Assembly: GCA_002269645.1 (NCBI GenBank)
Contig: NIVC01000704.1
Span: 246,996-310,995, forward strand
Origin: Macrostomum lignano
Taxonomy: Eukaryota
Direction of reading: 5' to 3'
DNA: 64,000 bases
The notes beneath the pieces are model-generated. The model searched no databases. It saw nothing but the letters and a program-made list of their open reading frames with translations, and was not told where the DNA came from. Below are positions 1 through 64,000 of this stretch, piece after piece (within the stretch, counting starts at the first letter, position 1; each line of letters opens with the position of its first letter). Made by a program: the position numbers and the translations under genes.

Positions 1-2310
1 TTGCAGAGCCTGGGAGCGAACAAAGTCCGCTCCGTTGGCAGTGTCGGGCGCCCCAGCGTCGCACAGCAGGCAGTCCACGTATCGACGGGTTCGGGCCTGA
101 CCCCGCCTGAGCGGACCCTGCAAGGTGAGCAGCAGGACGTCATGAACAGGTTAGGGGCAGTAGCCCTCGGCCCGGATCACGTGGCCCGCCAGTTGAAGTC
201 GCCGCCGGCGCAGGATGATGGACGGGCGCTGCAGTTTGGCCCGATCGTACAGGGCCTCGGTCCCGACGCTCTCGTCAGCTCGAAAAGCCGCCACGGAGCA
301 GCCCTGAGTGCGCCGAGTCCAGCTGCCGCTCCAGCGTAGCCGTCAGCGTCCACGTCTCGGCGTTGTATAGCAGGACGGTTTCGACCACCGCCTGCCACAT
401 CCGAGTCCTCTGGCGGTCGGGCAGCGCTTCGGACTGGAGGACGGCTCGGATCGAACAAAAGGCCGCCCAGGCAAGTCCTCTGCGCCGCCGGAGGTCCTCT
501 TCCACGTGGGGCACCAGAGCGCCGGGGTAGGTGAACCGCTGGCAGCGTGCGAACTTGGTCGTCTGCCCGTCTGCGCCGCGGCACGTCAGGTCCGCTGGGA
601 TGTCGGCCGGCACAGTCAGCACTTCGGTCTTCAGCGTGTTGACGATCAGACCGACGCTCGATGCCACCTCGACCAGCCTGTCGATCTGGCGCTGGGCGCC
701 TTCAACGGACGAGGACAGGAGGGCGAGTTCTTCGGCGTAGCCAAGTACGCTCAGGCGCTTTTCGCCATGGCGGCGACCGATGCGTCTGCGCAGCAGGAAG
801 CCGTCATTAGCCGAGAGAGTGCGGTCCGAAGCACCCAGTCCAGCAGCATCACGAAGAGGAACGGCGCTAGCGTGTCGCCCTGCAGAACTCCTGATGAAGT
901 ATCGAACAGGTCAGACAGGCCGTCCGCCGTCACCACAGCAGCTCGAGTTTCGCAATACAGCGCCATGACAGCGTCGATTAGCTGCTGGGGTACCCGGTAG
1001 GCTCGAAGGACAAAGGGAAGCGCGGCTCTCAACACCGAGTCAAACGCCTTTCGAAAGTCAACGAAGACAATTATCAGCGTAGACTGGCGGATGCGCGCCT
1101 CCTCGATGACACGGCGGAGTGCGAGGATCTGTGTCAATGTACCGCGTTGCGGCCAGAATCCGTTCTGCTCGTACCGCAGGTACGGGTCCAGCACCAACTG
1201 CAGACGATCGAGCAGCAGCCGGTCGAAGAGCTTCGCGATGCAGGACATCAGCAAGATCCCGCGGTGGTCTTCTTTCCGTGCTGTCCCTGCCTTCTTCGGG
1301 ATCGGCACGATGTGCGCGACGGTCCGCAGGAGCGCCGGCGAGCACGCGGTTCATGACGCCTGTGACCTGGAAGGCCACACAGCGGAGCCGCAGCGCTTCG
1401 ACTGGGACTTCGTCGGGGCCGAGCGCCTTGCCGCCTGATGTTTTCCGAACGTACAGCACAACGTCCTCCGTGGTGACTGGTCTGGTGCAGAAGTCCTCAT
1501 CAGCTGGGAGCGGCGTGTCCAGAGGGAGCGCAAAGCTGGCGGGCAGCGGCGACACGGGCGCGTTCACGATGCCGGCGAAGAAGTCGCGCAATTCATTCCT
1601 GCGCTCCTCCGGGGTGTGGCCGGCTGGCAGTTGGGGAGCGCCCCAACTGCCGGCCAAGCGCTTTTTGCGCCCCGTCAGAGTCTGGACGGCTGTCCACACT
1701 GCGCGGCTCTTCACGTCGGGGCCGGCTGCAGTGATGAACCTGACGCCGTCGTCGACAGCGGCCTGCTGCCGCTCGTCAAGAAGGCGCTCAAATGCGTCTT
1801 CAGCGTCGCCTGTGGGCCTCCGGTTTCTGCGGAGTCGCTCGATGTTGAGCCGCGCCTGCCTGATGATGGGGTCGCTCTGCCATACAGGCAGCGATTTCTG
1901 CGCTGGCCGCATTAGCGGGACCGTCTGCTCTGCAGCGGCTCGAACGGCGGTGCTGATGTCGGAATACTCCGCCTCGCGCTGGTCTCCAAGCGCGCCGACG
2001 AAGACACCCGCGAGTTGACGCTTCACGCGGGTGTCCAACAGTGCGCGATAGTAGCGCCGTGGCCGCTGCTTTGGCGGTCGGTAGAACTGGTCGCGGAGCC
2101 GCAAGTCGCAGATCAGGAGTCGGTGGTCTGACAGGAGAGCCACCGGAGCCATGGTGTCGCAGTTGGTGACGCGACGGCGCTCACCGGTCAGACTCTGCGA
2201 GTCCCTGCTGTGCTGAGCTTTGCTGCCGCAGCTGAAGCACAGCCGTCCGAGCCAACCAAGGTCATCCGCGGCCTGATGATCTGGCCGCGATGCCAGGAGG
2301 TGTCAGCACT
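1..2310 (-). mobile_element. Decayed non-LTR retrotransposon (RTE-like LINE), 5'-truncated: end of the AP endonuclease, linker, reverse transcriptase and C-terminus, with frameshifts and stops
   Basis: Minus-strand frames give LLSDHRLL (APE C-terminal SDH), KALGPD, HRGILLMSCIAKLFDRLL, YEQNGF, IIVFVDFRKAFDSV, GVLQGDTLAPFLFV, YAEELALL (YADD position), VETVLLYNAETWT and QLAGHVIRAE. These are split over ORFs 1058-2152, 751-1308 and 275-667. Boundaries approximate. Confidence 0.9.
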
Positions 2311-2329
2311 ATTTGCACGGGTGTGCAAA

Positions 2330-2955
2330 TAAAATGGCTCGAAAGTTTTACAAGTTATACAACAAGTCTCAACGACTGCGTGAAACAGCCGAGCCCTAAG
2401 CCCTTCATCCAGGGCCTCAGAATGGAGCACGGAGCGCACAGAAAAAAACGCGTCCCAGCTGGCCAGTCCTCGTCGTCTTTCACCAGGACGTCAAGAGCAA
2501 GTCCGGCACGAGGCCGCCGATGTACAAGAACCGCTGACAGCGGGTAAGCATGATTGCCTCCCCGAGCGGCAGAGTCTCAGTAGTTGATCTCGGCAGTCAC
2601 CGTGAAGACTAACGTCTTCCACGCGTTCAGTATGATGCCGACTCGCGATGCTGCATGCTGCCGTCAGAGGCCATCCAGCGGCCGCTGGGCGCCTTCAGCC
2701 GTCGATGAAAGCAGCGCGAGGTCGTCCACGTAGCTGAGAACGAAGAGCCGCTTTTCCGGGTACCGCCGACTGATCGTGCGTCTTCTGAGCAGGAAGCCCT
2801 CGTCGTCCGGTTTGGGCAGGCCTGTCCTCCAGCACAAACAGAAAGGCGCCAGATTGTCACGCTGCAGTACGCCTTACGACGTGGCCGAACTGGTCCGACA
2901 GTCCATCTGGCGTCATCACCGAAGTGGTCGTGTCCTGCTCGTGTCCTTCGCTCAA
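2330..2955 (-). mobile_element. Second, more decayed RT fragment of a related LINE
   Basis: Minus strand encodes TPDGLSDQF, GVLQRDNLAPF, LSYVDDLALLSSTAEGAQ and HSEALDEGLRARLFHAVVET, paralleling the RT C-half of the copy at 1-2310; several stops and frameshifts. Confidence 0.8.
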
Positions 2956-3414
2956 TGAAAGAGCGAATAAGAGTAACAATAGATTGAACTATTAGTAAAA
3001 ACTTGTACAGCTTTTGTTAGTTTTAGTAAGTAAACTATAAAAAAATTGCGAAATTCAGAATTAAACCTCATTTTTATATTTTTACACTTATAAGTCGACA
3101 AATTTTTTTTTGTTATAACAAGCTAAACTTTTTAATTTCGTCGTTATTTAGGAAATATCATATCCTCTCAAATAATAATTAATGCGTCTAACTACGTACG
3201 TATAAGCATATATGTTTTATCTGTTGACTATAAAAATACCTATTTCACTATTTATATAGTAGATATGGGTCATTTTGTCTTCTGTCTGTTCGTCTATTGG
3301 AGGTCCGTGCTGAATGGTAGATGGTTTGTCTACTGTTGTGTCTAGGCCCTAACTAAGCCTAATGAAAACAATACCCAGCTGTCCCAGCAATGAAGCAGTG
3401 AAGCATGTAATGGT

Positions 3415-3510
3415 GAGACAGGGACGCCCAACAAGAGACAGGGGCACCCAACAAGGGACAGGGGCGCCCAACAAGTGATAGTGACGCCTAACAAGAGACA
3501 GGGGCGCCAA
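3415..3510. repeat. Short ~20-bp tandem repeat (gagacaggggcgcccaacaa)
   Basis: About 5 imperfect copies visible. Confidence 0.8.
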
Positions 3511-4830
3511 AAAGCAGTATTTGCTGCTAATAAGCATCTTTTTTTACTATTTAGTGCTAGGCCCTGCTTTTGTTAAGACAAATGTGGATAGTCAGCAGTT
3601 GGAAGTTTTGAATATAGGCCTACATTTTGGTAGAAATTTTGCACAAAAAATTTATATAGTATAGTTTATATAGTTTCTCTGTGTTTTTTATAAAGAAAAA
3701 GTAAAAAATAGGAGATAGAAAGATTGCAATAAAAATTCATATAAAAAAAACAATGCAAAATCACAGTTAAAATTTTAAAATCTGCAGTTGAAAATGATGT
3801 CCAAGCTAAATTACACAGCTTGAATTGCCTTAATCAAATTATGTTACTAGTGCAGCATGTAAACAAACTATAAGTATAATAAATTGTTTCCCTTTGCTTT
3901 GAATAGGCCTATTGTCAACTAAATTATGCACAAATTAAGTAAATAAAAATTTAGTATGTAATATGTTGTATAATCATGCTAAATCAATCAATTAATACAC
4001 ATCACTGAATAGTCATTTTATCTACTAGTAGAAAATTTGACAATATACAAAATGACCATATCCCTATATGCCATGGTTACTATAACAATAAAAAATTACC
4101 TTAATTACAATATACCAAGTCTCATAGATCCTTCTATTTAATATTCAGTCTACAACCTGAATATATGAATTTTTGTTCCAAATTAAGTATTATATGTCCA
4201 TCATTAATTTTTATTACATAGGTAAATATGAATATTTTTTGCACCAAGTTTTATATAAATGACTAATCACCAACATTATTTTTATCAGAATGGCTACTAC
4301 CAAAGTAAATTATATTTAAAATTCTTATAGTATTAGGCCTAAGATATAACTAGTTTTTTATGATAGCCTAGTAGCAAATTATATTTAAGGAAGGCCTATG
4401 CATGTTGTATTTAAGTGGTTTTTATGGCTCATCGGCCTCATCCATTAATGGTTATCTATATAGTCTACATGACTAGAGTCTCATCTTAGAGGAGCTAACA
4501 GCATTATAGCTTTGATGCTATAATATTTCTTATATTATATTAAATGCTTTTAAGTGTATAAAGGATTTTGAATTGATTTTTATTTTCATCAAATGAATGC
4601 TCATTAGGTTGCTAAAATAATGACTTGAAACAGAACAGCTATAAAGTTAATGATATCGAACCCAGTTTTCATTCATGTTCATTAAAATTTTTGCCAACCT
4701 ACCCATCTGTTTTCATGCCTTCAGCTTGGCTGCCAATGAGTGCTCATCAATTCATCAGCAGGGACTCATACTTGCTCTGCTAGTAAGGAGACTTGTAAAG
4801 CAAAGCTATTCTTGTGCATAAAATTGCAAA

Positions 4831-7713
4831 ATGCGGGCCAGAATGGCTGCTGTGCCAAATCCCAACAGTGCCCATCAGTATCATCAGTACCAGCTGGCTC
4901 CCAAGCAGCAGCAGCCGACTCAACAATCTTTGCAACGCTCCGCACCTGGCGCCAGTCCGGTCTCCCAGGTGTCTGTAGCCGAGCTGGCCAAAATATTTGG
5001 TGCCAGACAGAGGTCGGCCAGTCTGCAGAGGCAGCCACAGCCGCAGTATCAGCACCAGCAGTATCCAACTATGGACAAGCAGCGGACAAACGCTGCGCCA
5101 GTGCCCCCAGCCGTGCAGCAGCAGCGGCAGCATCAGGCCATTCAGCAGCAGTTGCAGCACAGAGATGCGGCAGGCCTGTCGGCTCAGTCGCCCGGCAGGC
5201 GGGGCGGTCAGCGCACTCCCGTCTATGCCGACCCACGTGCCGGCAATGGCGGCAACAGCCAGCAGGCTCGCTCTGGCAGTCGCGGCAGCAGCAGCGGTCG
5301 CTGGCGCAGTCAGGAGAGTCTCAGCGAAGCGTCTCCACAGCTTCTAATGTCGTCTGGCAACAGCGGCTCGAGCGGGGCCGGCGGCGGCTTGATGTTCCGG
5401 TCTGTGCAAGCGGACCCGCCGCCCAGACTGTTTCCGAGCGGAGTGCCGCCAGTCTCCCAGGTATTGGCTAATTAATTAATTGGCCGTTCAAGCCTTACCT
5501 AGAGCTTTTCGTTTATGGACTACTGTATTAAAATACACTTTAGAAAGCTTTTTTACTAATTTAGTAATATCTGCCAGTTGAATTACAATCGTACCAGCTG
5601 CAAAACAGTCCTCCGATTCCAGATGCTAATTAATTTAAAAGTCCTTGCACACTCTATCTGACCCTCAGCCGTCTGGCGCCTGCGCCATGCCGCATTCCCA
5701 GTCGGCCAACCTTGGCAGCCTCATCCTGCGGCCCAGCGCCTTCCGGCCCGTCCGCATCGGCAACGGCGGCAGCAGCGGCGGCGCCTTCCAGCAGCAGCAG
5801 CGGCAGCACCCGGTGACTCCACCTAGCGGCGACAGCGGCTTCGTCGACGTCAGCGGCTACGGTCGTCGCAGTCAGGAGCCGTCCTTGTCACGATCGGCAG
5901 CCGTCGTAGACTGCGACTTCGACGTTGATGGCGACGGCGACGATCGTAGCTCGGCGTGCGCGGCCACCTCGCCAAGCGACAGCGGCCTGCTGCTGGCCGA
6001 CTATGAGAATCTGCTGCGGGAAAAGGATAACGAGCTGGCCGAGCTGAGGCGGACTATGGAGCAGAATGAGTCCGCCCTGGTGCGAGTATTCGAGGAGCGG
6101 CAGGGCGAGCTGGAGAGTCGAGTGAGTCCGCCGTCTCTACCTGGGTTTCTGGGTAGCTTTATTCGAAGTCTAAAAAACATTTCCCATATTGCTGGAGAGA
6201 CATTTTCGTTTCATTTTCCTTTCGCCTTCGCCCCGCCACAGCTGCGCAACGAGATGGCGCTGAACGCGCGCCTCACTCCGGCCGTCTCCCTTGGCAACCG
6301 GCGGCTTCGCCAATCCGAACAGGCCATCAACGATCTCCGGCTGCAGGCCCAGACGCACCTGGACGAGTTGCAGTCGTTGAAGTCGCAGCTGCGGACTGCG
6401 GAGGCGGAGCTGCGCGACCGGTCCGGCCGAGTGCAGCAGCTCGAAGCCAGCTTGGCCGCGTCGCGGGAGTCGCTGGACGCCGCCACCTGGGAGCTGCGCC
6501 GGCAGCGCAGCCGGCGGGCCAACGATAACGATGACAACGGCGTGGCCGATGACGACGCTGACAGAGGCGCGGTGTCGACTGCCGATCGGTCATGCCAGAC
6601 CGATGCGACGGCGACTTCTGGTGCTCCCAAAGACAGCGATAGCGGCGGCGGTGGTCTAGAGCAGCGACAGCAGCTGCTGGATGAGTTGGCGGCTTTGCGG
6701 ACTCAGCTGGAGGAGCAGGTGAGGGTCTCTGTGCCATGCTTATCTTGCTGACTGCAGCCTCCCCAGTGCACTGATGCTGACTGCAGCCTCCCCAGTGTGC
6801 ACTGATGCTGACTGACTGCAGCCTCCCCAGTGTGCACTGATGCTGACTGCAGCCTCCCCAGTGTGCACTGATGCTGACTGCAGCCTCCCTAATGCACTGA
6901 TGCTGACTGCAGCCTCCCCAGTGTGCACTGATGCTGACTGCAGCCTCCCTAATGCACTGATGCTGACTGCAGCCTCCCCAGTGTGCACTGATGCTGACTG
7001 CAGCCTCCCTAATGCACTGATGCTGACTGCAGCCTCCCCAGTGTGCACTGATGCTGACTGACTGCAGCCTCCCCAGTGTGCACTGATGCTGACTGCAGCC
7101 TCCCCAGTGTGCACTGATGCTGACTGCAGCCTCCCTAATGCACTGATGCTGACTGCAGCCTCCCCAGTGTGCACTGATGCTGACTGACTGCAGCCTCCCC
7201 AGTGTGCACTGATGCTGACTGCAGCCTCCCCAGTGTGCACTGATGCTGACTGCAGCCTCCCTAATGCACTGATGCTGACTGCAGCCTCCCCAGTGTGCAC
7301 TGATGCTGACTGCAGCCTCCCCAGTGTGCACTGATGCTGACTGCAGCCTCCATAATGCACTGATGCTGACTGCAGCCTCCCCAGTGTGCACTGATGCTGA
7401 CTGCAGCCTCCCTAATGCACTGATGCTGACTGCAGTCTCCCCGCCCGCCCCCATTCCGCAGAAGTCCGAGTTCGACCAAGAGCGCGCCCAATGGCTGGAG
7501 GAGAAGTCGCAGGTGCTGAACTATCAGAAGCAGCTGCAGATGAACTATCTGCAGCTGACTAAACGATCCCAACGTCTCGAGGCGGAGGCTCAGCAGCTGT
7601 CTGTGGACCTGGAGACCAAAGAGATGCACATTCTCCGGCTGTCCAACGGCTGCTCATCCGGGGGCTCGTCAGCCGCGGGCACGCTGCAGTCGCACAGCGG
7701 TTCTCAGTGCTGA
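4831..7713 (+). CDS. LZTS: LZTS/Fez1 (leucine zipper tumour suppressor / ProSAPiP1-like) coiled-coil protein; exons 4831-5460, 5669-6121, 6242-6718, 7462-7713
   Basis: All introns are GT..AG and phase 0. Contains SPSDSG, the coiled coil LREKDNELAELRRTMEQNE and the C-terminal Fez1 motif EFDQERAQWLEEKSQVLNYQKQLQMNY. An upstream acceptor sits at 4724/4725. The start could be ATG 4831 or 4843. Confidence 0.8.
6748..7435. repeat. Intronic minisatellite with 29-35-bp units (gcactgatgctgactgcagcctccccagtgt)
   Basis: Fills LZTS intron 3 (6719-7461). Confidence 0.95.
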
Positions 7714-9728
7714 CATTCTCATCAAGAGCTGTTGATGTGTATGTCTCGCTTGTATTATTTGTACATTTCATACAGCTCGTGTACTACAGTGTTGCAATGC
7801 TCTACCGCGGCGTGTCTGCTATTGCATGAACTTCTCAATCTCGTGCGTTTCTTTTTTGGCTTACTTTTTTGTTATTTTATAATGCAATTTCTAAGCTAGC
7901 TTTGCTTCTATTTTTCCTGTAAATGTTCCACATTGCTTTTTTCTCTGTTATTTTTGCACGAACTCAGCAATATTTATTGATAGTGCTTTTGATGATGGTA
8001 AAGTTTTTTTCCGGTTTTGTACCAATTTTCCTTGGCTTTGCCGCCGCCCTAGTCTGAGCTGATGCTGATCGCTGCAGTAGGTGTCGTATTTTCTGTTATT
8101 GCTATTGTGTATATGAAATTATTTGAGTGCAACTTTATCCACACACCTATTTGTGTGCTCAACTCCAGTGTTCGCTAATTGTCGGCTTAATGTTTTAACT
8201 CGAGCCATATCCAGCTTGCAATTTTTACAGGCATTATTATTATTATTACTGACCTAATTCCAAGCGGTACCAATGTACTTTTATCTAGCTGCTATTCCGG
8301 CCGGTCCAGTTTTTTTCTTCAAAAAAATTATCTCTCCAGAAGCTTTGCCGCTTCATCAACTAACTATTTCCCTGTGCAGTTGTTGATTCCCGCCAGTCTG
8401 CGCGTCTCGCTTAAAGTGTTTTTATATAAATTAATTTGAAGTGTCCTTTCGGCATCAATAAAATCATCTTGATTTACAAGGCAAATTTCGCTTTTCAGTC
8501 ATCATCACTATATATTTATTAATGCTAATTAATTGTTAGCCTGAGACCTGACTTACATGTACTTTGACTTGGCTGCAGGGTCATTGACCGGCGGATGCAG
8601 CGTGGTGGCAGAAGGAACCTCCCATTCCGCTAGCCCCTAGCAACTAACAATTTCCATCTACTCGTAAGTGATGTCTCTCAGGGGGACTCAGGGCGAGCAG
8701 CGGGATGCTCTCAGGCCTGCAAAGTTGGGGAGAACCCGCTTGCCCAAGGCGAGTGAGCCTGGCCCTGGTGAAAACCGAGCAATGGCAGATAAAGTGCTCA
8801 GCGCTTTCACTGCCTGAGCGACGCTTCTCGGGGACCACCTGACCCTGAAGGAAGCGGTGGGGAGAGAAGCAGCCATCCTGACTGCTCCTAAGTAAGGACT
8901 CAACGTATAAGACGAGAGTAGCATGGGACTGCCTGTGGATGCTTGGAGTCGGCTAACTAATGTATTTACATGTGAGCACCCAGCTGCTCAGCAATAACTC
9001 TGCAGTGGATATTAACGATCACAAGAAATTTCAAATCAATGAATGGGTGGCTTCCCCCTAGGGAGGAACGGAGGGTCTTCCTGGCATTCCGCTGCGCTGT
9101 TACGTAACCCCATAGAAGATATTGGCTTCTGTTGTCAATAGAAGAGCGTCTTGCCACAGGCCACCGGGGCTCCGGGTGTTTATAAATGCCGGAGCGGCCA
9201 GGCCCAGCAGGGGGTGGCGGCCATTGTGTGTATATTTATTCTTCAAGCCCGATCAATACAAGGCAGGGCATTTCCCTCGCTCTATTGAAAGGCTGCCCCT
9301 TGCTTGCAGCCGTCCGTCTCTCGTAGTTAAACTCTCCTCCATAAATCCTTACTACATAATTTTAAGCCACACTTGAGGCTTCAAGAATAAGCAAAAACGA
9401 AATTCTAATTGATTCAACATTCGATTCAGTCCAAGCAAATCGGTTAAGACGCCAACAACAAAGTAATTTTATATTTGTTAATGCGATACTGTAAAAATGC
9501 GAGAAGCCATAGCCAAGAAGGACGCATTTTTCCACAGTACTACCGGATCAGGTTTCCAAGCAAGACTTCGGCGGTAACTAGCAGAGAACTCGCTTACAGC
9601 CTGTGGTTGGCTCACACGCCGCCATAAAAGCCATCAAAAGACGCCAAGTTGAGAAACCTTGGCACTGTAATGAGAACTAGTAATAAAAGTGCTCAGAAAG
9701 TACACAGCGATGATAGCAACAAGAGAGA

Positions 9729-12047
9729 CTATTTAGAGATCGGAGCCTTCAGCCGGGCCACTTTGCCCTGCTGGCCGCTGCTCAATTTTTCCGTGGCCAG
9801 CTCGCAGCCGATGGACTTCAGCAGGCGGTGCAGCTTGTCGGAGGCCAGTCGAAACTCGGACATCAGGCCGGGGGTCTCGGTGGCGAAGCCGTCCAGCTGA
9901 AGGCAGAGGATGATCATGTGCATCAGCTGCTTGTCCTTCATGATCTTCGGCAGCGCCCGCTGCTGCTGTCCCGAGCCGGTGGTCATCTGGAATGGAGACC
10001 GGCTACTCGGTTACAAACAAGGACTTCTAAAAGTAGTTGGGCAAGCGATATCGACCGGGAAATAAATGATAATACGAAGGGATGCTCTTCTTGGACCAGA
10101 TTTGGCAGGTTAAGCACAGTTGGCCGCGGTTAGTACGCAGCTGATAACTCTATGCTGTCAATCAGACTGAGCTGCAGTTCACCCTGCTGTGATTGGGCAG
10201 CAGTTCTGAGCTGCAGTTCACCCTGCTGTGATTGGGCAGCAGCTCTGAGCTGCAGTTCACTCTGCTGTGATTGGGCAGCAGTTCTGAGCTGCAGTTCACC
10301 CTGCTGTGATTGGGCAGCAGCTCTGAGCTGCAGTTCACTCTGCTGTGATTGGGCAGCAGCTCTGAGCTGCAGTTCACTCTGCTGTGATTGGGCAGCAGTT
10401 CTGAGCTGCAGTTCACCCTGCTGTGATTGGGCAGCAGCTCTGAGCTGCAGTTCACCCTGCTGTGATTGGGCAGCAGCTCTGAGCTGCAGTTCACCCTGCT
10501 GTGATTGGGCAGCAGCTCTGAGCTGCAGTTCACCCTGCTGTGATTGGGCAGCAGCTCTGAGCTGCAGTTCACCCTGCTGTGATTGGGCAGCAGCTCAGGG
10601 CTGCAGTTCACTCTGTTGTGAAAATAACTTGCAAAAATAGATGAAGCTGGCTCGCATTGCCTCTGCACTGCATGCATATCTCCGCAACACCGGCCACCTT
10701 ACAGTGAATTTTGTAGTTTATACTGTTATTAATCTTTAGACATTATTATTAAAGACCTACAGCTTACTGACAGTAGGCAATATGAATTTGTGTTTTATTG
10801 GAAAAATAAGCAACAGTAGCTGTGTACTTTAGACTCACCAGCAGAGTGTAGTTCGCCAGCAGGTAGCTGCCAACCTCCTCTGGCAGGTCCGGCAGCGGCC
10901 CCTTTCGATTCACCATCTTGTAGGAGAAGCCGTAGAACTTGCGCATGCAGGCCAGCATGGCCAGCCGGACGCAGTGGCTCAGCCTGGCCGACGGCTCCGT
11001 TGGCGCCTGGGGCAGCCGCTGCAGCACCAGCGAGTCCGGGTAGGCGGCCTCCGAGCGCCAGGCGGCCCAGTCGGCGGGGCCGGACGCAGCCAGGCGCTCC
11101 GCCTCGGGCAGCAGGGCGGCCCGCAGCTTTGCCGGGCAGACTGCGTCCGGGCCATAGATTCCGGCCGGCTGAGTGGCCGAGGGATTGCGGGGCGGCAGCA
11201 GCGAGGCTGTCGGATCTCCGCCGACATCGCCGGCCGCTGTTGTTGCTTCAGCGGCACCGCCCGGCAAAGTAGTGGCAGCGGCTTCCAGTCGGCGGTTGGC
11301 AGCCGACACGGCGGCTTTGAGGTCGCGCGAGGTCACGGTGGCATTAAGCCGCTTGGACTCGGCGATGCGCCGCTTCTTTGCCGTGCTGCCGAACTCCTCG
11401 TACATAGCGGTGGCGGCCTGCTGCGCCGTGCGCTTCCGGCCGCTGGCCGCGGCATCGTCGCCGGCGGCCTCGGGTGCGTCAACGACGCACTGCGGCAGGA
11501 AGCGGACGGCGTCAACCGAGGGCGACAGGATGGAGACGCGGCCGGTGCCGCGGTCGCGGGCCAGCAGCACCAGGCGGGTGGCGAAGGCCAGGCGGGAGTC
11601 GTCACGTCCTGTCCACTGCAGGCCGCCAGAGGTGCGGCACGACTGAAGAATTGATGAAGAGAGCGAATACTGATGAATTTGTACTGTCAGAGGGCAGTTT
11701 GGGTAACGAAGGTCTGTGATATTGCGACTGGTATCAGTTTTGAGAATCTATTAAGAATGGAGGCTGTTGTGATTCTGAAGACTCCAAAAGTGGAAGATGC
11801 GGAAAAGACAATTTAAAAGCATTCTCACATAGCTCTTCTCCGTGTTGTCCGCGTCGCGGTGAACACAGATCTCCAGGTCTTTGTTTTCATCCGCGTTGAT
11901 CTGCGACGAGAAGTACGCTGTGATCGGGGAGAGGGTGGGAATTTAGCTGTGCTTGGGTACCAAATTAATTTGAGTTGCTAAGATTGCACAGACCAGCAAA
12001 GGCTTACCAACAGCGTATTTAGTCTTGGCCTTGGCCGCCTTGACCAT
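9729..12047 (-). CDS. POLR1E: RNA polymerase I subunit RPA49/PAF53; exons 12047-12008, 11917-11829, 11642-10839, 9986-9729
   Basis: Phases join 1,0,0 with canonical GT/AG sites, giving MVKAAKAKTKYAVAYFS... Motifs LLPPRNPSATQPAGIY, KDKQLMHMIILCLQLDGF and the terminal VARLKAP match my recollection of the A49 family. An upstream acceptor sits at 12104. Confidence 0.78.
10166..10615. repeat. 39-bp minisatellite in POLR1E intron 3 (ctgagctgcagttcaccctgctgtgattgggcagcagct)
   Basis: About 11 copies; the same unit occurs at 63393-63900. Confidence 0.95.
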
Positions 12048-12270
12048 TGCTGCTCGAATTGGCGATAGCTATCGGGTATGGATTGGAGCCGGCAACGGAG
12101 CGGGCTGCATGAGAGCAAACAAATTGAGTAGCTTATCGGGTGCTCGCATATGATGTGAATTCGTGATAAGAACTTCAGTTAGACTAGATGTCTACGTAGC
12201 TATGGGGTACTATGGGGAACAGAGAATTCTGCACCTGAATGTCACTTGTATGAAGTAATAACAACCTAAT

Positions 12271-12869
<599 letters not shown>

Positions 12870-12967
12870 TCGTGGATATCCTGGTTGAAAAAAATAAGAG
12901 TCAGCCAGCCAACAGTTAACAGAAATTTGACAATCAGAGCAGACGTTAGTTTGCAACGCGATGGCTA

Positions 12968-13007
12968 TTATTGGCTGTCGGGCGTGTATTATCAGTAAGT
13001 GACGTCA
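12968..13007. promoter_or_regulatory. Candidate POLR1E promoter elements: CCAAT box and full CRE
   Basis: ATTGG near 12970 and TGACGTCA at 13000-13007, about 950 bp upstream of the POLR1E ATG. Motif match only. Confidence 0.35.
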
Positions 13008-13440
13008 TCACCGATGCGGGGATAGCACTTCATTGGGAGAACTGAATAGACACGATATATATTTTAAGATGGGCGGCATGGATAATCATTCGATCAAAAC
13101 GCGGTCGCTCTTGGGAAGCAATTAACTCAGTCAGAATCATAAACTGAATCAAGTATTGACAGCGGCGGCAGGTAAAAAAGCACAATACAATAACGAAAAA
13201 AACTATATTTATATCTTATAAGCCGAAGCTTAAACAGGGACGCGACCGTGGATCATTCCATCACTATCTGCATAAGAAGTTTGTCTAATTGAACAAGTCT
13301 AAAAAACAGGATTTGAATGTTGTATTCATTTTATTACTTATCTACAAAGACACTTATCTTAGAAAAGATATCCAAACGGTATTCCTAAAAGGAAATTCTT
13401 AAGAAGTAACAGAATTCAATCATTTTCTCTAAATAGGGAA

Positions 13441-13830
13441 TCTAAAGGTACATTCCTAGAAAGGGAGTTTGGATGGGAGTCTAAAGGTACATTCCTAAAA
13501 AGGGGAGTCTAGAATGGGAATCCAAAGGTACATTCCTAGAAAGGGAGTCTGGATGGGAGTCTAAAGGTACATTCCTAAAAAGGGGAGTCTAGAATGGGAA
13601 TCCAAAGGTACATTCCTAGAAAGGGAGTCTGGATGGGAGTCTAAAGGTACATTCCTAAAAAGGGGAGTCTAGAATGGGAATCCAAAGGTACATTCCTAGA
13701 AAGGGAGTCTGGATGGGAGTCTAAAGGTACATTCCTAAAAAGGGGAGTCTAGAATGGGAATCCAAAGGTACATTCCTAGAAAGGGAGTCTAGAATGAGAA
13801 GCTTAAGGTACATTCCTAGAAAGGGAGTCT
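13441..13830. repeat. ~30-bp minisatellite with a ~61-bp dimer (aaaggtacattccta...gggagtct)
   Basis: Alternating unit variants are visible. Confidence 0.92.
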
Positions 13831-14545
13831 AGAATGTGAACTCCTATTTAGTTAGGCTTCTAAATGGGATTTGCTAGAGGTGGAATGTAGGTAAGGGAGG
13901 GCAATCCATCCTATTGGGGCAGAGGAAGTTCGTAGTTAGGGAAACTACCGCAAGTTGAGACGGCACATGCATGGCTTGAAAACAGAAATGTATATACGCA
14001 TCATGATATGCATGCAAACTCGAGTACCAATATAATGAATTGAACCATAAATATAATATAACTAATTAAAAACACACAACCCCGCCGCCAGGAGCTTGAA
14101 CCAGCTCCGAATGTGTGGCAGGAGAATGTAAACTTGAATATAGCGGCTGAATATTGGGGGGGGGGGGGCGGATCTGTACTGAACTATTGTAATCGGCGGT
14201 GCAAACATATATATACTGTATAACCATTTCATAATTACTACTATTAGTAGATCCGAATTCGCTGACAAAACTCTATTGAAAGCTGCTTGCCAAGTCCAAG
14301 CAAACAGTTCTGAATTAGAAGGACGCGGAACCGCCTCCATATTTAAAAAAAACATAATTGTACATAAAAATCGGCCTTCAAAAAGGCATTTAAACAATTT
14401 CAACAGTGCCTAGTGATCAGTCATTCCAATTAAGAAATCGTAGGCCGAGTACAGGTAGGATTCAAAGGTTATTGTCATTAAAAATGGAAAGCAGGAGTAC
14501 ACAGAGAGACACAGTGATTCGATGAGCCAAGTTCGGCCAGCCAGT

Positions 14546-15799
14546 TCAGGTCATGGCACCGAACACCGGGTTGTGCCGGCAGATGCTGGCTCCGTATTCC
14601 ATATACTGCTCCTTGGTGTGGGACACCGAGTAGAACTCGTTGGTGGAGGCCACCAGGGAGCCGCCGAACCAGACAGCGTAGCGCTGCTTGGCGTGGGAGA
14701 AAACGTTCACCTCGATTGGGGTCGGCTTCTGGCCGCTGAACACCTCCACAGCCTTCAGGCGGCTGTCCGATGCTCGCTTGATGTCGCGCTGCAGCCGTTT
14801 GCCGAGGTCTTTGAACATGCTGGAGCCGCCGCTCAGCACGATGTTCTTGTACAGGCCGCGCCGGTTGTCGATGGGGCAGGCCTGGATCACGTTGTCCACG
14901 GCTTCGGACAGCGGAGTCTGGAAGTCCGGGTTGGCAAACTCCGGGTGGAAGAAGATCTCGGGGGCCAAGAATCTCTCGTAGCCGACATCCACAGTGAACG
15001 GGGCATTGTTGATGGGGTTGATGCTCGTGTACGTCTTAATCCACTTGGAGCTCTCCGCGTCGTACTTGTTGAACTCCTTCGCGATGTCCGGGCACACGTA
15101 GCAGTAGCGCTCCTTGATGGCCTTGGCGGTGTCCATGCTCATGTCCGGCGGGATGCCCACCTCGCGTTCGCGCAGCAGCTGCTGAATGAAGAAGGTGATG
15201 TCGCGGCCAGCGATGGGGATATGCTGGATGCAGCTGCCGATGACGTAGCCGTCGGCCACCGGGATGACGTGGGTAACGCCGTCGCCGGAGTCGATGACAA
15301 CCCCGGTGAGGGTTCGCTCGCCCTCCGGCCTGGTGGTCCAGCTGGCGGCCAGGGCCAGCACCGCCTGCACAGCGATGTACAGTCCAGGGACGTTGAACGT
15401 CTCGAACATTATCTCCGCGGTGTACTCCCGGTTCTCCGGGGTGTTCAATGGTGGCTCAGTCAGCAGGAAGTAGTGATCTTCCGGCTCGGCGCGCAGGTAC
15501 TTGAAGATAGCCTGCTCGTAGAAGCGCTCCATCAGGTCCCAGTCGTCCACCTGGCCGTGCCGGATCGGCCACTTGGTGGCGTAGCTGCTGGCCACCGTCA
15601 GCGCCTCGTCGCCGATGTAGAAATTCAAATCATCCAGGCCGGTGCCGAGGCGCCTGGACTCCTTGGTGCCAACTTTGGCAGCCTCCTTGATGCCGATGCA
15701 GCTGGGCATAATGAACTGAGGCTCGCTGTTGCCAGCGTAGCCCATCTTGGAGTAGCCGGTGCCGTTGTCAATGACAACCGCTGGAAGCCTGCCTGCCAT
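14546..15799 (-). CDS. ACTR3: Actin-related protein 3 (Arp2/3 complex), intronless CDS of 417 aa
   Basis: [55 protein letters not shown] and the C-terminal [13 protein letters not shown] are diagnostic of ARP3. Confidence 0.98.
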
Positions 15800-15979
15800 G
15801 GCTGCTGGAGCAGCGGGGGGAGATGTTTGTTTTCATGCTTTTGTATCACTTTTATAGCTTTGCACAGACCGCTTTGAGTTGTGGGAATGTCCTCTAGGGA
15901 ATCTTTGAGACCCAGGTCACAAAACTACTAAACATGAGATCCTCATCCCGGTAGTACCGAGCCCCATGATTCTGGCCTT

Positions 15980-16620
15980 AAGGAAGCTTTTTATCCCAAT
16001 CCTGTTTCTGAATTCTCCTGATCCCATTCCTGATTCCATTCCTGATCCCCAAATATTCTGATCCCAATCCCGGTCCCCAAGTATCCTGATTCCAATCCCG
16101 ATCCTCAAATATCCTGATGATAATCCCGGTCCCCAAGTATCCTGATCCCAATCCCGGTCCCCAAGTATCCTGATCCCAATCCCGGTCCCCAAGTATCCTG
16201 ATCCCAATCCCGGTCCCCAAGTATCCTGATCCCAATCCCGGTCCCCAAGTATCCTGATCCCAATTTTGATCCTCAAATATCCTTATCCCAATCCCGGTCC
16301 CCAAGTATCCTGATCCCAATCCCGGTCCCCAAGTATCCTGATCCCAATCCCGGTCCCCAAGTATCCTGATCCCAATCCCGGTCCCCAAGTATCCTGATCC
16401 CAATTTTGATCCTCAAATATCCTTATCCCAATCCCGGTCCCCAAGTATCCTGATCCCAATCCCGATCCTCAAATATCCTGATCCCCAATCCCGATTCCTA
16501 AATAAACTTATCCCCAAATATCCTGATCCCAATCCTGATTCTTAAATATACTGATCCCCAAATATCCTGATCCCCGAATTTCCTGATCCCAATCCCGATT
16601 CCTAAATATACTGATCGCAA
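15980..16620. repeat. ~28-bp minisatellite (atcctgatcccaatcccggtccccaagt)
   Basis: Tandem copies upstream of ARP3. Confidence 0.92.
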
Positions 16621-17084
16621 TCACGATTTTCAAATATATTGAACCCGATTCCTAAATTCCCAATTCCGATTCGTGTGGCAAAGCTCTGCACCAGTTGGCA
16701 ATATACAAGACGCCGAATTCGCACAGCTCAGTGATAATAACGATAACTGCCTAGCAACAGAGCGCGTTCTTTCAGTCTTCTTTACTTGTACTTTAAATGT
16801 AAAAAATCGCAATCAATACAATACAACACCGAAGGTGAGAACTAAATTTAAAGCAATTATGTCACGTAGAAAAATATGAAAAAAAACTTGTCCAAAACGG
16901 CAGGGTACACAAGCGGCAGGGTAGGCAAGGGAAGAAGGGGTCGGGGTCGCGACAGAAGAAAGACCGGCAGCGCTGAACGAAACAAAGGAGAGTAAAACGG
17001 TAAAACAAAAAATAAAGAGAGGAAAAAACCTTCTACTTAATCAAAGATGCGCGCGCGCGCGCCTCTCACGACTGCAGCTACAGG

Positions 17085-17600
<516 letters not shown>

Positions 17601-18739
17601 GTCAAATTCCTTTCAGCGACCACTCAAATACTGGTAGAGAACTCGACTGGCTGTGCGGACAGACCTAAGCCCAGGGCACAGGACTGATATTGGTCTTCTG
17701 CAACTGGATAAGTTTGTAAGAGCGCTCCAAAGTGCCTTTTTCATACACGATAACGCATCAACTTTATTAGTCGTAGGTGATGAGCAATGTGGACAATAAA
17801 TGTGGGGTTTCTGTGGGGTTGCACTGGGGGGTGTTTGGTGTGAAACGTACTCGCAAGAGACAGACTGATGGAGATTTACAGGGCTCAAAAAATCAATGAC
17901 ACTGGGTATCACGCAGCGAGGCAATGCAGTACAGCAGGTCGAATGAAACACCTCAATAGGTGAGTTTCAGGGCACTGAAAATCTATCTTATATATAACAT
18001 ACAAATTGGATAAGTCACATAGTCTTTCATAGTACGGACCGCAATACAGGTAAGCCGAGCCGAGCAAGTCCTGAAATAGTGAATGGTGATGATCGAGACA
18101 GACTGAATACACACAGGACAGGTCATTAGAGAGGCCGCCAAAAGTACACTATAATCATATTTATCATCCCATGCCAGCTGCCAAACGGGAATTGCCGTAG
18201 AACGATGATCAAATGAAAAAAGCAAACAAAAACAAAAAAGCAGTCAATTCAAGCTCGGAGAAACCGCTGGCCAAACAGCAGTTCAGATAGCCAATTTCAG
18301 CAATCAAGTTTTACAAGAAAACACAGGTACAACAAGGAGCAATTCTAGATGGAAATACGATATTAACAACGAAAGTTTGGTGCGGACAGGCGCCGTGCTG
18401 ACTTTAAAAAACAGATCTCGGGGGATTGCAGTCGGTGCTAAAACTCGGCGCTCATTTTACTGAGAAGGAGTGGCCGGGACTGCTTATGAACAGGTGAGGT
18501 CAGGTCATGCACAGGCTCTGTGGCTATTCTATTCATGCGCTAATGCATTGACGCAGAATCTGCGGTACATGTGTGTACAGTGCTCAACACTCAAGAGAAA
18601 AGAAACACAACGCAACGCTTGTTATAGTGCGTTGAGATGTCGGGGCAGGGGGGGGGCATTGCGGGTGCATGCGGGAAATGCGAGACACAGCGGGCTAGCA
18701 GGTGCTGCACATTTCTGACTGACTGGCGGGCCGCGGAAG

Positions 18740-21651
18740 CTACGAGGCGATCCAGAAAACGCCGGCCAGCAGGGCCAGCAGCACCGGCAGGACCCGGCGG
18801 CGAGCAGCAGGCGGCTGCGGTTGGCGGCGGCCCGGGCCTCGGCGCGGCAGTCGGCCAGCTGGCGGTCGCAGGCGGCCCGGAGGTCGCGACGCCGCTGCTC
18901 TAGGTTGGCGCGCTCGTCACGGCCGGCGAGGGCAGTCAGCTCGGCGTCGGTAATCCGCGCCGCTAAGCTGTCGCAGTCGGCCAGAAGCTGGCGCCGCCTG
19001 TCGGCCTCGAAGTCCAGGCTGGCTCGAAGGTGCGCAGTTTCGGCGTCGACTTCCTGCAAAGCGGCCTGTAGCGTCGGCGACGACTTCAGCAGCGGCTGCA
19101 GCAGCTGGCGCTCTGCTTTCTCTACGGCGATCGGATCGGCTCGAAGGCAGCGAAGGAGGTCGAGCAGCCAGGCAGCGTTCTGCTGGCCATTCGAGCCGGG
19201 CGATGGCGGCCGAGGCAGCTGCTGGCGCGGCCGCTGCTGGCGGAGCTGCTTCTGGGCCTCCAGCTCGAGCATTCGAGTCTCCAGCTGGTTGAGGCAGGAC
19301 AGAGCCGACTCCAGCCGGGTGTGGAGGTCGTCGACTTTGGCCGAGGAGGCGTCCAGAGACGCCTGTTGGTCGCGCAGCTGAGTCTTGCACGCCTGAGGGT
19401 TAAATGCATTTGCGGTGTTACACTAGCTGCTCCCATTCTGATAATCACTGCATCATTAAGAAAGGTGATATTGAGTAAATAGGTCCTGAGAACTTGTACA
19501 TACTACACTGCACTAAAACTGTTCAATATCTATGCCATGGGTCAAAACATGGAATTAACATTCACAGTTTCATTCAGAGACGAGGGCTTGTGCGATTTAC
19601 GCTCAAAATGAGGACCAACCCGCTCACTTCTAAGCACATACAAGCTTAGGATGAGGATCAACACTGTACGAAGACCCGCACTTACATACACGCTCACAGA
19701 CGGTGGGTGTACAGTGGCCCTGACTTTCAGTCATGTTTTAATGAGAGTCAGTCACGCACAGTGTGCCTTGGCGTTGGCCTTAATGAGTGTGACTGAGAGT
19801 CAGTCACGCACAGTGTGCCTTGGCGTTGGCCTTAATGAGTGTGACTGAGAGTCAGTCACGCACAGTGTGCCTTGGCGTTGGCCTTAATGAGTGTGACTGA
19901 GAGTCAGTCACGCACAGTGTGCCTTGGCGTTGGCCTTAATGAGTGTGACTGAGAGTCAGTCACGCACAGTGTGCCTTGGCGTTGGCCTTAATGAGTGTGA
20001 CTGAGAGTCAGTCATGCACAGTGTGCCTTGGCGTTGGCCTTAATGAGTGTGACTGAGAGTCAGTCACGCACAGTGTGCCTTGGCGTTGGCCTTAATGAGT
20101 GTGACTGAGAGTCAGTCATGCACAGTGTGCCTTGGCGTTGGCCTTAATGAGTGTGACTGAGAGTCAGTCACGCACAGTGTGCCTTGGCGTTGGCCTTAAT
20201 GAGTGTGACTGAGAGTCAGTCACGCACAGTGTGCCTTGGCGTTGGCCTTAATGAGTGTGACTGAGAGTCAGTCATGCACAGTGTGCCTTGGCGTTGGCTT
20301 TAATGAGTGTGACTTTTGGCAGACCGCCAAATCTGCATGAAACATGAATTATTAACAATAATCTGAGTTTAAGACCGACCTGCAGTTGCGCCTTCAACAA
20401 GTCCGCCTGCGGCCCTGTTTGCGGCGCCGGGGCACCCGAGTCTGCCACAGTTTGCGCTTCGGCGTCCGCTCGTTCGACGGCTCCACTCCGCCCAGACTGT
20501 GGCTCTCGCTGACCGTCGTTCAGAGCCTCGCCCAGTTCTTTAATTCGTGACTTAAGAGAGGAATTGCGCTCCATCTCTTTGGCCAGCTGGGAGCTCAGCT
20601 CATCTAACTCCTGCGCCAGCCGCTCGCCGAGCTCGCGCAGCCGGTCCTCGGTGCGGTCGCGCTCCTCCCGCAGGTGCTGGCACTCGTCTTGGCTGTCGCG
20701 CCAGGCCCGCTCAAGCTCGCCGGCTCTATGGACGGCGGCGCCGCACTCGACTAGCGCGGTTTCTAGGCGCCGCTTCAGCGTCTCCTCGGCAGCGGCACCG
20801 GCACGAACCGCAGCCGACAGCGAGTCGCCAGCAGCGGCTCCGTCGCGGTCGTCAGCATCGCTGTCAGAGTTGACACCGGCAGCGGCTACCTGGGCTTCAA
20901 GTAGCTCAAGCCGCTGCGTCAGCTGCTCCTGATCCAGCACGGTTGTCCAGGCGCCCGCGCTAACGCCAGCTATGGAGTCAAGAAGTTCGCGGAATTTGTC
21001 CAGCTTAACGGTGAGCAGACGCTCCCTGTGCAGCGCCTCCTGCAGGTACTGGCTGAGCTGGTGCACCTGCTCCTGGCTCACCGTGTTGGCGGCCGCCGCT
21101 GCTGCTGCCGCGGCTGCCACCGCCTCGGCGTCTGCTTCGGAACCGGGCGGCACAAACGCGGAGGCAGCGGAGCTCAACGAGGCGGAGTCCGGCCGCTTGT
21201 CCTCGCTGCCGTCTGCGTGGTACAGAAACACGGAGGCTATGACGCAGCCGTGGGTGACCTTCTTGGAATTTTCCACCACTTCAACGCCGAACTGGACGAT
21301 GTCGCCGCTAAGCAGTCGGCGAGGCGGGCTTTCCTCGTTGCCTTTGCCAAGCCGCTGATTGTTAACGTAAGTTCCATTGCTGCTTTTTGTGTCCTTCAGC
21401 CAGAACTGGCCGGACTCATACCACAGCAGGGCGTGGTTCCGGCTGAGCACCTTGCAGTCGAATATGGCATTGTCGATGGAGGGCTTGGACTTGGCCACGG
21501 ACCGGCCGATCTTCACCGCCTCCTGGCCCAACGGCACCCGGCGCTCTGAGAACGGGTGCGACTGCGGCAGTGACTTTAAGCAGACCACCGGCAGGTCTTC
21601 GAGTCCGTTGTTCAACTCATCGACGACGTCGAAGACCTTGCATTCGCGCAT
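18740..21651 (-). CDS. SLMAP: Sarcolemmal membrane-associated protein (FHA domain, coiled coil, tail anchor); exons 21651-20380 and 19392-18740, with an apparent 1-nt frameshift at 18793-18795
   Basis: FHA segment SHPFSERRVPLGQEAVKIGRSVAK..NAIFDCKVLSRNHALLWYESGQFWLKDTKSSNGTYVNNQRL is SLMAP-type. The phase-0 intron spans 20379-19393. The hydrophobic tail VLPVLLALLAGVFWIAS* lies in a shifted frame. Confidence 0.9.
19742..20312. repeat. 52-bp minisatellite in the SLMAP intron
   Basis: About 11 near-identical copies of gagagtcagtcacgcacagtgtgccttggcgttggccttaatgagtgtgact. Confidence 0.95.
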
Positions 21652-22035
21652 AGCGACCTCTTGCTGTTGCTGCTGCTGCTTCTGTTGCTGTTTCTGTTGC
21701 TTGCGCCTCTGGCTGCTTTTGGTGCCGCCTGGGTCGCGTTTCACATCCTGCGATACCTGGAATCGATGCGGATGCAGATTTTATTTCTGCTATTTAAATT
21801 ACTACTGACAGAGTAGTAGACTACTAAAATAAAAGCCTACACACTAAAAGCTTAAAAAACTATAACTAAGTATTTGCGCAGACATTAGAGAAAAAAGAAA
21901 GGCAACGAGAAATCAATTCCAATTCCAAGTCGAAACTGACTCAGCCCTCTGATTTATTCACAGCCCGTAGGCCGCGAACACACAAGCAGACCAGCGGAAG
22001 CAGTCAGCGCAAAACCTGGAACACACATCGCCTCT

Positions 22036-22386
22036 TCACTTGGCCACCGTGACCTCGACCTCGACCTCCGGCTCGATGCTGATGCTGGTGATCTGCTTGA
22101 CGGTCTCGGCGGGCGACTGCAGGTCGATGAGCCGCTTGTGCAGCCGCAGGCGGTACCGGTCCCACGTCTTCGAGCCCTCGCCGCACGGAGTCTTGCGGGT
22201 CGTGAGGCTCAGAACCTTCGTCGGCATCCGCACCGGCCCCTTCACTGGCAGGTTCTTGTCTTTGGCGCCCTTGATCAGGTCAGCGCACACCTTCTCCAGG
22301 CTGCGGACATTCTTTGACGTCAGCGTGATGCGGATCCGGTGAACCTGCGCCGACTGCAGCTCCTCCTTGCCGTCCTTGGCGTCCAT
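22036..22386 (-). CDS. RPS20: 40S ribosomal protein S20 (uS10), copy 1, intronless
   Basis: [32 protein letters not shown] and [15 protein letters not shown]. Acceptor at 22461; AATAAA at 21953-21958. Confidence 0.98.
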
Positions 22387-23959
22387 GGCAACTGTTGCTA
22401 GGCTGACTGGATTATCGAGAGTGACTGGCCGAGATACTCAGGTGAAGCAGCGCTGAGCCAGCTGGAAGGAAAGAAGCAATTATAGTTAGTTTCATAGATT
22501 ACAAGCTCATACATCTATCTAAGAGACAGACACTACTATAGTAGGGAAATGCACATTTGGAAAGGAAAATATTTAATAATTAGACTGAAAATTTAATAAT
22601 ATACCTTTGCGCAATTGAATTCGTCTAAACTGCAAAGCCTTTCGCCCACTAATGCTTTCTTAATTGAGGGCTGAATTTCGATCATACCATAGACAGCTGC
22701 GTTCACGCAAAAACGTTTTATCAATTCAATTCAGCCATTTGAATAAATCTATGAAAATAGCTCCCGAAAAGGCATGTTTATACATAAAATCTTTCTCTAA
22801 GCCATTATATCTGCCGTGAACAGTTTGCAATGTTCAGCTTTACCTGTTCTTGGCACAAACGTGAATGATGCTAGTAGTTAGACGCATCACTACAATAACC
22901 CTAATTCTGACTTCTCTATACTGATAGTGCAGTAGTATAAAGTGAAGCTGAATAATCATACTTCAATACTTTGGTTTGACAGACCGTCATAGTATATTTC
23001 TAACGCATTATCTATGACTATTAACCAATTATAATTCCACGAATACTTCAAACACTGCTTCTAAATTAAATGCCAGCTGAGAGTGAGCTTTCTGGGTTGG
23101 GAAGCGGTTTGGAGCAGGATTGGCCATAGACTAGCCTCATATGGAAAAAGTTGTAAGTTGCTTTAGGCATATAACGATCATACTCCTTTACCGTGAATTT
23201 GCTGAGACATATATCAGCTATCCGTTTGATGCGACGTAGGACAACTCCGATGTGCCCTAAAGTTGGGACGGACATAAGCGTTTTTTACCACAGACTATCT
23301 TCTGTCGTGAAACACTTCACTCTTAAGTTCGAGCGTTTCTCTCTTTGAGTCGCATCTAACTTGGATCCCAGCCAGGATCAATTTTTAGTTTAGTGATGAA
23401 ACAGCCACATACTAACCTCGGGCCCAGTTGGAACCTAAGATCAAACTTTGCTTTTTGAAACACCCCAGACCCCAATGCCTATCTGCACTAAACGCTGCTC
23501 CCTATTAGCGAAGACGCGCCTGGCCAATCCAATGCCCACCGCACCGAATGCATTTTTGCCAACCCATCAAGCCAAACAATTAAATAGCGGCCGGGCGGAC
23601 CCGGGAGGGGCCAGACAGAATCGGCGTTATTTTTAGCTCCTATTTCCTGCAATACGAAGGGGGCGAACGGTTGGCAGCGAGCGGTGCACCTTGCTTGCTG
23701 CAAGTATGAAATGCAGATAGAAATGCCAGCCCATTCACCTAGATATAACTGCCGCCTGATTCCCCCCAGATGCAAATGACGCTAAGAAAGCTGCCGCAGT
23801 CAGCGGCAAAAAAGAAGACGGAAGAGCCCTGCAGTTTGTCCAAGGCAGCCGAAATGCGACTCTCTCAGCCCTCTAATTTATTCACAGCCCGTAGGCCGCG
23901 GACACACAAGCAGACCAGCGGACGCAGTCAGCGCAAAACCTGGAACACACATCGCCTCT

Positions 23960-24310
23960 TCACTTGGCCACCGTGACCTCGACCTCGACCTCCGGCTCGA
24001 TGCTGATGCTGGTGATCTGCTTGACGGTCTCGGCGGGCGACTGCAGGTCGATGAGCCGCTTGTGCAGCCGCAGGCGGTACCGGTCCCACGTCTTCGAGCC
24101 CTCGCCGCACGGAGTCTTGCGGGTCGTGAGGCTCAGAACCTTCGTCGGCATCCGCACCGGCCCCTTCACTGGCAGGTTCTTGTCTTTGGCGCCCTTGATC
24201 AGGTCAGCGCACACCTTCTCCAGGCTGCGGACATTCTTTGACGTCAGCGTGATGCGGATCCGGTGAACCTGCGCCGACTGCAGCTCCTCCTTGCCGTCCT
24301 TGGCGTCCAT
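23960..24310 (-). CDS. RPS20: 40S ribosomal protein S20 (uS10), copy 2, intronless
   Basis: Same 116-aa protein as copy 1. Acceptor at 24385; AATAAA at 23877-23882. Confidence 0.98.
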
Positions 24311-24641
24311 GGCAACTGTTGCTAGGCTGACTGGATTATCGAGAGTGACTGGCCGAGATGCTCAGGTGAAGCAGCGCTGAGCCAGCTGTAATTAAAAACA
24401 CATATTGTCTACAATACATTCTATTTTCCTAAAAGGTTAAACTGCCAAACTAAGGCGAGCTACGATATAATAAATGAATGCAGAAGACACATTTGCTGGG
24501 TACAATCTTATTAAAAGCATTTATTAGGAGAATAGCGCATGAGCAGGGCACAACACATCATAGTTAAACAGTAGCCGAACAGCTATGTACAGATCAGAGA
24601 GTTTAGACACGCACTAGCAGTCAAAAGCACTAGCAGTTAAT

Positions 24642-25070
24642 TTAGTATCGATATTTGGTAGAATAATCCTTGGGCGACACCACCAGACCCCGGCCTTTGC
24701 GGGCGCCCCTGAACACTGTCTCGACTATGTCGATAAACTCGCCAGTGTCCTCGACAGCCCAGTTGATTTTGTTATTATTTCCGGTGCCCAGGTCGATCAT
24801 GATGTGCTTGTTTCTGTAGAAGAACATCACCGTGCAGGGGTCGTAGAGTTCGTACATCTTGTTGAAGTTTGGCACCTTCTGAATGTCAACAAGGTAAATG
24901 ACGGCAAAGTTTTTAACCTTCTCGGCCACTTTAAACAGAGTCTCGTCCATGACCATACAGGCGGGATCCCAGTCGTGTCCGAACCGAATAATCACGAGCC
25001 GATCCTCCTCGGACAGAATGGCCTGGTCCACCTGCCAGCCATTGGTGAGGTGGGGCAGCATGTAAGACAT
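24642..25070 (-). CDS. TXNL4A: U5 snRNP thioredoxin-like protein Dim1, 142 aa, intronless
   Basis: MSYMLPHLTNGWQVDQAILSEEDRLVIIRFGHDWDPACM ... GLVVSPKDYSTKYRY. Acceptor at 25093; AATAAA at 24520-24525. Confidence 0.98.
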   Translation of the reverse strand: MSYMLPHLTNGWQVDQAILSEEDRLVIIRFGHDWDPACMVMDETLFKVAEKVKNFAVIYLVDIQKVPNFNKMYELYDPCTVMFFYRNKHIMIDLGTGNNNKINWAVEDTGEFIDIVETVFRGARKGRGLVVSPKDYSTKYRY

Positions 25071-26633
25071 GGCTGAGGGCTTGCGCAATCGAGCTGGAAA
25101 ATGGATGCGCAATATGTCTTGTATTAACTTGAGCGTTATTTTACTTCATCATTCAAACTGTGTCATTCAAACACATTTGTTCTGCAACCCAATCATAATT
25201 ATTGCCATGAAAAATTGAAAAGTGCTTCGGGTGCTGTGTAGATGCTTATATTTCTGCCTAGTACTGAAAACAAAATGATACTTTTGGCACCAAGCCAATT
25301 AATGATAAGATCATTTTTGTCTATACTTTTCAGTTGCTTTTTTGATACATTTTCCACAGAAACTACCAAGAACACTCTGTTGCCAGAAACCATGTAGAAA
25401 ACAAAAATGCTCATCCCATAGTATAAAATTATAAAAACATGCAAAACATGAGTTTGTTTTAACAAAAATTGTTTTCTCTGTGTTTTTAGGTTTTTTTAAT
25501 GGTCTAATAATTTAATTTATTTTTGTCTCTTAATGTACAATTATTGACCAGACTGAACCCATTCGTCTATTGCCTTGTACAGTTTTTGATTTTATTTATT
25601 TATGTAAATATACGGAATTGTGAATCATGAGTGCAAGCCCTAAAGATGACCGCTTGTGTTGAAACACATTGGCTATAATAATAATTTTCTTATATGTTGG
25701 TGTTGGCCTTCATTTCTCTATTATTTATTAAACAAGCATCTCTACCAAAATGTTACTACTGGGTTGACTCTAGTTGCAATTTTTTCTTTATTTTCTCTCT
25801 ATTTTATAGTTGCCTTTCTGTTTTTTTCTTTCCTTTTCACTCTTATTTTCTCCTTGCCTTGTTTATTTGTCTTCCTTTTTAGCATTTTTGGGAGTGAGAA
25901 CAATTTTGCTACTTACCTTGGCTAGTAGCCTCTGTCTAACTAATTTAGACAAGTTTTGCACAGATATTTTTAGTTATAAATAACTTATGTTTATAAAAAT
26001 TTCTATGCAAATTAATTTTCTCAAGATATCATTTGATTAATAATTTTTTACTCCTTTGGATTGTTCCATACAATAATGGTTGTAACATTTATAGCAATAA
26101 ATATTTACAAAGCATATATTCATATAGTGAGGAAAGGCATAAAAATTAACAGAATTTAATTGGAAAAATGTTTTATAGGCACAATGCTACTATAGAATCT
26201 TCCTTGTTTTTATGATCTTATAATCATAAAATTATAGCTGTAACATAGTTTGTAAAAAATTCAGTACAATTTGTAGAAGGGGGAGCAGATTTTGGAGGGT
26301 AAAGACCTTTGGGAGGGGGTGGAGAGGGTGGCTCTACATTTTGGCAAAAAAATTGCTTGGTCTCCCCTTTGACTTTTTCTAGTCTCTGCCAAGAGAGGAG
26401 AAACCACTTCCCCATCTACCCTGGTTGTGCCACTGAAAAAAAAATGTGAGCTATTTTGAATGATTATGATTTCCTTTATGTAATTTTATAGAATTAAACA
26501 ATGCATTCAATAGAAAAGATCACTATTATTCTCTTGTTGAAGTTTCAAGGCAAAATTTATAATTAATGATTAGTTATAGTTAGTCTAATTAGTTTAGTAT
26601 AGTTAGTTTAAGTTTGTAACTATAAGTCAATAT

Positions 26634-27498
26634 CAGTGTTGGGCAAGTTACTCAAAAAAAGTAACTTGCGTTACTGTAACTTAAGTTACCAATTTTTAAA
26701 AAGTAACTTACGTTAGCCTAGTAACTTTAGACAAAAACCCGGTAACTTTTAAGTTACTGTCCGTTACTCACTTCCGTTACCCATGTTATTAACAAAATTT
26801 TCTGCTTTTTTCACATTGCATTTTTTTACATTGTTGTTACCGAAATTTGCCATTGGGCATTGGGATTAACCGATTAACAGACAGAGACAGCAATTGGCGA
26901 CACGATGTGAGGCAAGTAGAAGGACCGATGGGCAATGGCAATCAATAATTAAAATTATAAATGATAAAATAAACGAATATCAATAATTCAATAGAGTAAA
27001 ATAAATAACTGTATAAAATGGTGTAGTGTACTGCAGTGCCAGTGGAGGGACTTGTGGAGGCTACAGACGAATTTCTTTCTTTGGTTGTTTGTTTGAATCA
27101 AACTTGAAAATTTTTAGTAAATTGAAAATGAGAAATAAAAATTGAAAAATAAAATGAAAGGCGAAAATATTTTACTGAAATTATAACTAAGCAAAACATG
27201 TTTTAAGTATTTCTTCATTAATTAAAGCGCAATACCAAATGATACTATTCACTTAATTTTGAATTAGGAATGAAAAATGCAAAAAAATGTGACAACCGGC
27301 GTAATAGCTAAGCATTTCAGTTTTAAATTTAAATATTGCGATTGTTGCAAAGTAACTGTAACGGACTTCTGAAATTTGAGTAACTTACCGTTACTCCGTT
27401 ACTAAAATAAAAAAGTAACTTGCGTAAGGAACGCTTTACGAAAAAGTAACTTGCGTTACCATTTGCAAGTTACTCGGTAACGGAAGTGCCCAACACTG
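26634..27498. mobile_element. Non-autonomous hAT-type DNA transposon (MITE), 865 bp
   Basis: TIRs CAGTGTTGGGCA / TGCCCAACACTG. Perfect 8-bp TSD GTCAATAT at 26626-26633 and 27499-27506. Many subterminal GTAACT/AGTTAC motifs at both ends; no ORF. Confidence 0.92.
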
Positions 27499-30400
27499 GT
27501 CAATATCCTAAAGCAGAATAAAATCAAATCAACCAAATATTTAGTTTGAATTTGAATTGCAAAATTAATTATCCAAATACCAAATAGTCACTTTGATATA
27601 GAGCAAAGGTTTAGATCAAGTGTTGGTATTGTGGCTCATAAATGAAGAGAAAAAAATAGGGATAGTTGTATTTTAAGGAAAGGTAAAGGGATTAAAGGCA
27701 TAACAAATTGAATATGTTTATGTTGAAAAGACTTGAAAAGCCTTTAGAAAGAATCGAAGCCTAAGAACCTTAAGTTTAAAAAGTCAAGTGTTAGGGATTA
27801 TAGGCTTTTGGTTATATGTAAGGCTAAGGGGAGGGAATTAAGGATGGGAAAACATAGTCTTAAGGAAAAGCAAGGGTGCTTAAGCAATTGTGAACATATT
27901 ATATACTTATATTTGAGGCTTTAGGAAAAATGGAGTATTAATAATCAAGTTTATATAACATAGATTTGGGGGGGGGGGCATTTATTTCTATAAACTCAGA
28001 GGATATCTGTGCTTTTCAATGCCTATGCTTTTTGGTACCTAGCATTTTGGTACTCATTTGCTTTTCAATACCTTAATTATAAACTAAAAATATATAAAAA
28101 TTATAGAAAGTAGATATTAATCTAAAAATGAATGCTCAGCATTTTTGCTGAAAATAAAAAAATATTTTTCTTTAAGTTTTTATTTTTAATAAAAATTTTC
28201 TTTTTTTCCTAATGATTTGATATTTCCATTAGTCTATTTCTAATTCTTAGGCCTAGGTCTCTTTATAGTAATCAATAAAAAGGGCAATCCTTTGGTTTAC
28301 ACTTTCTATTTGGCCAGTTTCAGTTTATAATCACCTTATATTTTGCTCATTGTAGTGCGAAAATGGTGTGTTCAAAACTGGCTGACAAAAAATGCAAAAT
28401 TGAAAGTGTGATTTGTTGGATGATGCTTATTTATCAGCTTTGATATACAATCATTTGAATATGTAATGCATATAGAAACAATTATGAACCAAAGCTGGGT
28501 TAAATCAATACTGTATATAATGCACATGCATTTAAGGTAAAAGTAATATTGCCAGCTTTGGTTTAGGATCATTTCAGCAGAGTGCATGTGTGGAAATGAT
28601 TGTAAACTGAAGGTGAGAAAGGGTGCGAAGGTAAGGAAAGATTTTGATACCCTTAATCTAGAAAAAGTAGCAGTTTTTTGCATGTGACTATTTGTCATAT
28701 TTGACACACCTTCTTATAGCCAGCTTTGGTTTATAATCATTTTAATGGGCAACAAATTTGGCTGATTGCAAACCAAAAGTGATAGATATTATAACCTACA
28801 ATAATCTTACCATCCTTTGAAATAAACAAAGTTAGTTTGCCAACTTTTGATTTCTTTCATTTGAAACCATTGTTGGTTTTTATATTTTTATGTAAAATTA
28901 TAAATATATATAGAATATATAGTTTTTATGTAAAATTATAAATATATATAGAAGGCCTCTTTTCTTTTATTTGTACACAAAATCTAACTTTCTATGCTAT
29001 TTTAAAATTTGCATGTTTTTAGGAAAACAATTTGTTTTAATATTCATTTCTCAAAATATTTTTGAAATTTATTTTTTGTTATAAATGAACTGAAATTTTA
29101 GTATAAATAGACATGAATTTTAGGCGAGGAGAGGCATGTTTGTTGGAGCTTTAAATCAGCCTTCAACTTAATGGTTAGTTGAGAAATCTTTTAGTGAATT
29201 CCAAAGAAATATTTCAAGAAGTGTTTTTCCATGTTAATTCATTTTCTAAGTGAAGTGAAATAGAAGGAAGAGCATATAGTATATACTACTGAGAAATAGA
29301 ATGTTGGAAAGAGAAGAAATACGAAGTAGATCTCAAAACATATAAAGGGCCATGACCCTCTAATCCTAGTAACTCTCAGGACTGGAGAGAACATACATCC
29401 AGTATATATACCAGTAGACTAGGCCTATATACTACTTAGGCCAGAATAACAGTAAGAATGCTACAAGAATAATAGTGAGAATACTACGAATACCAGAATA
29501 ACAATAAGAACACTACGAGAATAATAATAAGAATGTTACCTGTGAGAACATATACCAAGAATGATACTCAGAATAATTTGCAGACTAATACTCTGACCTA
29601 TGCTTAGATTATTAAATAAATATACTTAGACAAATGCTCAGACTTATACTAAAAACTTTAATTTTCTTAGACTTATTCTAGGAAAATAAATTCATAATAG
29701 AATAGTCTTGGCGGCAACAATAAAACATTTAAGAGACAGAAAAAAAGCCTATCACAACTTTGATGGCAGTTTATAAGATTTCCTAGCATATAGTAAATAT
29801 GCCTATAACAACTTGGTGGCTTAATGGTGAAATTTTCAAGAGAAAACAATCAGCTCTGTAACATGTAATATATAATTTCAAATAATATATATATAGCATA
29901 GGCCTAATTAATATATAATTATAAAAATATAGTAAATATTAAATACAATGTTAGTATTCATATGTATATAATATTAAAAGGAAATATCTGGACTGTATAT
30001 CTTATTCTTAAAAATATTTAAAGTAAAGATTTTGAATCAGTTTTTAAAAGTACAAGTGTCAATGTCAAGTATATCTAAAAATTCAAAATATTACCCAAAA
30101 GACCCAAAAAATTTAACTTAAACCTTTTTGTTTACTATGAATAAACTCTGCAACAGGAAAACAAATGCGTTATCATCATTGGATGGAGGTGGGGCCAGGG
30201 ATCATACTGTTATTGTTTTTTGTCATTTTAAGTCAATACTGTTTATGTTCAAACGAAAAATTAATTTAACAAATGAAAGAGGAAAATTGCCCTATATTTT
30301 TCTTTTTCTTTTTTAGAAGTTGTTTTGTCTGCTGGCAGACAAAAAGGTAGCAGACAAAATGACTGTGCACCAGCCACACCACATTGTTTGTGGCCTGGCT

Positions 30401-32091
30401 TGCCTATAGACTAATGTCAATTGATGACTAAATTAATGTTTACATTTTAGTTTCCTTTATCTTAGGCTGCTAGAGTGCTAGGCCCATTTCTGACAGAAAA
30501 AACAACTCAATAGAAAATTATATCATGGAGATTAAGAGATTATGCCCTAGAATGAGATGGATCATGGATGCGAGTCATGGGACTAATAAAATAGAATTAA
30601 GTCCTGAACCTTAGACAGATAAATTAAGGGCCGAGAGTAGAAGCAAACTATATATGCTCTAGCATGAGTAGCATAGCCAGAATCATATTAGTGCAGGTTG
30701 TGTTAATTATGGCGCGAGAGAGAGCTTCCCCATTGTTGCTTTCTTGATAGCTCTACGCTTCTGAGTAGAGAAATTTCCAGTTTGAATATCGAATAATGAC
30801 GGTTTAAACAAGTACCGTAAGCTGATAAATGAAGTTTTTCGGATCTTTCATAAGTGATTTTTTTCTCTCTGAATGATTAAATATTTTGTTATACTGCTTT
30901 AATTTTTAATTAAATGTAGGTTAACACGATAACCTACAAAATAACGAAAAAGCAATTATGAAACTACAACTAGATGAACTAGCAGAAGAAAAGGAATTAA
31001 AATAAACAGTTTTTATAGGTGTAAACAACTTTGTTTTTTATGTCTTAAGTAAATGACTGAACGAATAACTTAATGGTCGTTCTCTACGTTGAGTATTCTC
31101 AATTTAAGCTACATCATGAACCATTCATGCACTCACTTTGTCATTTGTTTTACAGCAGACACCACTGTAACAATGACACAAACACGGGCACAAAATACAC
31201 AATAGTTTGTGGAAAAATGATTTCATTTCCTATGACTACTGCATCTTCGTTGCATCGTTGCTTCGTTGCTTTGTTGCATACTGCATCGTCGAGTGTTGCG
31301 GTAACTTTTAGTTGGATATCCTATATGTAGAATCCTAAATTTCCAGCCTTTTAAAGTAAATTTACGCCCCTTAACTGAGTTTTGATGACTGTATATAAAT
31401 CATATTTATATGCACTGATTTTCGTTTCGCGTTTATAATATAAGGCCGAACTTATAAGCTTATGTAAGCTTACACTTGATTGCTGTTGCACTGTTGCTTG
31501 GGTATAAGCTAATAAGGCCGAAGAACATACATGCAGATTTCATATTTTTCATACTACTTGATCTATGCCACTCATTGAATGCGTTGTCGTAGAATCTAAT
31601 GTGAACTGGACGAAAGTATAAGGTCGAGGTTAAGCTACAGTACTAAACTCAATTTTTGTATAGCTACGATCGAGTGTACAAAACAACCACTATTCTGCTT
31701 GGTCTGCTCTTCCAATGAAAACTTTCGATCATATAGTTAACATTACTGAAAATTCTTCAATTACTGATCATTAAATGAAATAATCTTGTTTTCTTTTACC
31801 ATCTGGCTTTAATCATACGCGTTTATTGTTCGTGCAAAATTAATTACAAATCTCGAGAGTTCTATTAGAATGAGTGCCATAAACCTCGCGCGAAAAATCA
31901 ATAAAATTGAGCAATCAAGTTTGTGATTCATGCAAACAGATTTCATAGCATGTAGTTATTTATTTAAAACAATTCACGATAAAAATTTTGCTTTGGGGTT
32001 GGGATACACATTTATCGAACTTTAGTTATGCTAGTTATGCCTCAATGTTCCGGCAACTTCCTCAGCTCAAACTGCAGGAAAACTGCGGCTG

Positions 32092-33204
32092 CTAGTTGCA
32101 GGACGCGCTGTTGCAATTCTCGCACTTGCAGTTCTCGCACTTGCAGTTCTCGCACTTGCAGTTCTCGCACTTGCAGTTCTCGCACTTGCAGTTGTCGCAC
32201 TTGCAGTTCTCGCATTTGCAGTTCTCGCATTTGCAGTTCTCGCATTTGCAGTTCTCGCACTTGCAGTTCTCGCACTTGCAGTTCTCGCACTTGCAGTTCT
32301 CGCACTTGCAGTTCTCGCACTTGCAGTTCTCGCACTTGCAGTTGTCGCACTTGCAGTTCTCGCATTTGCAGTTCTCGCATTTGCAGTTCTCGCATTTGCA
32401 GTTCTCGCATTTGCAGTTCTCGCATTTGCAGTTCTCGCATTTGCAGTTCTCGCATTTGCAGTTCTCGCATTTGCAGTTCTCGCATTTGCAGTTCTCTCAT
32501 TTGCAGTTCTCGCATTTGAAGTTCTTGCACTTGCAGTTCTCGCATTTGCAGTCTTTGCACTTGCAGTTCTCGCACTTGCAGTTCTCGCACTTGCAGTTCT
32601 CGCATTTGCAGTCTTTACACTTGCAGTTCTCGCACTTGCAGTTCTCGCACTTGCACTTCTCGCATTTGCAGTCTTTACACTTGCAGTCTTTGCATTTGCA
32701 GTTCTCGCACTTGCAGTCTTTACACTTGCAGTCTTTACACTTGCAGTCTTTACACTTGCAGTCTTTACACTTGCAGTCTTTACACTTGCAGTCTTTACAC
32801 TTGCAGTCTTTACACTTGCAGTCTTTACACTTGCAGTCTTTACACTTGCAGTTCTCACATTTGCAGTTCTCGCACTTGCAGTTCTCGCACTTGCAGTTCT
32901 CGCATTTGCAGTCTTTACACTTGCAGTCTTTACACTTGCAGTTCTCGCACTTGCAGTCTTTGCACTTGCAGTTCTCGCATTTGCAGTCTTTGCACTTGCA
33001 GTTCTCGCACTTGCAGTTCTCGCATTTGCAGTCTTTGCACTTGCAGTTCTCGCACTTGCAGTTCTCGCATTTGCAGTCTTTACACTTGCAGTTCTCGCAC
33101 TTGCAGTCTTTGCACTTGCAGTTCTCGCTCTTGCAGTTCTCGCACTTGCAGTTCTCGCACTTGCAGTTCTCGCACTTGCATGTGGGGCAACTTGGCTTGT
33201 CCAT
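32092..33204 (-). CDS. Giant Cys-rich metallothionein-like protein: MDKPSCPT-(CKCEN/CKCKD)x71-CNSASCN*, 370 codons with an in-frame TGA at 32497-32499
   Basis: The single frame has a unique N-terminus with ATG (33204) and a unique C-terminus ending in TAG (32092-32094). About 140 Cys in a CxCxx periodicity, with no aromatic residues except one Phe. TATA box about 100 nt upstream; AATAAA about 125 nt downstream. Confidence 0.72.
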
Positions 33205-33302
33205 TGTTAAAAGGTTAAACAATAAGCGTCGCAGAGCTCAGATCGGAGAATCCTCTTTTTCCTATCGCTTCGGGCTTCTCCGCCAGCCCAGCTGGGGGGT
33301 TA

Positions 33303-33383
33303 TTTATAGGCCACCCGCCTAGGTGTCTCGCAGCGATAACGTTTCTTTCTGCGCAACTTTTCGTCAGGTTTTGTCCCACGTGA
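33303..33383 (-). promoter_or_regulatory. Promoter of the metallothionein-like gene: TATA box and E-box
   Basis: Minus-strand CTATAAATA (TATAAA at 33308-33303) and CACGTG at 33378-33383. Confidence 0.55.
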
Positions 33384-33804
33384 CCCGCACGAATGCGCTG
33401 CTACGCGCATCTACTGAAGTGACTGAGCCCGGACTCACATTAATGGGAGCGCATTCAGTGCATTTGGCTCCCAGCTTTCCGTAGAGGCTTCACAATTAAT
33501 GTGAGCCATGCATGGGTTTCTGGGAAACACTTCACACCTTTGGATGTTGGTTCCCAGAAATGGGGCCTAGCCGTCAAAATTGTCTCTGTTGGAATTGAGC
33601 TGATTTCCCAGAAATGGGGTCAAAGAGCATGGCCGTTTGGGAAGCATTTTCTATTGCCAACTGGCATGACTTGAGGTGTGCCAAGCAGAAATTTGTTCAT
33701 TTTGCTGCACTTCCGATTCAACTACACACCGTGTGTTTGCTGTTCACGAGACTTCGAGACTTTTGCTTGCTGATAAACAGATTGAATAATTGAATAGTAT
33801 GCTC

Positions 33805-34445
33805 ATAGGCCTGCTACTGCCTGTGACAGATACTCATAGCAAAGCTCATAGGCCTGCTACTGCCTGTGTCAGATGCCCATAAGTCCATAACCCAGCTAAT
33901 GCCAGTGTCAGATGCTCATCATAGCCCAGCTACTGCCAGTGTCAGATGCTCATAGCAAAGCTCATAGGCCTGCTACTGCCTGTGTCAGATGCCCATAACC
34001 CAGCTATGCTAGTGCCAGATGCTCATAGACCAGCTCATAGTTCTGCTACTGCCTGTGTCAGATGCCCATAAGTCCATAACCCAGCTAATGCCAGTTTCAT
34101 ATGCTCATAGCCCAGCTCATAGCCCAGCTCATAGCCCAGCTACTGCCAGTGTCAGATGCTCATAGCAAAGCTCATAGGCCTGCTACTGCCTGTGTCAGAT
34201 GCCCATAACCCAGCTAATGCCAGTGCCAGATGCTTATAGCCCAGCTACTGCCAGTGTCAGATGCTCATAGCAAAGCTCATAGCCCAGCTACTGCCTGTGT
34301 CAGGTGCTCATAGCCCAGCTCATATCCCAACTCAGAACCCAGCTCATAGGCCAGCTACTGCCTGTGTCAGATGCCCATAACCCAGCTCATATCCCAGCTC
34401 AGAACCCAGCTCATAGGCCAGCCATTGCCAGTGTCAGATGCTCAT
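33805..34445. repeat. Degenerate composite tandem repeat (cccagctactgccagtgtcagatgctcatag)
   Basis: Recurring 10-30-bp modules. Confidence 0.8.
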
Positions 34446-34552
34446 AACCGAACTGCATGGTATAACATAGGGATTGAGAAATCTATGGAAGCATCCAGCC
34501 TCAAGTCTTAGATTTACACCGTATGATTGAATGCACTAAAGCTGCATGCGGC

Positions 34553-35089
34553 TCAGGTTTCCACAACAGTCAACTGCCTTGAACTGTCAACACCCAGTTG
34601 TTCACTCCCTGAAGCAGTCGCTATCCGCAGTCTCTGGTGTTGCGCCTCACTGTTGCGGCGGCTGCTGCAGTCGTCGGCCGGCGAGGAGTCGCTGCGCTGG
34701 CCGCCTCCGCTGCTGCAGCCGCTGGTGCTGGCGTCTCCAGCGCCGCCAGCCGTGATATTCGACTGCCGGCTGCTGTCCCTCCGCGGACCGCCGCCAGGTC
34801 GTGACGAAGAGGACATCGACGAGGACATCCTGGTCCACCGGCTGCCCGGCCGGGACGCCGACGACCACATGGCGTTGATCTCGGAGCGGTCAGCCTCGGT
34901 GCTTCGCCAGATGACGCCCTTCTTCACCAGCAGCCACAGCACCAGGCCGACAGCGGCCGCAGCCAGCAGGAAGGCGCAGACGAAGATGAGGGCGATGCCC
35001 GGCACGGTGAGGCCGCCTGCCTCCGAGGACGTCTGCAGCAAAGCCTGCGGGCTGGTTGCGTTGGCGGCCTCATCGGGTGCTGCGGCCAT
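34553..35089 (-). CDS. Uncharacterised single-pass membrane protein with a Ser/Gly-rich cytoplasmic tail (~178 aa)
   Basis: Hydrophobic segment GIALIFVCAFLLAAAAVGLVLWLLV followed by KK. GC3-rich codons; AG acceptor 4 nt upstream of ATG 35089. The ORF is open to 35248, so the start is uncertain. Confidence 0.65.
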   Translation of the reverse strand: MAAAPDEAANATSPQALLQTSSEAGGLTVPGIALIFVCAFLLAAAAVGLVLWLLVKKGVIWRSTEADRSEINAMWSSASRPGSRWTRMSSSMSSSSRPGGGPRRDSSRQSNITAGGAGDASTSGCSSGGGQRSDSSPADDCSSRRNSEAQHQRLRIATASGSEQLGVDSSRQLTVVET

Positions 35090-35851
35090 TGCGCTGCGGT
35101 CAGCCCCGCCGGCATTGCCGGGCAGTTTTATCGAGCTGGTCAAAGCGGATTTGAGCAAGCCGACAGCCAGCTTTGTCTCTATGGCCCAGCCAGTCCAATT
35201 ACCGTCAGCCCTAAGCCTTTGAAGCGGATACAAGTCAGTGTTGCTCATTGAGTTGGGAAACTCTTTTTTTGAGCCTGTGCTGTTGCAGCGCTCGTTATGA
35301 AATTATCGCTAATTGCTGTTCAGAATGGTGAACCGGGCGTTCATTATTTATGAATTTTATCGTAAAATAGCATTCTGCTCAGCGAAATTTGTATATTTTT
35401 AACTGAAAAAAATCTATAAACGGAAGACAAAAGCGGAAATTCGATTGAAAAAATCTCACAGCACCGACAGGAAACTGGGTCAGATTCGGTGAAAAAATGG
35501 AAGACACAGGATGAGTTGAGATTAGTGCACCAGCGATACAAACAGGTTTTGCTTATATAAAACAATTCTTTGTACTTGGGTTTGCTATGTACAAAAATAT
35601 TGATTTTTTTCCAAGCTTACATGTGCGTCATGAAAAACGACAATTGAATATATAACTTCTTTTCTTTGAAATTCTTTGAAATGATCATACATTGACTTGT
35701 GAGACAAGCCTAACCAGCTGTGTACTAACCGCGCCCAAACTCTGCTTAACCTGCAGCTGCTGACAGCGATTGGGGAAAACGGGAGCTTGAAGCCACAGAC
35801 AGTAAATCTCTATAAAAAGCAAACAGACAATTAGTTTTCTTTCTGACTTTC

Positions 35852-36060
35852 GATCACAAGGCTGTTGGCGGATTCTGATTGGCCGGCAGCCCCGATCACA
35901 AGGCTGTTGGCGGATTCTGATTGGCCGGCAGCCCCGATCACAAGGCTGTTGGCGGATTCTGATTGGCCGGCAGCCCCGATCACAAGGCTGTTGGCGGATT
36001 CTGATTGGCCGGCAGCCCCGATCACAAGGCTGTTGGCGGATTCTGATTGGCCGGCAGCCC
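35852..36060. repeat. 39-bp tandem repeat derived from the last codons and stop of the lectin gene
   Basis: About 5 copies of gatcacaaggctgttggcggattctgattggccggcagc, which on the minus strand reads LPANQNPPTAL-TGA. Confidence 0.9.
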
Positions 36061-37379
36061 AGCCTCCACGAAGCCGTCATAGACGGGCGGCTCGGATTCC
36101 AGGTCGATGCTGGCGGGCGACACGGGGAAATTCGGCGGTCCATCGTCCAGCTCGTAGTCCGGGGGCCGCCGGGCCGCCAGCTTGGCATCGATCCGCCAGC
36201 GCCTGACGCTGTGCACGAAGCAGGCAATGACCCCGGCTGTGATGGCAGCCAGGATCACGACGCAAATGCTGACCAAGTAAAAGTACATCCGACGCCCCGA
36301 CTCGGCGAATTCGTCGCTGACAGACACGGTGACCACGGCGCTTCGGCAGTCCACGCAGTTGGCACTGTGGGCGGAGAAGAAGTCGAAGGTGCCGCCTGGC
36401 GGAGCAGCGCAGATGAAAGGCCGCCTGTCCGAGCAATCGTTGCGGTAGAGCTGCGCCTCTCGGTACAGAGCGCACTGGCAGGCCGCCACGGACCGGCCGC
36501 AGTCGTACTTGTAAGGCGGAAGGGTGCTGCGGAGGGAGCGGCGTTATTTCAATTTTTTAAATTCATTTCAAATAGCAGGTAATTGGGAGAGAATAGAGTG
36601 AGACGGAGAGTAGGAAAAGCAGTGCAATTCAGCTCTGTGGCAGCCTACCTGCCGACCAGCAGGCGGGAGCCGTTGATGTAGGCCCAATTGCCCTCAGCGG
36701 TGAGGCGGGCGCCAATCCAGTAGCCGAAGCCGGTGCGCAACCGGTTGCCGAAGAACAGGTAAGACAGGGCCCAGGCCGTGGGGTCCGAGGCTGACGTTGT
36801 GAACAGATTGGCGCCGACTCGCTCACAGGCGTGCTGCGCGTCCATAAAGCTCAGGAAATTGTTGGTGCCCGCGGACACCATCAGGCAGCCGCCGGGCCAT
36901 GGCATCGACCAGCCATCGGACGCCGGAGGGCAGGCGCTGGGCGCGACGAGGTCGGCCCGCAAAGTCAGGTGGCCCACGCGAAGGGTCAAGTCCAGCGAGA
37001 AGGCGCCCGACCGGATCAGCTTCCGCTCCAGGATGGCGCTGTTGAGCTGGGAGGTGCCGCTCCAGGCGGTAACGTCGGCTCCGTCGCGGACAACAAGATC
37101 GCCGTCGGCCCCGCTGCTGGACTCGAGCCACAGGTACCAGCGCCCGGCGCCCGAAGCGGCAGTCACGCTCAGCTGGCAGGAAGCTGGCGCAGAAGCGGCG
37201 TTAGCCACCACTTCGAGATGGTCGACCCCAGGACCCACGGGCGGTAGGTGGCCTCCAGAGCAGTTGAGCTCAAGCTGGCTGGATGGCCGGCCCAGCAGAG
37301 TGAGCAGCAGGGCCAGCAGCAGCAGCTGCCCACCCAGAAAATTACAGCGGTAAAAAGACATGCACAAAAATGGATGCAT
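36022..37379 (-). CDS. Type I membrane protein with a signal peptide, a CUB-like region and a C-type lectin domain; exons ~37379-36649 and 36526-36022
   Basis: Signal-like LLLLALLLTLLG; CTLD motifs GGCLMV, SFMDAQHACERVGANL, YWIGAR and DCSDRRPFIC. Phase-2 GT/AG intron. TM segment YFYLVSICVVILAAITAGVIACFV, then RR and a cytoplasmic PPDY / PPVY. Start uncertain (37379 or 37361). Confidence 0.75.
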
Positions 37380-39844
37380 TTGGGGTAAAAAGTGAAATCA
37401 CATGCTGTATCGATTCTGTTGAGATGATATTAATTAAATTTATTTTGTTTCATGATACGGTAAAAATAATCTGGATTAGTTTCAAACTTAGAGAAATAAA
37501 ATCAAAATTACAGCACTGACAAGCATTAAAATTGAGCATGAAAATATATGAATTTGATGGCAAATAGAAAAATTATTGGTAATAAATTATTTCGACCATT
37601 AGCAAGAGAAAATTTCAGAAAAAGCAGTAGCTGTCATTTCCAAAGTGAAATTTGAAATTATAACTGAAATAGTTGATTTTATATTGCTACTACTATTAAT
37701 ACTTATTGCTATGATTCTTGTATTTAAGGAACCTATATCTGTAGTTACTGTCCAGGTAGTTAAATCAATGAATATTATAAATATTGATTAAACCTAAAAC
37801 AACCAATAATTTCATTCTAGAATATAAATGACGGAATAGCATTGCAAAATTAACATTTTTATTGTGTTTTTTTGTATTATTGCATGCATATTATACACAT
37901 AAAATTTCATTCAGTTCATATATAGTTGAACAATCTAAATAGTTTACATGTGATTTGCTAGGTTGCCCTGCATTAAAATAGTTCAACTTTAATAACTGTT
38001 GTAAAGAATAAAAGTATAGTCTAGTTTGGACAGATTGCTTGATCAATACATTTCTTTGGGAAGCCAGTCCAGTGAAGGTGGTGCGAAGCTGAAGCAAAAT
38101 ACAGCATTGTTTAATATGAGGGTTGAAAAAAGACTGTAAGTGTAGTTTTAGAGCAAAGAATTTTCTAATATATATTTTTTAATATAAAATATTACCGTAT
38201 TATTTATATGTTAATAAATTAGTAAATGTATGATTATTTTAGTAGACTAGGGACGTACTGATTTCAAATATTTTAAGAAGATATCCTCGTTGATTTAATT
38301 GTTGCTTGTGTAAACAATAGTTAGAAAAATTCAGGAAGGTTTATTAACTCGATTAGTCAAACTATTAGCATCTTAATTCTTTATTTACTACGACCATAAC
38401 TTAGTCCTTTTAAGTGTTGCAATTATCGAAGTATTGTTGTTATAACTAGGTTAAATAGTGGCTACTTATTCAAATTTAGCCTAAATTTCTTGAAATTTTA
38501 ATTATTCGTAAATATGCGTTTTACTTTTTATAAAGCAAACAAGCATTTTGCATGCAGTAAATCTGTTGCCAATTTAAGACTGGACGAGCATGGTTTTAAG
38601 ATAAATCACGGATGGTCAATGCTTGGCCGTAGATGTCTTCTCCACGGCGTTTGATTCTGACAGCTGCGCAATCATGTATACATACATACATGCTTTAAAA
38701 TCGGAGCGCTTTCAGCTCGTTGTACTTTGGCTTTAACAGTGCTATCGAGACACAAAGGAGCGATACCTGCGATCGTAATATTAAATAGGACTGCATATTA
38801 GCCTATGCTGTGAAGCAGAAATTGCAGAACTACATCACAAAGAAATTCGACGAACAGCCAAAGGCTTTAATTCGAACCAAATCGTATAGCTCGTAGCCCC
38901 ATTAGAAACCGGATGTAAATTAATTTGGATTCGCTTGCATGGCCGCTTCCATGGCTGCATGTTGCTCGCGTCTAGCCATAGTTGAATTCGGCACTGCATG
39001 GCCGATTTCGCTTTGGCAGACCCCAGGGAAACGGTTGTACATTTTACTCAGTCGTCGTATGCAGATGAAATGTACTTACCAGACACTATAAAACCAACAG
39101 ACGATTTTTAAAAACTAAATGTTACCAATATCGATCTCATTCGTGTTCTACCATGCAGCTATGATTATAGCCATCATTGAATGCTTAATCATTGAATCAT
39201 GTTTCACGCACAAGCAATTAGCGTGATGAGCAGTGCAGTGCAGCAGTGCATGCATTTTCATTGTTTGCACAAGGGCGAATTGTTTGCGCATGCAGTTCTT
39301 TCATCGTGACCGCGGGATATTTGCCAATAGCCATCGCGCATCCCCTTTGCTTGCACAGCGATTTCCAAACTTCTCCGATCCCATCATTTAAGGTTAGAAA
39401 ATTAAGTGAAATCCGGGGTGTGACCGGATTTTCAGTTTTGAGGCTACGAGAATCTCAGAATATATACTTATGTGAACTGAGGCCATGCCTTTGGCGCCAC
39501 ACGGTGGACACTTTTTTTACCACTTCGCACCGATTTTTTCATGTAGAGAATGTACTAATTACTACGATCGCGTATAGCAAAATTGCTGTTGATGTCATGC
39601 AGATTCAAACTGCCCCCAGCGTATACCAACTCAACAAGCCATTTGATTTCCTAATATGAAGATGGGTGGACGGGGAACGTGGGAGGCGACACGAAAAAGG
39701 CGCGACCCTAGCGGTGAAGCGAGTCGCACAGAAAAGGAAAAAGGACGAAAAGAAGTCGCAAAAAACCTTCATGTTCATCTTTTTTACCGGGCCTCTCAGA
39801 TCTCCGAGCTTGTTTATTTACTTCCTTAGAAATCAGGTTCTCCT

Positions 39845-40885
39845 CCATAGCGGTTAGATTCCCCGTAGCAGTTAGATTCCCCACCTTAGCGGTTAGATTC
39901 CCTCCTTAGCGGTTAGATTCCCTCCTTAGCGGTTAGATTCCCCACCTTAGCGGTTAGATTCCCCTACATACCAGTTAGATTCCCCTCCTTAGCGGTCAGA
40001 TTCCCCTCCTTAGCGGTTAGATTCCCCTCCTTAGCGGTTAGATTCCCCTACATACCAGTTAGATTCCCATCCTTAGCGGTTAGATTCCCCTCCATAGCGG
40101 TCAGATTCCCCTCCTTAGCGGTTAGATTCCCCTACATACCAGTTGGATTCCCCTCCATAGCGGTCAGATTCCCCTTCTTAGCGGTTTGATTCCCCTCCTT
40201 AGCGGTCAGATTCCCCTCCTTAGCGGTTAGATTCCCCTCCTTAGCGGTCAGATTCCCCTCCTTAGCGGTCAGATTCCCCTCCTTAGCGGTCAGATTTCCC
40301 TCCTTAGCGGTTAGATTCCCCTACATACCAGTTAGATTCCCCTCCTTAGCGGTTAGATTCCCCTCCTTAGCGGTCAAATTCCCCTCCTTAGCGATCAGAT
40401 TCCCCTCCTTAGCGGTCAGATTCCCCTCCTTAGCGGTCAGATTCCCCTCCTTAGCGGTCAGATTTCCCTCCTTAGCGGTTAGATTCCCCTACATACCAGT
40501 TAGATTCCCCTCCTTAGCGGTTAGATTCCCCTCCTTAGCGGTCAAATTCCCCTCCTTAGCGGTCAGATTCCCCTCCTTAGCGGTCAGATTCCCCTCCTTA
40601 TCGGTCAGATTCCCCTTCTTAGCGGTTAGATTCCCCTCCTTAGCGGATAGATTCCCTTCCTTAGAGGTCAAATTCCCCTCCTTAGCGGTCAGATTTTCCT
40701 TAGGGTCAGATTCCCCTCCTTAGCAGTCAGATTTTCCTTAGGGTCAGATTCCCCTCCTTAGCGGTCAGATTTTCCTTAGGGTCAAATTCCCCTCCTTAGC
40801 GGTCAGATTTTCCTTAGGGTCAGATTCCCCTCCTTAGCGGTCAGATGACCCTCCTTAGCGGTTAGATTCCCCATAGCGGTCAGAT
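39845..40885. repeat. 21-bp minisatellite (agcggtcagattcccctcctt)
   Basis: About 50 variant copies. Confidence 0.95.
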
Positions 40886-41398
40886 TTCTTACCTTCAAAA
40901 GTTTTATCAAGCGAAAATTTCTACCCGAAAAATGAGATTGAATTTCGAGACCGTGCCCGCCGCATCCTTTTTGCCCCCTCCCTCTGAACTCTAGCGGCAT
41001 TGTCACTGCGGGCTGTGCAGGCTCTCCCTTCTGCCACTTCGAGCGGAAATTTGACAAGCCACTCAGTTTTAAGCGCCCGCTAATCCCAGTCTGTCCCATA
41101 GGATTATCATCAATAGGAAAGAATCAGAGTGGATAAAGTCCAGTTGGAGATTGAGTACAAATTTTCCTGTTCCCATCATCATCGGATTGAAACTGCATGC
41201 TTTCGCACTTCACTGGGCAGCTGCACAGATCAGCAGCAATGATACTGCAGACCTATTTGCACTTTGTAAGAGCTGCTTCATAAATGCTGCTGCAGTTGCA
41301 GGGCCAGTTTAAACTGTGAGTTTATTGTGTGGCTGCACATCGCATGCCATGAATTTCTGACTGGCGCCACACTGACCCAGCGAATGCATTAGTTTGTT

Positions 41399-42015
41399 TT
41401 GGCGCCACACTGCCTCAGCTTGGTGCCACACTGCCTCAGCTTGGTGCCACACTGCCTCAGCTTGGCGCCACACTGCCTCAGCTTGGCGCCACACTGCCTC
41501 AGCTTGGCGCCACACTGCCTCAACTTGGCGCCACACTGCCTCAGCTTGGCGCCACACTGCCTCAACTTGGCGCCACACTGCCTCAGCTTGGCGCCACACT
41601 GCCTCAACTTGGCGCCACACTGCCTCAGCTTGGCGCCACACTGCCTCAACTTGGCGCCACACTGCCTCAGCTTGGCGCCATACTGCCTCAGCTTGGCGCC
41701 ACACTGCCTCAACTTGGCGCGACACTGCCTCAGCTTGGTGCCACACTGCCTCAGCTTGGCGCCACACTGCCTCAGCTTGGCGCCACACTGCCTCAACTTG
41801 GTGCCACACTGCCTCAACTTGGCGCCACACTGCCTCAGCTTGGCGCCACACTGCCTCAGCTTGGAGCCACACTGCCTCAGCTTGGCGCCACACTGCCTCA
41901 ACTTGGTGCCACCCTGCCTCAGCCAGTGTTTCTGTTAGCGCCACCCTGCCTCAGCCAGTGTTTCTGTTAGCGCCACCCTGCATCAGCCAGTGTTTCTGTT
42001 AGCACCACACTGCCT
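41399..42015. repeat. 21-bp minisatellite (cttggcgccacactgcctcag) with a ~32-bp variant tail
   Basis: Tandem copies just 3' of the neuropeptide gene. Confidence 0.95.
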
Positions 42016-42212
42016 CAAGTTTTTAAGCGCCAAAAAGAACCTGATTCAGATGAAATCAGATTATCAGCAGATCATAGCGAAGTAATTAAAACAAACTCAG
42101 AAATACAAATTGCCAAGAGGTATTCTCAGACTCAGAGATGTCAAGTCGCTGTGCATTTTATTGCTGCAGGGTAGGAACGACCTCAGCTGGCAAACAGCCA
42201 TCCCTCGCCCTG

Positions 42213-42497
42213 TCACCGCCTGTAGGCGTAGTCGAAGTCTCGGTAGTTCCTCAGCACGCTGTTCAGGTAGGCGTAGCCCTTCTTCCTCACCAGGAAGCCG
42301 TTGTCATAGTTACCGTCCTGGCCGCCGAGCATCGCCTCTTTCAGGTAGCGGTAGCCGCGCTTGTCCTCGACTGCCTTCGGAGCCGCTTTGCTGCCGTCCG
42401 CCTCGTCTCGGACAGCCGCGCCCAAGGCGGACGTGGCGGCAGCGGCCAGCGCCAGGAGGGCGCAGAGCATCAGGCCGGTGGTTGACGGAGTTCTCAT
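42213..42497 (-). CDS. Neuropeptide/secreted peptide precursor, 94 aa, with two GYxYL-starting peptides
   Basis: MRTPSTTGLMLCALLALAAAATSALG signal peptide, an acidic spacer, then KR-GYRYLKEAMLGGQDGNYDNGFLV-RKK-GYAYLNSVLRNYRDFDYAY-RR*. Confidence 0.8.
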   Translation of the reverse strand: MRTPSTTGLMLCALLALAAAATSALGAAVRDEADGSKAAPKAVEDKRGYRYLKEAMLGGQDGNYDNGFLVRKKGYAYLNSVLRNYRDFDYAYRR

Positions 42498-42940
42498 TGG
42501 CTGATCCGGCTTGGTGCTAAAATGGGTCAATTCCCAGGTGAAAGCAGCGAAATTTATTGCTTCTATTCGAACTACAAAAGCTGCTAATCCGCTAAGAACT
42601 CGGCGCAGATTTTCTGCTAATTGGCGCCCCGCATTAGCAGCGGCACGCCTGGCCAAATATGGAAATTCACTTTGTCTTGTGGAACAAGCTTCTTTTAGAG
42701 GCTTTCATAGCAGCTCAAATCTGCGTTGCTGCAAGTCTTTAGCTTCCGTAATCCAATTGTGCTCTTGTTTTTTTGTTTTCGGTGCCGAATACAATACAAA
42801 AGTACATCTATGTGAAAATAAACTCCCCTCCAGCAAGCCTGTTCGTCCATCGCTCATTTTACGTTAGCGAAGTGTTGTCCTCATGCAACTTGCCTTTACT
42901 TTCTCTGCTTCTCCTTCAAGTGCCTCTCTTTACTCTCCTC

Positions 42941-43330
42941 TCGTTCCTCTGCCTCTTGTTCCTCTGCCTCTCTTTCCTCTGCCTCTCGTTCCTCTGCCTC
43001 TCGTTCCTCTGCCTCTCGTTCCTCTGCCTCTCGTTCCTCTGCCTCTCGTTCCTCTGCCTCTCGTTCCTCTGCCTCTCGTTCCTCTGCCTCTCGTTCCTCT
43101 GCCTCTCGTTCCTCTGCCTCTCGTTCCTCTGCCTCTCGTTCCTCTGCCTCTCGTTCCTCTGCCTCTCTTTCCTCTGCCTCTCGTTCCTCTGCCTCTCGTT
43201 CCTCTGCCTCCCGTTCCTCTGCCTCTCGTTCCTCTGCCTCTCGTTCCTCTGCCTCTCGTTTCTCTGCCTCTCGTTCCTCTGCCTCTCGTTTCTCTGCCTC
43301 TCGTTCCTCTGCCTCTCGTTCCTCTCCCTC
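42941..43330. repeat. 15-bp minisatellite (cctctgcctctcgtt)
   Basis: About 26 copies. Confidence 0.95.
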
Positions 43331-43734
43331 TCTCTGGTATTCCCTATCATCACTTACTCCTCCCAGATACAAAGGAAAACTCACTTTCTAAAATCCAGCT
43401 CTTAACTAGCAGGTAGCAGAGCAATAGCTAAAAACTCAACTCCGCCGACTTACCTTTATTGTCTTACTATTCCAGAATTTGTCGAAGTATGGAGAGCCGA
43501 GAGCTGACCCGCTGGCAAAGTGCCGAGCCTCGATCTATTATCCAGTTGAGGCCGGCCGCGGTGGTTGGCCAGCGCTGTCCCTGTTATCGGCGACACACTT
43601 ATCCAATAGTCCGCTGTGTTTCTAAATTGTATTTAGATACTACTGATGGACTTGAGTAGTATCAAAAGCAAAAGTTACTTATTTAGTAACGATTAGTTCA
43701 ATTCAAGCATAGAATTGAGAAGCATTTCGCAGAG

Positions 43735-44066
43735 ATCTACGCAAATCTGCAACCAGCACAAGCACAGATCTGCAAGCGGCAAAAGCACAGATCTGCAACC
43801 AGCACAAGCACAGATCTGCAACCAGCACAAGCACAGATCTGCAACCAGCACAAGCACAGATCTGAAACCAGTACAAGCACAGATCTGCAACGAGCACAAG
43901 CACAGATCTGAAACCAGCACAAGCACAGATCTGCAACCAGCACAAGCACAGATCTGCAACCAGCACAAGCACAGATCTGCAACCAGCACAAGCACAGATC
44001 TGCAACCAGCACAAGCACAGATCTGCAACCAGCACAAGCACAGATCTGCAACCAGCACAAGCACAG
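43735..44066. repeat. 23-bp minisatellite (acagatctgcaaccagcacaagc)
   Basis: About 14 copies. Confidence 0.95.
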
Positions 44067-44810
44067 ACCCACAACACAAAAAGATCGTTACATTCAGCCC
44101 TGTGGATCCGCTGAGAACACGGGTTTCCAAGCCAGCCATCCAAAAACTCGTCACTTCTCTAAACAAAATCGCGAGACCCAGAAGTTATCGATTCGGCCCA
44201 GTCAAGGGCAGCACTAATTGGGCGCGATTGATAAGATGTAGCTGCATCCTCCTGATAATTTCAATAAATGCCACGGCAGCCCGGCAGGAGATGGAGAAAA
44301 AAACATGCAGGGCCCATTGTCAGGCGAGAATGAGGCCTGTGTTTGCCAAGTCGATTCAGGCTGCTGGGGCGGGAATTTCTTCATCCACTCGTTGCCAAGG
44401 AAGGATCGGGCTGGAGCAGAGCTAGACAATGAGAGCCTCGTGGACAAGGGGGACAAATGGGGACAAATTGGACAAATGGGTGGCAGTGTAAACTTTCCAC
44501 TCATTCCTTCATCATTGAGGCCCAGACTCTCTGGAAGCAGAAGACAAAGCCAGCCAGCAATTCAGGCAGCAAATGAAATAGTGAGGCCAGAGCAAACAGT
44601 TGGTTTCGAATCGGCCGCACTGCTTGCCTAGAGAGAGGCCAGGCCTGTTTAGACATGATACAATGCGCGCTGCCTGACATTCCGAGCTGAGTGCCGAAGT
44701 TCCTCTCAACTCGATGGAGCGGCTTTGGCAATCCAGCCTGATTAGAACTCTGCTGATCATAACCAGCAGCCCTTTATTCTCTCGCGTTCTAGCAGCTCAG
44801 CAATAAACGC

Positions 44811-44812
<2 letters not shown>

Positions 44813-44871
<59 letters not shown>
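44813..44871. repeat. (AG)n microsatellite
   Basis: Pure AG run. Confidence 0.98.
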
Positions 44872-44874
<3 letters not shown>

Positions 44875-44940
44875 TACATGCCTGACGATTAGAAAGTCAA
44901 GTCCTGCGAGTATTTTTTACCGGACTCCCTTATTCGAACT

Positions 44941-45600
44941 CCATTCATTCTTCCCTGTCCTCCCTTCATTCTTCACCATCCTCCCTTCATTCTTCACCAT
45001 CCTCTCTTCATTCTTCACCATCCTCCCTTCATTCTTCCCTGTGCTCCCTTCATTCTTCCCTGTGCTCCCTTCATTCTTCCCTGTGCTCCCTTCATTCTTC
45101 TCTGTGCTCCCTTCATTCTTCCCTGTGCTCCCTTCATTCTTCCCTGTCTTTCCTTCATTCTTCACTGTCCTCCCTTCATTCTTCCCTGTGCTCCCTTCAT
45201 TCTTCCCTGTGCTCCCTTCATTCTTCACCGTCCTCCCTTCATTCTTCCCTGTGCTTCCGTCATTCTTCCCTGCGCTCCCTTCATTCTTCTCTGTGCTCCC
45301 TTCATTCTTCACCATCCTCCCTTCATTCTTCACCATCCTCTCTTCATTCTTCACCATCTTCCCTTCATTCTTCACCATCCTCCCTTCATTCTTCCCTGTG
45401 CTTCCGTCATTCTTCCCTGTGCTCCCTTCATTCTTCTCTGTGCTCCCTTCATTCTTCACCATCCTTCCTTCATTCATCTCTGTGCTCCCTTTATTCTTCC
45501 CTGTGCTCCCTTCATTCTTCTCTGTGCTTCCTTCATTCTTCTCTGTGCTCCCTTCATTCTTCCCTGTGCTCCCTTCATTCTTCACCGTCCTCCCTTCATT
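44941..45600. repeat. 21-bp minisatellite (cccttcattcttccctgtgct)
   Basis: About 31 copies. Confidence 0.95.
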
Positions 45601-45829
45601 CTCATCCTCTCATTTTTCGCCCTCATAATTCGCTCCAAGACGAGCAGCAGTTCATCCTTCGCTAAGCAGCCGCATCAGCTGAGCAGCTGGAGGGCTGGAA
45701 CGGTGCGGTCCCAGTCAATATTTGCTGCTAAAACCTACCCGACAGTGACAGATTAGGTGGCGCCGAAGTTCGACTTCACATTTTTAGCAGAAGGAAAACT
45801 GAAAACCCGACGGACCCAACTGGCCTCTG

Positions 45830-46009
45830 ATTGGTCAGCAGAGGAGCCGACTGACGTCTCTAAAATTCCGCATAAAAGCTGAAATTGAGAGGCATTTCTG
45901 TCTCTCTCTTCTGCTCCGAAGAATTTGCTAAGAATCCCGAGAGTCAGGATCCCCGTCTTCTCAAGCAGCTCTGAAGAAATCGTAATTCTTGACGGGTTAA
46001 ACTTTCCTG
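45830..46009 (+). promoter_or_regulatory. Candidate promoter and 5' UTR exon of the PDF-like gene
   Basis: ATTGG at 45830-45834, TGACGTC at 45852-45858, CATAAAA at 45871-45877 and a strong donor G|GTAAGT at 46010. Motif-based only. Confidence 0.4.
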
Positions 46010-46349
46010 GTAAGTCTTTGAGACAGGAGGTCTTTTATTCGACTTTGCAAAGCACACACAGACGCGCCTGGGGGCTTGGGGCTTGGCACCTCGGGTAACA
46101 TTCACGAAGAAGAGCTTCAGCAACGAATTCTGCCAGCCAGAATTCCAATTACTCTTTCTTGGAAATGTTCGCTTTGACTGCACAAGCTGCGGGCATGCCG
46201 GTGCTCCACTGTTCAAAGTTCGGACAGACCGAATCAAAGATTTGCATTTGGAATCTGCGTGGCTTGTAGGTCGGAGGTGCTCTAGGGGTCGCATTAGTGA
46301 TGCTGCAATGGAAACAGGAGGGAGACAGCGAACCAGGAATAAAGTATAA

Positions 46350-46590
46350 GGGATATAGGATAAGGATATCGGATAATGGATATGGGATATTGGCTATGGG
46401 ATAAGGGATATGGGATAAGGGATATGGGATATTGGATATGGGATATGGGATATGGGATATGGGATATGGGATATGGGATATGGGATATGGGATATGGGAT
46501 AATGGATATGGGATTGGGGATCAGGAATATGGGATAAGAGATTCAAAATAGGGATAAAGGGATCGAAAATAGGGGTAGAGATAAGGGATA
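46350..46590. repeat. 7-bp (GGGATAT)n repeat
   Basis: Tandem, with degenerate flanks. Confidence 0.92.
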
Positions 46591-47003
46591 AGGAACGAGG
46601 GATATTTTAGACTTGGTATAATTGAGATGGAACAATGTGCAGACAAAATCTGGAAAAAGAAAAAAAGAAAAAAATCTGGAAGGCCTGTGGATCCGAAGTA
46701 GTAAAACTACAAGTGAAGGTCGATCCAGCTGCTCAGCCGATAGAGAAGATCAAAGAGAATCAAACAGTTGCCCCTTTCAGCGGATTCAATCAATTACCAT
46801 TGCTTCTGTTGGAAATGAGCTCCACTTCCCAAATTGCTTTTCTTTTGCATCTCCAAGTATCGATTAGGGGAGACTTGCTGAAGCTGGGCGGTGATGCAGA
46901 CTGGAACGATGGTGTTGTGTTTTGGTGCGATTGATCCTGACGCGATTCGAACTCGGAACCACGCTGAGCCACAGACCCCCAAATCCCCAATTCGAGATCG
47001 GCA

Positions 47004-47953
47004 ATGCTGAAGCCAACCTGCCGCTCGCTGCTGCTGCTGCTGCCGCTGGTTCTCGCTGCCGCGGCCGCGCCTTCAAAGTCCGTTGCCGAGGCCGAAGCCG
47101 CTCTGGCGCCCGAGTCCATGCCGGAGGCCGCCGAGGATGAAGCTGGCGCAGCTGCCGATGAGGCGTTTGCCGCCCCGACCCTGGATGATGAGGACAGGCG
47201 CATTAGCGTAAGATTTGTATGAAACATCTGCATCGCACCCATGAAAGAAAGAAAGAAATCGCAGCCATGCGCAGACCCGCCTACTAGCTAGTAGTGAATA
47301 TAGACACTGAGAAATCAATTGCAGACAGAGGATTTTTATCATACGAGTGGAACTCCTCCTTCGGAGGAGAAAGGGGAAGAACTCCTATCGCCAAAATTCC
47401 ATTCCCCGTAATTCATCAGCTGAAATCTCATGTCTTGAATCGCATCTTCCAAATCGTTTAGCGTGCCTGCGCTAGTGTTGGCGCGCTTGTATGAGTATGT
47501 GCTCACGGGGACTGAGCGGAATGAGCAGAATTGCCTCACCTCCCGTCTATCCTGCATATGAATTATTATTATTACAATAGAATGTATAATTATTTTAATG
47601 AGCCTTAGAAAAAATATCAGAATTTATTGTAAATCCTTTTGTTGAGCCAGCCGCTATATGCAATAGAAAATAGCAAACTGAAGCAAATTAATAATTACTG
47701 ATTAGCAAATGTTTCGCAAGAAGCATCGTTCTGCTGCTTGAAAAAATTCTCTCTATTCGCTACTCGAGAGTAGCACAGTAAGATCTTTACAACCTGAATG
47801 ATCAACGTCAGCTTCTCTCCCACTCTCCAGCAGCAGGAATGGGAACAGCTGCTGCGCCGCCTGCTGCAGCAGCACCTGGCCAGGAAGCGGCACTCAGGCA
47901 CAATGTCGATGAAGCAGATCCAGAATCTCTACCAGATGATGAAGGTCGGCTGA
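47004..47953 (+). CDS. Neuropeptide precursor, PDF/cerebrin-like; exons 47004-47207 and 47831-47953
   Basis: Signal MLKPTCRSLLLLLPLVLAAAA and an acidic pro-region; phase-0 intron GTAAGA..CTCCAG; exon 2 reads QQEWEQLLRRLLQQHLA-RKR-HSGTMSMKQIQNLYQMMKV-G*, predicting an amidated 19-mer. Confidence 0.78.
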
Positions 47954-48146
47954 TCGGCTTCGACAATCTATGAACAGATATTGAATAAACCGCTGTGAAA
48001 TGGTCGAACTCAAATGTTTGTGATTTAGGAAAATACACCAACAGAGCTCGGAACTTCCTCCGCTGTGTTCAGTGATCCTGACAAGGAAGAAGAATAAGCA
48101 AACAGTGCGTTGTGGGCTGCTGGCTGTCCGAATCTGCTTAATTCAG

Positions 48147-49000
48147 CATGATTCCAACACATGACCTACTGATTCCAACACATGACCTGCTGATTCCAAC
48201 ATATGACCTGCTGATTCCAACACATGACCTACTGATTCCAACGCATGACCTGCTGATTCCAACACATGACCTACTGATTCCAACACATGACCTGCTGATT
48301 CCAACACATGACCTACTGATTCCAACACATGACCTACTGATTCCAAACACATGACCTACTGATTCCAACACATGACCTACTGATTCCAACACATGACCTA
48401 CTGATTCCAACACATGACCTACTGATTCCAACACATGACCTGCTGATTCCAACACGTGACCTGCTGATTCCAACACATGACCTACTGATTCCAACACATG
48501 ACCTACTGATTCCAACACATGACCTACTGATTCCAAACACATGACCTACTGATTCCAACACATGACCTGCTGATTCCAACACATGACCTACTGATTCCAA
48601 CACATGACCTACTGATTCCAACGCATGACCTGCTGATTCCAACACATGACTTACTGATTCCAACACATGACCTGCTGATTCCAACACATGACCTACTGAT
48701 TCCAACACATGACCTACTGATTCCAACACATGACCTACTGATTCCAACACATGATCTGCTGATTCCAACACATGACATGCTGATTCCAACACATGACCTA
48801 CTGATTCCAACACATGACCTGCTGATTCCAACACGTGACCTACTGATTCCAACACATGACCTACTGATTCCAACACATGACCTACTGATTCCAACACATG
48901 ACCTACTGATTCCAACACATGATCTGCTGATTCCAACACGTGACCTGCTGATTCCAACACGTGACCTACTGATTCCAACACATGATCTAATAATTCCAAC
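48147..49000. repeat. 21-bp minisatellite (gattccaacacatgacctact)
   Basis: About 40 copies; same unit as 58370-58680. Confidence 0.95.
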
Positions 49001-49881
49001 ACTTAATATACAAAATACATGCATCCCAGAAAGAAAGATAATGAGACAAGATGCTGAGGAGTGAAATTTGAATCGGTGCAATCCAATCAGAAGAAAACTG
49101 CTGATGCAGCTATCAGAAACAGCAGTATATAATCGAAAGCTTCTGGAATGCAGCCATGACATGCAGAGCATCAGTAAAATCCGGCATCAACAAGTAAATC
49201 TGTGGTTAAAAAGTGGCACTCTTTCTTATTGACTTGCTTCAAAGCAAATAGTTCCAGTGAAACAGTTTTCAATAGCAGCATTCCGCAAATTACAGCAAGT
49301 ACTTTTAATTTAAGATTTAGATTAGAAACAAATAGTGACAACTTAGCAAGCCGAGTGTAAAGGTACATGTAGTTGTTTTGCTATAAAGAGTCATCAGTAA
49401 GTGCATTTTTGCACTTCAGGCCAACTTCAGGGGCCAGCTTCAGGTTGACAGCCTCAGTAGGCGGAACCGGACTTCATGATGCGGCCCTGGATGGTGCTGG
49501 GGGTCACTGGAATGCGGAAAAGTACACTTTATAAAATTATTATCGATATTTTAACTGTACAATATTAATAATAGGCATTTTTGAACTGATTACAAATAAT
49601 GTTTGATAATTGCGAAAGCCATAATTCAGGATTGTAATGTGATGTCTGATTATAACAGTTTTTATTGAGGGAGGGGGTGGCGGTGCTGATAAGAATGCAG
49701 CCTTGTCAGAAGGTTGTAAAGAGGGAGAAATGGAAAAATGTCACAGAGAGAGACGAAGCGAGAGATTGCGTGCACTAGAAAAGTGATGGGGTTTCTAAAG
49801 GACAAGAAAAAACACAATTTGCAAAGACACTTCTAAAAATATTCGCACTAGCAATGCATATTGAAATTTTGAAAATGCTTA

Positions 49882-50300
49882 CGTCACACTAGGTATGTCA
49901 CACTGGGTATGTCACTCTGGGTATGTCACACTGGGTATGTCACACTGGGTATGTCACTCTGGGTATGTCACACTGGGTATGTCACACTGGGTATGTCACT
50001 CTGGGTATGTCACACTGGGTATGTCACAATGGGTATGTCAAACTGGGTATGTCAACTTGGGTATGTCACACTAGGTATGTCACACTGGGTATATCACACT
50101 GGGTATGTCACACTGGGTATGTCACACTGGGTATGTCACACTAGGTATGTCACACTGGGTATGTCACACTGAGTATGTCACACTGGGTATGTCACACTGG
50201 GTATGTCACTCTGGGTATGTCACACTGGGTATGTCACACTCGGTATGTCACTCTGGGTATGTCAACTTGGGTATGTCACACTGGGTATGTCACACTGAGT
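49882..50300. repeat. 14-bp minisatellite (gtatgtcacactgg)
   Basis: About 30 copies. Confidence 0.95.
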
Positions 50301-50567
50301 ATACCCAATGGGTCAGGATACCTCATATTTTATCTATTTAAGCCCTACAGAAGTGTAGAAATCACAATCTCTATACTTAAGTATTGTCACATTACTGTTT
50401 CATAATTAACAAGCTCATGCATAGTAATGACGCGCGCTACAATGGACGAAGGAAAATAAAATTCCCAGGTAAAATCAGTGAGTACGCATTGGTGATTGGT
50501 GCTGAGTCGGATGCTGCACATAAAGCAGAGTAATATTTATGATGAAGCCAGCATTTTACCAGCGCAC

Positions 50568-53500
50568 TCAGAATCCGCCCGAGATGGCGGTGCCGGCAAC
50601 TCCCAGGCAGGAGCCGCGGCTGCCGAAGGTGCACTTCCAGGAGGTCGCTGGCGTAACAGAGGCCGATAATTTAAGTCAGGCTGTGTTTCCAATGCAAATA
50701 ATCAGCCTTGCGAATGTAAACAACTAGCACTATTCACAGCAGTCACGCTATTCACAGCAGTCACATCATTCACAGCATTCACACTATTCACAGCAGTCAC
50801 ACTATTCACAGCAGTCACACTATTCACAGCAGTCACACTATTCACAGCAGTCACACTATTCACAGCAGTCACACTATTCACAGCATTCACACCATTCACA
50901 GCGTTCACACTATTCATAGCAGTCACACTATTCACAGCATTCACACTATTCACAGCGTTCACACTATTCATAGCAGTCACACCATTCACAGCATTCACAC
51001 TACTCACAGCAGTCACACTATTCACAGCATTCACACTATTCACAGCATTCACACTATTCACAGCATTCACACTATTCACAGCGTTCACACTATTCATAGC
51101 AGTCACACTATTCACAGCATTCACACTATTCACAGCAGTCACACTATTCACAGCGTTCACACTATTCACAGCGTTCACACTGTTTACAGCATGACTGATT
51201 ATGAATGGCTATTAACAGTAGAACTACCGAGGGGGGGGGGAAGAAAAATCCCCCCTGACAATTTTTTGCTGCGCCGGAGTGGAGCAACGCAGGCACACGA
51301 AATTCAAGAACACGGGCTAACTCTTTGTTACGCGCCTTCTCAAACAAGAATCAAGTCGCCAGCCTACCGGACCGTCGAGATATTCGACGATTCTGACATA
51401 AAGTCGGTGCATTTAAGTACACCCCTGTGCGCCAATCAGCACTGCGCCTCAGTGCAGCCTTGCCAAGCCTCCAAATTTCATCAGCACATCGACAACATGT
51501 GTCTGCATCAGCTATGACTTCGTCACTGGCCTTCACACAGGCGGAGCTTCTGGACCTTCAACAGGTGGCACCAGGGGACTTTGAACATCCTGATGCGAAC
51601 TTCTCTTGGTAGTTCGACGGGCGGAAAAATGGCTTGGTATTCCTACTGTTACATGCATTGCTAAATAGTTCAGCTACTCAATTGAGCTGTTAAATGCATT
51701 GCTAAATAGTTCAGCTACTCAATTGAGCTGTTAAATGCATTGCTAAATAGTTCAGCTACTCAATTGAGCTGTTAAATGCATTGCTAAATAGTTCAGCTAC
51801 TCAATTGAACTCATCCGAAGAATCTGTGCAACTGGTGACGTCCGACCGCAGTGAACAGTGAACCCTGGCAGTCTCTGGGCTTGATTACTCACAGGTGGGC
51901 GGTCGCTTGTCCTCGAACCAGTACTTGTTGCCAGCTCGGGCGCGCTGCAGCGCCTTCGAGCTTCGCTGCTGCTGCAGCCCCGTGGCCGGCCGCCGCGGGG
52001 TCGCCTGCGGCCGGAGACCGGTGGCTGGCACTGCCTGCACGCCGAGGCTGCAGCCGGGCGAAAGGCCGTGCGGCGGAAAGCGCTGACAGTCAGACGTCAC
52101 TCCGGCTGCGGCGGTGATTTGTTCATCGTCGAGATAAGCGCCGTCGGGAATTTTCAAGCCACCCCACACCGCCTTTTCCACACTCCCTGACTTTTCTAGC
52201 CACCCCACACCGCCTTTTCCACACTCCCTGACTTTTCTAGCCACCCCACACCGCGTTTCCACACTCCCTGAATTTTCTAGCCACCCCAAACCGCCTTTCC
52301 ACACTCCCTGACTTTCTAGCCACCCCACACCGCGTTTCCACACTCCCTGACTTTTCTAGCCACCCCACACCGCGTTTCCACACTCCCTGACTTTTCTAGC
52401 CACCCCACACCGCCTTTCCACACTCCCAGACTTTTCCATCCACCCCACACCGCGTTTCCACACTCCCTGACTTTTCCATCCACCCCACACCGCCTTTTCC
52501 CACTCCCAGACTTTTCCATCCACCCCACACCGACTTTCCACACTCCCAGACTTTTCCATCCACCCCACACCGCCTTTCCCACTCCCAGACTTTTCTAGCC
52601 ACCCCACGCCGCGGTTCCACACTCCCTGACTTTTCTAGCCACCCCACACCGCGTTTCCACACTCCCTGACTTTTCCAGCCACCCCACACCGCCTTTTTCC
52701 ACTCCCAGACTTTTCCATCAACCCCACACCGCGTTTCCACACTCCCTGACTTTTCCAGCCACCCCACACCGCCTTTTCCCACTCCCTGACTTTTCCAGCC
52801 ACCCCACACCGCCTTTTCCCACTCCCTGACTTTTCCATCCACCCCACACCGCCTTTCTCCACCTCTGACTTTTCCAGCCACCCCACACCGCCTTTTCCCA
52901 CTCCCTGACTTTTCCATCCACCCCACACCGCCTTTCTCCACCTCTGACTTTTCCAGCCACCCCACACCGCCTTTTCCACACTCCCTGACTTTTCCATCCA
53001 CCCCACACCGCCTTTTCCCACTCCCTGACTTTTCCAGCCACCCCACACCGCCTTTTCTACACTCCCTGACTTTTCCATCCACCCCACACCGCCTTTCCAC
53101 ACTCCCTGACTTTTCCAGCCACCCCACACCGCCTTTTCTACACTCCCTGACTTTTCCATCCACCCCACACCGCCTTTCCACACTCCCTGACTTTTCCATC
53201 CACCCCACACCGCGTTTCCACACTCCCTGACTTTTCCATCCACCCCACACCGCCTTTTCCCACTCCCAGACTTTTCCATCCACCCCACACCGACTTTCCA
53301 CACTCCCAGACTTTTCCATCCACCCCACACCGCCTTTCCCACTCCCAGACTTTTCTAGCCACCCCACGCCGCGGTTCCACACTCCCTGACTTTTCTAGCC
53401 ACCCCACACCGCGTTTCCACACTCCCTGACTTTTCCAGCCACCCCACACCGCCTTTTTCCACTCCCAGACTTTTCCATCAACCCCACACCGCGTTTCCAC

Positions 53501-55945
53501 ACTCCCTGACTTTTCCAGCCACCCCACACCGCCTTTTCCCACTCCCTGACTTTTCCAGCCACCCCACACCGCCTTTTCCCACTCCCTGACTTTTCCATCC
53601 ACCCCACACCGCCTTTCTCCACCTCTGACTTTTCCAGCCACCCCACACCGCCTTTTCCCACTCCCTGACTTTTCCATCCACCCCACACCGCCTTTCTCCA
53701 CCTCTGACTTTTCCAGCCACCCCACACCGCCTTTTCCACACTCCCTGACTTTTCCATCCACCCCACACCGCCTTTTCCCACTCCCTGACTTTTCCAGCCA
53801 CCCCACACCGCCTTTTCTACACTCCCTGACTTTTCCATCCACCCCACACCGCCTTTCCACACTCCCTGACTTTTCCAGCCACCCCACACCGCCTTTTCCA
53901 CACTCCCTGACTTTTCCATCCACCCCACACCGCCTTTCCACACTCCCTGACTTTTCCATCCACCCCACACCGCCTTTCCACACTCCCTGACTTTTCCAGC
54001 CACCCCACACCGCCTTTTCCACACTCCCTGACTTTTCCATCCACCCCACACCGCCTTTCCACACTCCCTGACTTTTCCAGCCACCCCACACCGCCTTTTC
54101 CACACTCCCTGACTTTTCCATCCACCCCACACCGCCTTTTTCCACTCCCTGACTTTTCCAGCCACCCCACACCGCCTTTTCTACACTCCCTGACTTTTCC
54201 ATCCACCCCACACCGCCTTTCCACACTCCCTGACTTTTCCATCCACTCACACCGCCTTTCCACACTCCCTGACTTTTCCAGCCACCCCACACCGCCTTTT
54301 CCACACTCCCTGACTTTTCCATCCACCCCACACCGCCTTTCCACACTCCCTGACTTTTCCAGCCACCCCACACCGCCTTTTCCACACTCCCTGACTTTTC
54401 CATCCACCCCACACCGCCTTTTTCCACTCCCTGACTTTTCCAGCCACCCACACCGCCTTTCCACACTCCCTGACTTTTCCAGCCACCCCACACCGCCTTT
54501 TCCCACTCCCAGACTTTTCCATCCACCCACACCGCCTTTCCACACTCCCTGACTTTTCCAGCCACCCCACACCGCCTTTTCCCACTCCCAGACTTTTCCA
54601 TCCACCCACACCGCCTTTCCACACTCCCTGACTTTTCCAGCCATCTCTCTTCATTTTCTTGACCAATCAGGACGCGTCCCATTCCTCACCGTTAATATAG
54701 ACCATGTGGTTGCCAAGGTTGCCGGTGCACTGGGTCACGTGACGCCAGTTGCTGCCGACTCGACCGGCGCGATAAAAAGCCGCCTGACTGCCGTCCTTGG
54801 GCGCGGCCGGGACGGAGGCTGGCAGCGGCCCCAGCGTGACAGTCTTGCCGTAGGGGTTCAGGAAGCGAACGGGCTGTGTCACGGGCAGTCCGTGGTATCC
54901 GGGCAGCTGCTGGCTAGTCGAGTAGGCGGCCTGCCAGGCGTTCGCTGCCGTCTCCGACCCGTCGTCGGGGTAGCAGCTGGAGTGACCGCCGCCGCCCCTG
55001 TCGGCCAGCATTTCGTAGGCGTCCTGGTACTCACCGAATGCGTGACTTGGGGAGTCCGTCTGCGGGGTCGGGAAGGATTCCTGTAAGCTACTGAGACTCG
55101 ATGATGAGACTCCATGAGAGACAGTGAGACTCCATGAGAGACAATGAGACTCCATGAGAGACAGTGAGACTCTATGAGAGACGGTGAGAGTCTATGAGAG
55201 ACAGTGAGACTCCACAAGAGACAGTGAGACTCCAAGCGAGACAGTGAGATTCCATGAGAGACAGTGAGACTCCATAAGAGACAGTGAGACTCCATGAGAG
55301 ACAGTGAGACTCTATGAGAGACAGTGAGACTCCATGAGAGACAGTGAGACTCCATGAGAGACAATGAGACTCCATGAGAGACAATGAGACTCCATGAGAG
55401 ACAGTGAGACTCCATGAGAGACAGTGAGACTCTATGAGAGACAGTGAGACTCCATGAGAGACAATGAGACTCCATGAGAGACAATGAGACTCCGTGAGAG
55501 ACAATGAGACTCCATGAGAGACAGTGAGACTCCGTGAAGGACATTTTAAATTTACAATTCAAAAGGAACAAAATGACAAAACAAAACGGTAACAAAGCGG
55601 TGATAGCACAAGGAAGACAGCTTTAAAGTCTGATAGAATTTAATTCTACAGGACATCCACTTTCAGCAAAGCTGTAGAGATGCCTTCTCCTAGAGGCAGA
55701 AGACTTACACAGCCGGCTTACCCAATAGTTTCTCTGTAACGTTGACAAATTTGATGGTTAAATAGGTAGACAGTGTTAGATTGAAAATCCATGGAGTAGT
55801 GATTCGTTGACAACTGCATGTACTCATAATAGCACGTACTCACCTGGACTTCCACGCTCCTCATGAGCAAGCCGCTGTCTGGCCGACGAGCCGCCGCGGC
55901 GCTCCAGTCCGCTGACCTGCGCGAGCTGCAATTTTGAGTTGCCAT
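50568..55945 (-). CDS. Uncharacterised multi-exon protein; proposed exons 55945-55844, 55080-54690, 52105-51893, 50647-50568
   Basis: Canonical GT/AG sites with phases 0,1,1 and GC3-rich codons. The product contains PVRFLNPYGKTVTLGP, GSNWRHVTQCTGNLGNHMVYIN and KALQRARAGNKYWFEDKRPPT. No family recognised; the terminal and first exons are uncertain. Confidence 0.5.
50728..51190. repeat. 18-bp minisatellite (cactattcacagcagtca)
   Basis: About 25 copies, intronic. Confidence 0.95.
51653..51808. repeat. 41-bp tandem repeat
   Basis: About 3.7 copies of atgcattgctaaatagttcagctactcaattgagctgttaa. Confidence 0.92.
52159..54642. repeat. ~40-bp C-rich minisatellite (ccaccccacaccgccttttccacactccctgacttttccag) with a 760-bp higher-order duplication
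   Basis: About 60 units; the variant order starting at 52441 recurs at 53201. Confidence 0.95.
55103..55537. repeat. 20-bp minisatellite (gagactccatgagagacagt)
   Basis: About 21 copies, intronic. Confidence 0.95.
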
Positions 55946-56639
55946 GGCTGAATTTCACTGTCAGTCTCAATTATTATGCCGTAAATTTCGAGTAAAATGA
56001 AGCTAATACATTACCTAGCGGTAATACTCTTGCGGGACATTTATGGTCGAATAAAAATTATTTTATCTCTCCTCTAGACTGGTATTTTCTCCGAGCGCAC
56101 CGCAGCGGTGTCTGGACCAGTTTGCGTGAACTCTCTGAGACTGCCAAGCAGACTCTTGTCTAATAAATACCTCTATGAGGCAGTTTTACTGTAAAGCAGG
56201 CAGGAGCGGGGGCTGGGGACGGTGAGAGGGCAGCTCAGGTGTAGCCAAAACCCCAGACAGGCACTATTGAGCTAGAGATGAAGAGAACTGAGCAGCATTG
56301 AGTAGAGCGAAGCGGAGAAGCTGCCTCTGAGGCGCACTCTTGCTTCGAATATTTTGATCTTGCCTGTTTTGCGAAAAAATGCACTCAAGTTTAAGTTTTA
56401 GCGAACCTTAAGCCACGCAAACATAATTAAATGGATAATTAAAACGGCTCGCACATCAAATTGCCTTCTCCTCTGCTGACTCTGGGACTCTGTGACCATA
56501 ATTTAACTAACTAGATAATAATTTGCTTGTCTGACAGGCAATCTAGTCAGCGGTTCCTGGAGGTCCGAGGCTCGATTCCCGGAGTGCCCACAATTATAGA
56601 GAGAGCATGTAGAGCTTGCACATGCCTGATGACCCTGTG

Positions 56640-57568
56640 TAAGACCTGCTGTGAGACCTGCTCAGGCAAGATGCCTCTTCACCGGCTGTGAGACCTGCTG
56701 TGAGACCTGCTCAGGCAAGATGCCTCCTCACCGGCTGTGAGACCTGCTGTGAGACCTGCTCAGGCAAGATGCCTCCTCACCGGCTGTGAGACCTGCTGTG
56801 AGACCTGCTCAGGCAAGATGTCTCCTCACCGGCTGTGAGACCTGCTGTGAGACCTGCTCAGGCAAGATGCCTCCTCACCGGCTGTGAGACCTGCTGTGAG
56901 ACCTGCTCAGGCAAGATGTCTTCTCACCGGCTGTGAGACCGCACCTGCTCAGGCAAGATGTCTTCTCACCGGCTGTGAGACCGCACCTGCTCAGGCAAGA
57001 TGTCTTCTCACCGGCTGTGAGACCGCGCCTGCCCAGGCAAGATGTCTTCTCACCGGCTGTGAGACCGCGCCTGCCCAGGCAAGATGTCTTTTCACCGGCT
57101 GTGAGACCGCGACTGCTCAGCAAGATGTCTTCTCACCGGCTGTGAGACCGCACCTGCTCAGGCAAGATGTCTTCTCACCGGCTGTGAGACCGCACCTGCT
57201 CAGGCAAGATGTCTTTTCACCGGCTGTGAGACCGCACCTGCTCAGGCAAGATGTCTTTTCACCGGCTGTGAGACCGCACCTGCCCAGGCAAGATGTCTTT
57301 TCACCGGCTGTGAGACCGCACCTGCTCAGGCAAGATGTCTTCTCACCGGCTGTGAGACCGCACCTGCTCAGGCAAGATGTCTTCTCACCGGCTGTGAGAC
57401 CGCACCTGCTCAGGCAAGATGTCTTCTCACCGGCTGTGAGACCGCGCCTGCCCAGGAAAGATGTCTTTTCACCGGCTGTGAGACCGCGACTGCTCAGGCA
57501 AGATGTCTTCTCACCGGCTATGAGACGCCCCTGCTCAGACAAGATGTCTCCTCACCGGCTGTGAGACC
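56640..57568. repeat. 49-bp then 42-bp related minisatellite (ctgtgagaccgcacctgctcaggcaagatgtcttctcaccgg)
   Basis: The unit switches from 49 to 42 bp near 56900. Confidence 0.93.
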
Positions 57569-57650
57569 ATATCCTTGAAGGGGCCTCAATGCCTACACAA
57601 ATTATTGTTAACCATCGAAGTGCACTTTAACACGAGCAGCCCTATCTTAC

Positions 57651-58211
57651 CTGGATGCTGGAAACGGATGAAGCGTGGTTCTGGCGGCCAGATCTGCACC
57701 AAACTGGAGGCTCCTCAAATTATTTCCCGTCTTGGCCCGGCTCAGCTTCTCCATGGCGCTGCTGAGAACTCCGTCCGGGATTATATTATTGCCTTCTTCT
57801 TGGGCCTCTTCTAAAAGGAACGGAAGTAACGGCAACTCACGGTTGGTGCGATTGTGTGCGTTTCCAACTGGCAGAAGTGACGCCAGCACTCTACTTAGGC
57901 CTTCATACGGATGCTATTGATGCACTGATAAAGCTGAGTTCATGCCAGCCTATCAGCAATCCTCAACTCCCGTTTCTGCGTGTGCTCAGCAGTCCGAGAC
58001 GCTGCATCAGTTATAGCCTCATGCATGTATTCAGTCACTGTTAATCTCGAGAGCTTCCTGAGTTCTCAGTCTCACCCCCTAGCCACAATGGCATACTGGA
58101 GCGGCCTGGTCGGTCCCTGCTCAAGCTTAAGAGCCGCTCGCCCCGGCATCGTCCCGGCAAACCACCAGACCATGAATTATGCAACAATGCGAGTCTCTCT
58201 TTTCTGTAGGG
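57651..58211 (-). CDS. Two putative phase-compatible exons (58211-58076 and 57810-57651), possibly upstream parts of the gene at 50568-55945
   Basis: Acceptors ctcagcag and ttccttttag, donors GTGAGA and GTAAGA. An open frame joins in phase 1 (…PLWLG-E-EAQEEGNNIIPDGV…). I could not link it in phase to exon 55945. Confidence 0.35.
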
Positions 58212-58292
58212 CTGCTGAGAACTCAAAGTTTTCTAAGGGATTCTCCTCATCCTCATCATTCTGCCTCAAAATCTCGCTGTATTACTCTAGGT

Positions 58293-58680
58293 GTCCGACT
58301 CAGCTGGCTGTCCGACTCAGCTGGCTGTCCGACTCAGCTGGCTGTCTGACTCAGCTGGCTGTCCGACTCAACACACGACCTGCTGATTCCAACACATGAC
58401 CTGCTGATTCCAACACATGACCTGCTGATTCCAACACATGACCTACTGATTCAAACGCATGACCTGCTGATTCCAACACATGACCTACTGATTCAAACGC
58501 ATGACCTGCTGATTCAAACGCATGACCTGCTGATTCCAACACACGACCTACTGATTCCAACACATGACCTGCTGATTCCAACACATGACCTACTGATTCC
58601 AACACATGACCTGCTGATTCCAACACTCGACCTACTGATTCCAACACATGACCAATTCATTCCAGCACATGACCTGCTGA
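58293..58680. repeat. 17-bp repeat (ctgtccgactcagctgg) followed by the 21-bp gattccaacacatgacct repeat
   Basis: The second part is the same family as 48147-49000. Confidence 0.92.
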
Positions 58681-59002
58681 CCAAGACCAAGTCCCATGGC
58701 AACCGACATCTTGATCAGCCTTACTATTCATATCATTTTTTATGGAGATCACCTCAGAAAGTTTCTTTGATTTTCCGTTTTGGTCAATATCTGCCTGTTT
58801 TTTCATGAAAATGTACCTCATCGGCAGTCATGGTGAATTTTACTCCATCGGTTTTGCAGCGTAGGGAAATAAGTAGAAGTGGATTTGATTGCTATTTAGA
58901 GAATAGTACTTATAGTAGGAAATTGAACATGTACATATTATTTGTAGAACGACACAAAGTAATTTTTATGGTCATTCGTCTAATTCAGACAAAGAAGTAA
59001 GG

Positions 59003-59246
59003 TGTCAGAAAATGAGTCAGGTGTCACCAAATGAGTCAGGTGTCAGCAAATGAGTCAGGTGTCACGGAATGAGTCAGGTGTCAGCAAATGAGTCAGGTGT
59101 CAGCAAATGAGTCAGGTGTCAGCAAATGAGTCAGGTGTCAGCAAATGAGTCAGGTGTCCAAATGAGTCAGGTGTCAGCAAATGAGTCATGTGTCAGCAAA
59201 TGAGTCAGGTGTCACCGAATGAGTCAGGTGTCAGCAAATGAGTCAG
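59003..59246. repeat. 19-bp minisatellite with TGAGTCA in each unit
   Basis: About 13 copies of aatgagtcaggtgtcagca. Confidence 0.93.
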
Positions 59247-59696
59247 TCTTCATTGAATGTCATGAATCCTGGGGTCATTATTATACCTGAAATTTTATCT
59301 CTGAATAATTAATGAACGATGCAGCCAAAAGTGACCTCAGTGCCATTATAACCAGGGCAGGAACTTCCTCAATTCAGCAAGTCCTTGAAAAAACACTCCA
59401 GCACTGAGCGACTGAGAAGCTAGAGATGAAGCTACTATGCTGAAGCTTGAGATCTTCACTTTCTGATTTTAATCGACAGCTCAGGGAGCCTGGCAGTCCC
59501 GTATCAACAAGAAAAAAGCACAACATCATTTGCATTTCCAAGTCAGGAAAAATTATTGCTTCCAGGAGAAGCTGAGTTCAAAGTTCTCTTGCCTGGTCGC
59601 TGCAAGGCCCGGGAACTGTGAGCCGGTCCTACGTCAGGAAGAAGGAAGCGCTGTAAGGGAGCGGGCGCGAGCACAGCAGAGCATGCTGAAAGCCGC

Positions 59697-60135
59697 TAGA
59701 AAAGGTGCCACAAGACACAGGTGCGCTAGAAAAGTTTCCAGAAAGACCAAGGTGCGATAGAAAAGGTGCCAGAAGACCAAGGTGCGATAGGAAAGGTGCC
59801 AGAGGACCAAGGTGTGCTAGAAAAGGTGCCAGAAGACACAGGTGCGCTAGAAAAGGTGCCAGAAGACACAGGTGTGCTAGAAAAGGTGCCAGAAGACACA
59901 GGTGCGCTAGAAAAGGTGCCAGAAGACACAGGTGCGCTAGAAAAGGTGCCAGAAGACACAGTGCGCTAGAAAAGGTGCCAGAAGAACAAGATGTGCTTTA
60001 AAAGGTCCAGAAGACCAAGGTGTTCTCAGAAAAGGTGCCAGAAGACCAAGGTGTTCTCAGAAAATGTGCCAGAAGACCAAGGTGTTCTCAGAAAAGGTGC
60101 CAGAAGACCAAGGTGTGCTTAGAAAAGGTGCCAGA
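59697..60135. repeat. 30-bp minisatellite (gaaaaggtgccagaagacacaggtgcgcta)
   Basis: About 14 copies. Confidence 0.92.
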
Positions 60136-60204
60136 AGACCCAGAAGACACAGGGGCTCTGCTGCAATGGGGACATGAAGGGCTTCCAAAGACACAGAGAA
60201 AATA

Positions 60205-61173
60205 ATGAGAAATCATGCTTTCCCCAGCCTCATCTACATCCTCCTCTCCGCTCTCTTGATCCTGCTCTACCCAGTCCCGCAGTGCACCTTAGCCGCAGCC
60301 ATCAGACAGCTTGGCACTGCAGCAGAAGTGCTGGAAAGTAAGATGGAGAGGCGGCATTGACCGGCAAGAATTCATCACTCGTGGCGGGCCCCCGTGAGAT
60401 CCCCAATGTGGGAGCCGCCGCCGCCAGTGTGTGCGCAATCGAGTGGCGACAGAATTAAGCGAAACTCCGCGGCGCCATAACTGCGTGCGTCCGGCTTGAA
60501 GAGGCCGCGTAGCTCTCGGAGGCCTCCTGTGTAATTCGATTCGGCCGGCGGGAAAGCAGGAGACGCCAGAGCGGCCAGCCACCAACGAAACCACCGATGC
60601 GGGGGGTGATGCAGTCCTGAGAAGTTTGCCCTCCTCCCTATTCTCACTCTTCCTCTCCCGGCTGGCTTCTCCTTTTCCGGTTTTCCCCGCCTCCTCTCCG
60701 CCTCGGGGGCAACAGCAGAAAGTCCTCAGCCATCCTTGAAATAAAAGGGGGATCCTTTTTCACCCGGCCTGCCGTCTCTGTTACCCGCTCGGGCCGGTAA
60801 AGTTTTTGGGCGGAAGGCAGGAAAAGGCAAGGCGAGGCGAGGGACAATTTCGCGTCTCGTACACTTTTTCTGAGACCTCATAAGCGGGAGAGGGCGGAGC
60901 AGCGAGACGCTTCGTTTGAGCGCCGACGCGAGATAAATACAATGCAAAGAAGACGGCACTAACTCAATACTGAGCCAGAAATTTCGTTAAGACCGGCTAC
61001 CGGCCCCTTCAATCCGCATATCAGGGCTCTGGGAGGCTCCAGCCGACAAGTTCGAGCTGCATCAGTCAGGCCCGCCGCATCACCGAATGCTGCCGCTCTC
61101 AGTCCCGACCGCCGGCGTCGCCCTTCGCCTCGCCGATTGCGGAGGCCGCCGAGGTGGACATCGACCTAGCTGA
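60205..61173 (+). CDS. Small secreted precursor (~93 aa), missed by the ORF track; exons 60205-60337 and 61025-61173
   Basis: Signal MRNHAFPSLIYILLSALLILLYPVPQCTLA; donor A|GTAAGA at 60338; acceptor atatcag at 61024; phase-1 join gives ..EVLE-R-LWEAPADKFELHQ..LRLADCG-GRR-GGHRPS*. Confidence 0.55.
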
Positions 61174-61495
61174 GCAGCGCTCATCCAGCAAACTCCGCAG
61201 CGACATCATCAGCAGCAGCCGCCGGCTTCAAATCAGCATCATCAGGACATTATCAGCCGCGTCGGTTCAGCTTCGGCCGACGCGCAGAGCGGCGGCGCGC
61301 GGTGGCTGCGCGGTGCTGCGGAACCGTCAGCTGACGGCAGGAAGCAGTCGGTGCCGCGGATCGACTTTACCCACGCTGACGAAGACGATGAAGAGTGAGC
61401 TGCGGCCAAGAATATGGCTTCTTGTTGGCTTGCATGTAGTTGCTTCATGCACATGCTTCCTTGGAACCGCAGACCAGACTCCAGAACTACCAGAA

Positions 61496-62190
61496 CCACT
61501 GCCCCATGGACTGCAGAGAGCCTCTCCCTTAGCCACCACTGCCCCATGGACTGCAGAGAGCCTCTCCCTTAGCCACCACTGTCCATGGACTGCAGAGAGC
61601 CTCTCCCTTAGCCACCACTGCCCCATGGACTGCAGAGAGCCTCTCCTTAGCCACCACTGCCCATGGACTGCAGAGAGCCTCTCCCTTACCACCACTGCTC
61701 CATGGACTGCAGAGAGCCTCTCCCTTAGCCACCACTGCCCCATGGACTGCAGAGAGCCTCTCCCTTAGCCACCACTGCTCCATGGACTGCAGAGAGCCTC
61801 TCCTTAGCCACCACTGCTCCATGGACTGCAGAGCCTCTCCCTTAGCCACCACTGCTCCATGGACTGCAGAGAGCCTCTCCCTTAGCCACCACTGCTCATG
61901 GACTGCCAGAGAGCCTCTCCCTTAGCCACCACTGCTCCATGGACTGCAGAGAGCCTCTCCCTTAGCCACCACTGCTCCATGGACTGCAGAGAGCCTCTCC
62001 CTTAGCCACCACTGCCCCATGGACTGCAGAGAGCCTTTCCCTTAGCCACCACTGCCCCATGGACTGCAGAGAGCCTCTCCCTTAGCCACCACTGCTCCAT
62101 GGACTGCAGAGAGCCTCTCCTTAGCCACCACTGCTCCATGGACTGCAGAGAGCCTCTCCCTTAGCCACCACTGCTCCATGGACTGCAGAG
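61496..62190. repeat. ~39-40-bp minisatellite (ccatggactgcagagagcctctcccttagccaccactgc)
   Basis: About 17 copies. Confidence 0.95.
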
Positions 62191-63392
62191 CTTCAGTGTA
62201 CCTGAAAATCTGCACCCGGTCCGCCTTGAAATCCCAAGCTAAACCCAAGCCTGACCGACGCGGAATCTGATTCTTCTGATTCTTCTGGCCGGTCCTAGCG
62301 GAGCTTCTGTATCTCATTACGAAATTGCTTTCCTAATGCCTCTCCAGTCCTTAGGAAAGATACCGCAGCTCGGAGCCAGAAATCATAAATCACTTTTGTG
62401 CAGAGCACGCAGTCTCCGACCCTGCCTCAGCTCTCGGCGCGAGATGCCGGAAGCCGCCCCAAATGGTTGCCAAAGCATGAATGCGGCGGGATGCTGCGAG
62501 TCGGACAGATATTAAGGCCTATCTGAGGTGGCGGCCTCCTCCACATAATAAAATGATTTCCCTGCCGCCTAAGTGCTGCCAATAGCATAATGGGAGAACA
62601 GGGAGGGAGGCTGCTGATAGCCCCCGGGTCGGCAATAAAACTCTCTTTCACTCTGTTCCCCGCCGCCTCAAATCTTTCTCCAGCAGAGATGAGAGCAATG
62701 GCAGAGATCTCTGATTCTGTGGCGTAGCCAATCGGGAAAAGTTTTTGCAGTTAATCCGCCTGTCCACTTGGCCTCATTGTCTCTGTATAATAGGGGAGGG
62801 GCCGGCCGCTTTCCCTGCCAGGGGCGGTTAGACAAACTCAGCTTGGCACCGGCCCCACCGCTCTTGTTTGGAGATTGAAAAAACGCAGCAATCAGTCATC
62901 GAGGCCGGTCGCTTGACACAACGGCAAATTGGGGCCCCGCAGCAACTGGCCGGCCGCTTCCTCCTCGGCTGAAACAGGAACTCCGCGAAACTAGAGCCCA
63001 GCGCAGGCTTTGCCCTGTGCAAACTGCGGCTCAGCCCGGCTGTCAGCTGGGGGGGACCAAGTTGTTAAAGAGCAATTTTTCTCCTGCACTTTTACAGTCA
63101 ACTTCTTGGCTTGTTACTGGGATAACCCGAAGTTAAAAGGTAATTGATCATCTACCTGCTCTCAATTCATCATTACCGCTACCAGATTTTCCAATTCGAA
63201 ATCAATCTAGTGATGAACGAGTAATTAATCGATATTTATACTATGTGTTGTCTACGGGACAGCCTAGTAAGCTAGCGCATTTGCAGTCAGTGCTGCAAGT
63301 TAAGCAGAGTTTGCCGGGGTTAGTATGCAGATGAATAGGCTGCTTTGGTCATGCCTCAAGAGCGGCCACAATGAGCAAGTGGTCAACCAAGC

Positions 63393-63900
63393 GGAGCTGC
63401 AGTTCACTCTGCTGTGATTGGGCAGCAGCTCTGGGCTGCAGTTCACCCTGTTGTGATTGGGCAGCAGCTCTGAGCTGCAGTTCACTCTGCTGTGATTGGG
63501 CAGCAGCTCTGGGCTGCAGTTCACTCTGCTGTGATTGGGCAGCTCTGGGCTGCAGTTCACTCTGCTGTGATTGGGCAGCAGCTCTGGGCTGCAGTTCACT
63601 CTGCTGTGATTGGGCAGCAGCTCTGAGCTGCAGTTCACTCTGCTGTGATTGGGCAGCAGCTCTGGGCTGCAGTTCACTCTGCTGTGATTGGGCAGCAGCT
63701 CTGGGCTGCAGTTCACCCTGCTGTGATTGGGCAGCAGCTCTGGGCTGCAGTTCACCCTGGCGTGATAGGGTGGCAGTTCTGAGTTGCAGTTCACCCTGCT
63801 GTGATTGGGCAGCAGCTCTGAGCTGCAGTTCACTCTGCTGTGACTGGGCAGCAGCTCTGGGCTGCAGTTCACCCTGCTGTGATTGGGTGGCAGTTCTGAG
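63393..63900. repeat. 39-bp minisatellite, same family as 10166-10615
   Basis: Unit ctgggctgcagttcactctgctgtgattgggcagcagct. Confidence 0.95.
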
Positions 63901-64000
63901 CTTTCTGTAGAAACAAGATAGGGAACTGCAACCCCCTCAGAGCCAGCACTGCATCAGCTGCACAAAACCCCTGGCTTTGGTTTTGCTACGGGTCAGGGCT

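Follow-up and report, generated by a model that had tools for sequence, protein, structure and literature searches.

The DNA analysed here, referred to as the window, is the terminal 64 kb of contig NIVC01000704.1 from Macrostomum lignano and matches assembly GCA_002269645.1 exactly. This match, together with the 99.8 % identity between the ARP3 of the window and M. lignano PAA47160.1, establishes the flatworm as the source of the sequence, as the earlier note had supposed. Exact-protein look-ups of ARP3, DIM1 and a 231-aa neighbour yielded no match, in the case of ARP3 and DIM1 because other start codons were chosen in the deposited annotation. The window was placed on the contig by means of homologues of the lectin, ARP3 and DIM1, and the locus from the TATA box to the TAG occupies contig positions 279,087-280,303 (an offset of 246,995 from the window coordinates). 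TRF detected a single array at 32111..33180, with a period of 15, 71.3 copies and 0 % indels. Read on the minus strand from an ATG at 33204, this array takes the form described before, i.e. a unique MDKPSCPT head, 71 in-phase units of 15 bp and a CNSASCN tail closed by TAG (Table 1). The units comprise CKCEN (44 of the 71), CKCKD (20), CKCDN (2) and five singletons, while the tail resembles ~1.5 degenerate units and is reached only when an in-frame TGA is ignored. The 15-bp repeat itself is certainly beyond chance; the ORF alone is not.

Table 1 Features of the array locus and its flanks (window coordinates)
Feature	Position	Strand	Basis or remark
Metal-response-element-like core TGCGCTC (consensus TGCRCNC), lone	33447..33453	minus	About as many as chance would give, by estimate
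TATA box TATAAATA	33301..33308	minus	Identical in paralogue L002
Inferred 5' UTR, without upstream ATG; start context AACAATGG	33205..33278	minus	Sequence reading
ATG and unique 8-codon head MDKPSCPT	33181..33204	minus	Identical in L002, L003 and L007
Phased 15-bp units, n = 71, C-K-C-(E/K)-(N/D)	32116..33180	minus	TRF and translation
Consensus units TGCAAGTGCGAGAAC and TGCAAGTG(C/T)AAAGAC	within 32116..33180	minus	
Cys-to-Ser codon AGC, unit 4 (CKSEN)	33127..33129	minus	Coordinates computed from unit phase
Cys-to-Phe codon TTC, unit 45 (FKCEN), adjoining the TGA unit	32518..32520	minus	Coordinates computed from unit phase
In-frame TGA in place of a Cys codon (codon 236, unit 46, CK-stop-EN)	32497..32499	minus	Translation
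Tail CNSASCN and TAG (TAG at 32094..32092)	32092..32115	minus	Identical in L002 and L003
AATAAA poly(A) signal	31959..31964	minus	Conserved in L002
Antisense ORF (LQFSH/LQSLH)n, 408 aa, spanning the whole array, no ATG	32096..33322	plus	Frame translation

Several landmarks of a gene bracket the array. The TATA box reported about 100 nt upstream was indeed found, 104 nt from the ATG, and the AATAAA placed about 125 nt after the TAG lies at 31964, 128 nt past it. Outside the AT-rich block, TATAAA occurs about 4e-4 times per nt per strand, so the chance of encountering it in a given 100 nt is ~0.04. The extent given for the 5' UTR assumes a transcription start about 30 nt past the TATA box, and the start context has A at -3 and G at +4. 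All codons of the ATG frame are those favoured locally (TGC, AAG, GAG, AAC and GAC), and the GC3 of this frame is 1.0, compared to 0.73-0.88 in five neighbouring genes. The 745 nt upstream contain one metal-response-element-like core, where about 0.4-0.7 were estimated by chance. Taken jointly, the TATA box, the start context, the poly(A) signal and the exclusive use of preferred codons in the ATG frame are probably beyond chance.

Paralogous copies and interruptions of the frame

Two paralogous contigs, NIVC01000598.1 and NIVC01004553.1, carry the same head and tail around 83-84 units. The array thus varies in length, as had been proposed, with 71, 83 and 84 units in the three copies. Flanks are 95-100 % identical, and the promoter region, head, tail and poly(A) signal are kept in paralogues L002 (= L007) and L003, whereas the order of the interior units is scrambled between copies. 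Flank conservation was considered as a signal of constraint and rejected, since identity of 95-100 % everywhere is too high to reveal any. A minisatellite has head-to-tail units of 10-100 bp in numbers that vary among alleles or paralogues, and the array, with 71, 83 or 84 units of 15 bp, is one by this definition.

The intact 370-codon ORF claimed in the earlier note does not exist in any assembled copy. In the window copy codon 236 is a TGA, so the ATG-started ORF ends at 235 aa, of which 90 are Cys. The paralogues carry a different in-frame TGA, located at codon 364 in L002 (= L007), with the same TGA-bearing unit recurring in L003, and a Cys-to-Tyr variant that is present in five units. 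Their conceptual ATG-started products measure 363 aa on NIVC01000598.1 and about one unit more on NIVC01004553.1. Consequently, an uninterrupted path from ATG to the terminal stop was found in none of the three.

The deposited annotation has no gene at the locus on NIVC01000704.1, NIVC01000598.1 or NIVC01004553.1. It had been suggested that repeat masking would hide such a gene. As none of the three copies is annotated, repeat handling may indeed have concealed the candidate. A missing gene model says little here, since short reads should not assemble across a 15-bp array.

Composition, relatives and mutational pattern

The composition of the sense frame is metallothionein-like, in agreement with the earlier description. 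The conceptual 370 codons hold 142 Cys (38 %; about 140 had been counted), 29 % Lys, one Phe and no His, with CxC and CxxC spacing and Lys adjoining Cys. Metallothioneins contain about 15-35 % Cys in CxC, CxxC or CC motifs; the 235-aa product has 90 Cys out of 235 residues (38 %) in a strict CxCxxCxC register. Its only aromatic residue is the Phe of a mutated Cys codon, and it lacks His, Tyr and Trp; the paralogue has five Tyr, all derived from Cys-to-Tyr changes. Classically, metallothioneins are under 10 kDa. With 235 aa and about 26 kDa, or 370 conceptual codons, the candidate exceeds this and is comparable in size only with exceptional multi-modular metallothioneins such as OdiMT2.

Sequence comparison did not place the candidate in a curated metallothionein family. 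With the whole ORF no Pfam metallothionein family was obtained at E <= 0.01; the best Pfam match of the 68-aa head segment, Metallothio_Euk PF12749, is weak (15.3 bits, cut-off 22). The match of the whole ORF to Pfam 'Decapeptide' PF25296 (34.8 bits, cut-off 45) was taken as compositional and set aside. No homologue was found in 5.8 billion clustered proteins, nor among about 15 billion proteins searched through 1.84 billion representatives. A word-indexed homology search with the ORF and an exact-protein look-up of the 235-aa ORF were both empty, and BLASTP against human MT2A gave E = 3.4. A full HMMER scan produced 939 matches; those inspected were unrelated low-complexity K/E/N pentad repeats and were rejected, and CxCxx runs occurred in only 3 of the best 150 of the 939. 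Literature searches on the peptide strings and on Macrostomum or planarian metallothioneins returned no description of the candidate gene.

The variation between units had been read as mostly synonymous or sparing Cys. No significant sign of purifying selection emerges from it. Of the 19 inferred mutational steps, 13 fall at third codon positions, a bias that arises because mutation concentrates at G/C sites (17/19). It was therefore discarded as evidence for coding, the more so since it fits the antisense frame equally. In the sense frame 9/19 steps are synonymous, and in Cys codons only 3/8. Nonsense steps account for 2/19, against ~10 % expected by us under neutrality.

Interpretation of the locus

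The locus remains an unproven, if interesting, candidate for a giant metal-binding gene and cannot be regarded as an established one, because every assembled copy has a premature stop and the candidate has neither an annotated gene model nor a protein relative. We tentatively prefer, with somewhat less than even confidence, the explanation that it is a young, repeat-inflated and weakly constrained metallothionein-like gene with truncated products. It would be a small, intronless, TATA-driven and lineage-specific gene of M. lignano, the coding region of which has been swollen by minisatellite expansion of the 15-bp unit. We infer that it may be transcribed and translated and that the product may bind metal. 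This product, MDKPSCPT-(C-K-C-[E/K]-[N/D])n, would be cytosolic and devoid of a signal peptide. If made, the protein should behave as a metallothionein, its CxC and CxxC thiolates, with charge-balancing Lys beside them, serving as chelators of Zn(II), Cd(II) or Cu(I). Longer arrays would have a proportionally higher capacity; assuming about 3 Cys per ion, the 235-aa product with its 90 Cys would take up roughly 30 divalent ions. Turnover of the array would proceed by whole-unit unequal exchange, which would explain why the repeat phase is never lost. Because the units would be only weakly constrained, Cys-loss and nonsense changes could build up at about the neutral rate, and as nonsense changes accumulate, each assembled copy would give a truncated product. 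The units past the TGA would serve as 3' UTR.

The main competitor of this metallothionein-like gene is an ordinary non-coding minisatellite, in which the Cys-rich frame, the ATG, the TATA box and the AATAAA are incidental and nothing is translated; we consider this quite possible, albeit not the preferred reading. The window holds about 29 arrays in its 64 kb (TRF), and among the ~25 with roughly 10 or more copies, 13 have 0 % indels by our count. The absence of indels noted earlier is thus real for this array, but the supposed contrast with the other minisatellites of the window is wrong, about half of the long ones being equally indel-free. Fully open frames preceded by an ATG at a distance of 3-30 nt are present in at least six other arrays, among them the 39-bp arrays at 10167 and 63396, the ORFs of which are Cys-rich. 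Within the 15-bp array itself three other frames are fully open, unlike the proposed sense frame. The near-neutral rate of nonsense and Cys-loss steps, the scrambled interior between near-identical flanks and the lack of annotation and of homologues all point in the same direction. Non-coding DNA, however, does not readily account for the coincidence of a strong TATA box that is correctly spaced and on the right strand, a clean leader, A at -3, G at +4 and a poly(A) signal, nor for an ATG that falls in one of the two frames made up entirely of preferred codons. By a rough estimate, inferred rather than formally tested, such a coincidence is unlikely even over ~58 array-strands. Alternatively, the landmarks could be the remains of a former small Cys-rich metallothionein-like gene, which has since become a pseudogene and is decaying in every copy within a recently duplicated genome. 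Independent premature TGAs in both array lineages, Cys-loss variants of which one has spread to five units, landmarks that are still intact and the missing gene model would all suit a dead gene. Each copy nevertheless has a single stop, the units past it are as intact as those ahead, and a repeat polymer cut at 63-84 % of its length should retain its chemistry, which makes this explanation improbable.

Other proposals concern what is encoded. A real protein that is not a metal buffer, either a structural one cross-linked by disulfides or a beta-solenoid that is built around Cys and resembles the pentapeptide-repeat proteins, appears very improbable. The AlphaFold2 single-sequence model is a regular solenoid-like structure of two-residue strands with a mean pLDDT of 95.5, and weak matches were found to PDB 6fls (E = 0.02) and PF00805 (10.9-12.8 bits). 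The PF00805 score is, however, under the cut-off of 20.2 bits, Cys occupies the central L/F position of the pentapeptide-repeat consensus, and a signal peptide that would suit a secreted role is lacking. The model was rejected as evidence for a fold, since Foldseek against the PDB gave no match to it and perfect repeats are known to yield a beta-solenoid artefact in AlphaFold2 (PMC11795689). That the antisense (LQFSH/LQSLH)n frame is the coding one is scarcely credible. It is open over the whole array, with a GC3 of 1.0, and 10/19 steps are synonymous in it and none creates a stop. This apparent conservation is the same G/C-site effect, because sense and antisense frames share their third codon positions; furthermore, the antisense frame has only a bacterial-type TTG in place of an ATG, and the plus strand is devoid of promoter or poly(A) landmarks. 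Recoding of the TGAs, as selenocysteine or by readthrough, would restore the full 370-codon protein, and in both lineages the stop is indeed a TGA at a Cys codon. A change from TGC to TGA, however, needs only one C-to-A substitution, and we calculated a chance probability of about 0.12 for two TGAs among five non-synonymous Cys-codon events. TGA-GAG and TGA-AAA are not known to act as readthrough contexts. Rfam gave no match at gathering score in the whole window, SECIS included, and no SECIS family was found at E <= 10 in 31300..33500. For want of a SECIS, selenocysteine was rejected, and recoding as a whole retains hardly any probability.

A bolder form of the preferred metallothionein-like reading is that this free-living flatworm has an unannotated orphan gene for a poly-(CxCxx) thiolate polymer. 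The polymer would be the ribosomal counterpart of phytochelatins, with finer modules than any other known metallothionein and a capacity set by minisatellite-style unequal exchange and not by domain duplication. Premature stops would then be tolerated because any long prefix would be functional. We regard this as rather unlikely, though not implausible.

If expressed, the gene would illustrate how metal-binding proteins can arise de novo, with a minisatellite itself supplying the modules, and metal capacity could be adjusted on population time scales. It would represent a metallothionein-like gene in the Platyhelminthes, the parasitic members of which are considered to depend on phytochelatin synthase and were reported to be without metallothionein genes (PMC3561135). 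Expression would thus bear on the metal-handling toolkit of flatworms; M. lignano was reported to tolerate cadmium to about 330 uM (PMC11641670). It would also exemplify a gene lost to annotation through repeat masking, broken short-read transcript assembly and tryptic peptides only 2-5 residues long (CK, DCK and CENCK). Without expression, the locus would serve as a warning that striking long in-phase 'ORFs' arise readily in minisatellite-rich genomes.

Comparison with known systems

A close parallel is found in multi-modular metallothioneins, which are also outsized, with >30 % Cys in CxC and CxxC motifs (OdiMT2, PMC8283569; tunicates and molluscs, PMC8476144, PMC7826182, PMC7084494). OdiMT2 of Oikopleura dioica has 399 aa with 123 Cys and varies from 3 to 7 repeat units between populations (PMC8283569). 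These proteins were likewise built by internal tandem duplication, with repeat numbers that vary between alleles or populations, and have, as here, a short unique N-terminal peptide ahead of the repeats. Modular, length-variable metallothioneins with non-functional alleles, including premature-stop alleles, have been documented (PMC8283569). Their unit is, however, a folded domain of 11-12 Cys or a domain pair, about 30-65 aa long and with a demonstrated metal stoichiometry, whereas the candidate has a minisatellite-like unit of 5 aa and 2 Cys, repeated 71-84 times, with putative metal binding. Sequence homology between the two is lacking, and every copy of the candidate is interrupted.

With non-coding minisatellites the array shares head-to-tail 15-bp units, interspersed variants, homogeneous sub-blocks, degenerate edge units and a copy number and internal order that vary between near-identical flanks, and ~28 other arrays lie in the same 64 kb. 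Unlike these, it is bracketed on one strand by TATA, ATG, stop and AATAAA, its ATG frame consists of preferred codons throughout, and its composition is extreme and functionally suggestive. Pentapeptide-repeat proteins (PF00805; PDB 6fls and 2xt2) repeat every five residues as well, and small residues occupy every other position, facing inwards. Their A(D/N)LXX consensus, however, has a central L/F where the candidate has Cys, the Pfam score is sub-threshold, and no solved structure resembles the AlphaFold2 model in Foldseek.

Short runs of CKCxD, CKCGE and CDCED pentads are present in predicted yeast and bacterial proteins. Yeast P0161 (HE650825.1) contains a short CKCSD run, bacterial P0215 has CKCGE about 14 times and lies about 2 kb from a CzcB-like RND gene on the opposite strand, and bacterial P0251 has CDCED pentads. 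All three share the CxCxxCxCxx register and charged spacers with the candidate, but they come from unrelated organisms, none is characterised and only 5-15 pentads are embedded in larger unique proteins. The likeness is compositional, not homologous. Phytochelatins, (gamma-Glu-Cys)n-Gly, offer an analogy only. They too are repeating polymers of Cys and acidic residues with a capacity that grows with n. Phytochelatins are made enzymatically from glutathione with n = 2-11, whereas the candidate would be gene-encoded and ribosomal, with n ~45-84.

Array, reading frame and landmarks

A single array of period 15 was found at window positions 32111..33180 (71.3 copies, 0% indels; TRF). The earlier note's description of it is partly confirmed: the 71 phased units, the MDKPSCPT head and the CNSASCN-TAG tail were recovered, but the 370-codon frame is not open, codon 236 being a TGA (32499..32497, minus strand) at which the ORF list ends the frame. 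The common units are CKCEN (44), CKCKD (20) and CKCDN (2); CKSEN, CKCEK, CKCKN, FKCEN and CK*EN occur once each. The conceptual 370 codons hold 142 Cys; a product begun at an ATG can be no longer than 235 aa, with 90 Cys, 69 Lys, 24 Glu, 24 Asn and 21 Asp, a single Phe and no His. Record coordinates on NIVC01000704.1, of which the window forms the last 64 kb, equal window coordinates plus 246,995. Two loci of assembly GCA_002269645.1, L006 (window 4546..25796) and L008 (14642..35091), are exact reverse-complement substrings of the window. The flatworm source presumed in the earlier note was correct.

Window features and proteins sharing the CxCxx register
Feature	Position	Strand	Basis or remark
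Unique head MDKPSCPT	starts ATG 33204	-	frame translation
Phased 15-bp units, n=71	between head and tail	-	frame translation
Tail CNSASCN, then TAG	TAG 32094..32092	-	frame translation
TATA box TATAAATA	33308..33301	-	104 nt upstream of ATG
AATAAA	31964	-	128 nt past TAG
ARP3, intronless	14549..15799	-	416/417 identity to Macrostomum lignano PAA47160.1
Two ribosomal protein S20 ORFs, 116 aa	22036-22386, 23960-24310	-	Pfam Ribosomal_S10, identical scores
Reverse-transcriptase RVT_1 fragment	754-1308, ORFs reaching ~2152	-	GC-rich first 2 kb
231-aa ORF	34553-35248	-	between candidate gene and lectin gene
Yeast protein, CKCSD runs			HMMER match
Bacterial (CDCED)n protein			HMMER match
Bacterial (CKCGE)n predicted protein	L004 536-1072		~14 CKCGE pentads; HMMER match

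The TATA box and poly(A) signal lie where the earlier note had placed them, ~100 nt upstream and ~125 nt past the TAG. The chance of TATAAA in any given 100 nt is ~0.04 (rate outside the AT-rich block). No other ATG occurs in the leader, and the start codon sits in the context AACAATGG. Among six minus-strand ORFs, the candidate and five neighbours, A[A/T]TAAA within 400 nt past the stop occurs only in the candidate (AATAAA, +128) and DIM1 (+117). The ATG frame uses solely codons preferred in the five neighbouring genes, and its GC3 is 1.0 versus 0.73-0.88 in those genes; the antisense frame likewise scores 1.0. The array flanks are unique inside the window. By a rough estimate, TATA box, leader, start context, poly(A) signal and codon use would together be improbable by chance across all arrays and strands of the window.

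Three STAT/GAS-like nonamers (TTCNNNGAA), conserved in the paralogue, lie within a local repeat (CCCCATTTCTGGGAA) at 33518-33613, 310-410 nt upstream of the ATG. An AT-rich block (26000-32000; GC 0.28-0.33 vs 0.49 for the window) begins directly downstream of the candidate and shows 92-94% identity to the paralogous contig. Compact, mostly intronless-looking genes are interleaved with the arrays (ARP3, DIM1, FHA/STRIPAK-like, RNA polymerase I A49, Fez1-like and C-type lectin). The S20 ORFs sit between DIM1 and the FHA gene; no S20 genes are called in the matching interval of paralogous NIVC01000598.1, and the pair may have arisen by tandem duplication in this lineage or as retrocopies. The RVT_1 fragment is probably a non-LTR retrotransposon remnant. 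The 231-aa ORF has one transmembrane-like hydrophobic segment, judged by eye, no Pfam match and no called gene in the deposited annotation.

Family and homologue searches

Assignment to the metallothionein class, as the earlier note had it, found no backing in family models: no Pfam metallothionein model matched the ORF at E <= 0.01, and PF12749 gave the 68-aa head segment 15.3 bits, under the cut-off of 22. BLASTP against human MT2A recovered the CKCK(D/E)C motif alone (E = 3.4). A word-indexed protein library yielded no homologues. When 1.84 billion representatives were scanned in full with HMMER, the matches were compositional pentad repeats, and among those inspected only one yeast and two bacterial proteins share the CxCxx register. 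The (CKCGE)n protein of the bacterial locus L004 (GCA_003324335.1, QMCE01005318.1) may be an independent instance of a CxCxx-repeat metal binder. Its N-terminal segment is hydrophobic and signal-peptide-like by eye, and three genes separate its own gene from one for a CzcB-like RND adaptor, encoded ~2 kb off on the opposite strand.

No gene model is deposited at the locus on NIVC01000704.1, NIVC01000598.1 or NIVC01004553.1. Absence from annotation and protein libraries is weak evidence against a gene, because a 15-bp array would defeat short-read assembly, and tryptic peptides of the protein would be only 2-5 residues long.

AlphaFold2 modelled the repeat as solenoid-like (pLDDT 95), a fold discarded as an artefact documented for perfect repeats (PMC11795689). 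Pentapeptide-repeat identity is improbable, with sequence matches under threshold and no structural match to the model in Foldseek. Selenocysteine at the TGA was also rejected; no SECIS was found by Rfam in the whole window at gathering score, or in 31300..33500 at E <= 10.

Gene or minisatellite

We tentatively read the locus as a young, lineage-specific, intronless gene, weakly constrained and with truncated products. A short Cys-rich coding region would have been enlarged by minisatellite expansion, giving a cytosolic metallothionein-like poly-(CKC[E/K][N/D]) protein. That the frame is incidental to a non-coding minisatellite is a possibility of lesser but real weight, against which stand the gene-like landmarks. 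Taken alone, the open frame is nothing special. The earlier note had held the lack of indels to be unusual, but 13 of the ~25 window arrays with roughly ten or more copies are equally indel-free (own count, TRF table), and at least six arrays can be read from end to end without a stop in a frame that has an ATG 3-30 nt upstream. In the 15-bp array itself the proposed sense frame has one stop, versus none in three other frames, one of these a 408-aa plus-strand ORF (32096..33322). Unit variation was analysed in a minimum-spanning network of unit types (window plus the paralogous locus L002; 19 single-base steps). As to the mostly synonymous or non-Cys variation of the earlier note, 13/19 steps fall at third positions, but 17/19 fall on G/C bases, which cluster at third positions, and allowing for this the bias has P ~0.2 (own calculation). 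In the sense frame 9/19 steps are synonymous, only 3/8 in Cys codons, and 2/19 create stops, the neutral expectation, since ~10% of possible changes in the unit are nonsense (estimate). The antisense FSHLQ frame, sharing third positions, scores 10/19 with no stops. No significant purifying selection on individual units is therefore detected in this network. The sole hint of constraint is that synonymous variants are frequent (TGT in 23 units) and Cys-destroying ones scarce (1-5 units).

Paralogues were found via the neighbouring C-type-lectin and DIM1 genes. On NIVC01000598.1 (L002, L007), head, tail, promoter and poly(A) signal are the same as in the window; the array there counts 83 units, five of them a Cys-to-Tyr variant, and is interrupted at codon 364 by a TGA that takes the place of a unit's first Cys codon. 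NIVC01004553.1 (L003) has 84 units and shares this TGA and the Tyr variants. Since flanks are 95-100% identical to those of the window while unit order is scrambled and units number 71, 83 and 84, copy number changes fast and always in whole units, which upholds the expandable array of the earlier note. The two array lineages each carry a separate premature stop, as would a gene now dead in every copy, a reading we hold improbable. In the preferred reading, a weakly constrained gene, selection, if any, would act on the presence of many units rather than on each one, so that distal stops would be tolerated and products truncated. Small remainders go to a non-metal structural role, the stop-free antisense frame and recoding of the TGA. 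The earlier interpretation is thus partly supported, and the locus is an attractive, unproven candidate gene.

The window holds ~29 distinct tandem-repeat arrays, many with periods that are multiples of 3. In both copies of a 39-bp family (10167-10621 and 63396-63902), which are among the open-frame arrays above, an ATG leads into an uninterrupted, Cys-rich (SCSSPCCDWAA)n ORF. These ORFs, 162 and 179 aa long, have no Pfam match and illustrate the ease with which striking "ORFs" appear in these arrays.

Comparison with known metallothioneins

Parasitic flatworms reportedly have no metallothionein genes and depend on phytochelatin synthase instead (PMC3561135). A planarian ecotoxicology review describes metallothionein upregulation upon chronic metal exposure (PMC13253666). 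A 2024 toxicology review of M. lignano leaves metallothionein unmentioned and gives lethality above ~330 uM cadmium and ~10 uM copper (PMC11641670). The peptide strings of the candidate ORF were in no paper found by literature search. Multi-modular metallothioneins are well described as a class; one of these, OdiMT2 (399 aa, 123 Cys), ranges from 3 to 7 repeat units among populations, and some of its alleles carry premature stops (PMC8283569).
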